Positions 1-64,000 are shown, numbered from the stretch's first letter. The stretch: DNA of 64,000 nucleotides from a virus (IMGVR_UViG_3300009164_000002:2968-66967), one strand, 5' to 3'. The notes: generated by a model from the letters alone, not told the origin. Translations and numbers: made by a program.

Positions 1-1
1 A

Positions 2-2203
2 ATCTTCAAAGGTATTGCTGATGCTATTGAGATTACTCGTGTAATGTCCTTCAAACCAGAATCGGATAAGAGTATTATTTCTGGAATAAATTCAATTGTT
101 CCAATGCTTTACACTCATGCAAACGTTCCGGGCTCTGCGCGTATTGTTCAAGAGAACAACTATAAAGAAGACCCTCTTGAATTGGTTTCCATTACTGAAT
201 CGGCAATGTTTGGAAAGCCGGGCAGATATAATCGTAATGTTACTAAGGCTACATTAAGACCTATTAACATAGATGGCATTACTGGTTTAGATAGCTTGGT
301 AGATGATGCATTATATCGTATGAACGTAGCCCCAAACTACAATGTTCTTCGCAAAGCATTTGGTCGTAGGGTTATTGATCCTGATACTCAAATGGATACC
401 ATTGATGGTTCAACTATTATTGCAGCGAATGACAATGATTATTATAACCGCGCATATAGAGAACAACGTTTAGCCTTGGCTAACGTAGCGGCTGAGTTTG
501 AAAGTGATATTGTAAATGATTCACAAAAAGGAGTCGTCAACACTCTTATGGGTGAACAAGCCAAATGGCTCAGCACTCAATTTATTGGCGGTGCTTTATT
601 CTCGATTCAGCAATTACTTGTCCAAACTGTTCCTGCTGTCGTCTTTACTCCAATTAAAAAACTTGCTGTTGGCGACGTTGATGGAGCAAAACAATTTGTT
701 ACCATATTGGCTAAATATGGAGCATCTATGTTATCAAGAAGAATCAATAAGTTAAGCCGTGGCACATTAAGTCTTCCAGATGTCTTTGCTAATAATCTAG
801 AAAATGCAGTTAATAACCTATCTCCATTGAATATCATTCGTGGTGGCGATGGAATGGAAGAAAACAAGATTGTATCTAGACGCACGAACAGATATGGCTA
901 CGGGATACATAAGCAGATTGCTGGTAGGATATTTAAGGAGATCGAGAATCTTACAGAGATTGGTATGGATCTTACTATTGCTAGTGGTGAGAGATTAGTT
1001 TCTCGTGCTTTGTATATGTCTGAGTTGCTGGGTGAGCTTAATCGGATGAATGCGGCAGACCCTAGTGTTCAAACATACGATAGTGTTGAGGCGTTAATTA
1101 AAGAATCAAACCTTAAAGGCATTAATCCTGAAGCGGCTAACTATGCTCGTATGAAAGTTAATGATATGTTTGGTCAAGCCGACCAAGCTAAGAAGGGATT
1201 CTTGTTCCAAACTCGCACTACACATCCGGGCTGGAATCAAGTATTACGTAGCACAACACGGTTCAGTAACCATACTGCAAGCACGTCAAGTAACCTTACG
1301 GCATTTTGGCCAGCGTTGGGGATTCATGTTTCAAGTCCATTCTTTAAAACGTTAAACAAAGTTACTGGTGAAATTGAATGGCAAACAAACTTCAAGAAGT
1401 TATTTACTATTGAGGATATGTCGGGAGCCAAAAACATGGGTCGTCGCCGCATGAGACAAGAAGCAATAGAAAACTTTGTTGGAACTCTTGGACAAAACAT
1501 TATGTTCCAATTTATCAAGCCAAGGGTATTACTTCCGCTTGTTGGGATGGCTATAGCTAAAGCTAGTGGTGATGATGATGATGAGGCTACTGTAGCTGGT
1601 GCTGAGTTTGCTAATTACATTATGAAATCAGATGATGATACTGGTTTTATTACTAAACAACTTAAAGAGTTTATATTTGGTTCAGGTTCTAATGCTATTA
1701 AAGAGTGGAGAGATCCAGAATCTGCAAGGAAATCAATGTATGCTGACATCACAAGTAAAATTCTACTTGAGCTTTCTCAGGCAGTTCCGGGCGTTGGTTC
1801 AATAGCTGGTTATTCTCCTGCATCTTCTGTTTTAAAACAGTTTATTACAGATGATATGTCTGAGCGTTTACTTGCTACTGGAGACAACATGAAAGTTGCT
1901 AAAACTAATAGCGAGAAGAAGGGTGTTCGCATTTACGATAAATCTAATAATTGGCTTGAGGCTGCATCATTGATGTCAGCACCATCTGCTCAGTTATATA
2001 ATTACAGTGAGAACGCTTATACTACATTAAAAGCTATAGGATTGGATGATATCACTATAGTTGATTACATGAAAGTTATGGCTTCCAATGTAATATCTAC
2101 GCGCGAGTTCAGATCGGCACAAATGGATAAGCTTAACAAAGCTATTCAATTGGAAGAAATGAGAGAAAAGCAAATAGAGCAACGTAGACTTAATGAAAAC
2201 TAG
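2..2203 (+). CDS. C-terminal part of a large virion/ejection protein (5'-truncated; possibly the end of the giant ORF starting at 52452)
   Basis: Frame is open upstream of the ATG at 44 back to the window start (ATC TTC AAA GGT ATT GCT...). Helical protein with hydrophobic segments, as in C-termini of podovirus giant internal proteins. Confidence 0.65.
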   Translation: MFKGIADAIEITRVMSFKPESDKSIISGINSIVPMLYTHANVPGSARIVQENNYKEDPLELVSITESAMFGKPGRYNRNVTKATLRPINIDGITGLDSLVDDALYRMNVAPNYNVLRKAFGRRVIDPDTQMDTIDGSTIIAANDNDYYNRAYREQRLALANVAAEFESDIVNDSQKGVVNTLMGEQAKWLSTQFIGGALFSIQQLLVQTVPAVVFTPIKKLAVGDVDGAKQFVTILAKYGASMLSRRINKLSRGTLSLPDVFANNLENAVNNLSPLNIIRGGDGMEENKIVSRRTNRYGYGIHKQIAGRIFKEIENLTEIGMDLTIASGERLVSRALYMSELLGELNRMNAADPSVQTYDSVEALIKESNLKGINPEAANYARMKVNDMFGQADQAKKGFLFQTRTTHPGWNQVLRSTTRFSNHTASTSSNLTAFWPALGIHVSSPFFKTLNKVTGEIEWQTNFKKLFTIEDMSGAKNMGRRRMRQEAIENFVGTLGQNIMFQFIKPRVLLPLVGMAIAKASGDDDDEATVAGAEFANYIMKSDDDTGFITKQLKEFIFGSGSNAIKEWRDPESARKSMYADITSKILLELSQAVPGVGSIAGYSPASSVLKQFITDDMSERLLATGDNMKVAKTNSEKKGVRIYDKSNNWLEAASLMSAPSAQLYNYSENAYTTLKAIGLDDITIVDYMKVMASNVISTREFRSAQMDKLNKAIQLEEMREKQIEQRRLNEN

Positions 2204-2492
2204 AACTCATATGCCAATGGTGGCAATGTTCACAAAGATAGCATCTAATTTTATTAACGTTTGATCCTCTGTTTAGACGTGATCTGGCAGCTTGTTTTGC
2301 CATACTCTCAGACATATACATCATTTTACCAGTCTCAGGACATTTTTTTTTTTCTGTCTTAGCAGGTAAGTCTTCATATTCTGAGACGTGCAAGAGCTTA
2401 GCGTCTTTAAAGTTGTTTGGAACAATCTCATCTGGATCTGCTCCAAGAAGTTCTAGTATCCTGTTGATATCTGCTTGTTTTTTCTTTTTCAT
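2190..2492 (-). CDS. small Zn-finger phage protein
   Basis: C-terminal CYLCEHCHHWHMSS motif plus an upstream Cys. Confidence 0.65.
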   Translation of the reverse strand: MKKKKQADINRILELLGADPDEIVPNNFKDAKLLHVSEYEDLPAKTEKKKCPETGKMMYMSESMAKQAARSRLNRGSNVNKIRCYLCEHCHHWHMSSSFH

Positions 2493-2505
2493 TAAACTCC
2501 TTTGT

Positions 2506-2539
2506 TAAAAAGCCACCCCCCTTATTATAGAGGGATGGC
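2506..2539 (-). terminator. Rho-independent terminator
   Basis: Minus strand GCCATCCCTCT-ATAATA-AGGGGGGTGGC-TTTTT after the stop at 2548. Confidence 0.7.
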
Positions 2540-2547
2540 ATTAGTAA

Positions 2548-3093
2548 TTAGCCTTCAAGTGATACGATCAATTCGCGTCCACGTTTTACTGCATCTCGTA
2601 AGATTTGTTCGTCGTGTTCTTTAAGACCGCGTGATCCCCTTACGTCTTTGATTAAAGAGAATAGGTAATTAAGCCCCTCAATAAGTTCTCCTATCGTTTC
2701 TGCGGCATTCTCTGGTATAGTCTTAGTCTCAAGCTCAATCTCGTTTAAAGGGCTTCCTGAGCCCAATACTGGCGTTGCCTGTTGCAATGGTGCTACGGCA
2801 TGCACTTTAGCTTTAACGTCAATTACGGCTTCTAATTCTTCATCTGAATTATTGTAACTATTTTGTCCTAAATCTTGTCGATCGGATTCAATTAAAGAAA
2901 TAGCTCCTTTTTTTGTTATAACTTTAACCGTTGCTTTTTCTGGAGGTGCATATTCTTGAAAAGAATCAGGTTCAATCATATCTTCTTCGGATAATTGTTC
3001 CTTAGTAATCTGATTGAGATCAGGAATTATTACTACAGTTTTATTGGTAGCTTTTTTAGCTCCAATTTTTTTTGGTGTTTTGCGTGATTGCAT
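2548..3093 (-). CDS. hypothetical protein (181 aa, MQSRKTPKK...)
   Basis: ORF track. ATG at 3093 preferred over TTG 3180 because 3112-3183 folds as a tRNA-like RNA. Confidence 0.65.
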   Translation of the reverse strand: MQSRKTPKKIGAKKATNKTVVIIPDLNQITKEQLSEEDMIEPDSFQEYAPPEKATVKVITKKGAISLIESDRQDLGQNSYNNSDEELEAVIDVKAKVHAVAPLQQATPVLGSGSPLNEIELETKTIPENAAETIGELIEGLNYLFSLIKDVRGSRGLKEHDEQILRDAVKRGRELIVSLEG

Positions 3094-3111
3094 ATTATTT
3101 GTTTGGTAAGA

Positions 3112-3183
3112 TGGAGCGTTGGCAGGAGTTGCACCCACATTCCTCAGTATCTCTAGTGAGGTCCTACTATTAGATGACAACGC
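3112..3183 (-). tRNA. atypical tRNA / tRNA-like RNA, anticodon undetermined (10-nt anticodon loop)
   Basis: Acceptor GCGTTG/CAACGC + T-CCA, D-arm-like ATCTAATAGTAGGAC, stem CCTCA/TGAGG around CTAGAGATAC, T-arm GTGGG-TGCAACT-CCTGC. Confidence 0.65.
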
Positions 3184-3203
3184 ATTGTTTAGGTTGGCTA
3201 AAA

Positions 3204-3680
3204 TTATGATTCCTTGACGAACATTCCGTCAACCATTTTTCCTTGGCGGTCTTTAATTTCTTGATAAGCAGCAAGCAAGCAATTTTCAAACTTAACTCCT
3301 ACAAGTTCAGCCAACAAAATCAAAACAACTGTGCAATCACCAATGCCATCAATAATTTCATGCTGATCGTTTTTGAGTAAGCCTTCTCGGATTTCCTCTA
3401 CTTCTTCTGTAAGTTTATGTAACTGGCTAATTGGCGTTGCTTTACCTTTTTGTCCTGTAATTCCTTTGTCTAAGCCCCATTGTCTTACAGCACTTACTAA
3501 AGCAGTAAGCCCACCCATTTGTGCTACTTCTAAAAACCTAGCTGCATCTCTAAGTGAGTTTGCATGGTTAAGCAGATATTCTTTTTTATCAGGATGCTCC
3601 AACTCTTTGTTTGCGTCTTCCTTTGCGATTGAAGCTAAGCAAGTTAGCTCCCCGATTGCGTTATTAAACATATTGTTCAT
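3204..3680 (-). CDS. MazG-like nucleotide pyrophosphohydrolase
   Basis: QLHKLTEEVEE...IIDGIGDCTVVL...AYQEIKDRQGKMVDGMFVKE, typical of phage MazG-like proteins. Confidence 0.85.
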   Translation of the reverse strand: MNNMFNNAIGELTCLASIAKEDANKELEHPDKKEYLLNHANSLRDAARFLEVAQMGGLTALVSAVRQWGLDKGITGQKGKATPISQLHKLTEEVEEIREGLLKNDQHEIIDGIGDCTVVLILLAELVGVKFENCLLAAYQEIKDRQGKMVDGMFVKES

Positions 3681-4096
3681 TGTTTCTTAAGTGTGAATTT
3701 ATTTATTGGTATGTGAACTAGCATCTCAATGTCTTTAGCATCGTTGCGGTCAGTTCTACCTCCTATGGTAACTGTAACATCTACAGGGATCATAACGTGT
3801 CCTACAGTGCCACAAGACCAGCTTACTATGATCAATGTAGGTAGACCAGTTGAGATATGAAGTGCGTGTAATTTTCTTAGTTTTTCAGCTGAAATAAAGA
3901 ATGTAGGGAAGTCACCGTATTTATGAGTTCGGCATTTAATTTCTGCTACTGCTTTGATAATGTCATTTTCTAAATAAGCTACATCAAAGTCAAAAAACTT
4001 AGGAGTCATTTCAAAAGTGTAACCTTTCTTGCAATAAAGAGCAGCCACATAATGTTCATTATTCCTGTCAGATTCTTGTTCGTAGGTTGGCCTCAT
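3677..4096 (-). CDS. PD-(D/E)XK family nuclease-like protein
   Basis: FDVA...AEIKCR motif; GGRTDRND..DIE C-terminus. Confidence 0.7.
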   Translation of the reverse strand: MRPTYEQESDRNNEHYVAALYCKKGYTFEMTPKFFDFDVAYLENDIIKAVAEIKCRTHKYGDFPTFFISAEKLRKLHALHISTGLPTLIIVSWSCGTVGHVMIPVDVTVTIGGRTDRNDAKDIEMLVHIPINKFTLKKQ

Positions 4097-4441
4097 TTAG
4101 ATTAATGACCTTAGTTTATTTATTAGTTCTGCTTGCAGTTGGATGATTAAATTGTTTCGTTCTGCTCCTTTATTGGCTTGTCGTAAATAACGGCGAGATT
4201 CGTGATACTTTTCTTTCCATCTTATTACTTCTTGATTAAGATAATCGGTTAGTATTCTTTGATTAGAAATAATTGTTTGAGCTATTTCTAGTTCTTTTTT
4301 GTCAGATATTTTTTTCATAGCATTAGACAAAGCTTCTTTTTGTGTAGCTTCAACAATTTGCTCTCCTTCAAGGATAGAATTAATTAAATTAGAAGCTTTT
4401 GATTGCGACCAAATATGGACCCATTGTTTAGGAGTTCTCAT
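4097..4441 (-). CDS. hypothetical coiled-coil protein
   Basis: Tightly packed operon ORF. Confidence 0.6.
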   Translation of the reverse strand: MRTPKQWVHIWSQSKASNLINSILEGEQIVEATQKEALSNAMKKISDKKELEIAQTIISNQRILTDYLNQEVIRWKEKYHESRRYLRQANKGAERNNLIIQLQAELINKLRSLI

Positions 4442-4488
4442 GTTATTTTTTTTCTTTTATTTTAAATTTAATGTGCTTGTTTATTTGT

Positions 4489-4782
4489 ATGTCAGCAAAG
4501 CCAAAAGATAGTAGATTAGCAAAAATTGGAGTATCTGGTTATAATCAACCTAAGAGAACTCCATCCCACCCTAAAAAAAGCCATGTAGTTGTCGCCAAAA
4601 CTGGTGATAAAATTAAGACAATCAGATTTGGAGAGCAAGGTGCTAAGACAGCAGGAGCTCCTAAACAGGGAGAGAGTCAAGCAATGAAGACCAAAAGAGC
4701 TTCATTCAAAGCTCGTCATGGTAGTAACATCGCCAAGGGTAAAATGAGTGCTGCTTATTGGGCTGACAAAGTGAAGTGGTGA
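4489..4782 (+). CDS. small basic conserved phage protein
   Basis: KKSHVVVAK..IRFGEQG..KRASFKARH..SAAYWADKVKW, a pattern I recall from aquatic phages; ATG at 4489. Confidence 0.75.
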   Translation: MSAKPKDSRLAKIGVSGYNQPKRTPSHPKKSHVVVAKTGDKIKTIRFGEQGAKTAGAPKQGESQAMKTKRASFKARHGSNIAKGKMSAAYWADKVKW

Positions 4783-5040
4783 TTAGCTTATGTGAAGAAC
4801 TTTGTTTCCAATAGTTATTTCTAACGTTGGTTGCATATGATTATCTTCATATGTAAGTAACTCATCAGATCCTTCTACTATTTCAGACACTGGATCAATA
4901 CCAATGCCGTAAGCCCAGTCGTAAATTTCTAGGCTGGTAGCTTCTGGGTTTTCATTCAAGAACTTCATTAGTTCTTCTTCGTTTTCATCTTCTATTGAAA
5001 AACGTTCCCATATAGTAATTTTTTGGTCGATTTGTATCAT
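4783..5040 (-). CDS. acidic hypothetical protein
   Basis: ORF track. Confidence 0.6.
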   Translation of the reverse strand: MIQIDQKITIWERFSIEDENEEELMKFLNENPEATSLEIYDWAYGIGIDPVSEIVEGSDELLTYEDNHMQPTLEITIGNKVLHIS

Positions 5041-5044
5041 AATT

Positions 5045-5590
5045 TTATAGTGATTGGTGTTTAGTGAGAATAGGTATGCAGTAAGTAGGTGGATGCGGCA
5101 TTAGTCGAACAAGCTCAGTTGCATATTCGATAGTAAGCTCTTTACTATTACGGCCTTTGGCAAGCAATCCTTTTTCTTCCGCCCACTTTGGGTTATCGTG
5201 CACTCTACGGTGGCAGTCTGAATGGAGGAGGATGTAGAAACAGAACGCGGCTTTTCGTCTGCCAGCGACGTGGTGTTTTTCCATGCTGCTAGACGCGCAC
5301 GGGATTCCGCAGACGGCACAAACCGCTTGAGTTGGTAATTCCGCATGAGATGCCTTGTAGGACGTTAGTAATGATTTCCTGAGAGAACTAGCCTTGGAGC
5401 GCTTACGAGCGATTCTAAGCCCATTCTCGTGCAATTTAAGTGGTAGGATTTTCTTTACGGGCTTCTGCTTTAAATGGGATGATGTTTTCTTCTCCTTGAT
5501 TGGCACATTCTTGTTTGTCGGTTGCTGCAAATTCAGCAAATGCGTCAATTCCTGCGTCCAACTTTTCTTTTTGATCTTCTTTTTTTGCAT
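5045..5590 (-). CDS. HNH endonuclease-like protein (start uncertain)
   Basis: CAVC...EKHHVAGR...LHSDCHRRVH; 5' part overlaps 5436-5816. Confidence 0.7.
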   Translation of the reverse strand: MQKKKIKKKSWTQELTHLLNLQQPTNKNVPIKEKKTSSHLKQKPVKKILPLKLHENGLRIARKRSKASSLRKSLLTSYKASHAELPTQAVCAVCGIPCASSSMEKHHVAGRRKAAFCFYILLHSDCHRRVHDNPKWAEEKGLLAKGRNSKELTIEYATELVRLMPHPPTYCIPILTKHQSL

Positions 5591-5816
5591 CTAATTCAGT
5601 TTCTGTTCTTAGGAATTCTGCTAAAACCAATCCAATCCTCTCACAAGCATATTCATATGCTCTAGCTTCCTTACCTATTTCTGGTGTAGATTGAATAACT
5701 CTTGCCATTACTATGCACATAGCCGATAAAATAGTTCCATAGTCAGGGTTAACACGGAACAATGGTCCAAGTCCGTAAGTAATTTCATCTGCAAGTTTAT
5801 GTGTTTCTGGTTTCAT
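5436..5816 (-). CDS. hypothetical protein
   Basis: ORF track. Confidence 0.6.
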   Translation of the reverse strand: MKPETHKLADEITYGLGPLFRVNPDYGTILSAMCIVMARVIQSTPEIGKEARAYEYACERIGLVLAEFLRTETELDAKKEDQKEKLDAGIDAFAEFAATDKQECANQGEENIIPFKAEARKENPTT

Positions 5817-5820
5817 ATTT

Positions 5821-5994
5821 TTATTTAATTAATTTTTTCTTTAATTCTTCAAATTCTTCCTTAGTTCCGTTGAATGCTAGTTTGTAAATTGGATTGCCTT
5901 CTTTATCATAAGAAGTTGCCGCTCTAAAATTTGAGATTTCGTTATAAAGCTTATTTAATTCTTTATTATTTAATACTTTTATTTTCTTATTCAT
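5821..5994 (-). CDS. hypothetical protein (57 aa, MNKKIKVLNN...)
   Basis: Read by hand; fills the gap and is preceded by a TTTAG-N5-CTAAA element. Confidence 0.6.
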   Translation of the reverse strand: MNKKIKVLNNKELNKLYNEISNFRAATSYDKEGNPIYKLAFNGTKEEFEELKKKLIK

Positions 5995-6002
5995 AGTTTA
6001 GG

Positions 6003-6389
6003 TTAACTAAAGGGACATATTAAATTCGTTTTAGTTGATTCTATAAATTCCTTTGAATACCATAATGTAACTCCTTCTCTTGATCTAGTATCAGCTTGAT
6101 GAAACTGCACTGGTAATTCATTAGGTTCAAAAAACAAAGGTAATAGTCGTTGAATTTCGGCATGTATTGGTGCGCGTAGATGAAATCTATCGTTTTTAGC
6201 TTCATGAACAACTATATGAAGCCGTTCCCAGCCAAAAATCTTTATCACTTCACATACTACTTTACGCTCAAAGGAGTAGGCATTGTGTCTCCATCTAAAT
6301 TCAAAGGTTCCAAATTGATCGCCTTTATTTGATTTTCCAACGCCTTTAACTCGACGGTGCATCCCTATTGATTTTTCTAGGTCTTTCAT
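6003..6389 (-). CDS. conserved phage hypothetical protein
   Basis: GWERLHIV...RAPIHAEI...LFFEPNE..VQFH resembles the phage GWEHVSVS/RCPTWEEM family. Confidence 0.6.
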   Translation of the reverse strand: MKDLEKSIGMHRRVKGVGKSNKGDQFGTFEFRWRHNAYSFERKVVCEVIKIFGWERLHIVVHEAKNDRFHLRAPIHAEIQRLLPLFFEPNELPVQFHQADTRSREGVTLWYSKEFIESTKTNLICPFS

Positions 6390-6392
6390 TGA

Positions 6393-6794
6393 TTAAATAG
6401 TATCAATTCCGTTATCTTCGTCTATAAGGTTGGCAATAGATTCCTTCAGGATATCGCGCACTTCGTCAATTGTGTGGTGATAGTTGTATGGATTCGGAGC
6501 CCAGTTCTCGACATGTCGGAGTATCTGGGAGAGGAGGTATGTTGGTTGCTCAGGTGGATTATCTGGCGGCGCTGTATACCTTGTAAGATCTTCTGATTCT
6601 GGCATAGTAGTTCGTGGTTTATGGTTGCTTATGTCTTCAATATAACGTGCTTGTATCCATTTAACTGGTTTACGTCGTCCTGACTTCCAATCATATGCTG
6701 TAGGTAAACTGCATCCAGTTGCTGCTGCAATATGTTTTGCTGTGTAACTAGCAATTTGAAGATTAAATGATTGATCTTTTGATTCTGATATCAT
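6393..6794 (-). CDS. helix-turn-helix DNA-binding protein
   Basis: AKHIAAATGCSLPTAYDWKSGRRKP, Cro/XRE-like HTH. Confidence 0.7.
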   Translation of the reverse strand: MISESKDQSFNLQIASYTAKHIAAATGCSLPTAYDWKSGRRKPVKWIQARYIEDISNHKPRTTMPESEDLTRYTAPPDNPPEQPTYLLSQILRHVENWAPNPYNYHHTIDEVRDILKESIANLIDEDNGIDTI

Positions 6795-6815
6795 TGTTAC
6801 TAAGTTTGCTATAGT

Positions 6816-8654
6816 TTACCAAGGTTTATCTGAATACATAGGGAGAGGATATCCGGGCTTTGCCATGAATCGTTTGGATACATCATCAAACCAAAACGAA
6901 GTCATAGGCCATTGACCTGTAGCACGTTGTTTACGGACGATAATTTTACCACACGGAGTTGAATCAAAAAATGCTTTACGATCTGATTTAGTGAAGTCGT
7001 CACAATCCATCTCAGCTAATCTTTCAGCTTTATTTGTATCACGCCAGATAGCTATGACATTAAATGCCATATCTCCCCATTCAGACGCTCCTCGGATGTC
7101 TGAGATGGATGGGGGTTTGTTTGTGTGTTCTGGTGGTTTTCTTGGGTGAGCTACAAGGTGGACGTGCACGGGGTATTTGGCTACGAATACGCGGATTAGA
7201 TCGGCGGCTTCTGCTTGTGCTGTGTTATCTCCACGGTCAATTTGCATAGTCATTACGTTATCAATAACGAATGTATCAATACCGTATCGTTTGTGAGCGT
7301 GGATGAATGTGCTAATTAGGTGTTTAGGATTAACTTTCTCCATGCTTTTATACATGAAGACGTGTTTAGATAAATGGTTAAAAGCTGGAATAAATTCTTC
7401 TGTGTAAGGAAGGTTGGGGTAAGCTGTATATTGAGTAAGGATTTGAGCAAAGGTCATTTCTGGTGGCTGCTCAAAAGATGCTACACAGGCTTGTTTTCCT
7501 CTAGCTGCTAAACAGGCAATCTGATTACCTACAGCAGTAGATTTGCCGTGTCCTGAAAAACCAAACCAAAGAGTCATCTCATGTTTTCTGAATGTAAGGG
7601 CAAAGTCAGGAAGGAAGAATGGATCACCTTCAGTTAAGTGATCTCCCTTCATGTAGGATCGAGTAGCTTCTAGGATTGAGCCTGAATCCACAATCTCTGC
7701 CATAGGCTCTCTTGTGGTTGTTTCTATGAGCTTTTTAATCTCTGCACCACGTCCTGATCTAAGCATGTCATTAGCATCTTTAAGAGGCAATGTGACAATC
7801 AAGCAACGTTCTGTTCCTAGTCGAGCTGAAGCTTCTTTGGCGCTTTTCTTACCTGCGTCATCATTATCAAAAAGTAATACAATCTCGTCAAAGTGTGACA
7901 GAAACTGATAGTCTTCTGTAATCCAATTCATGTTGGAAGCACCCATAGGGATGGATACCGCTGGGAGTCCTAGTTGCCAGCAAGCCATAGCATCCCATTC
8001 ACCTTCAGTAATAATAAGGCGTTGCAGGTCTGTCTCTGGATCGCATACGTCTTTACCGAACAAGCTTTGAACTGCATCCATAGATGGCATAATCCAAGTG
8101 TCTTTCTTTCCGTCTGCTTTAGGCTCTAATCCCCAATGCTTTACCATGCCTAGTTTACCAAAGGCATCGTAGTAGGGAAATAGTAAACCTTTGCGGCGAT
8201 CTGAGCCAATACCATACTTACGTAAAGTGTCTTCAGTGATACCACGTTTTGCTGCGTATGATATTGAAGCTTCATTAAGCTCAACCATTTCATTTGCAAG
8301 TTTCTCTGGATCTTTAGCACGGCTTATTGCTCCAAATGATTGAACTGGAGGAACATTAAGGAAATGAGCAAGCCAAGCAATACCTTCTCTGATTGAGATG
8401 CCTTGTCTAATTGATACAAGTCTCCATGCATTACCCTTCATCTCAGGGTCAGCAAAGTCGATGAAGTAGCCGGGGTTATTGGCACGAGTGCTAATCATAA
8501 ATGATCCACCTTTTTCTCCGTCAATAGATCCTACTTTATAGCAACTAGCTTCACGTTTAGCTTCTGGATATAGACTTAAAATGAATTCATCTATTCTCCC
8601 ACTGAGCGCATCTTTTAATTGTTGTAAGTCGTAAAAATTAGATTCGTGATTCAT
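6816..8654 (-). CDS. bifunctional DNA primase-helicase (T7 gp4/Twinkle-like)
   Basis: TOPRIM (IITEGEWD, LFDNDDAG, KDAND), Walker A GFSGHGKS, FVIDN, VAHPRK, DIRGA. Confidence 0.95.
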   Translation of the reverse strand: MNHESNFYDLQQLKDALSGRIDEFILSLYPEAKREASCYKVGSIDGEKGGSFMISTRANNPGYFIDFADPEMKGNAWRLVSIRQGISIREGIAWLAHFLNVPPVQSFGAISRAKDPEKLANEMVELNEASISYAAKRGITEDTLRKYGIGSDRRKGLLFPYYDAFGKLGMVKHWGLEPKADGKKDTWIMPSMDAVQSLFGKDVCDPETDLQRLIITEGEWDAMACWQLGLPAVSIPMGASNMNWITEDYQFLSHFDEIVLLFDNDDAGKKSAKEASARLGTERCLIVTLPLKDANDMLRSGRGAEIKKLIETTTREPMAEIVDSGSILEATRSYMKGDHLTEGDPFFLPDFALTFRKHEMTLWFGFSGHGKSTAVGNQIACLAARGKQACVASFEQPPEMTFAQILTQYTAYPNLPYTEEFIPAFNHLSKHVFMYKSMEKVNPKHLISTFIHAHKRYGIDTFVIDNVMTMQIDRGDNTAQAEAADLIRVFVAKYPVHVHLVAHPRKPPEHTNKPPSISDIRGASEWGDMAFNVIAIWRDTNKAERLAEMDCDDFTKSDRKAFFDSTPCGKIIVRKQRATGQWPMTSFWFDDVSKRFMAKPGYPLPMYSDKPW

Positions 8655-8996
8655 TTAGTTTTCTTCTGCTGTTAAGTTGATGTGATTAAGTTTTTCGATT
8701 ACGTCATGCATTGTAGTATTCCCCGTAAGATTGGAATGCAAAGCCAAGGCATTCATAAATAGATTGATACCATTTATGGATGCCAATGGCATTGCTCCTA
8801 CAAAAGCGTATACAGCTTTGTCAATACGTTGCTGCATTACTTCTTCTGAAGCCTTTGCGTATTTCTCAAGATCCTTTTTGTTTGGAGCGTTCTCAAGTAA
8901 TGCATCAGCCATTTCGATTTGAAAGTGACTGGTGAGGTGGTTGAATTTATCAAACATCAACACCAGTTTTTCAAATTCATCTTTCTTGCTATCCAT
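8655..8996 (-). CDS. hypothetical protein
   Basis: Abuts both neighbours. Confidence 0.6.
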   Translation of the reverse strand: MDSKKDEFEKLVLMFDKFNHLTSHFQIEMADALLENAPNKKDLEKYAKASEEVMQQRIDKAVYAFVGAMPLASINGINLFMNALALHSNLTGNTTMHDVIEKLNHINLTAEEN

Positions 8997-10003
8997 TATG
9001 CTTTTTCAATATCAATGGCTTTTCCTTGGAAATAAGCCTTGTTATTTTTCACATCAATTACTACATCGCCAATTGGAACATCTCCGATAAGACCATTCTT
9101 TTTGGATACTCCTGTAGTTTTAATGATGTAGTATGTTGTTTTTGAATCTTTGTATGCGTCAATTAAGCTCATTGCTTGTTCTTTGCTGCGGATGTTTTTG
9201 ATCGTTTGATCGTCATCCATCTTCTTAACGATAGAGCAAAGACTTCTTACATTTTTAGTGCTAAGTTCGTATGCTTCTGCTTTAGAAAGGATTGTTTTCT
9301 TTGAAGCATCTGGGATTTTTGCGTAGTGAGCTTCTTGATGATGGCTGTAGCTAAGGTCGTATCGCTTATCTTGGAATGCTTTATATACGCCAACTTTTTG
9401 GGCGACTGTATTGTAAGCAGCACTTTCAATAGCACATACTTGAGAGATACTGAAATCTTCACCAAAATATTCCTCCAGCGAAGCTACAATAGACCCAAGC
9501 ATCCATGCACTTTTATCATCAACAGCGGGAGCTAACTCACGAAGTTTCAAAACATTTTCTACTACTTGGTAGGCATGAGTGATTTCAGGTGGTTTTTCTG
9601 GATTAACTACGCAGCAACCATCTTCACTGATAATGAACGAACCATCATTGGTATCTGCCATTGCCCTAATTAGGCTCACAGCGGCGTTTCCTACTACTTC
9701 CTGTAGCTCAGTCTTTTGAGCTGGCTCAGCTTGTTCTAGGGTTGTTTCTGGCTCATCATGAGCATCAATTACTTCTTCTGGTTCTTGTTCTTGCATAATT
9801 TCTTGTGTTGTTGAGATGTGTTTTGCCATTTTACGGATACGTTCACGGGCAACTCCCATGTATTGTGCGTATAGTGGTTCTCCTTTTGAGCGGATTTGAG
9901 AGACAGCTTCAGCTACCATATCGTAGGTAATCTGAAATTCTTCTGAAATCGTGTAATAATCTTCTTCGATGAGGGGAATCCCCTTGAAATATAGTGTAAT
10001 CAT
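8996..10003 (-). CDS. putative DNA-binding protein (LmbU/DUF1016-N-like helical domain)
   Basis: AWMLG...LSYSHHQEA...LSTKNVR pattern. Confidence 0.5.
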   Translation of the reverse strand: MITLYFKGIPLIEEDYYTISEEFQITYDMVAEAVSQIRSKGEPLYAQYMGVARERIRKMAKHISTTQEIMQEQEPEEVIDAHDEPETTLEQAEPAQKTELQEVVGNAAVSLIRAMADTNDGSFIISEDGCCVVNPEKPPEITHAYQVVENVLKLRELAPAVDDKSAWMLGSIVASLEEYFGEDFSISQVCAIESAAYNTVAQKVGVYKAFQDKRYDLSYSHHQEAHYAKIPDASKKTILSKAEAYELSTKNVRSLCSIVKKMDDDQTIKNIRSKEQAMSLIDAYKDSKTTYYIIKTTGVSKKNGLIGDVPIGDVVIDVKNNKAYFQGKAIDIEKA

Positions 10004-10021
10004 ATGATTTGTTTAGGTTGG

Positions 10022-10309
10022 CTAAATAGGTATTGGTTGTCCAGTGGCTTTATTGATTGATTCGTTAATTTTTTCAATAGCATTGTCAATCACTTCATTT
10101 CGATGAGTGTATCCAATCATGCACATTAAAGCTACATTTAGAGCATCGAGCATATCTGGAGCAGCGGCAATGAGGTGAGCGTTGGCATCACGATTCATTA
10201 AATGAACGTTATTTATAATTACTCTTTTCCCGTCTTCTCCAAAAAAATCAAGACTTCCATTATTGTTTTTTTGGAATGACCAAGGTGCGGGTGTATGTGA
10301 AGTGTTCAT
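10022..10309 (-). CDS. conserved phage protein (HTPxPW / NAxLIAAAP family)
   Basis: HTPAPW...ANAHLIAAAPDMLDAL; start placed at MNTSH. Confidence 0.7.
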   Translation of the reverse strand: MNTSHTPAPWSFQKNNNGSLDFFGEDGKRVIINNVHLMNRDANAHLIAAAPDMLDALNVALMCMIGYTHRNEVIDNAIEKINESINKATGQPIPI

Positions 10310-10596
10310 GATTTTGTGATAATTTGAATGCGCTTTCCCCAACCGCTAATGTTCACAAATTCGTAAGTGTCAGGAATTGATGGCAATGGCACGGCTACAG
10401 CCTCATACCACTGTTCATCTATTACTGTTCCACCATTAAAACGAATTGTTTGCCCATATTGCGGATAGCTTGAGGCATTACTTGCTATGATGCCTTTTGG
10501 TGGTTTGTCACCATAAACATTGGCTGGTGCGTATTTTGCTCGTTTTGCGCATTCTTTTTTATCCCAAGTTTCCTGTGGATGTGTGTAAGTTTTCAT
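10306..10596 (-). CDS. hypothetical protein
   Basis: ATGA overlaps with neighbours. Confidence 0.6.
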   Translation of the reverse strand: MKTYTHPQETWDKKECAKRAKYAPANVYGDKPPKGIIASNASSYPQYGQTIRFNGGTVIDEQWYEAVAVPLPSIPDTYEFVNISGWGKRIQIITKS

Positions 10597-10784
10597 GATT
10601 CCGTAGTATCACAGTATCCAAATGCTTCTGTGACATCAATAGTATGATCCAGTTCTTCAGTCATTAACTCAGATAGCCTTGTAGCCATTCCAGCTAGTAG
10701 TTCATCTGATTTAATATGATCAGGATCTTCTTCGTTTGACTCCACTGAGAAGCAAACATCAAAGGTGTGGGTGAATTTGCTCAT
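10593..10784 (-). CDS. small acidic hypothetical protein
   Basis: ATGA overlaps. Confidence 0.6.
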   Translation of the reverse strand: MSKFTHTFDVCFSVESNEEDPDHIKSDELLAGMATRLSELMTEELDHTIDVTEAFGYCDTTES

Positions 10785-11791
10785 GATGCCATTGCTGGAA
10801 TGCGATCTTCTGCAAGAATACGATCACCATGTTTGACGTGTTTATCCCAGTCTGCTTGCAAACGAGTTGCTGCAAGTGTCTTGATGCCTGCTGAAGCTCC
10901 CCATTCGGAAGCCATATATTGAGCATCATCATCTTTGCGATTTGAACTTTCGTGACTATGGAACTCTGTAAGGGCAGAGAGAGCATCTAAGCGGTTGCGT
11001 CCTTCGTTGCCTTTACCAGCTTCGAACAACTCAACTTGACGTGCAATCTTCTGTTTAAGTCCATTGGTAAGCTTATCTGTATTACGTGCTTCAATACCCA
11101 TTAACCAGCTACGTGCTTCATCGCGCGAGCATGGGGTGTCGAATGCTTGTTGAAGCTTGGCTTTGTAAGTGCTTGATGTTCCAGAGAAGTGATCAATAGC
11201 CTCAATAAGTCGAACTACGTTCATCTCAATCATTTGAGTGTGCTTAGCTTTACCGATCTGTGTGCCTGATTGCATGTTAGCTGCAAACGTATTAGCGCAA
11301 ACTACGCAGATATTTGAGTAACGTGCTTGTAATGAAGTGCTTTTGTCAAATGAGTCAAGCAATGTAATATAATCTTTGAACTCACGATCACCAATGCGGA
11401 AACCATCTGACACTTTGAGCGATGCAAATATTTTTTGGCGGTTATCTACTGTTCCTGCTGAGATAATATCATATGGAGTGTCTCCCATGCCTTTAGAGAT
11501 GATTTCCCAGAACATACGAATAGATGTCGGGCAGTAACTAGCTCCGTAAGGTTGACCTACTGGAAGCCAATCATCATTAGCTAGAAGCGTTTTGAATTCA
11601 GGATCTTGAACCATTACATCTTGCATCAAGCCATATTGATCTGGCTTTTGAATCTTGTAGTAAATTGGGCTTTCAACTACCTCGAAAGGCATTGAATTAC
11701 TGCGTTCTACTTTATCTACGATTGTAGTGAGTCCGTGCCATGCTTGGTCGATACCTGCTTGGATATCACGTTTTTCTATGTTATGTGCCAT
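10781..11791 (-). CDS. DUF932 family (phage/plasmid-like) protein
   Basis: MAHNI..AWHGL...SAGT...LLDSFD...VVCANT...KHT...ALTEFHSH. Confidence 0.85.
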   Translation of the reverse strand: MAHNIEKRDIQAGIDQAWHGLTTIVDKVERSNSMPFEVVESPIYYKIQKPDQYGLMQDVMVQDPEFKTLLANDDWLPVGQPYGASYCPTSIRMFWEIISKGMGDTPYDIISAGTVDNRQKIFASLKVSDGFRIGDREFKDYITLLDSFDKSTSLQARYSNICVVCANTFAANMQSGTQIGKAKHTQMIEMNVVRLIEAIDHFSGTSSTYKAKLQQAFDTPCSRDEARSWLMGIEARNTDKLTNGLKQKIARQVELFEAGKGNEGRNRLDALSALTEFHSHESSNRKDDDAQYMASEWGASAGIKTLAATRLQADWDKHVKHGDRILAEDRIPAMAS

Positions 11792-11822
11792 TTTGTTTGT
11801 TTTCTTTCGATTTGTTGTTGGT

Positions 11823-12260
11823 TTATAGTAATTTCAACTGAGAGGATTTAAGGTTTTTTCTTGTTTGTTTTTCGTGATTGGTGATTCGGTTATGGCAATC
11901 TTTGCAGATTGCTTGGAATCCATCTGCTTCACAAAAGAGACGGCGAATATAATCATCCCAGTTGGTAAAACCTTCTGGTCCGACTACTGCTTCAATATGG
12001 TCTGCTACCATTTGATTTTGAGGAAATAAGTTATCACATTGTGGGCATTGATGAAGCTTGCACTTCCTTCCTGTCTTAGGATTAAGCCCATCTTCTACAT
12101 AAGCATTACGAATGCATACATACTTCTGAGGCCATCTAGCCCCACGCAAAGCTGACTTGATAAAAGAATTAAAACGAGCTTCAGTCCATTCACCCCCATT
12201 ACGTGGACGTGGTATGTCTAATCTCTTTTTAGGGATCTTTTTTGCTTTGCGTTTTCTCAT
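11823..12260 (-). CDS. HNH endonuclease
   Basis: CPQC...VADHIEAV...FQAICKDCH. Confidence 0.85.
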   Translation of the reverse strand: MRKRKAKKIPKKRLDIPRPRNGGEWTEARFNSFIKSALRGARWPQKYVCIRNAYVEDGLNPKTGRKCKLHQCPQCDNLFPQNQMVADHIEAVVGPEGFTNWDDYIRRLFCEADGFQAICKDCHNRITNHEKQTRKNLKSSQLKLL

Positions 12261-12276
12261 TTATATTTTTTGAAAA

Positions 12277-12615
12277 GGTGGTTACTTCCTGTTTTTCTGA
12301 CGATGAATAACGTATCAGGAACTCTCTGGTCATTCCACTTCTTGTAGTGCACTACTCATTGGCGATCATTCATTTGGTGTATATAGAGCTGTTTCGATTG
12401 GCTCAATCAACAGTAACCATTATTAGAGCCAGTTACGGTGTCTGGCAACGTCATTTCGTTACGTTCGCTCAAGAAGCCTCGGCTAACCGACGCATCTTCT
12501 TTTTCACGCTGTCATTAGACATGTCATAATGAAGATGGCGGTCCGTTAACTCTGAGAAGATTTGGAATCTTTCAGTCATAGGATTATACAACAGCACGGA
12601 CCAACACTGCCATCT
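12277..12615 (-). ncRNA. candidate structured RNA cluster
   Basis: About 360-nt gap dense in stems; closing stems GGTCCGT/ACGGACC-G-CCA and GGTTAC/GTAACC-ACC. Confidence 0.5.
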
Positions 12616-12624
12616 ATGAAATCA

Positions 12625-13188
12625 TTAGTAAGGTTGATCGTCTTCTTCTACGCGTGTCTCTACACGAATACAAGGATATTTCTCACCATGGAACCATTGA
12701 GCAGCAAATTGAGGAGCATATACAGCTGCTTTTTCAGCAAACTCTTTACCAACTCCAGCTGCTTGCAATGCACCTAGATACTCCACAGTAAACTCAGCCA
12801 TGTGACGGGCTAGTTCTAGGTTATCTAGTGCTGGCTTAGCGCTGTAGGCTTGCTGTGTAGCTCCTGCTGGAGCTGATTGCCCTGCTGGTGCGTTTGCTCC
12901 GTCGATAGTGATACCCTTGTCAGCTTGAAGCTTAGGAGATCCATTATACTCACCTCTTTTAAGAGCTCCTTTAAAGGTAGTTACCATTCCATCTACAATA
13001 GGAAGATTGGCGGAATCTCCAAAGAGAGTGATGTCAATTTGTCCTGAAGCATCAGTAACGCGGATACTACGCATCATTGTGCCTTTAGAGGTGGCTTTTG
13101 GTGGATACTTAGCTGATACGGTTACAGGACCGAGTGATATGGTTTGTCCTCCTATTGGGAGGTTGATTGCTTGGAATACGTTTGTCAT
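12625..13188 (-). CDS. single-stranded DNA-binding protein (OB-fold)
   Basis: VTDASGQIDITLFG...FKG..EYNG OB-fold, Ala/Pro linker, acidic EDDQPY tail. Confidence 0.8.
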   Translation of the reverse strand: MTNVFQAINLPIGGQTISLGPVTVSAKYPPKATSKGTMMRSIRVTDASGQIDITLFGDSANLPIVDGMVTTFKGALKRGEYNGSPKLQADKGITIDGANAPAGQSAPAGATQQAYSAKPALDNLELARHMAEFTVEYLGALQAAGVGKEFAEKAAVYAPQFAAQWFHGEKYPCIRVETRVEEDDQPY

Positions 13189-13427
13189 TATTTTATTTCG
13201 TTATATGTGAGATAGTTGTGGATGAGTAGTGTTGGCTTTTTAGTTTCTGGGTGAGATACTAAACAACAAGAAGAGTGTTGAAGCATAAGTTCTCTGAAAT
13301 CAAAAGCAATATCTACATCATCTATTTCAATGTAGACATCATCATCTTTAAAGCTGAATGAATCACGTTCAATACCATGGCGTTCCATGAACTTGACTGC
13401 TTCTCTTGGGAAATTATTTATAGACAT
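13188..13427 (-). CDS. hypothetical protein
   Basis: TAATG coupling to the SSB gene. Confidence 0.6.
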   Translation of the reverse strand: MSINNFPREAVKFMERHGIERDSFSFKDDDVYIEIDDVDIAFDFRELMLQHSSCCLVSHPETKKPTLLIHNYLTYNEIK

Positions 13428-13441
13428 ATACTTATTAACTC

Positions 13442-13456
13442 AAGCGCGAAGCGCTT
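13442..13456 (+). promoter_or_regulatory. C-GAA-G DNA mini-hairpin, copy 1 of 5 (candidate hairpin promoter for minus-strand genes)
   Basis: AAGCGC-GAA-GCGCTT, intergenic. Confidence 0.55.
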
Positions 13457-14309
13457 ACATTTCACTTTTATTTGAATTAATTTCAAGTGTTTCTTGCTTG
13501 TATTGATAGCAATGATTCTTAAAGCCGCAGAAATTATCGCAAAATGTTCTCTCACCTTTACGGACTTGAATGATTTGTCCGGGTTTTATTTCTGCATTAG
13601 CTTCTTGTAGAGAGTTGCATACTTTAGATGCTCTTTTGCCATCTGGTTTTATTAGAGCAAAGGTGTCGTCCTTTTGCCATTTTTCGTCTTTAGTGCATAG
13701 CCGAGCGTTACCCTTGAGTGCTTCTAAATGCTCTGGAATTGCTTTGTTAAATGTATCTACTGCCATTTTTTCATCGTATGGATGAACAAATACTTTGAAT
13801 GGGCTTTGAGGATAGCTTGGATTCACAGTTGATTGCATGTAAGACCAATCCATTTGAATATAAACTACTGCTACATTATCTGATTCAATGCCGTTTAGTT
13901 TGGCTAAATAAGCATTCATATTCACTTGCTTGTAGTGATCTGGTTTCATGCATTCTTGAACGCCACGTGTGCTCTTGTAGTCAAACATAGTGCGATTCTC
14001 CCACAAATCCATCTGACCACTCACTTTTGCCCCACAAATCTCTGCAAACACACGCTTCTCTGCAATTTCTCCCGATTCAGCATCTACATTATTCTCTAAG
14101 ATGTGGTGAATAGCTGTCCCAAGAAGGGCAGAGAATGACCCGTAGGCGCTTTCTTCTTTTTCGTGGAGTGTAGCGAGCCAAGTGCGTAATGGCGGCGAAA
14201 GAAGCCCTGTTACGCTGAATTGTGAGTCACCTTTAGAGTAATTATTCCTCATCAATGCACGTTTAAATGGACTTGGGAAACTTACTATTTCTTGTTTTAA
14301 GTTATTCAT
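13455..14309 (-). CDS. PD-(D/E)XK exonuclease (Cas4/RecB-like)
   Basis: GTAIHHILE...E...SGQMD...DYKST...Q.N.NAYL; C-terminal C..FC.F...C. Confidence 0.85.
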   Translation of the reverse strand: MNNLKQEIVSFPSPFKRALMRNNYSKGDSQFSVTGLLSPPLRTWLATLHEKEESAYGSFSALLGTAIHHILENNVDAESGEIAEKRVFAEICGAKVSGQMDLWENRTMFDYKSTRGVQECMKPDHYKQVNMNAYLAKLNGIESDNVAVVYIQMDWSYMQSTVNPSYPQSPFKVFVHPYDEKMAVDTFNKAIPEHLEALKGNARLCTKDEKWQKDDTFALIKPDGKRASKVCNSLQEANAEIKPGQIIQVRKGERTFCDNFCGFKNHCYQYKQETLEINSNKSEM

Positions 14310-14321
14310 TTTATTAAATTA

Positions 14322-14804
14322 TTATTTTGAAGTCTCGCTAAGGTAATTCCTTAAAGCGTAAATGTATTCAGCAGTAGATTTTGTTTCTTTCCAAAGTGGA
14401 GTCTCCCAGCGATTGACTACTGCTTGTGACAACTCTTGTAGTTGATTATTTTGAAATTGTAGATCTGCAAGAGAATTTTCTAGATTTTTATTCTCTTCAA
14501 TCAAATCTTGATATTTTATGAGCAAAGATTTATACATCGTATCTTTATCCAGCAGGATACTGCTTGGTTGAACATATTCTCTATATAGTTTGTATTTTTT
14601 ACAAGGTGGGCAAATAGCAGGTCTGTTGCGTTTTTGTTTGGCATTGCTTCTTCTACCTTTTTTACCGCAAATTTCGCAAGTATATCTTCGTGATGGTGTT
14701 TTATTGTCTTGGTTATCGGTCATAGATAGGTCATTTGGTATAGTTTGTAGGTCGTTATTGCATACGCATCCATCCCAGCCACATTTCTTGCATTGCCCAC
14801 TCAT
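14322..14804 (-). CDS. Zn-ribbon / coiled-coil hypothetical protein
   Basis: CKKC..CVC, CEIC...CPPC. Confidence 0.6.
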   Translation of the reverse strand: MSGQCKKCGWDGCVCNNDLQTIPNDLSMTDNQDNKTPSRRYTCEICGKKGRRSNAKQKRNRPAICPPCKKYKLYREYVQPSSILLDKDTMYKSLLIKYQDLIEENKNLENSLADLQFQNNQLQELSQAVVNRWETPLWKETKSTAEYIYALRNYLSETSK

Positions 14805-15139
14805 AGTTCGTTCGGGGTTAGGGATTGGAGTGCTTTGCGTAATCCCTCATAAGCAAGCATGGTGTTGTGTCTGCCTTTAGCTGCAATTAGTATGGTTGCA
14901 GCATTAACAGCCTCAGCTAACTTGTCGCGCTGTTTGGTAATAGCGATTAATGCTTCATTTAACTCTAATCCTTCTGTTCTAGCTGCATCATGATCATTGA
15001 GCAATGTGTTTTCTAGCAAGGTAATCTTTATTTCGTGTTGTTTTGCTAAAGTCCATCCTTCGAAGCCCCACTCTAGGTCACTCAGTGATTCACACTGTAA
15101 TTGTTTTTCATCAGTTATCGGTGTTTCTGATTGGATCAT
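14801..15139 (-). CDS. hypothetical protein
   Basis: SETPITD N-terminus, ATGA overlap. Confidence 0.6.
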   Translation of the reverse strand: MIQSETPITDEKQLQCESLSDLEWGFEGWTLAKQHEIKITLLENTLLNDHDAARTEGLELNEALIAITKQRDKLAEAVNAATILIAAKGRHNTMLAYEGLRKALQSLTPNEL

Positions 15140-15157
15140 ATTATGAATTGTTTACTT

Positions 15158-15796
15158 TTAAGTCTCTTCAGTTACGTTGTATGCCCACGCGTCGGAGTCT
15201 TCTGTTGCCCATTTGTCGTAAGCTTCGCAATTCCATTCGTCAGTATTGACCTTGTAATCAGGTTTCTCTGGATATGGTTTGGTAACATGAGACGGTTCAA
15301 ACCAACGCAGTCTGTTGTTTGGCTGAAGGGCATATTCTCCGTTATCAAGTTCAATAAAATGTGCACTTTTATGCTCTGCTGGATCGACTGCAAGCGAAAG
15401 GTCAATGCCATGTGTCATGTCTGATCCCCATTGCATTGTCCATAAGTATCTCCCCCTTGCCCATTTGCCAGACTTCAACCTAACTTCAACAATCAAACCA
15501 GAAATGTATTGCAACTCAACCAAGTTGAAATTTGAGCTAAAACAATTCCAAAGTTGAAGATGGTGAAACGGATGTTCGTGTTCATGCTCAACGTGATGTA
15601 AGGCATGAATTGGCAGTTTGTCTCTCAACACTCCGTTCTCAAGCAACACTTGAAATAAAGCTCCATTGCCGGGTATTGACCGAACTGAAATCATAACTCC
15701 GAGTTCGTATTCTCCATGCCCTGCTTTGTGATCAAGCATGAACTCTCTTCGAACTAAAACTTTAATTGGTGGTGTTGATACTTCGTGCAATGCCAT
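15158..15796 (-). CDS. conserved aquatic-phage protein of unknown function
   Basis: HGEY...KLPIHAL...LQLWNCFS...EHKSAH..LDNG.YALQPNNR. Confidence 0.75.
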   Translation of the reverse strand: MALHEVSTPPIKVLVRREFMLDHKAGHGEYELGVMISVRSIPGNGALFQVLLENGVLRDKLPIHALHHVEHEHEHPFHHLQLWNCFSSNFNLVELQYISGLIVEVRLKSGKWARGRYLWTMQWGSDMTHGIDLSLAVDPAEHKSAHFIELDNGEYALQPNNRLRWFEPSHVTKPYPEKPDYKVNTDEWNCEAYDKWATEDSDAWAYNVTEET

Positions 15797-15800
15797 AATA

Positions 15801-16127
15801 TTATTGTTTTTGACGTTCTTCGCTTTTTACAATTATTTTGGCTAGTTGTCTTGATGTGGTAATCTTACTGACTTTGCCGTCATGTCCAGCTTCCATTTTC
15901 TTCGCACCGCAGTCGTTTTCAAATAAATACCAACTGATCCAGTCGTGTCTATCTACCATTTGGAGCATAGATTCAAATGCAGACCAAATGGCGTGGAACA
16001 AAGGTCCTGAACAATTTAACACTCCAGCACTATCAGCTGCGTCGCACCATTTACTTAGGTCTTTATAATTAAAAACAATCTTTTCAATTTTTTTTGTCCA
16101 TTGTTCAATGCGTTCTTCTTTATTCAT
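15801..16127 (-). CDS. hypothetical protein
   Basis: DWISWYLFENDCG motif. Confidence 0.65.
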   Translation of the reverse strand: MNKEERIEQWTKKIEKIVFNYKDLSKWCDAADSAGVLNCSGPLFHAIWSAFESMLQMVDRHDWISWYLFENDCGAKKMEAGHDGKVSKITTSRQLAKIIVKSEERQKQ

Positions 16128-16204
16128 AGTTGTTGTTTTTGCATAAGTTGTAAATAATCAAGGCGATAAAAATTAAAATTATTAAAATTATTTCATATCT
16201 CATA

Positions 16205-16429
16205 TTAATAGTCGTCTTCTATGAATTTAGGCTTATAACCTTTTACTACTTCATATTCTCCAGTTTCCAATATAAGTCCATACTCTCCTCCTACATAGAC
16301 TTGTCCACGCTCTTTCCATTCTGGAAGGTTCTTGGCTACTACAGCAGGGTAAACTTCTTCTGGAACTATTTTGATGGCCGTCCCAAGCATTGTAAATGTC
16401 TTAACTGGTCTTACGTAAATGATCTTCAT
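16205..16429 (-). CDS. hypothetical protein
   Basis: ORF track. Confidence 0.6.
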   Translation of the reverse strand: MKIIYVRPVKTFTMLGTAIKIVPEEVYPAVVAKNLPEWKERGQVYVGGEYGLILETGEYEVVKGYKPKFIEDDY

Positions 16430-16447
16430 GATTAATTGATAATATTC

Positions 16448-16696
16448 TTACTTGTCCCAGTCAATAATTGATCTTCCAGACATAAGACAAATCGTAAGGA
16501 AAGCATTACGAGCATAGCGGTTATCAGCCACAATCATACCTTAGATAAAAGAGCATTCAATAGTTCTTGCTCGTTTAGTTCCAATTTTAACATCATTGCT
16601 TTTGAGGATGTATTTAATCGCGTCGATAATTTCATCGTTTGTTTTAAGCACTTCAGGCGCTTTCAATGATTGTTCTTCTGTAATTAGTTTATTCAT
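16448..16696 (-). pseudogene. 82-codon ORF interrupted by an in-frame TAA at 16541-16543
   Basis: MNKLITEEQ...IECSFI*GMIVADNRYARNAFLTICLMSGRSIIDWDK*; frame continues past the stop. Confidence 0.5.
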
Positions 16697-16720
16697 ATTG
16701 TTTAGTTTGGCTAAAGTTTA

Positions 16721-17075
16721 CGCGTTACACAGTCGCGCCCCTGTTTCAATTGTCTATGCCTAGGCTTAGAGGTTGATCATGTTTCCACAGGGATTCTGTT
16801 TTACAGCCCGGCTCTTGATTTGTTATCCGATCTTTTTGTCTGTTACTGAAAATGGTAGGGAGGGGGTGTAGCTTTCCCGTGATGCGCACTACTGTAGTCA
16901 CCCCGCCTTTGACGGGCTCCCATTACTTGTCTTTCCAAGCAGTCATCTTAAGCACCCTTTTGCGGAAGAACCGCGCATTTACGTTTTCAGGTGATTACGG
17001 ACCATTCTTCTGTCTCGTTGTTGGTCATGCACGACTTACTCACGGCTTTAAGGAACTATGAGCAGGGACAATGCA
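16721..17075 (-). ncRNA. candidate structured RNA cluster
   Basis: About 390-nt gap with many hairpins, a CCA-ended domain (16853-16921) and an H-type pseudoknot (16721-16744). Confidence 0.5.
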
Positions 17076-17093
17076 GAAATCATATATACATCC

Positions 17094-17106
17094 AGCGCGT
17101 AGCGTT
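17094..17106 (+). promoter_or_regulatory. C-GTA-G DNA mini-hairpin, copy 2
   Basis: AGCGC-GTA-GCGTT (G.T wobble only on the + strand). Confidence 0.5.
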
Positions 17107-17558
17107 TATGCTTCAATTGTTTCAACATTACTAAATATTCGCAACGCAAGATCTTCAATTGTCTTTTTGACTTGGTTGTTATTTAGTAATGGATTTTGAG
17201 GTTTTAAAGAATCAATAATTTTCTTTTTAGCTCTATCTTCATAGAAATGTTCGCTTTTGTATTTTGCTATTTTTTTTGTTAATTGCTTACATTCTGTTGA
17301 AGATAAATATAATGTAATACTTGATGATTCTTGATAGGGATTTACACAAAGTTGAAATTCATCTGGATTAGCTTTTTTAAGTTCTCTTAATCCAGCATCA
17401 AGTAATTGTTTTTCGATTCCTTTGCGAAGTTTGTTTTTGTTTTCTTCTTCTTTTTTGTGCAATTCTTTTGCTTTAATAAGCAAGGCTTCAATCAATTGAC
17501 CTTTAGTTGGTTTTGGTATAATCTTATTAATCTTAGGAGATATTATTAGTTCGGACAT
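17106..17558 (-). CDS. hypothetical protein
   Basis: ORF track. Confidence 0.6.
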   Translation of the reverse strand: MSELIISPKINKIIPKPTKGQLIEALLIKAKELHKKEEENKNKLRKGIEKQLLDAGLRELKKANPDEFQLCVNPYQESSSITLYLSSTECKQLTKKIAKYKSEHFYEDRAKKKIIDSLKPQNPLLNNNQVKKTIEDLALRIFSNVETIEA

Positions 17559-17713
17559 TATTTAGGTTTTTTCTTTTGTTTGATCTTTGCTTCTTGTTTT
17601 AGCATTTCTTTGGTTGGCTTTTTACCTGAACCTGCGGCTGCTCTGATATTATCATATAATCCACGTTGTGATGTTGAACCGTCAGCACGTTTAATCATTT
17701 GTTTCTTTCTCAT
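17558..17713 (-). CDS. small basic protein (51 aa, MRKKQMIKRADGSTSQRGLYDNIRAAAGSGKKPT...)
   Basis: Read by hand; TAATG coupled; GLYDNIR motif seen in small basic phage proteins. Confidence 0.7.
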   Translation of the reverse strand: MRKKQMIKRADGSTSQRGLYDNIRAAAGSGKKPTKEMLKQEAKIKQKKKPK

Positions 17714-17725
17714 ATGTTTATTTAA

Positions 17726-17977
17726 TTAAAATGTTTTAACTCCTCTTTTATGCAGTTCTCTTTTAAGGTCGCGATAACGGTGAAATTCATAGCTATCTTT
17801 CACTTTCGTTACAGGAAGACTTCTTAAATCAGATACAATTGCCATAATTGTTTCTGTTTTCATAGTATGATTATATTGGCTATAGATACCATTTAGTGTT
17901 TCATAAGGTTTCAATTGTTTTTTTTTGATGGTAGTATAGCGATGCTCTCCTGTTTTTCTTTTTGTTTGAGCAATCAT
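17726..17977 (-). CDS. hypothetical protein
   Basis: ORF track. Confidence 0.5.
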   Translation of the reverse strand: MIAQTKRKTGEHRYTTIKKKQLKPYETLNGIYSQYNHTMKTETIMAIVSDLRSLPVTKVKDSYEFHRYRDLKRELHKRGVKTF

Positions 17978-17980
17978 GAT

Positions 17981-18391
17981 TTATCTATTGGCATGTTGAT
18001 TTGCGATTATCATTTGCGTTGGAGCCCATACTTCTAGTATATGCAACCTTAAGCGTTCTCCATTATAATGTTCACAAGTGCTGCCTTTTTCGTATTCAAT
18101 TGTCACTTCAAATTCTGTGCAATCGTCAGAAATGCTGTCTATACGGCACGGAGCCATGTAATGGTATCTTTGTTCATTATGAGTTATTGAATGGACTATA
18201 GGACTATGCACGGAGCAGTAACCGCCTATTGTAGTTGAATCTACTTTAGGACCATCCCATTCCTTCCAAACCATTCTTAGAAACTTGTGATGATTTTCTA
18301 TTTCTTTTTTTAAGTCTTCTTTTTCTTTAGTCGCGGCTAAAGTTTTTTCTTCTTGATCAAAGAAATCAAATATTGGTGTTGTTAATGTCAT
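17981..18391 (-). CDS. hypothetical protein
   Basis: ORF track. Confidence 0.6.
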   Translation of the reverse strand: MTLTTPIFDFFDQEEKTLAATKEKEDLKKEIENHHKFLRMVWKEWDGPKVDSTTIGGYCSVHSPIVHSITHNEQRYHYMAPCRIDSISDDCTEFEVTIEYEKGSTCEHYNGERLRLHILEVWAPTQMIIANQHANR

Positions 18392-18779
18392 TTATTGTAA
18401 AGGATATTAGTGCGTTAGCGTGAGCAATTGCCGCCTCTTTACTTAAGTGGATTAATCCCTTAGACTTAAAGGTTTTATCGCTGGAAGCATCATCCCAAGT
18501 GTATATATCATATCCAGTTTGCCCCCACAAGATGGGCGTGTAATAATATACACCCAACGACATCTCACCACGATACGGCTCAGGAACTTCGTGTCCGTTG
18601 ATGTTAATAGTCTTCGGCTTGCGGCGGTATTGGGTATTCGTAAACCAGATAGGATAAACTTGTCTCAGTGGTCTCCAAACTTGATTATCGAAATACTCCC
18701 ATCTTTCCCAAGGCGTTTCTGTTTCCATTGCGTCCTTGGCGTATTCCATCATCAACTCAGCATGTTTGTGTGGTTTCAT
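18366..18779 (-). CDS. conserved phage hypothetical protein
   Basis: PHKHAELM..YAKDA..PWERWE...YRRKP...GLIHL.KEAA. Confidence 0.7.
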   Translation of the reverse strand: MKPHKHAELMMEYAKDAMETETPWERWEYFDNQVWRPLRQVYPIWFTNTQYRRKPKTININGHEVPEPYRGEMSLGVYYYTPILWGQTGYDIYTWDDASSDKTFKSKGLIHLSKEAAIAHANALISFTINDINNTNI

Positions 18780-19170
18780 TTTTTTCTTTAATATAGTTTT
18801 CTAATACATCTGCAATTTCATCGAAAGTATATCCTCCGAAATCATTTAATTCTGGTAGAGTCATTTTTTCTTTCTCCCCATTTTTAGTTATATAATCAAA
18901 TTGTTGGTATAAATTTATACCGTAATAATCTTTGAACCAATAATGATCTGGCAAGCCACTTGCAAAGTATCCTAATGAATCAATAATTCCTTTAATATTT
19001 CTTGATAATGGATATGGAACTAAAATACCTTGCATTTCACAAGCTACTCCTAAGCAACAATAACCATCTTCAGTGCAAAGCTTATTAGTGATCTGTTTCC
19101 AATTGCCTGAACGTAATTCCTTGATCCATTCTTTTACGTTTTGTATTTGAGTTGTATTCATTGTATCCAT
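18757..19170 (-). CDS. conserved phage hypothetical protein
   Basis: WIKELRSG.WKQ...YCCLGV.C...LND..YTFDEIAD. Confidence 0.7.
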   Translation of the reverse strand: MDTMNTTQIQNVKEWIKELRSGNWKQITNKLCTEDGYCCLGVACEMQGILVPYPLSRNIKGIIDSLGYFASGLPDHYWFKDYYGINLYQQFDYITKNGEKEKMTLPELNDFGGYTFDEIADVLENYIKEKNETTQTC

Positions 19171-19487
19171 TTATCAATTGTTTTAAGAAAAGCTTCTGCG
19201 CGTTGGGCTGCGGTGGCATGAACAATGTCAAATGTATCGTCTAAACCAGAAGTGTAATAGCCTCCATTTAATTGATAGGCGTATTCTCTTTTGTCTTTTT
19301 GGCTTAATGTTTTCTCCGCCTCGTGCATCGCGTTGAGGTCGTTGAGGTAGTCGGGAATTCCGATACTGCCCCAGTATTTACCCTCCGCATTCATTCCTAT
19401 GGAGGCAATACAAGATTCACCCCACATTCTGACATTGATAAACTCACAAGTCTCTGCGATGGCGATTCTTTGTTGTTCTTCAGTCAT
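19158..19487 (-). CDS. phage ABA-sandwich-like protein
   Basis: PDYLNDLNAMHEAE...ATAAQRAEAFL. Confidence 0.6.
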   Translation of the reverse strand: MTEEQQRIAIAETCEFINVRMWGESCIASIGMNAEGKYWGSIGIPDYLNDLNAMHEAEKTLSQKDKREYAYQLNGGYYTSGLDDTFDIVHATAAQRAEAFLKTIDKWIQ

Positions 19488-19560
19488 ATTTGTAATAGAG
19501 TATTACCATAACAACTGTTATGACTGCGGCGATTATGATTTCAATTGTATCTTCAGACAT
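19480..19560 (-). CDS. 26-aa membrane peptide (MSEDTIEIIIAAVITVVMVILYYKYD)
   Basis: Read by hand; single TM segment; fills the gap. Confidence 0.45.
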   Translation of the reverse strand: MSEDTIEIIIAAVITVVMVILYYKYD

Positions 19561-19581
19561 AAATAAATAAATTTAGTTGAA

Positions 19582-20757
19582 TTAAAGTGTTTCTTTGAGC
19601 TTACCTTTGGCTTGTTTGATTATTTCTTTAATAAGATATGTTTGGAAGTTTCTATCCATGTCAAAATATCCAGCTACATGAGCGTTTTCTTCGAAAAGAG
19701 TTACTACAAGAAAGAACAAGCCCTCACTAAACGCTTTTTTAGTGAGATAGATGCTACCTTTGTATTCGTAAGCATAAGTGTTACCATCTTCTGAATGAAC
19801 CATCTTGATTGGTGCAGTGATTGGATAACCTGCTTTAGTTAAGAATTCTTTGCCGCGCTCAATCATCAATGCTTCTTCTTCATCTGGTTCTATTAAAGTA
19901 AAAGCAGCTCCTTTCATTTTCTTGGAAATTAGCTTTTGAATACGGCTATTAAGTTTTGCTGGGCTGTTCGTCCAAAGATTAGTGACAATGTTTTTAAAGT
20001 CGTCTTTCCAATCCCAGTCAAAGTCCAAACGTTCTACTTCCCAACACATCTGGTTAGTGATGATGTTTGTAATAATTTCTTTGTCTTTAATATATCTTAC
20101 GATTGCTTGTCCTACTTTTTGTGTGACTTGATGATCATACTTGTATGTCCTGTCTTCAGTTAGTTCTAAGTAATCTTTGATGTGATAAGAATAGAGAGCT
20201 CCATCAACTGATCCTACTTTAACTCCTCTGTGGTAAATTGTTCCGTTGCCAGCATAAATATCTACACTGTCACTTGTTGCTAATGGCTCACGATCACCTA
20301 TGAAGTAGTCGTTATGTTTCTTCATGCATTCAGCAAATTCTTTGCCTTCTACGATGATTGACGTGCCTTCTTCCATAGGCTCACCCATGAAGTGAATGCC
20401 TCCTTCGTCCATTGTATTGCTGACAAGCTCTCTGTAAGCTCCCCATACGTCCCATGTATGCCCGTAGTGGGTGGTGAAAGATAATGGCTTACCATTGCAG
20501 GTGATACGTTTGAACTCTTTACCACGGAAATTAAGGTCGATTAGCCCAAATTCATAAATGTTAGTGCCGGACTTGATCGTAATCTTATGTTCAGTTCGAA
20601 GTAGAACTGCAATAGCATAGCAAAGACCTGTGCCAAATTTACCAATAGCTTCATCTTGGTCAATTTTTGCACTAACTCCTTGCATTTCCCATGCTTCTGG
20701 TTGGATTTCTTCATTATTGTGGAAGATTATTTTATTACTTAGTAATGTATTAGTCAT
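19582..20757 (-). CDS. GHKL-type ATPase-like protein with reordered motifs and a C-terminal zincin-like segment
   Basis: IGKFGTGL precedes AYRELVSNTMD; GT box EEGTSIIV; C-terminal LFEENAH. Confidence 0.7.
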   Translation of the reverse strand: MTNTLLSNKIIFHNNEEIQPEAWEMQGVSAKIDQDEAIGKFGTGLCYAIAVLLRTEHKITIKSGTNIYEFGLIDLNFRGKEFKRITCNGKPLSFTTHYGHTWDVWGAYRELVSNTMDEGGIHFMGEPMEEGTSIIVEGKEFAECMKKHNDYFIGDREPLATSDSVDIYAGNGTIYHRGVKVGSVDGALYSYHIKDYLELTEDRTYKYDHQVTQKVGQAIVRYIKDKEIITNIITNQMCWEVERLDFDWDWKDDFKNIVTNLWTNSPAKLNSRIQKLISKKMKGAAFTLIEPDEEEALMIERGKEFLTKAGYPITAPIKMVHSEDGNTYAYEYKGSIYLTKKAFSEGLFFLVVTLFEENAHVAGYFDMDRNFQTYLIKEIIKQAKGKLKETL

Positions 20758-20804
20758 TTTTGTGTGTTTTCTTTTATTGATATTTAGAATCTATAAACTT
20801 ATCT

Positions 20805-20817
20805 AGCGCGAAGCGCT
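20805..20817 (+). promoter_or_regulatory. C-GAA-G DNA mini-hairpin, copy 3
   Basis: AGCGC-GAA-GCGCT, intergenic. Confidence 0.55.
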
Positions 20818-20818
20818 T

Positions 20819-21049
20819 TTAGTCAGCGTCGATTTGTTCTTCACATTCGTAGTTTGAGTCAGTAAATATCTCTTTTCTATATTTGCTCATAACTGTCTTC
20901 TCACAGCTATTACATACGCTTTGGCAGTATATGCCCCGCGCGTCATAAAGAGGGAACCATGGCAGTTCTGAGCCGCAACTACAGGCATTGTAGGGAACTC
21001 TATCGTTGCTTAGTGTTATTGTATTTTCTTGAGTGTTAATGCTATACAT
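20819..21049 (-). CDS. small Zn-binding hypothetical protein
   Basis: CSCGS...YDARGIYC..VC.SC. Confidence 0.65.
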   Translation of the reverse strand: MYSINTQENTITLSNDRVPYNACSCGSELPWFPLYDARGIYCQSVCNSCEKTVMSKYRKEIFTDSNYECEEQIDAD

Positions 21050-21068
21050 TGTTTTAGTCAGGCTAAAG

Positions 21069-21260
21069 TTATTTCCATGCCTTTTTTTTTGCTATCTCAT
21101 AAGTCTTATAAGTATCAATTAATTTATCATCATGATATAGATCAAAGACGTTGTTTTCACATACATGAGTTTCACCCATAGCGAATATAACGCCATCAGG
21201 CTTGCGACTTTGTTTGATTGTAAAGCCTTCCTTGAATTTATATTCTTTATAGTTTTCCAT
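21069..21260 (-). CDS. hypothetical protein
   Basis: ORF track. Confidence 0.55.
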   Translation of the reverse strand: MENYKEYKFKEGFTIKQSRKPDGVIFAMGETHVCENNVFDLYHDDKLIDTYKTYEIAKKKAWK

Positions 21261-21262
21261 GT

Positions 21263-21520
21263 TTATTTACGTATTACGTGATACAATGGTGCTGATTTAA
21301 CCCAAATGGTTCGGCTGAGCTCATTTAATACAATGGGCTTTGTCTTTTGATACACTCCACCCTCTTTGCATATAGGGTCTAGTTGTGCTTTAATCTTAGA
21401 TATTTCATTTAATGTCGCATTTAATGTTATTTGCATAGCTAGGAACGTAAGCCCAATTATTACAGTTAGTGTCGTTATCATCTCGCTAATGTTACTGATT
21501 CTGGGAGATAATCCCCCCAA
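21263..21520 (-). CDS. membrane-anchored hypothetical protein (start probably at 21481)
   Basis: TM segment ITTLTVIIGLTFLAM. Confidence 0.5.
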   Translation of the reverse strand: MGGLSPRISNISEMITTLTVIIGLTFLAMQITLNATLNEISKIKAQLDPICKEGGVYQKTKPIVLNELSRTIWVKSAPLYHVIRK

Positions 21521-21903
21521 CTTGCTGTGTTGTATTTTTCTTTGGAAATGCTTTTGAATTTTACATAGACATCTATGCCTTCAATTAACTCAAATGTCCT
21601 TTTTAACGTGGCGAATATAAATATTGGTTCGCATCTTACTTTCCCGTTAATTACTTCATACGCACTATTGGTTATCGTTTCTTCGAATAGTATCTTTCTG
21701 AATTGGAAAGCATTTTTTGACAGCTTATTGCTGACTTCGAATACAATATAGTCGGATTTAACATCTGTTTTAGCTTTGATCCATGCTTCGCAAATGAACA
21801 ATCTACCCCACTCGTAGCCTTTCTCTCTTCTTTCAGCTGTATCAAGACGATAGTCATTGCCTTGTTTGATTAGCATTAGTTCTATGTGATCGTATTTTTG
21901 CAT
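21478..21903 (-). CDS. hypothetical protein
   Basis: ORF track. Confidence 0.6.
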   Translation of the reverse strand: MQKYDHIELMLIKQGNDYRLDTAERREKGYEWGRLFICEAWIKAKTDVKSDYIVFEVSNKLSKNAFQFRKILFEETITNSAYEVINGKVRCEPIFIFATLKRTFELIEGIDVYVKFKSISKEKYNTASWGDYLPESVTLAR

Positions 21904-21930
21904 ATAGTAAAATTGATTATTGTAAAAAAA

Positions 21931-22010
21931 GGTGCGTGATCTAGGAGGGACTTTCGATGTTTCACCGCCTTCAATGTCACAGACGTATATGTTGCACCGC
22001 TAGACCACGC
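21931..22010 (-). ncRNA. 80-nt small RNA candidate just downstream of tmRNA
   Basis: 11-bp closing stem GCGTGGTCTAG/CTAGATCACGC followed by ACC-TTTTTTT. Confidence 0.55.
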
Positions 22011-22024
22011 ATTATTTAGGAAAA

Positions 22025-22433
22025 TGGTGGAGGTGTCGGGAGTTGAACCCGAGTCCTTAACGCTTTTCACAATCTTTTCGAACACGTTTATATTAGCTCG
22101 TCAAAGTGAGCCAGTCTTAGGGACATTCCAGTTATGGAACATCCTCCACCATCCTGTCTTTACGCCACAGACTTGCGTTGTTTTCCCGTTTTGTATCTTA
22201 TCATAGAGCGGGAGTATTGATAAGCGTGTTTGACCTGCGTCGATTAAGCAGCAGCAAGCTCGCGCTCCACGAAACCGTGGAATTCAAGGATGTTGTTTGC
22301 TTCCTCAACGGAAGGTGCGAATTCGTTAGAATCTGCATTTATTTGTTTTTAATCGGCTTTTAACGCAGCCAACCGATTAACTGCGACGTGCTTAGATTGA
22401 GTAGAGCATTAAGTCGAAACCATTTGCACCCCC
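22025..22433 (-). ncRNA. ssrA: tmRNA (transfer-messenger RNA)
   Basis: 5' GGGGGTGCAAATGGTTTCGAC; 3' GACTCGGGTTCAACTCCCGACACCTCCACCA; G3.U70 Ala acceptor; PK1-like pseudoknot; tag ADSNEFAPSVEEANNILEFHGFVERELAAA* at 22336-22244. Confidence 0.95.
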
Positions 22434-22475
22434 GTAAAAATTGATTGTAATGCACTTATTAAGATTGACTAGTGC

Positions 22476-22515
22476 AAAAAAAGAAAGCCCCCACCCCGAT
22501 TAAGGAGTGAGGGCT
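22476..22515 (-). terminator. Rho-independent terminator
   Basis: Minus strand AGCCCTCACTCC-TTAATC-GGGGTGGGGGCT-TTCTTTTTTT. Confidence 0.8.
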
Positions 22516-22532
22516 GAATACACACGATGAGA

Positions 22533-22961
22533 TTAGAACGCTGGCTCGTCTGCTTCTGAGCCGAGTCCGAAAGCTGCGAGGAAGTCTTTGTTTTCTTTGA
22601 GACGACCAAGTGCTTCTGAGTCTTTGACGTTGCTTAGGAAGCAATGAACTGTTCCGTTCTTGACTTTGGATTTGTTCTTGAGTGCCCACAAGTTGATATA
22701 CTGGAGGTCACCGATTGCGTCTGCATTGTCCATGTATACGCCAGTGGAGTAGATGGCATCTCCATTGCGACTTGCTGCACGAACGGCTGCATCTGCTTCT
22801 GGATTAGCCGTTGTGGTCATGCGAACGACACCGTTAGCGTCTGCAATTTCTTCGTTCTTGACGCGATACACAACTTTGGTTGTTTCTGGTTTGAACGCGA
22901 GATATTTACGCACTTCTAGTTCTTCTGCTTGGTCACGGACATGTAGTAATACTGTTTTCAT
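22533..22961 (-). CDS. hypothetical protein with an SSB-like acidic C-terminal tip (EADEPAF)
   Basis: Apparently monocistronic: mini-hairpin and 5' stem-loop upstream, terminator downstream. Confidence 0.7.
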   Translation of the reverse strand: MKTVLLHVRDQAEELEVRKYLAFKPETTKVVYRVKNEEIADANGVVRMTTTANPEADAAVRAASRNGDAIYSTGVYMDNADAIGDLQYINLWALKNKSKVKNGTVHCFLSNVKDSEALGRLKENKDFLAAFGLGSEADEPAF

Positions 22962-23046
22962 TTCTATTTGTTTCTTTCTGTTTGTTTGTTATTGGTGTGT
23001 CTCCCTCAACTCCGTATTGAAGCTGAGAGAGACTAATTTACTCACT

Positions 23047-23059
23047 AGCACGAAGTGCT
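23047..23059 (+). promoter_or_regulatory. C-GAA-G DNA mini-hairpin, copy 4
   Basis: AGCAC-GAA-GTGCT (compensatory A-T pair). Confidence 0.55.
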
Positions 23060-24744
23060 TAAGCAAGAGCTATATCAAGTGTTCTATGAAACTCACGCTG
23101 TGCACGTTTTTCTGACGAGTATTCGAACTTGTCATAGATCATGTTCGCAAGGACACGTTTGAGCGTAGGTGACGCATTACGTGCTGTTGTTGGTCTTTCT
23201 GGCAGTTTTGGTATTGCTTTGGTGACGATTTTCCTACCTTCTACCATAATACCTGTTGTTCCGCGTTTGAGGCGACGCACTGAGCCATGACGACCTTCTG
23301 GTTTATTATCACTTGTTAGTGTCACTCTGCTTTCGATGTGATTGTCTGGCAGTATGTGTGCGTTTTCTATCACACGCACTTTAGTTTGGCTAAATGCGTT
23401 TTCTGTGAACACATAACGCGGGACGACCTGCACGGCTTCTTGCGTATGATTCTCTAGTATCATTTCTAGAGTGTTAATCATGCGAGTGAATAACTTGATA
23501 CGCATTAGGGCTGAGTTGTAGGCTTCGAAAGCCCACGCTTCGCCTGTCCCGTTAAGTATGCTAAGGAACTTTGCTGTGTCTTGCGTTGCACCCTTAAGCC
23601 CGTGATACCATTGCATCTCGCCTTTGTCGTTGATTGCTTGCTCACCATAGAGAAGCTCTGTCACTTGTGGACGTGTTAAATCCTCTTTGGTGATGGATGT
23701 CTCATTAAGGTCTAGTTTACTTTGCAAGAACATGACAAGCTCAAGCTCTGCATCATCTTCTGCAAACTTAGACGTGTCTATTGCATAACCTTCTTTGTCA
23801 CGCTCTACGCCTAAGTTGTATGAAGCCTCCGCAGGATCTTCGTAATCTACGATGATTTCTTCTTCATCGTGAATCTCTAGGTCACTGCAATCTTTTAGGA
23901 TGTAGTAGTCTAGCTCTGATACGCTGAGCGGAGGTTCTTCTGCGACTTGCTTCATGGTCAAAGCTCCGTTCTCGTCTAACCAGTAACGGCTTGGAGTGAG
24001 TTTAGGATCTTTTTGCCATGATACGATGACTAACCAACAGTCTTGAAACCAAATTGTTGTGTAAGCAGGGATGATGTCTGTCAAACCCGTGAGCTCTTGT
24101 AGGATGCTGTGAGCACCGCCACGTATATCTTTACCAAGACGCTTTGCAATACTTTGCATTGCTGCATCTGGTGCTGATCTAAGCACTGGTGACCATGCAC
24201 CATCATGTTTTCCTAGATCGCAATACGTGCCGTCTGGAAGGCGGATTGCATAGCGAGCAGGTTCGTGTTGCATACCATTACCCTCTGATTTGATGAGAGG
24301 TGGAAGCTCGTAAACTTCTGCTGAGTGCCATTTACCGCCATTCTTGCGTGTGTTTGTCTTAGCACCATGACGCTGAGCACGACGGATAACGCCCTGCTCT
24401 ACTTTCCATTGTTCTAGACCACGTAGGCGTTCTGAAGCCCACATGAGAGAAGCAATCTTATCTTCTACGGTTTTGAGCCCGTCAAACGCTTCCTTCATTA
24501 CTTTGTCTGCACCTTTTGGCAGCCATTTACCGAAGTTACGCTGCATTATGATTTTAGCAGCACGATCTAATAGAGCGGCTTGCATAGACTTGTCTAGCTT
24601 GAAACGTTCTGGTTTCTCTGACTTAGATGCGGAGACTTCTTCTAGCATCATTAGTATCTGATCTGGAAGAGCGAATCCTCCGTCAGTGATCTCAGTGTTA
24701 AGTCCTGAGTATGTTTTTAGCGTCTTGAACGCGGTATTTTTCAT
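23059..24744 (-). CDS. large hypothetical early protein (561 aa)
   Basis: Long ORF with no motif I recognise. Confidence 0.8.
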   Translation of the reverse strand: MKNTAFKTLKTYSGLNTEITDGGFALPDQILMMLEEVSASKSEKPERFKLDKSMQAALLDRAAKIIMQRNFGKWLPKGADKVMKEAFDGLKTVEDKIASLMWASERLRGLEQWKVEQGVIRRAQRHGAKTNTRKNGGKWHSAEVYELPPLIKSEGNGMQHEPARYAIRLPDGTYCDLGKHDGAWSPVLRSAPDAAMQSIAKRLGKDIRGGAHSILQELTGLTDIIPAYTTIWFQDCWLVIVSWQKDPKLTPSRYWLDENGALTMKQVAEEPPLSVSELDYYILKDCSDLEIHDEEEIIVDYEDPAEASYNLGVERDKEGYAIDTSKFAEDDAELELVMFLQSKLDLNETSITKEDLTRPQVTELLYGEQAINDKGEMQWYHGLKGATQDTAKFLSILNGTGEAWAFEAYNSALMRIKLFTRMINTLEMILENHTQEAVQVVPRYVFTENAFSQTKVRVIENAHILPDNHIESRVTLTSDNKPEGRHGSVRRLKRGTTGIMVEGRKIVTKAIPKLPERPTTARNASPTLKRVLANMIYDKFEYSSEKRAQREFHRTLDIALA

Positions 24745-24801
24745 ATAGTGTGTATCTTTCTTGAACTTACTAATGAGTAGTAAGCTGTTATTTTAGCATC
24801 C

Positions 24802-24814
24802 AGCACGAAGTGCT
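24802..24814 (+). promoter_or_regulatory. C-GAA-G DNA mini-hairpin, copy 5
   Basis: AGCAC-GAA-GTGCT in the divergent intergenic region. Confidence 0.55.
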
Positions 24815-24876
24815 TTGTTTAGTCTGCCTAAAGCACGGGCAGTTTCGTGTTTGACCAAGTGCGGTCTAAAGTGTAA

Positions 24877-25374
24877 ATGTCTGTTATGACTGAAGAGAAA
24901 CAAAAAGGCTTGCCGTGCATCCATCCCAATAAGATCGTAAGAGACGAAGACTGGGTAGGAATCAAGCACATGGCAGAACAAGGAGTAGGCTATGAAGAGC
25001 TAGGTGCACAGTTTGGTGTAAAGGCTTGCACTATCGGTAAGAAGGCTTCTAAGGAGCGTTGGCTCACTCCGACACGCATAGCTAGAGCAAAGAATGGAAA
25101 CGTCTCTGAGGACGATCCTGCGGCTGCTATCGCCCTATTGTGGAAAAGACGCGGCGTAGATTCAAGGGACAAGGTTTATCAAGGAGCTACTAAAGCCCTA
25201 GATAGGTTCTTTGCAATGTCCCCTGTCCCCCAAAGCTTCAACGAAGCACAAATAGCTCTTAAGATGGTAAATGAATCTATCAACCCTAATGGAGAGCTTA
25301 CACATAACGCAAATGTCTCTATTCACGTCCTTGCTTCTAAGGAGTTCAGTCCGACTCCCGTTATAGATGTTTAA
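24877..25374 (+). CDS. putative terminase small subunit
   Basis: N-terminal HTH (GVGYEELGAQFGVKACTIGKKASKERW), helical middle, NVSIHV...PVIDV tail. Confidence 0.6.
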   Translation: MSVMTEEKQKGLPCIHPNKIVRDEDWVGIKHMAEQGVGYEELGAQFGVKACTIGKKASKERWLTPTRIARAKNGNVSEDDPAAAIALLWKRRGVDSRDKVYQGATKALDRFFAMSPVPQSFNEAQIALKMVNESINPNGELTHNANVSIHVLASKEFSPTPVIDV

Positions 25375-25912
25375 ACGCAAACCATTCGCATTAGTGTGTT
25401 TCTTGCGTCTGGTTCGTTCTGTAGTTTAGTCATACCGTCTCGGAGGTGATTATCCAATCCCCTCTAAAACTCCTAATAGACCTACAAACACCTATACCTC
25501 TCCTCCTTGATCTCCAACCTACCTCCAAACCTACCTTTATGCCATACATGTGACACAAAAATAAGTATGAATAAGCAGAGGGGAGAGGGGGGGAAAGGTG
25601 TATATACAAAGGAAATCCTAAGACCCTTGGTAAAACTACGATTGAAACCAGTAAAAAAGTTCGGCACAGATGGATGTAAGTGGTTCTAAGGTGTGGTTAC
25701 ACAGCCCCAGAGAGGAAAGCACCGTAGTTATTAGTTACGATGCTCTCTAGCTCTAGGTAGAATAAAGTTATTGACTCCTTATTCTAATTGGGTTTAACTA
25801 CGCGCGGATGTGATTCCATTGTCTTATCTGAACGCCGTCCTCGTAGGCTTTACGAGTAAACCGCAGAAGGAATAGAAAGGTTATCCTTACGTATGGCTAA
25901 AGAGGGAGTATT

Positions 25913-26479
25913 ATGAATCAATTCATGACCTTAGAAGAAAGAAGAGCGAAGCGCGAAGCTACTCGCTCTTTTCGTGTGTCTAGAAAGAAAGAGCTCAAGG
26001 AGAAGCGAGATAACTTAACTCCTGACCAGATTCAGTGGCTTGAAGATCATCGTGTTAAAGAGGATCGAGTTCATGATCATAAGGTGTGTTGCCTAACCTG
26101 TAAGCGCATGAAGAGCTTAGATCAGTTTGCATTTAAGACAGCCTTGCGTTGTATGGTCTGTGATAAGTCAGATGCAATAGCGCAGTTATTCACCACTAGG
26201 TTATACAGCTTGGTATCTGGACGCATTAAGCACCATCGTATTGAGAGGTTCTTAGGTTGCAATCGTGACCAGCTACTGAAGCACTTAGAGAGCTTGTTTG
26301 TTGATGGTATGGGATGGCACAACCGAAACCTTTGGCACATAGACCACATAATCCCAGTCTCTCACTTCAATCACAATAATGATGATGAGGTGCAGAAGTG
26401 CTGGAACTACATGAATCTACGTCCATTGTGGGCTCACTTGAACCTAAAGAAGAGTAACAAGCTTGATACAGGTATCTAA
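25913..26479 (+). CDS. HNH homing endonuclease
   Basis: CLTC..CMVC; GMGWHN..WHIDHIIP...NLRPLWAHLNLKKSN. Confidence 0.9.
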   Translation: MNQFMTLEERRAKREATRSFRVSRKKELKEKRDNLTPDQIQWLEDHRVKEDRVHDHKVCCLTCKRMKSLDQFAFKTALRCMVCDKSDAIAQLFTTRLYSLVSGRIKHHRIERFLGCNRDQLLKHLESLFVDGMGWHNRNLWHIDHIIPVSHFNHNNDDEVQKCWNYMNLRPLWAHLNLKKSNKLDTGI

Positions 26480-26505
26480 ATGTTGCCTCTCTTTTTGTTT
26501 GGTGG

Positions 26506-26763
26506 TTAAACCTTTGTGTAGAGTTCCATGAATCTCTCTATTGGGTAGAGGGTGGATTCTATGGAGTTCTCGTTCCATTTCACGCCGAGCGTCCAGTTTG
26601 AGACGTAGTGGATGATACAACGTCTGCCACTGTGCTTAGCTATGTAAAGCTCCCCAGCTTTGGGTCTGAGAGGCTCTAGTTCATCCTGTCTTCTTCTCTC
26701 AAGGATCTCTAAGCAATCCTCGACGAATGTATCCATGTTTATCGGTTTGTTTATGTCTATCAT
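26506..26763 (-). CDS. hypothetical protein
   Basis: ORF track. Confidence 0.6.
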   Translation of the reverse strand: MIDINKPINMDTFVEDCLEILERRRQDELEPLRPKAGELYIAKHSGRRCIIHYVSNWTLGVKWNENSIESTLYPIERFMELYTKV

Positions 26764-27170
26764 ATTATTTGCATTTTGTTGTAGAAAGTTCTTGCACGTG
26801 TGTGCGTGTTATAGTTAAGTCTTTTCAGGCAGGGTCAGTTCGCCAATGATTTCGGTAGTTTTCTCAAAAGCTACTATAGGAGCCATAGACTGATGACCCC
26901 AGTCGTGGCTCCTTTCTTTTTGTATGAGGAAAGGGAATGCCACCTGTTCCATAGTCAGCACAGATCAACAGCAAATGACACACTGAGACGTTAGGGTTAA
27001 ATAACTGAGCGTCCTTAAATAAGTCAGTTAGGGTCACTCTCTGCTCCACTGTGGTAATCCATGGGGGGTAGGGGGGTATTGAGAAATAAGAAACTCGTCA
27101 ATGAATAACAAGATGCTCCTCACCCTTAACCAAGACTAAGTTAGTCTGGCTAAAGATGAAGAGATTCACA

Positions 27171-27395
27171 TCATCCATTCCTATACCTGCCTTGACCAGT
27201 ATTCACTTCACCATCTCTGCGGCTTGATTGCCAAGAGTCGTAAGCAATATACCTACGTCTTGAACTATCAATAGCAGGACGTTTTTCTCTCTGTCTCCTT
27301 AAGAACTCTTCATGAAGTCTTTCCACTTCGAGTTCCTCTAGTCGTTTCTTCTCTAGCCTTGCAGCCTTCCTTTTTGCTCTTTCCTCTAAGGTCAC
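27171..27395 (-). CDS. small charged hypothetical protein
   Basis: GTGA overlap with the upstream gene. Confidence 0.55.
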   Translation of the reverse strand: MTLEERAKRKAARLEKKRLEELEVERLHEEFLRRQREKRPAIDSSRRRYIAYDSWQSSRRDGEVNTGQGRYRNG

Positions 27396-27631
27396 TTGGC
27401 ACCTCCTTCTAATGCATTAGCAGGTAGGCCGATAGCTCTATCACTAGCATCACTGCACTTAGGGCAGATCAAAGCTATTATGATTAGTATTACGAGAGCT
27501 AGTAGGTTAAACCCAATGTAGCGAAGCTTGCCTTCATTAGCTGGGGTTGATTCTAAATAACTCTCACGTTCAATAAGCTGTTCTCTGGTCAGCTCTTCAC
27601 CATTAGGTAGTTTCATTAGTTCATTATTCAT
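27392..27631 (-). CDS. membrane hypothetical protein
   Basis: TM segment IGFNLLALVILIIIALIC; start at MNNEL. Confidence 0.55.
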   Translation of the reverse strand: MNNELMKLPNGEELTREQLIERESYLESTPANEGKLRYIGFNLLALVILIIIALICPKCSDASDRAIGLPANALEGGAK

Positions 27632-27713
27632 ATGTGTATTCCTCTTCCTAGAGGGCTCAATGGTGACCACCGAGCGGGGAAGATGCCTGTTGTGCGGTCA
27701 GGCTCCGCGATAA

Positions 27714-28013
27714 TCAGAAAGGACAATCAACTAGAACCCTAGGACTAACTCCTCCCATGAGTTCATCATGAGCTAGAGAGTCCCAGAACTCCTGTTCAGC
27801 AGTCTCATCATACTCACGCTCTAGCATAGCTATGCGATCACTGCATACCTTTTCAGCTTCCTTCTCCTTACCTAACTCATAGAGTCTATCAATTAGGTCA
27901 GTGGCTTGCTTCCATAGATGTGCAGTGTGAGGTCTACCATCCCATATCAGGTTGATAGCGTTCTGTGCATCGAGGGCGGCTTGGCATCTAGTTACATCAT
28001 TTGTCTTAGTCAT
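27714..28013 (-). CDS. hypothetical protein
   Basis: ORF with an ACACAC leader. Confidence 0.6.
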   Translation of the reverse strand: MTKTNDVTRCQAALDAQNAINLIWDGRPHTAHLWKQATDLIDRLYELGKEKEAEKVCSDRIAMLEREYDETAEQEFWDSLAHDELMGGVSPRVLVDCPF

Positions 28014-28416
28014 AGTAGTGTGTGTTTGTGTTCAAGCTGGTGCATACAGAGCGTATACATTACAGCAAGGTGGTGATCACTACTCATGAGCTACAGATCC
28101 AATCCTAATGACTAGATGCTACACTAGGGGCGACGGGTGTCCATCCACTCCCCAATATACTCACAGACTCCAGAGAGACAGTATGGGATACCTGTGATAT
28201 TTTTTTTATTTCTGGTGATATTTTTTTATTTTGGGGCATCAATTTTATTTTATTTTTTTGGGGGATGAGAAAGAGAGGAGGGGGGGGTGTAAGAGGAATG
28301 TAATATATAAAGAGGGGGGGATATGTTAGGTTTTTACGAAAAAAAAATTGTTTTTTGTTTCGGCAAGATGTGGTAGAAGATTGCATGGCTGGGGCAAAAC
28401 TATTACTAATTGACTT

Positions 28417-29118
28417 ATGAGTGAGATAGAAAACAAGGGTCGGCAAAGCGACAACAAGGTTTTAGCTGCTAATTTAGGAGTAGATTTTGCAAAAGAATGG
28501 GCAATGGGAGAGGGTTTGGATAAGCTTACTGCTAAGTTAAAAATTCCGCTTGAGTCTTTAGCAGGAGGAGTTGGGAAAAAAGCAGTGAGCAAATTGGCTA
28601 GTGCACCAGCTGCTACCGCAATAGAAATAGTAAAGGGGCTTTATAAGCTAAGGAGTCCTGATGCTAGGGATGGAGATGCAGAAAAAGGTAGGCAGTTAAT
28701 GCGAGAACCAGCGTGGTATCAGGTAGCAAATACTATTTTGAATTCAGCTGATGCAATGAGTGAGTATGGTGCAGCAATAGAGGAATCAGACAAGAAGGCG
28801 TTTGATAAAGCAAATGATCAAGGATGGCAGTCGATTAATGCAAAGGTTCAAGAGAAGTATGCAAGAAGTTCTTTAGCTCGTATGGAAGATGATCAAACAA
28901 ATAGACTTATCGAGGATATAGCGTATGATCGGAGCTTGAGGGAAAAGAATGAAATGACGCGAGCAGCGGCTAAAGAATCTGGGAAGCCAATGGGTCCATT
29001 ATATGGTGTTGAAAAAGAAACAGAATATAATCGTAAACAATTAGCAGAACAGGAAAAGATGAAAGATAAAGAAATAACAATGAATATGATTCGTTCTTAT
29101 TTTAAAGATTACGCATAA
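28417..29118 (+). CDS. hypothetical protein upstream of TerL
   Basis: ORF track, 3 nt before TerL. Confidence 0.65.
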   Translation: MSEIENKGRQSDNKVLAANLGVDFAKEWAMGEGLDKLTAKLKIPLESLAGGVGKKAVSKLASAPAATAIEIVKGLYKLRSPDARDGDAEKGRQLMREPAWYQVANTILNSADAMSEYGAAIEESDKKAFDKANDQGWQSINAKVQEKYARSSLARMEDDQTNRLIEDIAYDRSLREKNEMTRAAAKESGKPMGPLYGVEKETEYNRKQLAEQEKMKDKEITMNMIRSYFKDYA

Positions 29119-29121
29119 TAT

Positions 29122-30915
29122 ATGAGTGGAGATTGGAATGGAGTTATAGATGGCATGAGGTTTCCGCAGGGAGACAACATGGAGTTAACAAGTAATCTAT
29201 GGATGTTTGCGCATGGTCGTAAGAAGGGAGATGGAAGTGATGTTACGCCTAATGATCGGTATAATTATTTTGTTCGGGCTGTGGATTTGGCGTTTAACTG
29301 TGAAGGATCTATCCGTGAGGTTGTGTGGAATGAATGGACTGAAATGATCATTCGTGAGTTGATTGGAGATTGGTCGCATCATCGGTTTCTATCTTTGGCT
29401 GGATGTTCGTCTAGTGGTAAGTCGGACGCTGTGGCTTTGTATGGATTGATGTCTTACTGGTCGAGGCCTACGGATACCTATTTCATTGTAATGAGCACAA
29501 CTAAGTTGTCTGCAAGGGGGCGTATCTGGAAGTCAATCAACCAGTTCTGGAGTCAAGCAACAGAAAAGGGATGCCCCGGAAAGCTTATTGATTCAGATGG
29601 TTACATCAAAGGAGTTAATGCTAAGGGACAATTAACACGAAATAGTGGCATTGTATTGATGGCAGCGGGAGGGAGTGAGGCTGCAACTGCGTGTAAAGAG
29701 ATTCAGGGCTTGAAGAACGCTAATTTCTTAGTGGCGGCAGATGAGTTTGCTTACTTAGGCGAAGGCATATTGAGAACATCTAGGCAAAACTTAACATCAA
29801 ATGAACGCCTTACATTTTGTGGGATGAGTAACCCAGATAGGATAAGTGATTCATTTGGTGATTTGAGTGAACCTAAAGGAGGCTGGAAAACTATCACTGA
29901 GGAAGACGAAAGATGGGAGACTAAGTATGGTGTATGCGTAAGATTGAATGCAGAAAAGAGCCCACGTATCCTTCACCCTGAACTGGTGGATGAAAATGGT
30001 AGGCACAAATATCACTGGCAACCAAACCAAGAGCTTTGCGACATGGTGGCTGAAGAGCGAGGTGGTAGGAAATCAAGGGGTTATTATCAATTCATCAAAG
30101 CTTTCTGGTGTCCAGATGGTGCAAGTAATTCAATCTATTCTGAAATAGAGTTTTTAAATTCAGGAGCATTGGAACTTGGTGAGCCTGATTGGGATGACAG
30201 ACCAATAGTTATAACGGCACTTGATGAAAGCTTCTCTAGGGATGGCGATAGATCATTCTGTGCGTTTGCAAGGCTTGGTAAAGTAAACGGAAGAGATCAT
30301 TTACATATATGTCATGAAACCACTCTTGAGGAGGACGCTACGAATAAAAGTGTTCCTCATACATTCCAAATTGTAGATAAATGGAAGTCTTTAGCCAATG
30401 ATTTTGAAGTTAAGCCCAACAACGCAATTATGGATGGTACTGGCGGAGGTCAAGCATTTGGTCATATTGTGGATGTTCAATGGAGTCCTGCGGTTCAAAA
30501 GGTAAACTTTCAGGGAAAAGCATCTGATCGGGTAGTGGTGTTTAGAGACAAGAATACAACCTTCTTTAATAAAAATAGTGAGATGTGGATTCAACCAAAA
30601 GAATACATACGATCTAAACAGATTACTGGGCTATCTAAAGAAACAATGGCTGAGTTAATTGAGAGGGAATATCATGCTAGGGAAATTCGCGCTTTGCGAG
30701 TAGAAAGCAAAGATGAAGCTAAGAAGCGGCTAAAGAGAAGTCCTGACCGAGCTGATGTATTTAATATGTTAGTCGAGAAAGCAATTAGCTTAGGGGCTTT
30801 TCGGAGCGAAGAAGTAAAGAGAGTTAGCAAAATGGCTAATAATGGATGGCAAAAAGCTAGAAGTAATAAGCAAATTGCTACAACTTGTGGTCGTAAATTT
30901 AAACGTGGACTATGA
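29122..30915 (+). CDS. terL: terminase large subunit
   Basis: Walker A GCSSSGKS, Walker B LVAADEF, coupling MSNP, RNase H ALDES..DGD, D.TGGG, KRSPDRAD. Confidence 0.92.
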   Translation: MSGDWNGVIDGMRFPQGDNMELTSNLWMFAHGRKKGDGSDVTPNDRYNYFVRAVDLAFNCEGSIREVVWNEWTEMIIRELIGDWSHHRFLSLAGCSSSGKSDAVALYGLMSYWSRPTDTYFIVMSTTKLSARGRIWKSINQFWSQATEKGCPGKLIDSDGYIKGVNAKGQLTRNSGIVLMAAGGSEAATACKEIQGLKNANFLVAADEFAYLGEGILRTSRQNLTSNERLTFCGMSNPDRISDSFGDLSEPKGGWKTITEEDERWETKYGVCVRLNAEKSPRILHPELVDENGRHKYHWQPNQELCDMVAEERGGRKSRGYYQFIKAFWCPDGASNSIYSEIEFLNSGALELGEPDWDDRPIVITALDESFSRDGDRSFCAFARLGKVNGRDHLHICHETTLEEDATNKSVPHTFQIVDKWKSLANDFEVKPNNAIMDGTGGGQAFGHIVDVQWSPAVQKVNFQGKASDRVVVFRDKNTTFFNKNSEMWIQPKEYIRSKQITGLSKETMAELIEREYHAREIRALRVESKDEAKKRLKRSPDRADVFNMLVEKAISLGAFRSEEVKRVSKMANNGWQKARSNKQIATTCGRKFKRGL

Positions 30916-30940
30916 AATAAACGTTGATGATAAACTATTC

Positions 30941-30969
30941 TTGACAATGGTTTGATCAAAATATATTAT
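30941..30969 (+). promoter_or_regulatory. sigma70-type promoter (probably leaderless mRNA)
   Basis: TTGACA-17 nt-TATTAT; ATG at 30977 follows 7 nt after the -10. Confidence 0.6.
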
Positions 30970-30976
30970 TCATTCA

Positions 30977-31243
30977 ATGAATACAGAATTTCTAGGTAAA
31001 AGTCGTTTAGAGCAAGATGGTTCTGCTAACAGATACCAAGCAGTCACCTTTACTGGTGGCACATATGCACCTACAATTAATTTTAAAGGAATTCATGTCA
31101 ATCAGGATACAACTCTTGTATCTGTAGGGCTAGATGGTAATGCTGTTTCATTTGCTTTATCAAAAGGAACGCATCCAATTGCTGGCATTTCATTGACTGA
31201 ATCTGGAACATCTCCGACTACTGGAATTATTGCTTTATATTAG
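30977..31243 (+). CDS. small beta-rich virion (fibre/spike base-like) protein
   Basis: Ends GT.P...TTGIIALY, typical of small proteins preceding fibres. Confidence 0.6.
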   Translation: MNTEFLGKSRLEQDGSANRYQAVTFTGGTYAPTINFKGIHVNQDTTLVSVGLDGNAVSFALSKGTHPIAGISLTESGTSPTTGIIALY

Positions 31244-31245
31244 TT

Positions 31246-33387
31246 ATGCCTACTCACATTCGTTTAGGAATTTCACTATCTTCCATTTCTAATGGCGGAA
31301 GTTTATTTCCTATTAACGGATTTGCTTATCCAAATGAAACCCTAATTGCTCCAGCAGGAACAAGTTATCAGTGGTATGTGAACGATATAGCAAGAGTGAC
31401 TACACAAACTATAGTGCTGACTCTAAACGATATTGGACTTACTGTTCGGTGCGTGGTTGACGGGGTAAAATCTATCCCAGTAACTGTGTGGCATCCAAGA
31501 GATGTATCAGCGGTCAAGCATTTCTGGTGGGCTGAGAGCGGGGCGTTTAATTCTTTAGGTAATAATTTCACCGACGAAACTAGAAGCTTTACCACTACTC
31601 AACCAGAGACTATGACTTTGAGTAGGAATGGTTCTTTGAATGGTAAAGCTGCGTATGGTGACGTAGGAACTCCTGACAGTAATTACTGTTCTTGGAGCAT
31701 TGTCAATAGCAGATGGGAGCTGGTAATTAGTTCCGCATATTATGGAGAACTCAGTGACTTCATTTACTATAGTACGGAAAACACTACATATCCTTGGCAG
31801 GTAACTACTTGGACGGGTGGACTAAACGCAAACTTACAAACTGCTACGCAAGTAGCTACTACCGTTGATACTCTTGCAACTGACGGGCAGACGGTGCTTT
31901 ATTGGAGGGATATTATTGGTGGATTAAATGCGCTCAGTACCTCACCCAATGCTGGTCTTTTTGAATCCACAGATTTAGATACTGCATCCATAAAATTTGA
32001 TTCAACAGATTTCTTTACTCTCCATTCAAATCAACGAACTATTTTCAATTCACAGAATTGTTGTTATATTTTTGCAGGAGCGCAGGACACATTACGAACT
32101 GGCGGCGATGTCACGCACGGTGTTGTTTCAGTTAACAGAACTTCAACCATTCCGAAACTTGGATTGTTTACGCGATTAAATAGTTCAAATTCATTTGCCG
32201 CTTCTGCAAGTTCAAACAATTCTACGGCAGTAAATGTAGTTTCAACCTCAGATGCCGATTACAATGTATTAACTGCGGAAGCAATATTTAGTGACGGTGC
32301 CTTAAGGCTTAGGCGTAATGGTAGTCAATTAGATTCTGTAGCTGTATCCTCCACAATCCCAAATAACACCACCGCTGGTTCATACATCGGGGCAGGAGCC
32401 AGCAACAGCACAGCAAACTTCAACGGCTACATGACAGCCATTGTATTGGCTGCTGACTCCACCCCTTTATCAAATACAAATCGCAACCATATTGAGAGAT
32501 TCATAGGCTTGCTTGATAGTGGCATCGACATTCCGTTGGTTTATCCACCAAACACATTTAGTGCTACGGCGAGTGTTGTATATGATACAGTGGATGGCGT
32601 TCGGCTAACAGAATCAAGCAACGCTATCCCAGATTATTGGACAAGTTCTGACAGTCTTTATACTTCCCGCATAACCTTTAAATCGACGCTGACTTCGATT
32701 GGGATAGATGCTTTTGCAGCCAGCACATTAGACTACCCTCTTACTTTTCCGAGTTCACTTATTACAATCGGAGAAGGCGCATTCCGAGACTGCATAACTA
32801 TAACAGGTTCTTTGACAATACCAAACTCAGTCACCACGATTGGAAGTAACGCATTCTATTACTGCTATGGTTTAACAGGACTTACCATTGGCAACTCAGT
32901 CACCACGATTGGGAGTGCCGCATTTACCAACTGCACTGGTTTTACAGGGTCGCTCGTCATACCCAACTCAGTCACTTCGATTGAGATCGGAGCGTTTCAG
33001 GGTTGCAACAGTTTTAATGGTTCATTGACTATCGGAAATTCAGTCAATACGATTGGGACATTAGCATTCTCAGGCTGTTCTGGATTCACAGGATCTCTCA
33101 CCATACCTAACTCAGTTACTGTCATCGGAGATACTTCTTTTCAATTATGCTCTGGTTTTAATGGAACCTTAACTATTGGAAATTCAGTTACTTCCATTGA
33201 GTCTCTTGCATTTTTTAGTTGTAGCAACTTTACACGAATCAACATTAATAAATCGGTCGCGCCAACTATCAATGCAAGCGCGTTTAACGGCATGACAGGG
33301 GTATCCCCAGCAGTCATCCACGTTCCAGTTGGTGCAACGGGATACGCCGCAAGTTATAGTGGACTAACAGTTGTAAAAGATCTCTAA
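31246..33387 (+). CDS. fibre/receptor-binding protein with a ConA/LamG-like domain and BspA-type leucine-rich repeats
   Basis: About 8 LTIPNSVTTIG..AF..C repeats; LRLRRNG..YIGA..FNGYM LamG-like motifs. Confidence 0.8.
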   Translation: MPTHIRLGISLSSISNGGSLFPINGFAYPNETLIAPAGTSYQWYVNDIARVTTQTIVLTLNDIGLTVRCVVDGVKSIPVTVWHPRDVSAVKHFWWAESGAFNSLGNNFTDETRSFTTTQPETMTLSRNGSLNGKAAYGDVGTPDSNYCSWSIVNSRWELVISSAYYGELSDFIYYSTENTTYPWQVTTWTGGLNANLQTATQVATTVDTLATDGQTVLYWRDIIGGLNALSTSPNAGLFESTDLDTASIKFDSTDFFTLHSNQRTIFNSQNCCYIFAGAQDTLRTGGDVTHGVVSVNRTSTIPKLGLFTRLNSSNSFAASASSNNSTAVNVVSTSDADYNVLTAEAIFSDGALRLRRNGSQLDSVAVSSTIPNNTTAGSYIGAGASNSTANFNGYMTAIVLAADSTPLSNTNRNHIERFIGLLDSGIDIPLVYPPNTFSATASVVYDTVDGVRLTESSNAIPDYWTSSDSLYTSRITFKSTLTSIGIDAFAASTLDYPLTFPSSLITIGEGAFRDCITITGSLTIPNSVTTIGSNAFYYCYGLTGLTIGNSVTTIGSAAFTNCTGFTGSLVIPNSVTSIEIGAFQGCNSFNGSLTIGNSVNTIGTLAFSGCSGFTGSLTIPNSVTVIGDTSFQLCSGFNGTLTIGNSVTSIESLAFFSCSNFTRININKSVAPTINASAFNGMTGVSPAVIHVPVGATGYAASYSGLTVVKDL

Positions 33388-33395
33388 TTAAGCCC

Positions 33396-34196
33396 ATGCC
33401 TAAAACGATACATTACACATCTGGTCTGCCACGCGCTTGCTCCACTCTACTTCAGAACCTCTTAGCACAGAACCCGCTTGTCCATGCTACTGCTACCAGC
33501 GGTGTACATGAGATCATGTATATCAGCAAGGCGTTCTTTAAAACCGATGAGTTTCGTTCGCTGCCCCAACCACAAGAAGGTGAACAGCTTTTTTCTAACT
33601 TCATGCACGCTGGGATTGAATCAGCTTTTGACAACTTAACTGACCGCCCGATTGTGGTGGATAAGTGCCGCGCATGGATTGGCAGTGCTAACCTATTGTT
33701 CAAACTATTTCCTGACGCTAAACTACTTGTTCCAGTCCGCGACATTCGCGGTGTGCTTTCGAGCATGGAAAAGAAGTTTCAGAAACATCCTGAGTTCCAG
33801 TTTGAAGTCAATCAGCAAGATACCATGCGTCTCCAAACAGTCGAAGGCCGTTGCCAGTTCTGGCTTGATTCCGCTCCTGTAGGACTTGCTATTCAACGTC
33901 TGTATGAGCTTGCTCGTCTTCACAAAGACAAGGTTCACTTCGTCCACGCTGAAGACCTTACACGCGATCCCCAAGGCACAATGGCTAAGGTATGGGCGTA
34001 TCTAGGCATGGATCAATTTATCCACGATACAAACAACGTGGAGCAATACACACAAGAGCATGAGCTTGGTTATCCTTATGGCGATCATGCTGTTCGTGGC
34101 GAAGTAAAGCCATTGGTACCTGATTGGCATGATACCCTCGGTCGCCAACTCTCCGAAGGTATAGCTCAGAAATTTAACTGGATTAACGAATTATGA
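33396..34196 (+). CDS. sulfotransferase family protein
   Basis: 5'-PSB SGLPRACSTLL; DK; 3'-PB PVRDIRGVLSS; EDL..DP. Confidence 0.9.
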   Translation: MPKTIHYTSGLPRACSTLLQNLLAQNPLVHATATSGVHEIMYISKAFFKTDEFRSLPQPQEGEQLFSNFMHAGIESAFDNLTDRPIVVDKCRAWIGSANLLFKLFPDAKLLVPVRDIRGVLSSMEKKFQKHPEFQFEVNQQDTMRLQTVEGRCQFWLDSAPVGLAIQRLYELARLHKDKVHFVHAEDLTRDPQGTMAKVWAYLGMDQFIHDTNNVEQYTQEHELGYPYGDHAVRGEVKPLVPDWHDTLGRQLSEGIAQKFNWINEL

Positions 34197-34477
34197 AATA
34201 TGCAATTTTAAACCAACGGCAAAACGTTATGGCAGTTTTTGATGAACCGCCAGAGCAATCGCATGTTGAGGTTTCTGACGAGCTAGTTGAAAAAATCAAC
34301 TCCTTCAAAGAACAAAACAGATTAGCGTTCTTAATCAATGGGGAGATTACTAATTTTCGGGAACAGAAGTCTCTTGGTAACTTCTTGAGATGGGATAGCG
34401 TGAATAGTGAATGGATTATAACACCTATGCCAATCCTCCCTGCTGACCCACAACCTACTAACTTCGACACAATTTAA
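34193..34477 (+). CDS. hypothetical protein
   Basis: ATGA overlap. Confidence 0.6.
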   Translation: MKYAILNQRQNVMAVFDEPPEQSHVEVSDELVEKINSFKEQNRLAFLINGEITNFREQKSLGNFLRWDSVNSEWIITPMPILPADPQPTNFDTI

Positions 34478-34595
34478 TGTCCTCCAACAAATACGACATC
34501 AGTATTGATCGGATAGTCAAATAGATAAAACTTGACCAATATATAGATAAAGTCTAATTCATCTATGTAATTATTTAATTTAGCCAACCTAAAAA

Positions 34596-36929
34596 ATGTC
34601 ATTATTTTCTGAAAGCGAAGAATCACTAGAGTTATTGCAAACTTTAGATGATGAAACATATGAGCCGCCATCTGAAAGACTTGGATCTCCAGAAGCTTTA
34701 AGGGCAATCTATGATAAGCTAAAAGATGATGATGCAGATGGATCTTATAATAGGTCTTTAATACAAGGACAAATGGATTTCGTTCCTCCCCATGATGATG
34801 TTGAATTGGAAAATAAAGGACAATCTGATCGTTTTAATATTACAACTGGTGAAGGACCTGCTATTAAGAATGAAGCTGTAGCCGCTTACATGGATATTTA
34901 TACAACTCCTAAAGTGCTGGCTGACATTCCATTAGACGGGACTATAGACAAACAACAAGCTGATGCATGGAGTTCCATCTTAGCTGAAGAATTTACAGCA
35001 ATGGACAGAAATGATGATGCATCATTACCTTTGCATTTGCAGTTATCTGATACATACGTAACTCATGGAGTTGCCATAGCTTACTTTGATGATAAATATA
35101 CCATGCGTTATTCTGTTGCTGGTTTAGATCACTTTAAGTTCCCGCGTAATACAGGCATTGTTTCAAGTGAAGTAGAAGCAACTACAGCATTAGGTCACTA
35201 CACAGTGACACAGCTTTACGCTAAGGCTAGGAGTGGAGCAGAGGGCTGGAATGAGGAAATGGTTAAACTTGCAATTTTACAATCTACTGCTGCAACAAGT
35301 AATAAAGATTGGAATAACTGGGAGCTTATACAGCGTGATATTAAAGCTAATGAGATTTACGTAAATTCTATTTGCCCACCAATTGAAGTTATTCATGGAT
35401 GGTTTCAAGAATTTGATGGTAAAGTTAGTTATTATATTTCAGCTAAAAATCCTCTTTCAAAAAAAGGTGGAGTAAAAGAACAGTTCTTATTTAAATCTAG
35501 AGGGTTCTTTGAATCTGCTGACCAAGGATTCCAAATCTTTCCATTTAGCGTAGGCAATGGTGGCAAACTATATACTGTTCGTGGACTTGGTTATTTAATT
35601 TATCAATTGTGTAACGCAATGGATATTATGCATTGTAAGCTTCTAGATAACGCTCGCGTGAGTTCTTCGCTGATTGTGCAACCCGGATCTACAGAAGACA
35701 TGCAGGATATGCAGCTTACTGACTTTGGTGGCGGTATTGCTATTCCACCTAATATGAAGTTGCCTGAGCGTCAATTGGCTCAGAATCTTAACAATAGTTT
35801 GATCCCAGCGATCAATGAAAGTCGTAACATCTTAAATCGTGCAACTGGCGGATTAGCTAGTGGCAATATGATGATGCAACCTGATCAAGATCGTAGAACA
35901 AAACTAGAAGTTAGTTCTCAACTCGATTACATCAATAAACTAAACAGCTTTGCTATTAATCTATTCTATGGACCTTATGATAAAATCATGCGCGAAAAAG
36001 TAAGACGTGCCTTCACGGTTCCTCAAAAAGATCGTGTCGCTAAAAAGAGAGTTATTGAGATGAAGGCTAGGTGCTTAGCACGTGGAGTTCCTGAAGAAGT
36101 ATTTAGTAAAATTGACTTTAAAGGAGTTCGTGCTTCTCGTATTATTGGGACAGGATCAAGAAGTAGCCGCATTATGTTGATGGATCAAATGCAACAAATG
36201 TATTCCACTTGGGATGCAGTAGGTCGCAGTAACTTTGAATATGATTACTTAGTTGAACTCGTTGGAGTTGATAAAGCAGAACGTTACGCAGGAAAACCAA
36301 ATGAGACACGACTACCTTATGATCACAAAATTGCAACGCTCGAAAACCTTGAAATGCTTGAGGGCGATGTTATTAATCCTGTGGATGGTGAAAACCACAT
36401 GGTGCATTTGCCTGTTCACATTGATGAACTTGAAGCTGGTTTGCAAGGCGTTGATGAAGGACAAGTAGATATCATGCAATATACAATGCAGCATAAGACA
36501 ATCTATGAGCATTGTGTTGCTACGCTTGAAATGACAACTGTTCATGAAACTGTTCAGCCTGAGCTTAATCAATACAAACAACGGATTCAACAGATTGGCG
36601 AGATTGTAATGAACGGATTGAAAATGATCAATAAGCAGAATCGTGAAAATGATGCTGCCGCTCAAAACGCAGAAATGCAACAAGGTCAAGAAGTCACTGC
36701 GGATCAGAAGGAACAACAGAAGTTACAACAAGAATTGCAAATGAATGATCTCAAGCATAAGCAAAAACTTCAACAAGAATTCCAAAGCCATTCCATGAGA
36801 TTGCAAATGATCAAAGAATCAGGACAACAAAAAATGGTTATGCAAGCTCAAGACGCAATGAGTAAAATAGCATCACGCGACGCAGAAGTTCAGCAACGCA
36901 TGGCTAGATTACGAGCTTCTTCAATTTAA
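34596..36929 (+). CDS. portal protein
   Basis: 777 aa, position after TerL and before scaffold/MCP; RT..EV motif; Gln-rich C-terminal barrel. Confidence 0.8.
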   Translation: MSLFSESEESLELLQTLDDETYEPPSERLGSPEALRAIYDKLKDDDADGSYNRSLIQGQMDFVPPHDDVELENKGQSDRFNITTGEGPAIKNEAVAAYMDIYTTPKVLADIPLDGTIDKQQADAWSSILAEEFTAMDRNDDASLPLHLQLSDTYVTHGVAIAYFDDKYTMRYSVAGLDHFKFPRNTGIVSSEVEATTALGHYTVTQLYAKARSGAEGWNEEMVKLAILQSTAATSNKDWNNWELIQRDIKANEIYVNSICPPIEVIHGWFQEFDGKVSYYISAKNPLSKKGGVKEQFLFKSRGFFESADQGFQIFPFSVGNGGKLYTVRGLGYLIYQLCNAMDIMHCKLLDNARVSSSLIVQPGSTEDMQDMQLTDFGGGIAIPPNMKLPERQLAQNLNNSLIPAINESRNILNRATGGLASGNMMMQPDQDRRTKLEVSSQLDYINKLNSFAINLFYGPYDKIMREKVRRAFTVPQKDRVAKKRVIEMKARCLARGVPEEVFSKIDFKGVRASRIIGTGSRSSRIMLMDQMQQMYSTWDAVGRSNFEYDYLVELVGVDKAERYAGKPNETRLPYDHKIATLENLEMLEGDVINPVDGENHMVHLPVHIDELEAGLQGVDEGQVDIMQYTMQHKTIYEHCVATLEMTTVHETVQPELNQYKQRIQQIGEIVMNGLKMINKQNRENDAAAQNAEMQQGQEVTADQKEQQKLQQELQMNDLKHKQKLQQEFQSHSMRLQMIKESGQQKMVMQAQDAMSKIASRDAEVQQRMARLRASSI

Positions 36930-36932
36930 TTT

Positions 36933-37178
36933 ATGATACAATTAAGCGATACTGAAAAACAAGAATTACGCAATATATTGCTAAACCCAATCTTTAAACG
37001 TAGTTTTGAGGATGCAATGCGAAAAGTTTGGAATAAAAAAAGAGGGGCTGAAACCTTAGAGGGCGCGGCTATGGCTTATAATCATCAATCAGGTGCTAGT
37101 GATCTTGTTGATGAACTTTTTGCTTTAGCTGAACTAAAGGACAAACACTCTGTTCCAATGCGTAAATTAAAACACTAA
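36933..37178 (+). CDS. small head-associated protein
   Basis: Between portal and scaffold. Confidence 0.55.
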   Translation: MIQLSDTEKQELRNILLNPIFKRSFEDAMRKVWNKKRGAETLEGAAMAYNHQSGASDLVDELFALAELKDKHSVPMRKLKH

Positions 37179-37193
37179 TAACTAAAATAACCA

Positions 37194-38438
37194 ATGAGCA
37201 CATTAAATACAAAAGCTAAAGATAGCGAACTAGAATCAACCAATTGGGGCGACCCTACTGGCAAAGGAATTATGGCTGCAATGAATGAAATGTTCGATGA
37301 TGCGCCTAATAAAGAAAAAGCAAAAGAAGTCATTCAGGACATTGCACCAGAACCAGAGAAAAAGGTAATTGAACCTGAAGTAGTTGAGCCTAAAGTTGCT
37401 GAGCCTAAAAAGGCTGAAGTTGTAGAGCCAATTGTAGAAGAAGATATTATCGAAGAGGAATTCTTTACAGACACTACTGAAGAGGATACTAAAAAAGACG
37501 AAGAATCTAAACCTTTTGATGAAGCTGATTTCGATAAGCAAACTGAAGAATCAGTTGTTGGTATGGAAGCTAAAGCTGGTGATAAGTTTAGAGAACTCAG
37601 AGCTGAGCTTAAAGAAGCCAAGAAGCAGGTTATTTCGCCCGATATTACCACTAAGCTACAATACCTAGAACTTAAAGCACAAGAGGCTGAAGGGCTACGT
37701 GAGCGCTTAGAAGAGATAAGTAGTCAAAGTGCCAAACTTAAAGTTGAGGCAAGTGATGAATACAATAATTCTATTGTTAAGCCAGCAATGGAAATCTTCC
37801 AGAAAGCTGATCAACTTGCAGGTCTTTATGATATAGATCCATCTGCCTTTAAAGATATTATTCGTGAAAAAGATCGTAAGGTTCAAAACCAAATGATTGC
37901 CGAACATCTTAACGATCTTTCTGATTTTGATCGCAATGAAGCATATCGCATGATTCAAGACTTTGGTTCACTCATGAATAATCGTGAGAAGATGCTTAGC
38001 AATGCAGATCAGGAAATTGAAAGACAGCAAGTTCAACGTATTGAAGCTGACAAAGCTTTTCTTGCTGAGCAAAAAAAAGCTGTTCAAGTTATTCAAAAGG
38101 ACATTTGGGAGAAGTATAAAGATAAGATTCCGGGTTTCATTGAAGAGGGCAAAGAAACTTCTGAGTTTAAAAAGCTCATGGCAAAAAGCCTATCTATTGA
38201 CTTTAGTCAGGCTAAAGCCCGTGATCAAGCCTATGCTTCCTTTGCTGGCGTTGCTCTTCCTCATGCAATGAAAGAACTACACGCCATGCGTAAACGTCTA
38301 AGTGTATATGAAAGCAATGATGAGAAATCAGTTAAATCAACACCTAAACCAAGTTCTTCAGTATCTGCTACACCACATTCTGAAAAAGTTGCAGGTTCTT
38401 TCTTAGAGCGTTTTGCTAGTGAAGATTTCGAGTCTTAA
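37194..38438 (+). CDS. capsid scaffolding protein
   Basis: Acidic EPK-rich N-terminus, coiled coils, position before MCP. Confidence 0.7.
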   Translation: MSTLNTKAKDSELESTNWGDPTGKGIMAAMNEMFDDAPNKEKAKEVIQDIAPEPEKKVIEPEVVEPKVAEPKKAEVVEPIVEEDIIEEEFFTDTTEEDTKKDEESKPFDEADFDKQTEESVVGMEAKAGDKFRELRAELKEAKKQVISPDITTKLQYLELKAQEAEGLRERLEEISSQSAKLKVEASDEYNNSIVKPAMEIFQKADQLAGLYDIDPSAFKDIIREKDRKVQNQMIAEHLNDLSDFDRNEAYRMIQDFGSLMNNREKMLSNADQEIERQQVQRIEADKAFLAEQKKAVQVIQKDIWEKYKDKIPGFIEEGKETSEFKKLMAKSLSIDFSQAKARDQAYASFAGVALPHAMKELHAMRKRLSVYESNDEKSVKSTPKPSSSVSATPHSEKVAGSFLERFASEDFES

Positions 38439-38679
38439 GATAAATATAATTAATTTAATAATAATTATTGACTAAGCGGTCGAATTGGGATAAAAGTCTT
38501 TTGAACCTGTAAATCGGTAGGGTTCTAAAAACTTCCTGATTCGGCCGCTCGCACGTTATCGCGTTCTAGAAAGCACAAATTAAAGCAACCTCTAGTAGGT
38601 ATGTTTTGTTTTCATTTACGTTAAAAGCATTTGCTTTAACAAATCTCAATAATCATTCACAATTTAACTTAATAAAATT

Positions 38680-40170
38680 ATGGCTTACACAGTAGAAGAC
38701 TTCCTCGTAGAGCAAGCACCAATGATCGGCACCGACATCAATCAAAAGATGATGGAGCAACCAACCCCGTGGATTAACCTTTACAAGCAAGAGACTTGGG
38801 AAGACGAGAAATCGAGCACACAAAAAACTTTCCAGTTTGACCGTGCTAAATTGACCGACCCAACTGGAACCCTTAGCGACGAACTTATCGAAGAAGTCGA
38901 ATGGGCAAATGTTACGACCGATGTTTCCCTTAACAACAACACCGCTAACCATCAAGCTACTAATGGCGATGGCATTCCTCCTTCGGATAATGTTGAGTTC
39001 ACACAAACTCTTCGTGAGTATAACCTCCAGCACAAAGCTGTTTGGGGTCCTCCAATGAACACCAACCAACTTCGTAACAAGTTTGTCCGTGCTCAACAAA
39101 TGGGAGCATGTGTTGCTGCACTTGCTGACCAAGCACGTGAGTTCTGGATTGAACGTAAACGCTCGGAATATACCCGTATTGCAGATAACCTTGTCGTTCT
39201 TGACTCTGGTTTCTCTCTCGCTGGCGGTTATTATGGTGACATGGCTGCTCCTGCAACCACTGGAACTGATCAATCTATCCTTACCACAAGTTTCTGCGAT
39301 GAAATTTACGAATACCTCAACCTTCATGGTGCTGGTAAAGGCTCTATGGGCGTAGCAGAAAACCGTCCTGTTTATGGATTGGTTACCTCTTCTCGTCAAA
39401 GCCGTCGTTTGATCATGGCTGATCCAGATGTCCGCGAGGATTTCCGTTATTCCGCACAGAACGAGAAACTTCTCGCTCCTATGGGAATCAAATGGACTTA
39501 CAATGGTTTCACCCACATCATTGATGACAAAACTGAACGTTGGGAATTCGTTCCTGCATCAGCTGTCACCGTTGCTTTGGATGCAGCTACTAAAGTCGTT
39601 ACCTTCAGTGGACCACTTGTTAGCTCGACTGGTGCAACTGTCCGTCTCTTTAAAGGTTCTACCATCATCGTCACTGGTGCAGATGCTTGCAAACTGATCG
39701 TAACTGGTCGCCATGCAACTGCTAACAAATACTACGTGAAGAGCGCAGTAGACAGTGTAGCATTGATCGACGTTACCCCAGCGGTAACTACCTTCACTGC
39801 ATGGGCAAGTGTTCCTCAGTATGTCGTTACCACCGTCAATGGTGTTCTTAAACGCGTTCCTAACCCGAATTGGTTGATCGCTACTTGGGAAGATTCTCAA
39901 GTATTCCATCAAGACGTATGCACAAGCTTGATTCCAAAACCAATTACATCTGTAGGACAAGCTTCCTTCGATGCAATTAACTACACTGGAACCTATCGCT
40001 GGACTAATTACGAAGATCGTCAAGATAACCCTGATGGTCAAATCGGTCAATTCCGTGGAGTTCTCTCCAACGGAACACGTCCTGAGAATCCAGAGTTTGG
40101 TATCATCATCCGCCATCTTGCCGTCCCGCGTCCTGCTGGTCGTATTGTTGGTGCATCTTCTCTTGGTTAA
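38680..40170 (+). CDS. major capsid protein
   Basis: 496 aa with strongly biased codon usage; follows scaffold; followed by a terminator. Confidence 0.85.
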   Translation: MAYTVEDFLVEQAPMIGTDINQKMMEQPTPWINLYKQETWEDEKSSTQKTFQFDRAKLTDPTGTLSDELIEEVEWANVTTDVSLNNNTANHQATNGDGIPPSDNVEFTQTLREYNLQHKAVWGPPMNTNQLRNKFVRAQQMGACVAALADQAREFWIERKRSEYTRIADNLVVLDSGFSLAGGYYGDMAAPATTGTDQSILTTSFCDEIYEYLNLHGAGKGSMGVAENRPVYGLVTSSRQSRRLIMADPDVREDFRYSAQNEKLLAPMGIKWTYNGFTHIIDDKTERWEFVPASAVTVALDAATKVVTFSGPLVSSTGATVRLFKGSTIIVTGADACKLIVTGRHATANKYYVKSAVDSVALIDVTPAVTTFTAWASVPQYVVTTVNGVLKRVPNPNWLIATWEDSQVFHQDVCTSLIPKPITSVGQASFDAINYTGTYRWTNYEDRQDNPDGQIGQFRGVLSNGTRPENPEFGIIIRHLAVPRPAGRIVGASSLG

Positions 40171-40181
40171 GAGTTGTTATT

Positions 40182-40222
40182 AACCCCCGTCTCAGAGCCC
40201 TCTGGGGCGGGGTTTTTTCTTT
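40182..40222 (+). terminator. Rho-independent terminator
   Basis: CCCCGTCTCAGA-GCCC-TCTGGGGCGGGG-TTTTTTCTTTT. Confidence 0.85.
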
Positions 40223-40244
40223 TAAAGGGCAACTATATAAAATT

Positions 40245-40679
40245 ATGAAAACACTATTATCGCTTATTCTTCCCGAAAATTCTACTTTTCGTTATTTAAA
40301 AAATGGACGTAAAGGTATTGGATTCCGCAATGGAACTCTTATTACTCGTGACTCTAATGGAGTTGAAGTAGGTATTACTGGTTTGGCTGTTGCTGATGTA
40401 ACAATGGCTGCTGGTGATGCTGCTGTTATTAGTAAACGTCTGACTGTATTCTCTGGTCGCACAGCTGCAACCGCAGCAACTATTCCAGCTGCAAGTGGTC
40501 CTGTTCGTGATTTAATTATTCAAAATGCTAATACAAGTTCAGGTGCAGTTACAGTAACAAGTCCAGCAACTAATATTTACTCGGCTGCAAGTGCTTCGCC
40601 TTCTGCGACGCATACAATTCCAATTGCTACTACACATCGTTTGCTATCTGATGGAACTAGTTGGTTCCGTACACATTAA
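40245..40679 (+). CDS. putative capsid decoration/fibre protein
   Basis: TIPAA...LIIQN...LLSDGTSW beta-sandwich pattern. Confidence 0.55.
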   Translation: MKTLLSLILPENSTFRYLKNGRKGIGFRNGTLITRDSNGVEVGITGLAVADVTMAAGDAAVISKRLTVFSGRTAATAATIPAASGPVRDLIIQNANTSSGAVTVTSPATNIYSAASASPSATHTIPIATTHRLLSDGTSWFRTH

Positions 40680-40684
40680 ATTAA

Positions 40685-40726
40685 ATAGGGGTCCCTGTAA
40701 GAAATTATGGGGGCTCCTTATTTTTC
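40685..40726 (+). terminator. terminator-like hairpin
   Basis: AGGGGTCCCTGTAA-GAAA-TTATGGGGGCTCCT followed by TATTTTT. Confidence 0.6.
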
Positions 40727-40735
40727 ATTTATAAT

Positions 40736-40849
40736 ATGCAAGACAACAAAGACAATAACGATAATCTTATTGATTGTATTATTGAGTTCTCTACTTTCTG
40801 TGTGGCAGTAGGGCTTCTTTTGTTTATTGCCAATTTACTTATTTTATGA
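40736..40849 (+). CDS. 37-aa membrane peptide
   Basis: Read by hand: MQDNKDNNDNLIDCIIEFSTFCVAVGLLLFIANLLIL; ATGA overlap. Confidence 0.45.
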   Translation: MQDNKDNNDNLIDCIIEFSTFCVAVGLLLFIANLLIL

Positions 40850-41022
40850 ATCATCATTACCACACTTTACTTAATGGACTTACAGGCACTATAGCTGCCA
40901 TTAGCGGAGTCTCTATAACTTACATGGAACACGTTGAAACTTCGTTAAGAATAACTACTTCATTTTTAGGCTTGATAGTCCTAGTTTTATCTATTAGGAA
41001 CTTATGGCGTAACAAGAAATAA
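40846..41022 (+). CDS. holin-like membrane protein (58 aa)
   Basis: Read by hand; two hydrophobic segments and a basic tail RNLWRNKK. Confidence 0.55.
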   Translation: MNHHYHTLLNGLTGTIAAISGVSITYMEHVETSLRITTSFLGLIVLVLSIRNLWRNKK

Positions 41023-41024
41023 TT

Positions 41025-41210
41025 ATGAATAAGACATTATTGACATCAAAAACATTTTGGGTTCAGGTTATAACATTTGCTTCTGCATTTTTTCCTCCTG
41101 TCCAACAATGGCTTGCTTCTAATCCAGAGCAATTCCTTGCCGTATTAGCTTCCGTTAACGTAATTGTTCGGTTTGCTACTAAAGGTAAATTAACTCTCTT
41201 CGGTGAGTAG
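41025..41210 (+). CDS. holin-like protein
   Basis: SKTFW...NVIVRFAT motif, two TM segments. Confidence 0.7.
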   Translation: MNKTLLTSKTFWVQVITFASAFFPPVQQWLASNPEQFLAVLASVNVIVRFATKGKLTLFGE

Positions 41211-41450
41211 ATGAATCTGATCGCCGCCTTTACAGCTGCTTGCAATGCTTTTGTTGCATGGGTTGACTGGCGGCTTTCTAACGACTTAGATAACGATGAA
41301 GATGAACTTGACCGCCTTGGTAAAATTATGGAGTCTAAGCCTTCTGCTGATACCGAGTTGCACATCATTCGGTTACGTCAAAGAATCCAGCGTAAGAAGC
41401 GACAAAGCCGCATTAGTGAGTCCACAGTGGATAACAATGAAGCACGGTGA
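41211..41450 (+). CDS. i-spanin-like protein
   Basis: N-terminal hydrophobic helix then coiled coil; overlapped by a lipoprotein gene. Confidence 0.45.
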   Translation: MNLIAAFTAACNAFVAWVDWRLSNDLDNDEDELDRLGKIMESKPSADTELHIIRLRQRIQRKKRQSRISESTVDNNEAR

Positions 41451-41547
41451 GGTTTATCACTTTGCTGAAGGCAGCATGGTAGGTGACGGACAAGTTTATA
41501 TGAGTAGTTACAAATTTAGAAAACTATTAATTGAGGACACAAAATGA
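41296..41547 (+). CDS. o-spanin-like lipoprotein
   Basis: Signal peptide with lipobox-like LIPS-C; +1 frame overlap; ATGA coupling to the amidase. Confidence 0.55.
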   Translation: MKMNLTALVKLWSLSLLLIPSCTSFGYVKESSVRSDKAALVSPQWITMKHGEVYHFAEGSMVGDGQVYMSSYKFRKLLIEDTK

Positions 41548-42167
41548 TGATAGCAATCTGCATAGGACACAGCCGCAAGATCGGTGGGAGATACGATGGC
41601 GGCGCTTACTCCGAACATCTGAAAACTAATGAGCGAGACTTCAATTTAAAGGTCGCAACCAAGCTATCTGCAAATCTTACTCGCAAAGGTATTCCTTCGC
41701 AGATATTTAGCGATTACGTTGGCAACGGATATGGGACAGCAATGGTTAACGCAGCTGATCAAATCAGAAAAGCTCAAGCAACCATAGCAATCGAATTACA
41801 TTTTAACTCAGCGGCTCCAGAAGCTAATGGGCATGAATGGTTATATTGGTTTAACTCAATGAACGGAGCAAGTATCGCTAAGAATTTCGAGACTGAATTT
41901 AAACGTGCATTCTCAGGAATTAAATCAAGAGGTGTTAAAATGATTACTAGAGTTAATCGTGGGGGGAAATTCCTTGAGCTTACGCACTGTCCAGCAGTAA
42001 TTCTTGAGCCGTTCTTTGGTAGCAACGAAAATGACTGCAAGCAGATTACTATTGACGGAGTGGCTTCTGCATACGCTAATGCAATTGAACTTTGCGTCAA
42101 TCCTGCTGGACATGAACCATTTAAATTTGGAGTCGGAGAAGGCAGTTATATCAATCGAAAAGCATGA
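41544..42167 (+). CDS. endolysin, N-acetylmuramoyl-L-alanine amidase (Amidase_3)
   Basis: IGH...E...IELHFNS...GHE...PAVILEPFFGSN. Confidence 0.92.
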   Translation: MMIAICIGHSRKIGGRYDGGAYSEHLKTNERDFNLKVATKLSANLTRKGIPSQIFSDYVGNGYGTAMVNAADQIRKAQATIAIELHFNSAAPEANGHEWLYWFNSMNGASIAKNFETEFKRAFSGIKSRGVKMITRVNRGGKFLELTHCPAVILEPFFGSNENDCKQITIDGVASAYANAIELCVNPAGHEPFKFGVGEGSYINRKA

Positions 42168-42448
42168 AACTTCCCCGTAGCGTCAAAATAGCAGGTCAAT
42201 CTGTAAAGATTAAGAAAGGCAAGCTTGAGGACGCATACGGACAATACGAACACGACAACCGAACAATCTGGATATCAAACGCAATCAAAGACGAAAAAGA
42301 AATCATTACTACTTTGCGGCATGAAATCCTTGAGGCATCGCTATTAATATCGGGAGTCGGCTGGATGGAGAAATACGAGCAGGAAGCCGTAGTAAGATGC
42401 GTTGATGAAATATTCTGGGTAGCTTGGGAATCACTTAAATTTAACTAA
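42164..42448 (+). CDS. small zincin-like protein
   Basis: YG.Y..TIWI..TLRHEILEA...EQE. Confidence 0.7.
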   Translation: MKLPRSVKIAGQSVKIKKGKLEDAYGQYEHDNRTIWISNAIKDEKEIITTLRHEILEASLLISGVGWMEKYEQEAVVRCVDEIFWVAWESLKFN

Positions 42449-42449
42449 C

Positions 42450-43175
42450 ATGGCTTGGGAAAAATCAATCTTTATGGCAGACTCTCACGGGGATTTAGTT
42501 TGTCCAAACGCAATCAAGGTATTCAAGTCTTTCATGGACGACTGGAATCCTAAACATCGAATTCATTTAGGAGATGTCTGGGACTTTCGAGCAATTAGAC
42601 GTAACGCTGGAAACGAGGAACGTGCAGAAGGTATTCGATATGATTATAACTGCGGCATGGAGCTACTTGACTGGTATCGTCCGAACTACTTAACGCTAGG
42701 AAATCACGACCACAGGCTATGGAGAGCGGCAGGAGAGACTAGCAATGGCGTATTGGCAGACCTATGTGCACAGAAAGCACAAGAAACTGAAGACGAGTTC
42801 CGCAAGATGGGAATTAAATGGGTTCACTGGAAAGTTACGGAACGATTTAAGTTGGGTAATTTAACTATGATCCATGGTTTCCATTCCTCAATGCATCCAG
42901 CTAAAGCTCATCATGAAAAATATGGTTCTTGCATATTTGGACACGTCCACGCCCCGAATGATTACGAAGCTAGGCACATTGACGGCGGCAGTTCACATGC
43001 TATTGGCACAATGGCTAAGATTGATAAAATGGCTTATGCGGATGCTTACACGGCAAAGTTGGGTTGGCGTAACGGATTTGCTTACGGATTACATAACACA
43101 AAAACTGGAGATTTTAAGATATGGCAAATAACAAAAAACGGATCGGATTGGATCAGTCCTCACGGGATACTGTAA
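42450..43175 (+). CDS. calcineurin-like metallophosphoesterase
   Basis: DSH, GDVWD, GNHD, HG, GHVH motifs. Confidence 0.92.
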   Translation: MAWEKSIFMADSHGDLVCPNAIKVFKSFMDDWNPKHRIHLGDVWDFRAIRRNAGNEERAEGIRYDYNCGMELLDWYRPNYLTLGNHDHRLWRAAGETSNGVLADLCAQKAQETEDEFRKMGIKWVHWKVTERFKLGNLTMIHGFHSSMHPAKAHHEKYGSCIFGHVHAPNDYEARHIDGGSSHAIGTMAKIDKMAYADAYTAKLGWRNGFAYGLHNTKTGDFKIWQITKNGSDWISPHGIL

Positions 43176-43405
43176 AAGATGACGTATGGGGCAAGATTGA
43201 TCTAATGATCAGCACGTTGGATAAACCTAAACAGCCCGATGAGTTCACAATTAGCGATTATATCGACAGGATCGAATCTCAAGGCAACGCTATCAGCGCG
43301 AGCCAAGCTGGAAAGCAATTGCTATTAAAAGTCAAAGATGGGACATTAACCTCCCGCAAAACGAAAGTTAAAGGCTTTAAGGTCAACGTATTTAAGTTTG
43401 TTTGA
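43121..43405 (+). CDS. hypothetical (winged-helix-like) protein
   Basis: EFTISDY...LKVKDGTLTSRK. Confidence 0.55.
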   Translation: MANNKKRIGLDQSSRDTVKDDVWGKIDLMISTLDKPKQPDEFTISDYIDRIESQGNAISASQAGKQLLLKVKDGTLTSRKTKVKGFKVNVFKFV

Positions 43406-43525
43406 ATTGATACTTGTTAATTTGATGCGCGTATTTTTTATTGATATAAACCACAAATGATATATAGGTTTAATGCATTGATACACTCTTAAAGAATCAT
43501 TAATTATTTTAGTCGGACTAAAGCT

Positions 43526-45097
43526 ATGGCACTACCTAACCCTCCAAACAATGTTCCTCAGATTATAGATGTTCAAAACCCATCTAGTAATCACCATATA
43601 GTAAGCGTTAAGATGCCTACTAATTTGGCAAGTAAATGGCCTTCTAAGGCGTGGGGAACGTCAATTGCAGACATTGGTCTATCAGCCAAGGATGCGGCTC
43701 TCTACCCCAATTACGTGCTAGTTGATGTAGAGCCAATTAAAAACACTCCTGATCTTCTTTGGATATTCCAGAAGCTTGATGGTCCTGAGTGGAAGACAAA
43801 ATCAACTGGAGTTCCAAATCTTGCACCAGCTAAGTTTTCGAATCAAATTACTACAATTCAAAAAAGACGTGAGGTTGATCCTTTAACAGACCCATCACCG
43901 TTGGGTGGCAATTTAATTTCATCTATTATACAACAAAAAGATGATACAGGTAAGGCTATTGAAGTAAATACTGAGGAAATAATTACTTCTACTTCCCCAT
44001 TGATTGGAGAAGTTACAGATACTTGGGGAATAAATAAAACTGAAGAATCTTATGTTGATGAAGCAACTTCAGTTGAATCTGGATTTGGAGTTAAAGCTAG
44101 TAAAGTCGCACCTATTGGAATGTCTAAAGCTGTAAAAATCACAGAAAGATACCCAGATGTAATCACTAAATTAGAGGGTGAGGAATACGACAGGGAAACA
44201 AGTGCAGTCATTCAAACCAGTAAACATCTTGTTGATGCAAGTTTAGCAAGTAGCTTTGCCAATCAACTCCGAAATAGTGGAGGCATAATTAATCAAGTTG
44301 AAGTTCAACCTTTAGATAAATGGCATAGTATAGTTATTGCCAATAAAATGAATGATCTTCCAGACATTCAAGAATGGCAAGAAACTACTGAAATCAGTCT
44401 TCCTGCTAAATTAAAAAAAGTTGGTGTAGTATGGGATACTAGTGAAAGCGTAGAGGAGAATTCATCTGGTGTTAATAATATATCAATTATCAGGGCTAGG
44501 AATTACGAATGGGGAATAACCGCTTTTGGCAAAATACAAGCAACTTGCTCTGGGGCTCCATTTATTGATATTGAGCCCGGACTTAGGGGAACTGCATTAG
44601 TGAGTGTGAAAAGAGAATATTTCCATGAAGCTCCACTAGTAGATATTGCTTCAGTCCATGTATTTAAACCAGTCATTGGTATACTTCAAATAAACGGGTT
44701 TTCTGTTACAGATGCTCGTAAAGTCGTTTGGAATGGAATTGGTAATAGGAAATTTAGCGATGATTATAATAATTCGTATGATATAGATGATAAACTTATT
44801 ATTAGCACATTTGGACCATTTGAGCATGATAGCATTCCTGCGACACCAGACAACATGGGTGATGATCCAAATATAGTTAAAGATATATATTCTACTACAG
44901 GATCTACTCCTGATGCTTTTATAATAGAAAATCCAACTGTAGCTTTTACTTTTCAAAAAAGTGGAAGTGCAACTTTAACTTTACCTGTAAGCTCTATTCC
45001 TTTAATAAAAGGAGATACATATGTTTCTAATATTATAGTTAAGCCTTGGAGACTTGGAAAATGGGTTCGAGAAACTTATACTGTAACTGTTCCATAA
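43526..45097 (+). CDS. putative tail/virion structural protein
   Basis: Beta-rich, in the structural module; preceded by TTTAG-N5-CTAAA. Confidence 0.55.
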   Translation: MALPNPPNNVPQIIDVQNPSSNHHIVSVKMPTNLASKWPSKAWGTSIADIGLSAKDAALYPNYVLVDVEPIKNTPDLLWIFQKLDGPEWKTKSTGVPNLAPAKFSNQITTIQKRREVDPLTDPSPLGGNLISSIIQQKDDTGKAIEVNTEEIITSTSPLIGEVTDTWGINKTEESYVDEATSVESGFGVKASKVAPIGMSKAVKITERYPDVITKLEGEEYDRETSAVIQTSKHLVDASLASSFANQLRNSGGIINQVEVQPLDKWHSIVIANKMNDLPDIQEWQETTEISLPAKLKKVGVVWDTSESVEENSSGVNNISIIRARNYEWGITAFGKIQATCSGAPFIDIEPGLRGTALVSVKREYFHEAPLVDIASVHVFKPVIGILQINGFSVTDARKVVWNGIGNRKFSDDYNNSYDIDDKLIISTFGPFEHDSIPATPDNMGDDPNIVKDIYSTTGSTPDAFIIENPTVAFTFQKSGSATLTLPVSSIPLIKGDTYVSNIIVKPWRLGKWVRETYTVTVP

Positions 45098-45113
45098 ATT
45101 ATTTTTTATTAAT

Positions 45114-45899
45114 ATGTCTAGTGATTATATAAACGAAACGCTTAAACAAGTAACTGATGCAGTATATAGTGCTTTAGTTGGACCGTCAGATAATAAAATG
45201 TCGATGGAAGAAAAATTAAAAGCTTTAAGTAGTTCCCAACCAAGTGTTACATCAAATAAATTATTACAACCAGATTTCGAAAGAATCAAACCAAGTCCAA
45301 ATGGTATTCCTAATTATGGATTGAATTTAGATCCAAATTTCAAAGTTGAAAACTTTGTTATGGTGGAAAGAAAAAAAGATAAATTTGTTTCAGAAACAAT
45401 AGTAAATAAAGTTAAAGTTGGTATTAAAGAGCGAATACCTTTAAGTATAATTGATTATCAACCAGCGCATTTACCAGTTCCTGCATCAGAACCTGCTGAA
45501 GGATCAATTAGGTATTGGATTGAGTATGGTGATGTAAATGGATTGCTTCCTATTAACATAGATAGTTATCATGACATAACCAGCACTACACATTTCTTTG
45601 TAAAAATAACTCTTAATTCTGATCCAGATAGCTCACTGGCAAATTCAGTTGAAATTGTAAAAGGAGCATCAAATACAACTTATTCAACTCCGCCATGGGG
45701 CATTGATGGTAGTAGACCTGCAAATACCTATTATTATTTAGGCTCGGTAACTATTAATGATGATTCATTTGTAATCCTTAATACAGGTGGTGGTTCGTTA
45801 TCTTTAACTGAACATATAAGTAATATATCTCCAAATGGAGCGATAGCTGGTGACGTATCTATATCTAAACAATTTGCTTTTATTAGACAAAATTACTAA
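45114..45899 (+). CDS. putative tail protein
   Basis: Beta-rich C-terminal domain. Confidence 0.5.
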   Translation: MSSDYINETLKQVTDAVYSALVGPSDNKMSMEEKLKALSSSQPSVTSNKLLQPDFERIKPSPNGIPNYGLNLDPNFKVENFVMVERKKDKFVSETIVNKVKVGIKERIPLSIIDYQPAHLPVPASEPAEGSIRYWIEYGDVNGLLPINIDSYHDITSTTHFFVKITLNSDPDSSLANSVEIVKGASNTTYSTPPWGIDGSRPANTYYYLGSVTINDDSFVILNTGGGSLSLTEHISNISPNGAIAGDVSISKQFAFIRQNY

Positions 45900-47986
45900 T
45901 GCCAAATTATCAGGACAGTTTGAATTTAACTCCTCCTAGCATCGGCTTTAAGGCTGAACTAGGTGATAATGGTTGGAATATGAATTATTATGCTCCTTTC
46001 CGTCCATTTTTCTTTGTCCCATTTGCTAATGGTGTAAGTGGAATAACTGTAACTGCTTCCTTAACTGGGGCTTCAGTGAGTGCTTATCAACCTTACTGGA
46101 GTCATCCTGTTCAACCTGATGATTATGAAGTGCATTGTGGAGATGTCCCGCCATATGCTTATCGCACATATGATTATACTTCTACGGGTAGTAAAATATA
46201 CAGTAGTCAAAATCAACAATATTTAAATGAAACTTACAACCTAGTTATTCATACTGAAAATGAATATCAATACACTACTAGTTCTGCTGGGTTAAGTGTA
46301 AATAATGTAATTATTGTAAATACTCAAACAGGATCAGGCGCTCAATTTCAAGCCGAACTTGATTACAATTACACTGTAGATTCTTATAGCTCAACAAAAA
46401 GCATTGAAGATATAAATCCGGTTTATACTTTAATTGCCACTAATGTTGAAGACATAGCATTAAGTGATCCATTATCTACTGGAAATATTAATACATGGGT
46501 AGATGAAATATTAAACGCTAGATCAATTGACTCAAATTATAATTCATTTCAAAATGGTGTACTTGAATTATCTTATTTGTCTGATAGCTCTGATTTCCAT
46601 GGATATAGTAGATCAAAAGTAAGGTTCAGGGTGAACTTAGGTAACTATCTTAGCGGTTATGGAACTAATATAGATGAGGATACATCAACTATAAATGGGA
46701 CATTTAAAGCTCAGATACGAATGATTCGCAGGAGAAATAAAATAGCAGCAATAACTGGAAGAACGGCAAGTTCTTTTGGTGGAAGTAAACAAGCTATTTC
46801 TTTTGCTAACGGATTCTACCAAGAAGTTCTATCTGAAGAGTGCACAGGGATATTAGTTGAGCAAGATACTAGGGAAGAGTTTTTTGCTACTTATGATAAC
46901 TTTCAATCTGGATTAGACGCATTTCCTAATCACAGTTACACTATTAAGCATGATTTAATGAATGGAGCTAAACCATATTATAGTCCTCGTGCTTCCCGTG
47001 ATTTAGTCTCTTATGATAACTATTATACTAACTCTCCAAGTTTTGGTGGTTTTTATCGTTATCACGATATTTTTGCAGCTAATATAGTTATGCGTCCAAA
47101 AGATGGAATGATCTATCGAATTACTTTAACATTAGTTACTACTGATCCAGATACATATCAAGAAGTTATAGAGACTTTTACTGAAACAATTGACGAAACT
47201 ACTTTAAAAGCTACATGGTTATTATCCAAAGATTATCCGATTGATTCAGATGAGTATAATTTATATATATCTTTATTAGAATTAAGAGTAGTTGATAACA
47301 CAGGCAATATAACATGGCAAGAAATACCAGAACCTAATGAGCAAATTTCTCAATCATTAAATGATTCTAAAGTTCTTTTAGTTGAATCTAAAAGTGTAGC
47401 TAATAATTCCTTTGGATTTAAAGGTGGAAATATTAATTTAGTGCCTCGGACACGTTATAGAGTGAAAACTGATACTGCTGCTCTTACTACTTTAATAGCT
47501 GATCCGCAAAATATACCTGATCCTAATTGTGGTGAGAATGGATATCCAACTGGATCTTATAATCAAGTAAACGTATCTACATACAATGAATTTAATACTG
47601 GATACACAACCGAGACAATTACATGTTCTCGAACCGCAGGTGGAAAAACAGATAGAAATCTGTATTCTTATTCTTCATCAAACAAAAGTTCTAATTTTTT
47701 AAATAATCCATATTTATTTATTACTGATGTCAGCGCACCTGATTTTGTAAGTGATACTACTTACAGGAAAGAATGGAGCGGCAATGAATCAAATGAAGTA
47801 TATAGTGGAGTGAAATATGATGGCGGTGGTGATGCATACGAAATGACTATTATTGAAGAAGAATTAATACAGGATGTTGATGTAATATATGAAAATGGTG
47901 GAAACTGGACTGATTGGATTGAAGTTCCAGTTCCAGCCTCTGGTAGTCATTGGCAATATGGAGGAATACGTCCAGTTCCTGATTAA
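45899..47986 (+). CDS. putative tail/receptor-binding protein
   Basis: Tyr/Asn/Thr/Ser-rich, low GC, TAATG coupling. Confidence 0.5.
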   Translation: MPNYQDSLNLTPPSIGFKAELGDNGWNMNYYAPFRPFFFVPFANGVSGITVTASLTGASVSAYQPYWSHPVQPDDYEVHCGDVPPYAYRTYDYTSTGSKIYSSQNQQYLNETYNLVIHTENEYQYTTSSAGLSVNNVIIVNTQTGSGAQFQAELDYNYTVDSYSSTKSIEDINPVYTLIATNVEDIALSDPLSTGNINTWVDEILNARSIDSNYNSFQNGVLELSYLSDSSDFHGYSRSKVRFRVNLGNYLSGYGTNIDEDTSTINGTFKAQIRMIRRRNKIAAITGRTASSFGGSKQAISFANGFYQEVLSEECTGILVEQDTREEFFATYDNFQSGLDAFPNHSYTIKHDLMNGAKPYYSPRASRDLVSYDNYYTNSPSFGGFYRYHDIFAANIVMRPKDGMIYRITLTLVTTDPDTYQEVIETFTETIDETTLKATWLLSKDYPIDSDEYNLYISLLELRVVDNTGNITWQEIPEPNEQISQSLNDSKVLLVESKSVANNSFGFKGGNINLVPRTRYRVKTDTAALTTLIADPQNIPDPNCGENGYPTGSYNQVNVSTYNEFNTGYTTETITCSRTAGGKTDRNLYSYSSSNKSSNFLNNPYLFITDVSAPDFVSDTTYRKEWSGNESNEVYSGVKYDGGGDAYEMTIIEEELIQDVDVIYENGGNWTDWIEVPVPASGSHWQYGGIRPVPD

Positions 47987-48077
47987 TTAAAATCAATTAT
48001 TTAGTTTTTACTTTTTAGTCTTTTCATTTAGAATTTAATCATATACAAATATTTCAACCTTAATTTAAATAACGTTT

Positions 48078-48662
48078 ATGCCTTACTCTTCAGCCCCAGT
48101 TTCATTCTTTGGTCCCACTTACGCTCTTACTAGTAATGCAGTCACATTGCCTACAGTGGATAGCACCGACGTAACCGTAGGGACTTTCACCGTAACGGGA
48201 ACTAGTGCGATAGTAACTGTGTCAACAACTCACAATTTGCTTGTTGGTGATAAGGTAGCTTTGTCAAGTAGCACGACTCTTCCTGCTCCGTTTACCGCAA
48301 CTGATTACTTTGTGGTTAGTGTTCCTACTCCAACTACTCTTACGCTTTCGCTTACTAATAATGGCAATGCTGTTGTAAGCACTAATACAGGCACTGGAAC
48401 GCATACAATTAAGGTGCTTGGAATCCTTCAAGAGGTTACCAATGTTGAAGCACACGCAACTACAGGTGACTGGAGGAAGATTACTTATGGAATCATGGAG
48501 ATGCTTTATCAACGTTGGTTAAATACAGATACAGCAAATCGTTCTGCTCAAATGAGCATTAGTCGTTCATCTACAACAAATGATGTTACAGGAGCGGTTA
48601 CTCGTTCTTATACTGTTCGTGTAACGACTATTCCATCTGGTATGGAAGTAATTGATGAATGA
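48078..48662 (+). CDS. virion protein with an FCCH-like beta domain
   Basis: THNLLVGDKV...TDYFV...TTLTLSLT...GTGTHT. Confidence 0.6.
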   Translation: MPYSSAPVSFFGPTYALTSNAVTLPTVDSTDVTVGTFTVTGTSAIVTVSTTHNLLVGDKVALSSSTTLPAPFTATDYFVVSVPTPTTLTLSLTNNGNAVVSTNTGTGTHTIKVLGILQEVTNVEAHATTGDWRKITYGIMEMLYQRWLNTDTANRSAQMSISRSSTTNDVTGAVTRSYTVRVTTIPSGMEVIDE

Positions 48663-48730
48663 TTTTAGTCTTTATTTAATTCATGTTAAATGCTTGAGTT
48701 TTTTAAAGATAATTGTATCATGCACCTAAG

Positions 48731-49390
48731 ATGTCTAAGACTATTACATTAAGTGAAGCCGTAACACGCTTTGGTCCTTTAATTACAACAGGTGTTGAAA
48801 TTGAAGACGTAATCCAAGAGGCTGTAGACCGCATTTTTGAACTAGGCAGATACCCCGGAACTACTATTGAAGTTGAACTTTTAGAGTCTGATTTTATTGC
48901 TAGTTCAGATAACAATGAGTGGTATTGTGAGTTTGATGAGGCTCTTTATGCGGGTGCTATTGGCTTTCGAAACAAGAGTCGTGGTTGGTCAATTGTAGAT
49001 CAAGTGTCTCTTTATAAAGATGGTATTAACTCAGGAGATCATGATTTCATTGATCTTGGAACAATCCTTCAGGGCGATGGCACTGAGATTAGACGTTATC
49101 GTTGTCCTCGTAATTTCCAACCAGAACATGCTCCTTTTTATGCTTTAATGAAAAAGGAAGCTCCACTATTGGATGATAATGATTTGATTCCTATTCAAAG
49201 TATTTCAGCTTTAAAGATCGCCATTCAAGCAGTATGTTATGAGAACGTATCCGATGAAAATCTAGCTCAATCTAAATGGGCTGAGTTCTTTCAATTTATG
49301 ACGGCAAGTGAGAAACAATCCTCTGGTAGAAAGAAATACTACATTGGAATGGATTCTTCCTTGAAACGTAAGCCAAAACAATTTATGTAA
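48731..49390 (+). CDS. putative head-tail adaptor / tubular protein
   Basis: Size, position, helical termini; ATG at 48731. Confidence 0.45.
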   Translation: MSKTITLSEAVTRFGPLITTGVEIEDVIQEAVDRIFELGRYPGTTIEVELLESDFIASSDNNEWYCEFDEALYAGAIGFRNKSRGWSIVDQVSLYKDGINSGDHDFIDLGTILQGDGTEIRRYRCPRNFQPEHAPFYALMKKEAPLLDDNDLIPIQSISALKIAIQAVCYENVSDENLAQSKWAEFFQFMTASEKQSSGRKKYYIGMDSSLKRKPKQFM

Positions 49391-49411
49391 TATTTTAGCC
49401 AGACTAAAGAC

Positions 49412-50944
49412 ATGGGAGCATTTGATAACAGAGCAGGTAGAGCGGGATACGATGAGACAGGTCGGGCTATTTCTGGTATGGCTGGAAGTCAATCTAGAGA
49501 CGAAGATCGTCGCCGCATCCAAGGAGAAAAGAATGTCATTAGACAGGCTCAAAAGAATGCTAGAAATGCCCTTAGAAGTGGAGACATAAAAGCATGGACT
49601 GAATGGAATACCGCAGCAGGTGGTGTTACATCTGCTATTCCTAGTTCTGAACAACTTAACAGAAATGCAGAAGCTCGTGTGTTCCGTAATACTAATGATG
49701 CAGCTAATCTACGTCCAGCTGGAGTTGCACCCCAAGAACAAGCTAATGCACAACAACCAGCAGCAAGTAATGTAGCAACTAATAATACTGTTGCCAGTGC
49801 TCCTCCTAAAGGTGGGCTTGGAAGTGGTGCAGCTGGCTCTGGATTAACATCTGGTGCAGCAGGTTCAGGACTAGGTAATGGAGCGGCTGGTGGTGGTTTA
49901 AGATCTGGTGCTGCGGGTAGTGGATTGAATAACGGTAAAGCACCTGCTGGCGGTGTCGATGATGGTGTTGCTTCTGCCGCTCCTTCTGCCGCAGCAGATA
50001 GTAGTGTGCCATTCGTTGGTCCTCCAGCTCCTAGTGGCACTACAGAGCAATCTACGCGTGATGCGTTATCTGGTGCATCAAGTTACAATCCATACAACTT
50101 GCCATCGGTAGATCAAGAGAATGCAAAAAGAGCAGAGCTTGAGAAACAAGGAGCATTTGGAACTAAGACTAAAGAGTTTGAAAGATTCCAAGATTCCAAG
50201 CAACGTCGTAGTGATGCTGATCAGCTTAAAGAGCAATATGCTTCTGGTGCTATGGGTAAAGATGAATTCATGGAAAAAGGGATGGCTATTAAAGGAGCCA
50301 CTAAAGCATCTTTAGAAAATATTATTAATTCAACTGAAGCAGTTAATAGTGCGGAACCTCCTGCTAAAGTTGCGGATAATAGAATTTCAGATAATAATAA
50401 AAGAATCTTAGACGAAGCTAGGGCTAGAGGAGCACTCGATAGTCGAGATCCTAATTACAATCCCAATGATCCTAAATTCTCCGAAGCTGCAATTAAAAAA
50501 GGAGCCTCAGACACTTTAGATCAAGCTGCTTTTGACCAAAGTCAAAAAGACTTTAATGATAAGATGTTAGCATCTGAATCAACGAAGCAAAATATTGATA
50601 TATTCAAACAACAGATATTAAATCCAAATAGCACACCGCTCGAAAAAGCAAAAGCTACAGCTTCATTGAATAAAATCAATGATGAGATATTAGCTAAGGG
50701 AACAGGTGTAGAAGCTCAACAAGCTCAAGAGAGATTGAATAATTTTAAATATTTAGATAATGCTGCCTTTGATGTTAATACAAAAGAATCAAAAGACAAA
50801 TATAATGCTAATGCTCGCAATGCACGTAATGCTGCGGCTAAACGTAGTATGGAAATTGCTGCTCGAAATCAAAAAGCAAAAGCAGAAAGAAAGACCGCAA
50901 TAGATAATCAATCACAATCCATGTCTTATTGGATGCAATTTTAA
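49412..50944 (+). CDS. putative internal virion (ejection) protein with Gly-rich repeats
   Basis: GLxSGAAGS repeats, Ala/Gln-rich helices; precedes the giant ORF. Confidence 0.55.
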   Translation: MGAFDNRAGRAGYDETGRAISGMAGSQSRDEDRRRIQGEKNVIRQAQKNARNALRSGDIKAWTEWNTAAGGVTSAIPSSEQLNRNAEARVFRNTNDAANLRPAGVAPQEQANAQQPAASNVATNNTVASAPPKGGLGSGAAGSGLTSGAAGSGLGNGAAGGGLRSGAAGSGLNNGKAPAGGVDDGVASAAPSAAADSSVPFVGPPAPSGTTEQSTRDALSGASSYNPYNLPSVDQENAKRAELEKQGAFGTKTKEFERFQDSKQRRSDADQLKEQYASGAMGKDEFMEKGMAIKGATKASLENIINSTEAVNSAEPPAKVADNRISDNNKRILDEARARGALDSRDPNYNPNDPKFSEAAIKKGASDTLDQAAFDQSQKDFNDKMLASESTKQNIDIFKQQILNPNSTPLEKAKATASLNKINDEILAKGTGVEAQQAQERLNNFKYLDNAAFDVNTKESKDKYNANARNARNAAAKRSMEIAARNQKAKAERKTAIDNQSQSMSYWMQF

Positions 50945-50948
50945 TATA

Positions 50949-52421
50949 ATGGCTGACACATACATTACAGAAAGAGATCGCTATGACCTGCCAACCGTAT
51001 CATCGGGGCAATTCACTGAAGACGTTAACACAAGAGCAGCTGCTAACTTAGGAACAATGAGTGGACAGCTTAACTTATTGCAAATGCAGAAGTTACAGTC
51101 CGAAGTAAATTCGGCAGATATGGCTCGCCGCCAAACAATCTTTCAAGAAGATCAACGATTTAAAAAACAAGCTGAAACAGATGATTATGTTGGATTCTTA
51201 ATGACTCAAGCTGATCAACCAGAAGAAGATAGAGTTAAAAATAACAATCAATATATTAAAGAGAATCCTAATCTTTTGCGAAATCCAGATGCTATGCAAA
51301 TGTTTGGAAACGTAGATATTGGTAGTCGTGCTCAAAGTGAATATAACAAACGCAGAGTTGAAAACAAACAAACTGCGTATGCAGAAAACAAAATTGATTT
51401 TGATATGGCAAATCAAGATAAGGCGGAAGAAACGGCTTTGTTACAAATGGATAATACATTTAAAGCTGCAACTGCTCAAAGACAAGCATTTGATACTGCT
51501 TTAGCTTCAGGTAAAATAAAAGATGCTGGAGAAGTAGCAAGATTGCTTCGTGTATCTAAATTAGATGGCGAAACTCAAAAGAACTTTTCTGATGTAATGT
51601 CAGATCTAAGGTTAATGGGTAATGAAACTTATAATCCTATAGAAACGTATGGTCCTGCATTGCTTGATATGGCAGCATCTTTATCTACTGGATCTAATTT
51701 AGAACAGACTTATGATTATAAAATGGCTCGTAATGCACCGCTTTTAAATTCTTTAGCCAAAGAAGGTATCACTCTGAACTGGAAAGGGACTGATGAAGAA
51801 TTTGAAGCTTCTATTGATGAAGCGGAAAAAAATATTGTATCTAAATTTAAACCTGAAGAAGTGGAAGCTCGATTAAATGGACTTCAAAAGGCAGCAAAAG
51901 ATATTACTGAATATAGAGGTGCAAGCGCATCTAGCGAAACAAATAGAGTTCAAGTAAATGAAAAACTAAACCTTCTTAAAGAGCTAACTAAGAAATCTAA
52001 TCTTGGAGATCCTGAAGCTAAAATTGAAGTGGAAAGATTGCTTTCTGAATTGTCTGTAGTTGCTGGCGGGATGAAAGGTGCATACGATAAAAATATGGCG
52101 GATGTAGAACGTCTCATGAAGATTGATAAAGATAATCTTGATGTTCGTGCTAAAGAAATGAATATTCGCAAGAAGGGTGTTGATATTATTAATTCAACAA
52201 ACGAGGGCGAAAGACAAAAACTTGAACTAGAAATGAAGATTGAACTTCAAGATGCTAAATCAAGAGAGGATTATTTAAAATTCTTACAAGACCAACTTGT
52301 AACTGCAACCAGTGAAACCAAGCCTAGAATTAAATATCAATTAGATCAATTAGCTAAGCAGACAAAATCAACTGATTTTATAGCTCCTGCTGAATCTTCT
52401 GGTTCAATGATCCCAAGATAA
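50949..52421 (+). CDS. putative internal virion (ejection) protein
   Basis: Helical/coiled-coil, position. Confidence 0.55.
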   Translation: MADTYITERDRYDLPTVSSGQFTEDVNTRAAANLGTMSGQLNLLQMQKLQSEVNSADMARRQTIFQEDQRFKKQAETDDYVGFLMTQADQPEEDRVKNNNQYIKENPNLLRNPDAMQMFGNVDIGSRAQSEYNKRRVENKQTAYAENKIDFDMANQDKAEETALLQMDNTFKAATAQRQAFDTALASGKIKDAGEVARLLRVSKLDGETQKNFSDVMSDLRLMGNETYNPIETYGPALLDMAASLSTGSNLEQTYDYKMARNAPLLNSLAKEGITLNWKGTDEEFEASIDEAEKNIVSKFKPEEVEARLNGLQKAAKDITEYRGASASSETNRVQVNEKLNLLKELTKKSNLGDPEAKIEVERLLSELSVVAGGMKGAYDKNMADVERLMKIDKDNLDVRAKEMNIRKKGVDIINSTNEGERQKLELEMKIELQDAKSREDYLKFLQDQLVTATSETKPRIKYQLDQLAKQTKSTDFIAPAESSGSMIPR

Positions 52422-52451
52422 TCTTTTAAAACAAATTTAACTAACACACTA

Positions 52452-55400
52452 ATGCCATTTGACCTTGATGCGATATTTGGAGGTTCCTTAGAGGATCTAA
52501 ATGCACAGACTGAAAAACCTATTGGTGATCTGACAGATCCACGCAACATTATGTTGTTTGATGAGTGGGCTAATGCTACACCTGAGAAACGTAAAAGTGA
52601 ATTAGTAGATGTTGCATTCAATGCACATTATAAAGCTCTAGAAGCTGACAAAGCAAAGAAAGTAGAAATTGTAAATGAAAAGGGTGAGAAGCAAGAGATC
52701 AATATTTTTACTCCAGATGGTAATGTCTCCAATCAAGGAAATGATTATCTAAAGAGAACTAAATCAATGTTTGATGCCGCAGCAGATTCTCCTACTGGTG
52801 GTGTTTATACAGATGAATTTGATGGTCAACGCCGCGTAGAATCATGGACTGGCGAGCTTTATAATAAACGTAAAATAGTAGATCCTTTAGAGGACTACGA
52901 TAAGCTTAAGAAATCTAATGATTCACTTCAAGAAGAGGGTAAATCGGATTGGAGTTTTGATAAATATGTTCAGCTTAAGAATGAAGAACTTGGATTGAAA
53001 GAAGGAGATCCAGCAAGAATTAGTTCTGATAATAAAGCATTAAAGGAACAATTTGATAATCGCAAGGAACTATCAGAAGTCACTAAGGAAAGCTTTGGTG
53101 AGAATTATATCATTAAAAAAGGTGGAGTTTATTTATTGAATCCTGAACGTATTGGTGAAATCACTAAAATGAAAGAAGCTATTAATGCTTTAGATATTTC
53201 ATCGTCAGATAAAAAATTGATGCTTCTAGATTATAGAAGTAAATTTAATGAGGTTGGTGGTCAGTATGTTTCAGAAGCAGCAGCCGCAGAAGCTTCTTCT
53301 GTATCATTCTTGCCTACTAATATGTCAGGAAGTGCTCTTTCCCCTGCAGTTGGTCTTGGTCCATTAACTCCAATTTTGCGTGATGCTGGTGGTAGAATAA
53401 AAGAAGCAGTTGGAATGGATCGTCAAGACTTACAATCTAAGTTTGAAAGGTTCATGTCAGAAGGTAAAGGAGATGTCTTTGACTTTGCTGAACAAAATGC
53501 TGAAGTATTCAACAAGGATAATTACAGTTGGGGTGATAAGCTTAGTAATGAATTCTGGTCAGCAGGTCGTGCAACAGGTGCTGGTATTATGACTTTAGCT
53601 GGCGCTGTTAGTGGTAATGATGACCTAAAAGAATTTGCTACAAGTTTTGCTGGTGATTCCCAAGCATTTACAGATATGGCTTCTAAAGGCCTAATGAATG
53701 AAAGTGAAATAGCATTGGGTATTACTAATAAAGATCTTTATAATGTAGGTGGTCAGATTACAAACATGATGGCTACTTTTGGAACTGGCTCTATTATTAA
53801 AGCTGGTCTTATTGGGGCTGGTAAAGTTGGACTAATGAAGTCTATGTCTATAGCTGCTGCTAAGGCTGCTGGCACGGCAGCTGGTGGAGTTCTGGGTGGA
53901 TATGGTGGTGAGGCTATAGGTGAGGCTGTAGGTGGTGATGTAGGAGGAACTATTGGTGGTATTGCTGGTTCTCTTGTTGGTGGTGGATTAGGTCTTAAGG
54001 GTGTTTCTGAATTAAAAGGAACAGGACTTGCTGAACGTCTATCTAAAATTACAGCTGCTTCTGAAAAGAAAATTGCAGGTGCTGCTGATGAACTTGCACA
54101 AAAAAGTTTTATTCATCGTAATGCTTTAGGCATGATTAAAGATCCGTCTGCTTATATTGGATCAATGCAAGCTACTGGTTTGTCTTTTGGTTCTGAGTAT
54201 AACCGATTGATTGAATCTGGTGTTCCTCAAGATCAAGCTTACAATCAAGCATTAAATGAGGGTTTAGCCAGTGGTGCTTCTGCTCTTATTGCTACATCAG
54301 TATTTAACCGCATAGCTCCGGGTGCTGAGCGTTTAATGAGTGGCGTTGAAGGTTCATTGTCACAAAGCTTTGTTAAAAACATGGCTTCTCGTTTTAATGG
54401 TGCTGCTGGAATGGAAGCAACTAGAGAAGTTATTGAGGAACTTTCTACTGATAAAGCTCTTACTTCAGCAATCTTTAAAGGCGTTAAGGAAACTATGAAT
54501 GAATCAGCCAAGAAAGCTGGTCTTCGTGGATATGGCATGGCGGCTGACGTAGCTGCTGAAAGTATAGAAGAGATGACTGATGAGGCTTTGAATGATGTAT
54601 TTTCTTATATGCTTGATGATTCCAAGAAATGGGAAGATCAAAACGTATGGGCTAATATTTCTAATAACTTTGCAGACTATGTTAAAGCTGGTGTCCTCGG
54701 TGCTATTGGTGGTGCAATGGGTGGTAGTATCAATTCTGGAGCGGAAATTGGTAAATTAATTGTTTCTCCAGAAGCTCGCGCTGAATTCAAAAAAGAAACT
54801 AAGACCAATATTGAAGCTCAATGGAAAATGCTCGCTGATACTTCTAAGACGTTTACTCCTGAATTACGGACTGCGCTTAATGTTGATCCAAATAGTAAAA
54901 AAGCATTAAACTTAGCTGAATATGTTTCTTCGTTTGAAGGACCAATTACTCCTGCTCTTATTGCAGAGAAATCAAAAGCATTTACCAGTATGGCATTGCT
55001 TAGCAATCAAGCTGCCCTAGAGACTGCGATTAAAGGTAGTGAGCCAGTTGCAGAGGGCGATAAAGAGCCAAAGATGCCCCTTGCTGAGGCTATGAAGGGA
55101 TTCAGCCGTCAAGCACCCGGAAGTAGCAATCAAGTCTTACAAGCGGTATTTGGTGAGAATCCTAACTTTAATAAAGATCTTGAGGTAGCTCCTGATAAAA
55201 AAGGAATTAAAATTACAGGAGATCCTGAATTTGCTGGAGCTACGCTTTATCCAGTTAGGATTGGTAACGAAACTTCTGCTATCGCTATGGTGGAAAAGAA
55301 AGACGGAACTGTTTCCTATGTTAGTCCGACTAAAGCCAAAGAGCTACTTGTAAGCAATGGTCAGGCTAAGCTTTCAAATCAAATTAAATCTTTCGATGAT

Positions 55401-58400
55401 ACAATTTCTAGACAACAAAATAATATAGATAATGAGTGGACCACAAAACAAGATACAGGAAGCAATGCAAATAATCAGCAAAAGCCCATTACCCAGCAAA
55501 AAGATACTGGAGATAATGGAATACCCCAAGGAGACGGCAATCGCCAAACTCCAGACGCTGGCAATGCTGAGCAGGCACAACGCCCAAAAGTTGCACTTCC
55601 TACTCAAGGGGTAGCAAGTAAAACACCAGTAACCTATACTGATAAGGAAGGTAAGAGTTATCCAGCTGAGTTTCTAGGATACAAATCAATTGTTCAAGGA
55701 ACGCAGATGGTTGAGATTAAAGTTGGAGAGGCTACAAGAAGTGTGCCCATTGCTCAGCTTACAGTTGATTCTGTAAGTCCAGCAACTGCTCCTTCTCCTG
55801 CAACTGTAACTAAAATTGCTAATGGCAAATATAAGGTCACAACTCCAGCTGGCGACACAATGATTGAAATGAGCGATAACGCTCAAGCTTTAAAGTCAGC
55901 CAATGAAATGGCGAATAAATACAATCAATCTACAACTACTCAAACAACTACTGCTCCTGTAGCAGGTAAGCTTGAAGGTTCCGAGCGTATCAAAGATCCT
56001 AAAGTCAGAGCTATGGTTACTGCTGCTTCTAAAGTAGCTACCGATGCTGGTATTGATGTGGTCGTCGTGACTAATGCTAAAGAAGCTTTAGATGCAATGG
56101 AGGAGACTACTGAGACTGTTTCTAATGTTACCGATAATAATTTTAATGGCATTGCAAATATTAACAAATCGGGGCGTAAAGTTATTGTCATACATGCCAC
56201 TCAAGCAACTAAGAATGAAGGATTAATAAAGAAAACAGTTAAGCATGAAATGCTTCACATTGCTGAACAAGAGTTCAGAAAGACTGATGAAGGAAAAGCT
56301 CTCTTTGAAAAAGTTATTAAAGTTACCGATAAGAACAGTCCTGATTATGATCCTGAACTAGAGGCATTCATGGAAAAAGAATATCCGGGTTATAAGGATA
56401 TTAAAAACCCAAGGTGGAAGATGGAGGAGCTTGTTCGTGCCTTAATTGAAGGTAAGATGGACGGCAAGACATCAGGATTTGAAACATTTAAAAAATACGT
56501 CAAAGCATTTATTGATTACGTTCAAAAGACGTATCCCAAAGATTCAGCTATGGCTGAGTATATCAATGGCGTAGAAACCCAATACAATGATTGGCTAAAA
56601 GGATCTCAACAAACAAATGAAAATTATGAAACCAAAAAGCAAACCGAAAGTAAAAGTAGCAAAGCCAATGATGAAGCCAGCAATGAAGCCAATGACAAAA
56701 GGCAAAATGAAAGGAATGAAGTAGAACCGCCCACAGCGGCTGAAAAATTAAAAGCTAAAATAGCAGCTAGACTTGAAGAGAAGAAAAAATTCAAAGAGCA
56801 AGGCGAAACTGCAAAGACGGATGATGTGCCATTTAATCAAGCTCCACTTAGTCCTACTAAGACTGGTATAGAAGCAATAAACGATTTAATTGATACACTT
56901 AGTGATCTTCAAGAAAAGGGATCAACTAAAAAAGAAGCTACAAAAAAAGCAATTGAAGAACTTGCTAAATTAGATCTTTCTCCAGAAGATAGAATAGAAT
57001 TCGGTAATGATCTTGAAGAAGTAATTTCTGATTTATATCCTGACGATACTACTGCAATTCCTAATGTTGGACAAAGCAGTCAACGCCCTGTTATAAATGA
57101 ATCAGGAGTTCCTTCTTACGTAGTTAGTGTTAAAGAGATTGAAGATCCTAAGTATGTTGATTCGATGGGTGGTAGATGGGAATTTAATAATACTAATGGT
57201 ATTAAAAGTTATTCTTACATCCCCGCAGCAGGTAAGACATTAGATGTTACCATTGGCACTGTAGTGTCTATTGGCACTGACAATGGCATAGATTCAAATC
57301 GTGTGCTAGTCCTAGCTGGTATTGTAGGGCGTAACTATGTATTCAAAGAGATTAACCTAGAGGATACCCTTGATGCAGCTGTTGGGCGTAAATCAGCAAC
57401 TAAGCTTTATCAGCTTGGCAACCAATGGAACAATAATCGCTTAGTAGAAATTGCAGATAAAATTAAAGGTGATTTACCTAAGATGCTTCTTGCTGATGGC
57501 AATGTTAGCGAGAAAGAATTTAAAGCCATCCTTAAATCAGTTTTTGCTGTAATTGCACCAAACTTTGATATAGAAGAGATTCAATATAAAAGCCTCAATG
57601 GTGATTCATATTTTACTACTACTTTAGAAGAGGTTACAGAAGACAATCAAAATGTAGATACTGGTAAGACAAAATACACTGGTCCCCCTGTTGAAATGGA
57701 TGCTGATGGGAACCAGATCAAATTTAATTTAGCTCCTAAAAATGATGCTGGCGTAGCAGTTGCTGGTGTGTTTTATAAAGGCTTAGATGGTGAGTTAATA
57801 CCAGTTGGTAAATACGATAAACCTATCGTTAGGCGGGCTAAACCAAATAAGACTTCTACAAAGATTACTATTTCTGTAGATCAAGCTAAGATGCTTTCTG
57901 AGCTTCGTCAGATTTTTGATGGATATAAAATTGGGCAAGATAGAACTTATAATATGCTTGTCGCTACTGATGTAGCTCGGATGTTTGCTAAGTGGGTAGA
58001 TGAGGAAAGCATTCATATGGCACTATTGAGTGAGTTCAATTTAGAGGGAGATAGAGATAAACTTATTGCTGCTGCTAATGAAGCTGCACAGGCTTCAGGA
58101 CGTGCTGAGTCTATCCGCCGTATCTACGAGAAGACTGCTGCTGAACGCTTTGATGGCGTTGCTATTGATGCACTTACCGATGATCAAAAGATTGTAGTCT
58201 TCCATGAGGTAATTAGGAAGGTTAGTCAGCTAGTCACTTCTGGTTCATTCACTGAGATGCAGATTGATGATGCTAAAAGCTTAGTTGCTGCGCTCAATCA
58301 AGATGTCGCTTCAAGCAAGGCTAAGACAGGCATCTTTAAAGGACTTAAAACAGTTATGGAATTGCTGCATAGATATATGCGCAAGATGAACAACATGCTC

Positions 58401-61400
58401 TTTACTCGCCAATTAATGGGTCAATTATCTCCTGAGATGCAACAGCTTTTCCAACGCGTTGAAAGCGCTACAAGTAAAGCTGGTTTGCGTGGCGACGTAG
58501 ATATGATTGCGGATAAGGCATTAAATAATGCAATATTTGAATATGAACAATTCAAAGCTTCAGCCACTAAGGATATTGCTGCGGCAGTTTTCTCGACAGA
58601 TAGTTCGGATGCAATCAATCAATTGAAATCTTTCGTAAGTGGTCGTGATAGAATCTTTGCTAATGCTACAATTGAGGAGTTAATTGAAGTTGATTACATT
58701 GCTGGCACTTTGAAGCTTAGTGATACAGCTAGGAGTTTGATTGAACAATATCGTCCTAATGTTGATATTAAGAAGATTGATGAAGCGCTTAGTGTTCTCA
58801 ATGCTAATCCAGTTTCTGATTCAACTACAAAAGAAGGCATTAAAGATACCGCCCTATCAAACACTTCAGAATTTTCTAAAGGTCGTGGTGAGTCTTCCGT
58901 AAGGCTTACACAGTTGCAGTTAGTCATGGCTAATAGAGCACTTGAGGCTGCACGTTATCGTGTTGGCAATGTGCTTGATATGTTCAATGTTACATCTGCA
59001 AGTATTGAATCTAATCTTAGAGGAGAAGATAAACAAGGTTCTATTAGCGATGATAGAAGACGTAATTTTATTCTTGAGAATGTAAATAACTTAAAAGCGT
59101 TCTTTAGGGAGAGAGCTAAATATAAGGATTACAATGAAGAGGTTAAAACCTATATTACCCAGCTTCAAAATCGACGTGATGCTTCACTTGAGAAATTCGA
59201 CACGGCATCTAGGCAATTAGATTTGTCCGTCTTAAACGCAATTAAAGTAATTACAGAAAATCCCGATTCTATTGCATCACAGAATAATGCTTTTGATATA
59301 GCTGAGAAAATTGGATACGCTCCATTAGATCTTAGTTCTGGCAGAGTTGACATTAGTCGTTATGTAGATACTGGAACGCTTGGTCCTCAATCATTTGATC
59401 AATGGTTAAATGGATTGATGGAATATGCTTTGTTGAAATCAAGAATTGGTGATACAGCCATTGGCAAAGAAGCCTACGAGGTCAATGTTGATTCTGGCAC
59501 ACTTGGGCAGCTTTATAGTCCAGAGACTTACAACAAGCTTCTAGCTACCAAAGAATCCGACTTAAATAATATTGATGACATTATCAATACAGCTATAGAT
59601 CTTGTTCAAGAAGAAGGAGCAATTTCTACGCTTGAATCTAATGTCGATAGTGATTTTCAGAATCTTGTTGAATATAATAAAGCTCTTGAGGAATTTAATA
59701 ACATTCAAGAGAATTTTGTCCGTAGATCTCTTGGAGACTTTGGAGTTAAATCACAAGGTTATGGCTTAGGTTTTAACGATCTTAGCCTACCTAAAGGTAG
59801 TATTGATACGGTTTATATTCAATGGATGGAAGAGAATCGTCCAGAGGGTGGTATTAACATCCCGCCGATTCAAAGCGAAGAGTTGCCTGAAACTGCCGTC
59901 GGATTGAATGTTTTTGGTTATGATTATATCTCAACTGAAAAGAGCTATAGCGTCCAATCAACTTATGGTCAAAGAGATGAATTTGGAGTGAGGAAGGCTG
60001 AGCACAAAATTCCTATGGATTGGATTGTTACTGGTCAAGTTAACAATGAAGTTAATCCATATGATACGATGATTCGTAATAATGCTGCGGCTATTGGGAG
60101 AACATTCGCCAGAGATTTGATACAGATTTCTGGTAAAGGATTAACTCTCAATACTGATTCAGTTAAAGACTTACGTAAAACTGGTGGTTTTAATTTTACC
60201 TTTGATGATAGTGATGGCCCTAAAGCCATGATTCAATTTCCATCAATGCCAAATGCTGCTTTAACTAATCTATCTAATTGGAAGCTTACTGATAAGACTC
60301 TTACTAAAGATCTTAAAGCAATGATTGGCGTTAGTGCTTATACAGCATCAGAAGGAACAATGTTCTTTGAGGGGAACAATCCTGTAACTAATGTTGATGT
60401 TGATTACATTCCTGAATTTGGAATTGAAGAAGGCTTTGATCAATCAACTTTATTTGGAGCTTTGGATCGAATCACTCATTGGATGCGTCAAATTCAAGAG
60501 ACTGTTGATAATGCTCAAATGACCTATGGAGATAACCATACAACTTTAGCAGGACATCTTAGCCCTATTCTACAAACAAGATTAAATGAAGCCAATAAAT
60601 ACATGGCTCTTTATCACAAGCACGTAGCAGATACATTAGCTAAAGCACCGAGTGATAAAATTGGTAATGAGGTTGCAACGAATCTTATTCAAGTTGATCG
60701 TCAAGATGGCGACATTACAGTTCATCCTTTTGAGAATATGAGCAGGGCGTTTAGGCTCTTGGCTAAGACAGTTTCTTATACTCGTTCATCTTACGCGGCT
60801 TACACTGATAAGAATTGGAATAAAAACCAAATGCGTGAGTTGGTTGCTTCTTCTAGAGACGCTGGATTTAAAGTCACTAAAGGGTTCTCTTATCTCCGCG
60901 ATTATGCTGGCGATCCTGCTACTGATTCACAAGTTGAGTTCAACTATAAATATGCTGCTGGTGCAAGCAAGAAGTATAAAGTTTCTGCTCATTGGGCTTT
61001 TGAAGCAATGAACGCTTACAATAAAACTGAATGGTCAAATGATCATTTAGAAAAGATGGGTAAAGTCCCATTACAATATAAAAAGGTTCCAGTTTTTGAA
61101 ACAGATCCTAATGGTGAGGTTATATTCGAAGATGTTTTAGATGATGATGGTAATATTGTTTATGAAAAAGTTAGTGGTGGTTTCGACTCATTAGGTAATC
61201 CGTTACCTGAAGTAGATAAGCGTGAGAAGTATTATGATGAAAAGTCAGGACTAGAACTTATGCGTAGCATACCGCTGCGTCGCGCTAAGCAGAAATACAG
61301 GAAAGATATAGATGAGAATGGCGTTGAGGTATTAATTCCTATGACGCAATGGACTAATAATCTATCTCAATATAATTTCTCAGATAATGAAACATTCGGA

Positions 61401-64000
61401 GTTGTCGATAAAACAGATGGTCGTCCAAATCAACAATTTGGCATGGGCGAGCAAAGCGCTGCTCTCTCAGATCAATCTGCGGAGTATCTCAAGAAACGCA
61501 TGGATGATCCTAATCGTTGGAAACGTCAATGGTTCTCTACTACAATTTTGGAGTTAGGCATGGCTATTCCTAAATTTAAGAACAAAGAATCAGCTAGAGT
61601 ATCTATTGATAATGCACGTCGGTTTAGGGATGCTTTCCTCAATGTATTTGCCCCAGCTTATTTTGAGCCAACTGCTGCTGAAATGCAGGACGAGAATTAT
61701 GTTCCAACAGTCAAGCCAACATCATCTGATTTTAGATCTGTAGTAGGCATGGCTATGGATGGATTATTCCATGATGCTAATTTCTCTAAGGATACACGCC
61801 TAGCCTACATGAATGAGTTTATGGACTCTGTTCCATACGGCAAGGGCGGAGCTTCTACAGACCCACTTACGTTCCTTATAGACCTAATTCAGTTTAAGAC
61901 TGATAAAGAATTAGCATTGATTGATTCTATTCGTGTTAAGAATGAGGAGACTGTGATGGATGGGATTGCTGGTTTGATTTTTGAGGCTACGGCATTTCAT
62001 GAAAAATCCACAAAAGATGATTCTCTTGTAGCTGTAAAAGAAAATCTTAAGTCAAACAAATCCGTTGCGGCAATTCAAAAAGCCTTTATGGATAAAGATA
62101 AGCAAGATATCTTTGCGACTTCTGAGGATAAGCCAAACATATTTAGTAATGCTGATGAGGTCGAACAAATTGTTTTGGCGTTAATTGAAGATAAAAATAA
62201 ACCAAGTGGCGCGGCTTTATTCTACGCTTCTTCTCTTCGTGACGCTGAGCAGTTATACATTTCAAGCGATAAAGGTCTTAGTTTGCTTCTTCAAAACACT
62301 ATTAGGGATACTCTTATTTATTCTCCTAATAAAATGGTTAAGGATGCTAGTGGAAATGAAATTGGTTTGAGGTATTTCCCAAGTCGTAACGGCAAGCCCG
62401 GTTTCTTATACGCTCCTCAAACATATAACAATGATACGTCAAGAGAAGATGCTTACAGAGCTTATACACAGGCAATGATTGAGCATGCTAAGATTCCCGA
62501 TAATGCTGCGGCAATCAAGGAATTTGCTGAAGATGTTCGTAGCATATTAAATCCACATTTGATGTATGCTGAATCATCTCGTTCATTTAATAATGATAGA
62601 GATTTATTATTGGAATACGCTAAAGAAGAAGTGTTGAAACTTTATGGTTCAACTGACGAGGCTATGGTTGATTTGTATGCATCGCATTTGATTAACATGA
62701 AGCCTCAGATGGATGCAGTTGGTCTTGCTTTTAGTCGGGCTAAAGTGCTTAAGGAATCCTTAAGAGAATCTGGTGAGACTCTTGAATATGCTAAGGTTAA
62801 TAGTTCTGTAATAGATTCTGCTGCTATTGGATATGAAGGTGGAGAGTTTACGCTGGTTGATGACATTGTTCTCTTTGTAGAGATGATGAATAATCCTAAG
62901 CTGAAAGAAATCTATGATTCCGTTAAAATGGGTTCATTGGATATTGGTAATACCACTCTTCCTGATAACACAATTAAAGCAGTTATTGATTCAGTTGTTG
63001 AGGTAAATCGCAAGTATGAAGAGACTGCTCAAGATTACGGAAACAGAAGTGATCTTAAAGAATTAGAAGAAGAGAAGCCGAATCTTGGCTTGGATAAAGA
63101 CGTAAAAGAATCTGATGAGGTTACTGGCAATTTAACTAGGTCAAAATTATTTAATGATCTCAATGCACTTGTTGTTCAAGCTAGAGCAGAGGGAACAAAC
63201 CTTAAAGGTAAGATTAATATAGCAATGTTGGATGCTGTATTAAGCGAAAGAGAAGACTATGAAGGCACTCGCATAGCCCCATCTGATGCATACCTCATCC
63301 AACTATTCAACACCATCCTTATCAATACCAAAGAAAATCAACAAACATCTCAATTCAGACAAAGCGCTCCTAACCGAGCAATTCTTGCTGGAGATACTAT
63401 TGCGGATGCGGCTCGTCCAATTCTCCCAATGGTAAACAAAGATGGTGTTTATAATGGGAACTGGGGTTCGATGGCAACTCAACCTGTTAATGGTCGTAAC
63501 AATACTCAAGCAACTATTAACTTCGCTAGAAATCGTAGGAATGACACAATAACTGGAATGTTGTCGCTAGTTGGAAACATTAATGAACTCATTGAGAAAG
63601 CAGCTGAACAAGAGCAACAACGTGGCAATAAACGTTTACAATCTAAAGATAGAGCTAAAGATTTAAGTGATGATCTTGAGGCTAATGTTCCGTATTTTGA
63701 ATCGCAAAAAGTAGACATTGTAATTACTGATTCTATTATTGATCAATTAAGAGAGCTTCTACCTAATGGATTGGTCGATGATGCAATGGCTCAAAGTTCT
63801 GATCGTATTTTAGGTAGGCTAAACCAAGAGACTGGTAAACGTGAGGGTGGGCTTGTTCAACTACGTGATGCAGTTCAAAAGGAATTGGAATTAGCTATTA
63901 AAACAAGAGAAGCTCTTGAAGCTAAGATTACAAATAAAGGACTAGATAACGTCTTCAATAATCTTAATGATGAGGCATACGCTCCTGAGATTGCGCGTAT
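52452..64000 (+). CDS. giant virion/ejection polyvalent protein, at least 3849 aa, 3'-truncated
   Basis: ATG at 52452 (MPFDLDAIFGG...); the parts translated by hand are open, the frame is still open at 64000 and the ORF track lists no closed ORF in this frame; Gly-rich TM-like segments near 53.8-54 kb; zincin HEMLH at 56244-56258. Confidence 0.88.
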   Translation, partial: MPFDLDAIFGGSLEDLNAQTEKPIGDLTDPRNIMLFDEWANATPEKRKSELVDVAFNAHYKALEADKAKKVEIVNEKGEKQEINIFTPDGNVSNQGNDYLKRTKSMFDAAADSPTGGVYTDEFDGQRRVESWTGELYNKRKIVDPLEDYDKLKKSNDSLQEEGKSDWSFDKYVQLKNEELGLKEGDPARISSDNKALKEQFDNRKELSEVTKESFGENYIIKKGGVYLLNPERIGEITKMKEAINALDISSSDKKLMLLDYRSKFNEVGGQYVSEAAAAEASSVSFLPTNMSGSALSPAVGLGPLTPILRDAGGRIKEAVGMDRQDLQSKFERFMSEGKGDVFDFAEQNAEVFNKDNYSWGDKLSNEFWSAGRATGAGIMTLAGAVSGNDDLKEFATSFAGDSQAFTDMASKGLMNESEIALGITNKDLYNVGGQITNMMATFGTGSIIKAGLIGAGKVGLMKSMSIAAAKAAGTAAGGVLGGYGGEAIGEAVGGDVGGTIGGIAGSLVGGGLGLKGVSELKGTGLAERLSKITAASEKKIAGAADELAQKSFIHRNALGMIKDPSAYIGSMQATGLSFGSEYNRLIESGVPQDQAYNQALNEGLASGASALIATSVFNRIAPGAERLMSGVEGSLSQSFVKNMASRFNGAAGMEATREVIEELSTDKALTSAIFKGVKETMNESAKKAGLRGYGMAADVAAESIEEMTDEALNDVFSYMLDDSKKWEDQNVWANISNNFADYVKAGVLGAIGGAMGGSINSGAEIGKLIVSPEARAEFKKETKTNIEAQWKMLADTSKTFTPELRTALNVDPNSKKALNLAEYVSSFEGPITPALIAEKSKAFTSMALLSNQAALETAIKGSEPVAEGDKEPKMPLAEAMKGFSRQAPGSSNQVLQAVFGENPNFNKDLEVAPDKKGIKITGDPEFAGATLYPVRIGNETSAIAMVEKKDGTVSYVSPTKAKELLVSNGQAKLSNQIKSFDDTISRQQNNIDNEWTTKQDTGSNANNQQKPITQQKDTGDNGIPQGDGNRQTPDAGNAEQAQRPKVALPTQGVASKTPVTYTDKEGKSYPAEFLGYKSIVQGTQMVEIKVGEATRSVPIAQLTVDSVSPATAPSPATVTKIANGKYKVTTPAGDTMIEMSDNAQALKSANEMANKYNQSTTTQTTTAPVAGKLEGSERIKDPKVRAMVTAASKVATDAGIDVVVVTNAKEALDAMEETTETVSNVTDNNFNGIANINKSGRKVIVIHATQATKNEGLIKKTVKHEMLHIAEQEFRKTDEGKALFEKVIKVTDKNSPDYDPELEAFMEKEYPGYKDIKNPRWKMEELVRALIEGKMDGKTSGFETFKKYVKAFIDYVQKTYPKDSAMAEYINGVETQYNDWLKGSQQTNENYETKKQTESKSSKANDEASNEANDKRQNERNEVEPPTAAEKLKAKIAARLEEKKKFKEQGETAKTDDVPFNQAPLSPTKTGIEAINDLIDTLSDLQEKGSTKKEATKKAIEELAKLDLSPEDRIEFGNDLEEVISDLYPDDTTAIPNVGQSSQRPVINESGVPSYVVSVKEIEDPKYVDSMGGRWEFNNTNGIKSYSYIPAAGKTLDVTIGTVVSIGTDNGIDSNRVLVLAGIVGRNYVFKEINLEDTLDAAVGRKSATKLYQLGNQWNNNRLVEIADKIKGDLPKMLLADGNVSEKEFKAILKSVFAVIAPNFDIEEIQYKSLNGDSYFTTTLEEVTEDNQNVDTGKTKYTGPPVEMDADGNQIKFNLAPKNDAGVAVAGVFYKGLDGELIPVGKYDKPIVRRAKPNKTSTKITISVDQAKMLSELRQIFDGYKIGQDRTYNMLVATDVARMFAKWVDEESIHMALLSEFNLEGDRDKLIAAANEAAQASGRAESIRRIYEKTAAERFDGVAIDALTDDQKIVVFHEVIRKVSQLVTSGSFTEMQIDDAKSLVAALNQDVASSKAKTGIFKGLKTVMELLHRYMRKMNNMLFTRQLMGQLSPEMQQLFQRVESATSKAGLRGDVDMIADKALNNAIFEYEQFKASATKDIAAAVFSTDSSDAINQLKSFVSGRDRIFANATIEELIEVDYIAGTLKLSDTARSLIEQYRPNVDIKKIDEALSVLNANPVSDSTTKEGIKDTALSNTSEFSKGRGESSVRLTQLQLVMANRALEAARYRVGNVLDMFNVTSASIESNLRGEDKQGSISDDRRRNFILENVNNLKAFFRERAKYKDYNEEVKTYITQLQNRRDASLEKFDTASRQLDLSVLNAIKVITENPDSIASQNNAFDIAEKIGYAPLDLSSGRVDISRYVDTGTLGPQSFDQWLNGLMEYALLKSRIGDTAIGKEAYEVNVDSGTLGQLYSPETYNKLLATKESDLNNIDDIINTAIDLVQEEGAISTLESNVDSDFQNLVEYNKALEEFNNIQENFVRRSLGDFGVKSQGYGLGFNDLSLPKGSIDTVYIQWMEENRPEGGINIPPIQSEELPETAVGLNVFGYDYISTEKSYSVQSTYGQRDEFGVRKAEHKIPMDWIVTGQVNNEVNPYDTMIRNNAAAIGRTFARDLIQISGKGLTLNTDSVKDLRKTGGFNFTFDDSDGPKAMIQFPSMPNAALTNLSNWKLTDKTLTKDLKAMIGVSAYTASEGTMFFEGNNPVTNVDVDYIPEFGIEEGFDQSTLFGALDRITHWMRQIQETVDNAQMTYGDNHTTLAGHLSPILQTRLNEANKYMALYHKHVADTLAKAPSDKIGNEVATNLIQVDRQDGDITVHPFENMSRAFRLLAKTVSYTRSSYAAYTDKNWNKNQMRELVASSRDAGFKVTKGFSYLRDYAGDPATDSQVEFNYKYAAGASKKYKVSAHWAFEAMNAYNKTEWSNDHLEKMGKVPLQYKKVPVFETDPNGEVIFEDVLDDDGNIVYEKVSGGFDSLGNPLPEVDKREKYYDEKSGLELMRSIPLRRAKQKYRKDIDENGVEVLIPMTQWTNNLSQYNFSDNETFGVVDKTDGRPNQQFGMGEQSAALSDQSAEYLKKRMDDPNRWKRQWFSTTILELGMAIPKFKNKESARVSIDNARRFRDAFLNVFAPAYFEPTAAEMQDENYVPTVKPTSSDFRSVVGMAMDGLFHDANFSKDTRLAYMNEFMDSVPYGKGGASTDPLTFLIDLIQFKTDKELALIDSIRVKNEETVMDGIAGLIFEATAFHEKSTKDDSLVAVKENLKSNKSVAAIQKAFMDKDKQDIFATSEDKPNIFSNADEVEQIVLALIEDKNKPSGAALFYASSLRDAEQLYISSDKGLSLLLQNTIRDTLIYSPNKMVKDASGNEIGLRYFPSRNGKPGFLYAPQTYNNDTSREDAYRAYTQAMIEHAKIPDNAAAIKEFAEDVRSILNPHLMYAESSRSFNNDRDLLLEYAKEEVLKLYGSTDEAMVDLYASHLINMKPQMDAVGLAFSRAKVLKESLRESGETLEYAKVNSSVIDSAAIGYEGGEFTLVDDIVLFVEMMNNPKLKEIYDSVKMGSLDIGNTTLPDNTIKAVIDSVVEVNRKYEETAQDYGNRSDLKELEEEKPNLGLDKDVKESDEVTGNLTRSKLFNDLNALVVQARAEGTNLKGKINIAMLDAVLSEREDYEGTRIAPSDAYLIQLFNTILINTKENQQTSQFRQSAPNRAILAGDTIADAARPILPMVNKDGVYNGNWGSMATQPVNGRNNTQATINFARNRRNDTITGMLSLVGNINELIEKAAEQEQQRGNKRLQSKDRAKDLSDDLEANVPYFESQKVDIVITDSIIDQLRELLPNGLVDDAMAQSSDRILGRLNQETGKREGGLVQLRDAVQKELELAIKTREALEAKITNKGLDNVFNNLNDEAYAPEIAR

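Follow-up and report, generated by a model that had tools for sequence, protein, structure and literature searches.

The locus lies in the leftward arm of a phage genome of 66,967 bp, of which a stretch of 64,000 bases (the window) was analyzed. A pattern scan of the window for AGCRCGNAGYGYT returned 5 matches, at 13443, 17094, 20805, 23047 and 24802, all on the + strand, against a chance expectation of 0.02 (largest 1) in 100 dinucleotide-preserving shuffles of the window. The full genome still gave 5 forward matches, with 0 on the reverse strand and 0 for the reversed-pattern control. The hairpin consensus, AGCRC-GNA-GYGYT, has a 5-bp stem, a C-G closing pair and a GNA triloop, and occurs as AGCGCGAAGCGCT at 13443 and 20805, as AGCGCGTAGCGTT at 17094 and as AGCACGAAGTGCT at 23047 and 24802. 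The hairpins and the first gene of the arm are as follows.

13443..13455, + (template) strand: mini-hairpin AGCGC-GAA-GCGCT, adjoining the stop of a Cas4-like exonuclease ORF (13455-14309, minus strand)
17094..17106, + strand: mini-hairpin variant AGCGC-GTA-GCGTT, adjoining the stop of a 150-aa minus-strand ORF (17106-17558)
20805..20817, + strand: mini-hairpin AGCGC-GAA-GCGCT, 47 nt ahead of a 391-aa minus-strand ORF (19582-20757, phrog_8203)
23047..23059, + strand: mini-hairpin AGCAC-GAA-GTGCT, the A-T compensatory variant, adjoining the stop of the 561-aa ORF
23059..24744, minus strand: 561-aa ORF, first gene of the leftward arm, with a hairpin on either side
24802..24814, + strand: mini-hairpin AGCAC-GAA-GTGCT, in a divergent intergenic region 57 nt ahead of the 561-aa ORF

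All five hairpins are intergenic and their neighboring ORFs lie on the minus strand, except for the plus-strand ORF on one side of 24802. At three of the five, the upstream TAA stop overlaps the hairpin by one base, its final A being also the hairpin's first A in the mRNA sense, and at one further site the upstream stop is 1 nt off. The 13443 hairpin, whose conserved 5-nt flank is ACTCA (13438-13442), lies 15 nt ahead of a 79-aa minus-strand ORF, and relatives have a hairpin at the same position. The 20805 position is matched in the relatives G003, G005, G006 and G007, where a hairpin precedes a 388-390-aa ORF that is homologous by sequence to the 391-aa ORF. The 23047 hairpin is 85 nt ahead of a 142-aa minus-strand ORF, followed by a terminator and a tmRNA gene. 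The 24802 hairpin occupies a 132-bp region between the 561-aa ORF (start 24744) and the first plus-strand ORF (start 24877), with no minus-strand gene upstream of it. A copy of a second motif was seen at 24818-24832, 3 nt from this hairpin.

Eight uncultured relatives (39-57% GC) from a freshwater phage family have the same element, with 1-6 copies per genome at syntenic positions and on a single strand, the template of the leftward early/replication arm. Counts were made on a core set of 38 sites in 9 genomes, including the window genome (G000). Every one of the 38 is located in the leftward arm and presents GNA on the strand that is template for the adjoining minus-strand genes; the distal ~11 kb of this arm, its end and the rightward structural arm yielded none. 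The sites stand at the front of gene blocks, and ahead of corresponding ORFs from one genome to the next, with the first gene bracketed: a 561-587-aa ORF lies between two hairpins in five genomes (G000, G003, G004, G005 and G007), and in G001 the copy upstream of this ORF is an imperfect CGCCC variant. From hairpin to next start codon there are 10 to 192 nt in the window genome and more in some relatives, and by a tally of the listed gaps about 16 of the 38 sites begin within 5 nt of an upstream stop codon.

Pairing within the stem is conserved by compensatory change. A scan for AGCNCGNAGNGCT gave 22 matches in five relatives, on one strand per record, and the reversed control gave 0; with pattern positions N4/N10 left free, 22 of 22 were Watson-Crick, as 11 G-C and 11 C-G pairs. 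GNA-loop matches in further records contributed 9 Watson-Crick pairs and 1 G.T at pair 4/10. Over 36 distinct rows this pair was GC in 21, CG in 13 and AU in 2, and covariation was 0.228 versus a shuffled value of 0.057, none of 500 shuffles attaining 0.228. Stem position 4 was G at 22, C at 14 and A at 2 core sites and never unpaired, in a set that allowed no unpaired stem position. The sole non-Watson-Crick pair among the 38 sites is a G.T on the template strand, at pair 2/12 of the 17094 variant, where the minus strand has A.C, and a five-genome scan allowing one unpaired position revealed no template-strand A.C at a single stem pair in the minus arm. Stem variants are mixed within single genomes, G-C with A-T in the window genome and G-C with C-G in G003, suggesting that a single reader tolerates whichever base pair is present; a position contacted, or left free, in a double-stranded half-site would not be expected to behave in this way. 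The element is a real hairpin and is read asymmetrically.

The original prediction had described five + strand C-GNA-G hairpins with these sequences, intergenic, ahead of minus-strand genes and on the template strand, and had pointed to a compensatory swap in the stem, to a wobble at 17094 on the + strand only and to the lack of a U-tract on the mRNA strand. Each of these statements was borne out, the first ones by the very scan of genome and relatives that the prediction had proposed, and the last by the absence of a T-run 3' of the hairpin on the minus (mRNA) strand at 5 of 5 window sites.

Loop and flank are conserved along with the pairing. Template-strand loops in the core set were GAA at 27 sites, GGA at 6, GTA at 2, GCA at 1 and AAA at 2, so that 36 of 38 have a GNA loop and 5 of 38 either lack a central purine or read AAA; the closing C-G is invariant. 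In the mRNA sense, the stem is followed by D, G (38/38), D, K (G in 30, T in 7) and R (purine in 35/38). The fifth of these positions stands at the N4-equivalent start distance, transcription in N4 starting 8 nt from -8 according to the promoter passages of PMC4496689. This 5-nt flank is one-sided, on the transcribed side, and the loop orientation is likewise fixed relative to the genes. Shine-Dalgarno (SD)-like sequence was present at only 4 of 53 genes, so the flank, though GGAG-like, does not serve as a ribosome site. A start codon lies 10-16 nt past the stem at about a dozen sites and opens a small ORF with alike N-termini, as judged by eye from the printed flanks; if these sites are promoters, a start near the stem would be required.

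Among the closest known counterparts are the early promoters P1-P3 of coliphage N4 (Schitoviridae). Promoters of this type depend on negative supercoiling and SSB, and their cognate polymerase is a phage-encoded virion RNA polymerase (vRNAP) of the T7-like single-subunit family. Common to both systems are a template-strand hairpin with a short GC-rich stem, a 3-nt G...A loop and C-G closure, and few copies per genome ahead of early genes; one N4 hairpin site lies 40 nt ahead of the N4 RNAP1 gene. In the mRNA sense the N4 sites read GTTGC-TTC-GCAAC, AAGAAGC-TCC-GCTTCTT and AAGCTGC-TCC-GCAGCTT, and their core, GC-T(T/C)C-GC, is identical to the core of the AGCGC variant. Judged by sequence, the N4-type arrangement of a 5-7 bp stem with a 3-nt template-strand loop would be present at 38 of 38 sites, all with 5-bp stems, and a G-purine-A loop closed by C-G is found in the GAA (27 of 38) and GGA (6 of 38) sites. 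The part of PMC4496689 on the hairpin describes a sheared G:A pair in the loop, a geometry expected of the loops here too, with -10G, a purine at -11 and -12A, and gives the stem base -8G as the contact of the polymerase specificity loop; unlike in N4, the equivalent position here (pair 4/10) freely covaries. Other differences from N4 are the flank (NGDKR here, T-rich in N4), the 4-6 sites spread over 11-17 kb, some of them ahead of replication genes, and a divergent genome layout. DNA mini-hairpins of the d(GCGAAGC) type with GNA triloops are a physico-chemical class rather than a biological system; the elements share its C-GNA-G core and show each of the four bases at the loop centre, and the AGCGC variant contains GCGAAGC exactly. 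The extra stability of this class is missed by the generic nearest-neighbour energies computed here, which are modest for these hairpins and similar for DNA and RNA. By analogy, we tentatively read the five elements as promoter-like DNA hairpins of the N4 type, and rate this, our best reading, at somewhat less than an even chance. Where the sites lie and how their flank is conserved suit promoters better than terminators. As to an intrinsic (Rho-independent) terminator, this candidate was rejected on the 5-bp stems and the lack of a T-run at the five sites, a true canonical terminator with a 12-bp stem and a T-run being located at 22515-22486 in the leftward arm.

A reader for such promoters was sought in the phage itself, and above all in a giant ORF at the end of the structural arm.

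52452..64000, + strand: giant ORF, first 3,849 of 5,531 codons, leaving the window and continuing across the circular junction
2..2203, + strand: giant ORF, last 733 codons, the C-terminal conserved block

The original prediction had put this ORF forward as the obvious polymerase candidate while seeing no T7-type or DxDGD catalytic motifs in the portions translated. The motif observation stands, as no T7/N4-type or two-barrel polymerase motifs were detected in the giant ORF, and the candidacy gained no support. No Pfam, PHROG or PDB-sequence match was obtained for the window genome's giant, Pfam and PHROGs revealed no RNA polymerase in it, in four relatives' giants or in 30 other ORFs, and hhalign found no similarity between the giant ORF and N4 vRNAP. 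The conserved N-terminal, middle and C-terminal blocks match no Pfam family and no PDB sequence, and tblastn with the C-terminus matched none of 50,697 GenBank phage records. Structure prediction, which had been proposed as a check, was run on the C-terminal block, the best conserved one, and yielded a confident all-helical AF2 model (pLDDT 79) with no polymerase-like structural match, about 4,300 giant residues lying outside the folding. The central part is not conserved among relatives while the DNA motif is nearly invariant, making a cargo polymerase in the centre unlikely. The 561-aa ORF, which the prediction had also named for structure prediction, has 29 homologues and showed no Pfam, PHROG or PDB match and nothing polymerase-like. 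Hallmarks of the Schitoviridae are a ~3,500-aa vRNAP with a T7-like domain, a heterodimeric RNAPII and N4-like structural genes. PHROGs/Pfam searches of the giant ORF plus 30 others found none of these, which speaks against membership, and the recognizable genes include no N4-family match, in keeping with the prediction that the phage is otherwise not N4-like.

The giants of the family (5,000-6,400 aa) do share with N4 a giant cysteine-free late protein: five of them contain 0, 0, 0, 1 and 0 cysteines, with 0 in the 5,531-aa protein of the window genome, and the 3,500-aa vRNAP of N4 also has 0. The giants here also carry variable cargo, with a zincin-like HExxH in G000 (residue 1265) and G005 and a PD-(D/E)xK nuclease domain in G001. 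Large polyvalent phage proteins, among which N4 vRNAP is counted in the relevant part of Iyer et al. 2017 (PMC5512222), are likewise giant multidomain proteins of late or structural operons with variable enzymatic cargo. On its sequence, the giant ORF thus looks like an injected polyvalent protein, with packaging and injection putative; unlike in that class, its conserved blocks match no Pfam family and its size is at the upper extreme. Among ESM-Atlas clusters that have names, the nearest ones contain LPD38/LPD39 domains, a lead only. Portions of a preprint on phi14:2 (crAss-like, Bacteroidota; bioRxiv 10.1101/2020.03.07.982082) describe gp66 as a large virion-packaged RNA polymerase with early genes as its targets and a preference for single-stranded DNA, and early transcripts without a common upstream motif. 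Here, by contrast, the upstream motif is the striking feature, and the giants lack a conserved DxDxD, unlike gp66 with its DFDxD two-barrel site as given there. The cysteine-free giant ORF is the sole candidate for a virion-delivered factor, and nothing in it is recognizably polymerase. Because no polymerase was found, we infer rather than observe promoter function and a virion-delivered polymerase; of the proposal that the hairpins serve a phage-encoded polymerase or factor, the promoter half fits placement and flanks and the polymerase half gained no support from these searches.

The lack of a phage polymerase would suit promoters of the host polymerase, a reading we consider unlikely, in which the start lies further downstream at an AT-rich ...TTG box and the hairpin or cruciform, centred ~15 nt upstream of the box, is bound by a conserved regulator, from phage or host, that turns early units on or off. 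There is an AT-rich stretch, and a TG ~12-13 nt past the stem in 28 of 38 sites could belong to a host-type promoter box, recalling the TTTG that ends the Bacteroidota -7 box. Genes without SD sequences are also a feature of Bacteroidota hosts, and the canonical terminator suggests a multisubunit polymerase transcribing the leftward arm. However, TG is present at just 1 of 5 window-genome sites, the invariant G and the purines right after the stem would sit in a spacer, and wherever the start codon is 10-16 nt past the stem transcription beginning 6-8 nt past the TG box would start inside the ORF.

Compensatory pairing and one-strand orientation suit RNA equally with DNA, and it is conceivable, if rather improbable, that AGCNC-UNC-GN'GCU followed by NGRGR in the minus-strand transcript is an mRNA boundary signal, whether a processing site, a 5' or 3' stabilizer or a site for an RNA-binding regulator. 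The many sites close to an upstream stop and the RNA folds of -5 to -8 kcal/mol predicted at 4 of 5 window sites are in its favor. As RNA, however, the conserved loop would be U-N-C, which is not known as a stable RNA loop, whereas its complement G-N-A with C-G closure is the signature of DNA mini-hairpins (PMC4496689). The 17094 variant as RNA has an A.C mismatch and a fold of only 3 bp (z +0.95), and no G.U-type variant was seen among the 38 paired-only core sites or in the minus arm in the looser five-genome scan. Nor does this explanation suit the missing T-run, with the true terminator elsewhere, the absence of elements from the distal arm, the arm end and the whole structural arm, the 24802 site without an upstream gene, or the varying distance to the next start codon in the window.

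We find it quite improbable that the hairpins are a non-transcriptional DNA signal for replication priming or an origin, one-strand nicking or packaging recognition. Precedents exist in the ssDNA hairpins that direct primases in G4-type origins and in the strand-specific nick consensus sites of T5 and phiKMV-like phages, a few copies per genome, and a primase-helicase is encoded, 68-71% identical in the 7 of 8 relatives having the gene. The cumulative GC skew minimum near 22-24 kb, though, would place the origin near the divergent region and make the + strand the leading-strand template leftward, the wrong one for lagging-strand priming; further, gene starts and particular ORFs accompany the sites from genome to genome, the conserved flank is on the transcribed side, and a nick consensus needs no compensatory pairing. 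Finally, although the 13-nt element is a perfect palindrome except for its loop, a double-stranded operator for a dimeric DNA-binding protein, without a hairpin, is highly improbable, since position 4 and its partner co-vary (31 Watson-Crick and 1 G.T of 32 unselected matches) where an ignored position should vary independently per half-site and a read one stay fixed, the central 3 nt keep strictly to one orientation and the flank to one side with respect to the genes, and half-sites of 5 bp separated by 3 bp would make a very short operator.

Returning to promoter-like hairpins of the N4 type, we propose that the hairpins would form on the + strand, the template of the leftward genes, and mark the starts of early transcription units. 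By analogy with N4, they would be extruded from supercoiled DNA and read on the template strand by a family-conserved protein, either a polymerase or an initiation factor, that most plausibly enters with the DNA, and transcription would start about five nucleotides past the stem, at the mostly purine position. If so, genomes with no detectable N4-type RNA polymerase would carry close counterparts of the unusual hairpin promoters of N4.

The pattern AGCRCGNAGYGYT matched the window five times (13443, 17094, 20805, 23047 and 24802), always on the + strand, with 0.02 matches expected from shuffles. The full 66,967-bp viral record, of which the window is bases 2968-66967, is a circular assembly with a terminal repeat of 123 bp and carried the same five sites; neither the opposite strand nor the reversed control pattern gave a match. 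The genome is laid out in two divergent arms. The leftward arm extends from 24744 to about 2190 and includes, besides many small genes, a primase-helicase (6816-8654) and a Cas4-like exonuclease (13455-14309); the rightward arm starts at 24877 and carries a weak terminase match, further large ORFs that are kept among relatives without family matches and, last, a giant ORF. All five mini-hairpins, each a 5-bp stem with a 3-nt loop on the template strand of the leftward genes, lie between minus-strand ORFs, three sharing one base with the upstream TAA and one lying 1 nt after it, and at none of them does a T-run follow on the mRNA strand.

Features of the leftward arm and the divergent region
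24802, + strand: hairpin 57 nt before the 561-aa ORF (the first leftward gene), inside the divergent region of 132 bp, with no upstream gene on its strand
23047, + strand: hairpin directly 3' of the stop codon of the 561-aa ORF
22515-22486, minus strand: intrinsic terminator with a 12-bp stem, 8 G-C pairs and a T-run, between a 142-aa ORF and the tmRNA gene
22025-22433, minus strand: tmRNA gene (Rfam RF00023 at 121 bits; the tag peptide given by ARAGORN has 30 residues and ends in ELAAA)
19582-20757, minus strand: 391-aa ORF behind hairpin 20805, phrog_8203

Relatives were reached through the primase-helicase (21 viral-contig loci at 65-80% identity) and through a profile of the giant protein's C-terminus, which added two more complete genomes; a search of viral contigs with the 561-aa ORF confirmed none. 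The nine genomes examined (the window genome, G000, and eight related uncultured phage genomes, G001-G008) span 39-57% GC, only G003 and G005 are mutually close, and they form an uncultured phage family without a close GenBank relative. The exact window pattern had almost no matches in the relatives' loci until the pair formed by stem position 4 and its partner (pair 4/10) was left free. With that pair free, AGCNCGNAGNGCT gave 22 matches in five relatives, on a single strand per record, against 0 for the reversed control, and the free pair was Watson-Crick in every match (11 G-C, 11 C-G). When the loop was also freed, in further records, the matches with a GNA loop comprised nine Watson-Crick pairs and one G.T.

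A catalogue of 38 sites was assembled from matches that deviate from the consensus at no more than one position and have every stem position paired; two opposite-strand sites of AGCTTG type, two + strand sites inside structural-arm ORFs and a flankless site in G008 were excluded. Template-strand loops in this set were GAA (27), GGA (6), GTA (2), GCA (1) and AAA (2), and pair 4/10 was G-C in 22 sites, C-G in 14 and A-T in 2. The covariation score of the site alignment was 0.228 versus 0.057 for shuffled alignments, none of 500 shuffles reached it, and every slid register collapsed. The 100% pairing in the covariation table is partly a product of site selection, the unselected counts being 22/22 and 9 Watson-Crick plus 1 G.T. 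Generic 5-bp C-GNA-G hairpins in the nine genomes numbered 63 on the motif strand versus 18 on the opposite strand, and some have other stems (AGGCC, AGACC, GCCCC) whose status is uncertain. After the stem, in mRNA sense, the flank of the 38 sites reads D, G (38/38), D, K (G30, T7), R (A21, G14). The five hairpins and their pairing in the original prediction are confirmed and greatly strengthened: a scan of the full genome and relatives found both covariation and strand bias, and the elements constitute a conserved, base-paired, strand-specific regulon across the family.

The first gene (561-587 aa) is flanked on both sides by hairpins in five genomes (G000, G003, G004, G005 and G007), and in G001 the hairpin upstream of it is an imperfect CGCCC variant. 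Hairpins also recur in syntenic places, one before the 388-391-aa ORF (phrog_8203) and one separating the Cas4-like exonuclease from a 72-84-aa ORF. They are confined to the proximal leftward arm, with none in the last ~11 kb, at the arm end or in the structural arm. About a dozen stems have a start codon 10-16 nt downstream, and in their flanks the small ORF behind the stem has N-termini that resemble one another by eye.

We tentatively regard template-strand hairpin promoters, by analogy with coliphage N4, as the most likely mechanism. To our knowledge, N4-like phages are the only ones in which template-strand DNA hairpins serve as promoters, and there they are paired with a T7-family virion polymerase. 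In the N4 genome the promoters read, in mRNA sense, GTTGC-TTC-GCAAC, AAGAAGC-TCC-GCTTCTT and AAGCTGC-TCC-GCAGCTT, the last of these lying 40 nt upstream of the RNAP1 gene, and the first shares its GC-TTC-GC core with the AGCGC variant in the window phage. Work on the N4 promoter describes an unusually stable hairpin held by a sheared G:A pair of -10G with -12A, and places the transcription start 8 nt away from -8, which for a 5-bp stem is the fifth nucleotide past its end (PMC4496689). A purine occupies the corresponding distance in 35 of the 38 sites of this family, but the defining -8G contact is not conserved in its hairpins. Because this contact is not conserved and no reader (a protein recognising the hairpin) was found, the hairpins are not members of the strict N4 promoter family but a variant of the N4 kind of element outside it. 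The N4-like promoter claim of the original prediction is supported in part: placement and strand fit it, and no polymerase was found for it.

The closest competing explanation is a host promoter with a regulator acting at the hairpin, which may account for the TG box found at +12/+13 after the stem in 28 of the 38 sites. A start downstream of that box would, however, land inside the small ORF at about a dozen sites, where a stem-proximal start fits, and we therefore rank a host promoter below hairpin promoters; a sigma-70 promoter scan (32 found versus 35.1 expected) was uninformative. The hairpin may alternatively work at the RNA level, and generic energy models give the DNA and RNA stems similar ratings. 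The conserved template-strand loop is nevertheless G-N-A with a closing C-G pair, and its RNA counterpart would be U-N-C; d(C-GNA-G) loops in general have special stability, and we know of no stable RNA loop motif of the U-N-C form. The core set has a single non-Watson-Crick pair, at 17094, which is G.T when read on the template strand; in RNA it becomes A.C, and the RNA fold keeps only 3 bp (z +0.95). This asymmetry is a matter of one or two sites, since a second G.T case, in G008, is missing the conserved flank and is doubtful. Loop and asymmetry together favour, though they do not prove, a hairpin that acts as DNA.

A DNA hairpin may also have a non-transcriptional role. The cumulative GC skew has its minimum near 22-24 kb, which suggests a replication origin near the divergent region; leading-strand synthesis in the leftward arm would then copy the + strand, an argument against sites for lagging-strand priming. 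A palindrome bound by a dimeric protein fares worse. Stem variants coexist within single genomes (G-C and A-T in G000, G-C and C-G in G003), so the same reader would take any base at position 4 if its partner is complementary, whereas in a protein palindrome an ignored position would vary independently in each half-site and a read position would stay constant; moreover, the loop orientation and the one-sided flank are both fixed relative to the genes. Terminators were dropped from consideration because the mini-hairpins lack a T-run and the textbook terminator at 22515-22486 indicates that termination is marked in the ordinary way in this genome, and a ribosome site in the GGAG-like flank was rejected because an SD-like sequence precedes only 4 of the 53 ORFs of at least 100 aa in the whole window; the leaders of these ORFs are A/C-rich. 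SD-poor genes are typical of Bacteroidota hosts, and their prevalence here suggests a Bacteroidota-like host with SD-independent initiation.

Further features of the window
About 19 sites, for example 3188-3202, 10012-10026, 21053-21067, 24818-24832, 34579-34593, 43508-43522 and 49394-49408: second motif, TTAGNNNNNCTAAA
24833-24860, + strand: GCACG-N6-7-TTCGTGTTTGAC stretch (G003 ~9218-9245 and G005 ~65230-65257, oriented coordinates)
29122-30915, 34596-36929 and 38680-40170, + strand: most conserved family proteins, 56-80% identity among relatives
31246-33387, + strand: 713-aa protein with BspA-type leucine-rich repeats (PF13306, 4.9e-41)
52452-64000 and 2-2203, + strand: giant ORF, 5,531 codons read across the assembly junction

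The second motif is far commoner than the hairpin, with 35 strand-matches in the window versus 1.25 expected, and typically reads TTAGCC..ACTAAA in gene sense. It lies 2-25 nt before start codons in both arms, with several copies also inside the giant ORF, and every one of the five genomes scanned has it (G000, G001, G003, G004 and G005), the 57% GC genome included. One copy adjoins hairpin 24802, and in G001 a copy overlaps a hairpin. The motif may represent another class of promoter or a signal for translation. In the divergent intergenic region of three genomes it is adjoined by the conserved GCACG-N6-7-TTCGTGTTTGAC stretch, a possible start region for the rightward arm.

Two relatives carry the tmRNA gene in the same place, in the order first gene, hairpin, ~145-aa ORF and tmRNA (G005, L065 734-1128; G003, L057 4837-5196), and the scanned parts of G001, G004 and G007 showed no copy. 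The 391-aa ORF has relatives in phages of Pseudomonas, Bordetella and Synechococcus, some of them with the annotation HATPase or ATP-binding; a DFDWD string is present in this ORF. The three most conserved family proteins had no Pfam or PHROG match, and the 597-aa protein among them showed a weak similarity to terminase large-subunit nuclease domains and nothing more. In its structural module the phage is very distant from those described so far.

As for the reader, the 561-aa ORF has 29 homologues and no match in Pfam, PHROG or PDB, where its family profile returned chance-level rows only; as an early gene behind a hairpin, its product cannot read the first hairpin unless packaged. The giant protein is the only plausible virion-delivered factor. 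Full-length giants in seven other genomes measure 5,085-5,977 aa, and library representatives reach 6,443 aa. Like N4 vRNAP, which has no cysteine in 3,500 aa, the giant of the window phage has none and its relatives are nearly devoid of it (0, 0, 0, 1 and 0 in the five counted), and a report on N4-like vRNAPs ties this lack to passage through the tail (PMC3715699). The giant looks like a large polyvalent injected protein, a class described as including N4 vRNAP (PMC5512222). Three blocks are conserved (1-1060, 1525-2130 and 4320-5517), and the centre (2380-4330) has no conserved block among relatives. HExxH occurs at residue 1265 of the G000 giant and also in the G005 giant. Pfam and PHROGs recognised no family in the giant ORF and four relatives' giants except a PD-(D/E)xK nuclease insert, a variable cargo, in G001.

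The original prediction had named the giant ORF as the candidate polymerase, for which we found no sequence, profile or motif signal. PDB sequence searches with profiles of the three blocks and with the giant in two pieces returned chance-level rows only, comparison of N4 vRNAP (polymerase domain, C-terminal domain and whole) with the giants by phmmer and hhalign gave nothing significant, and regular expressions for T7/N4 motif B and DxDGD/DxDxD had no conserved match in six giants. A word-index search for homologues of the giant gave 3 matches, while a full-library profile search matched 100 representative proteins by the C-terminal block, which lies at or near the C-terminus of the long giants (to 6,443 aa), the shorter rows being mostly its fragments; among GenBank phages the giant C-terminus had no match. 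The structure prediction and Foldseek search suggested with the original prediction were carried out on this block. AlphaFold (AF2) with 34 sequences gave a confident, almost entirely helical model (pLDDT 79, pTM 0.80; five sequences gave an unusable pLDDT of 43.5). Against PDB, Foldseek had no match at E <= 0.001, the best being a PhiM1 ejectosome chain (E 0.026, TM 0.07), with N4 2po4 at E 0.24, and VIA-align wide against 48,161 chains reached a best Z of 6.1 with short helical bundles. A fragment homologue in the ESM Atlas led to unnamed viral clusters only, the nearest named being LPD38/LPD39, which we take as a lead only. The predicted C-terminal fold, having no polymerase-like match, offers no support for a polymerase in this block, to which the result is confined, about 4,300 residues lying outside the model.

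The N4-like DNA logic, a strand-specific C-GNA-G mini-hairpin heading early genes, is nearly invariant in a divergent family without a recognisable polymerase. If the hairpins are promoters, either a new polymerase or initiation factor resides in the giant injected proteins or host polymerases are steered to extruded hairpins, and either outcome would add to the known ways in which transcription starts. The boldest version, which we consider improbable, is that hairpin-promoter transcription extends beyond N4 into unrelated, widespread uncultured phages, probably infecting Bacteroidota, whose cysteine-free injected proteins of 5,000-6,400 aa hide, in their conserved N-terminal, middle or C-terminal blocks, a new hairpin-dependent RNA polymerase or initiation factor not recognisable by the sequence or fold searched. 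A motif this short and defined can be tested directly in vitro, and it offers a ready marker of the early regulon in metagenomic phage genomes.
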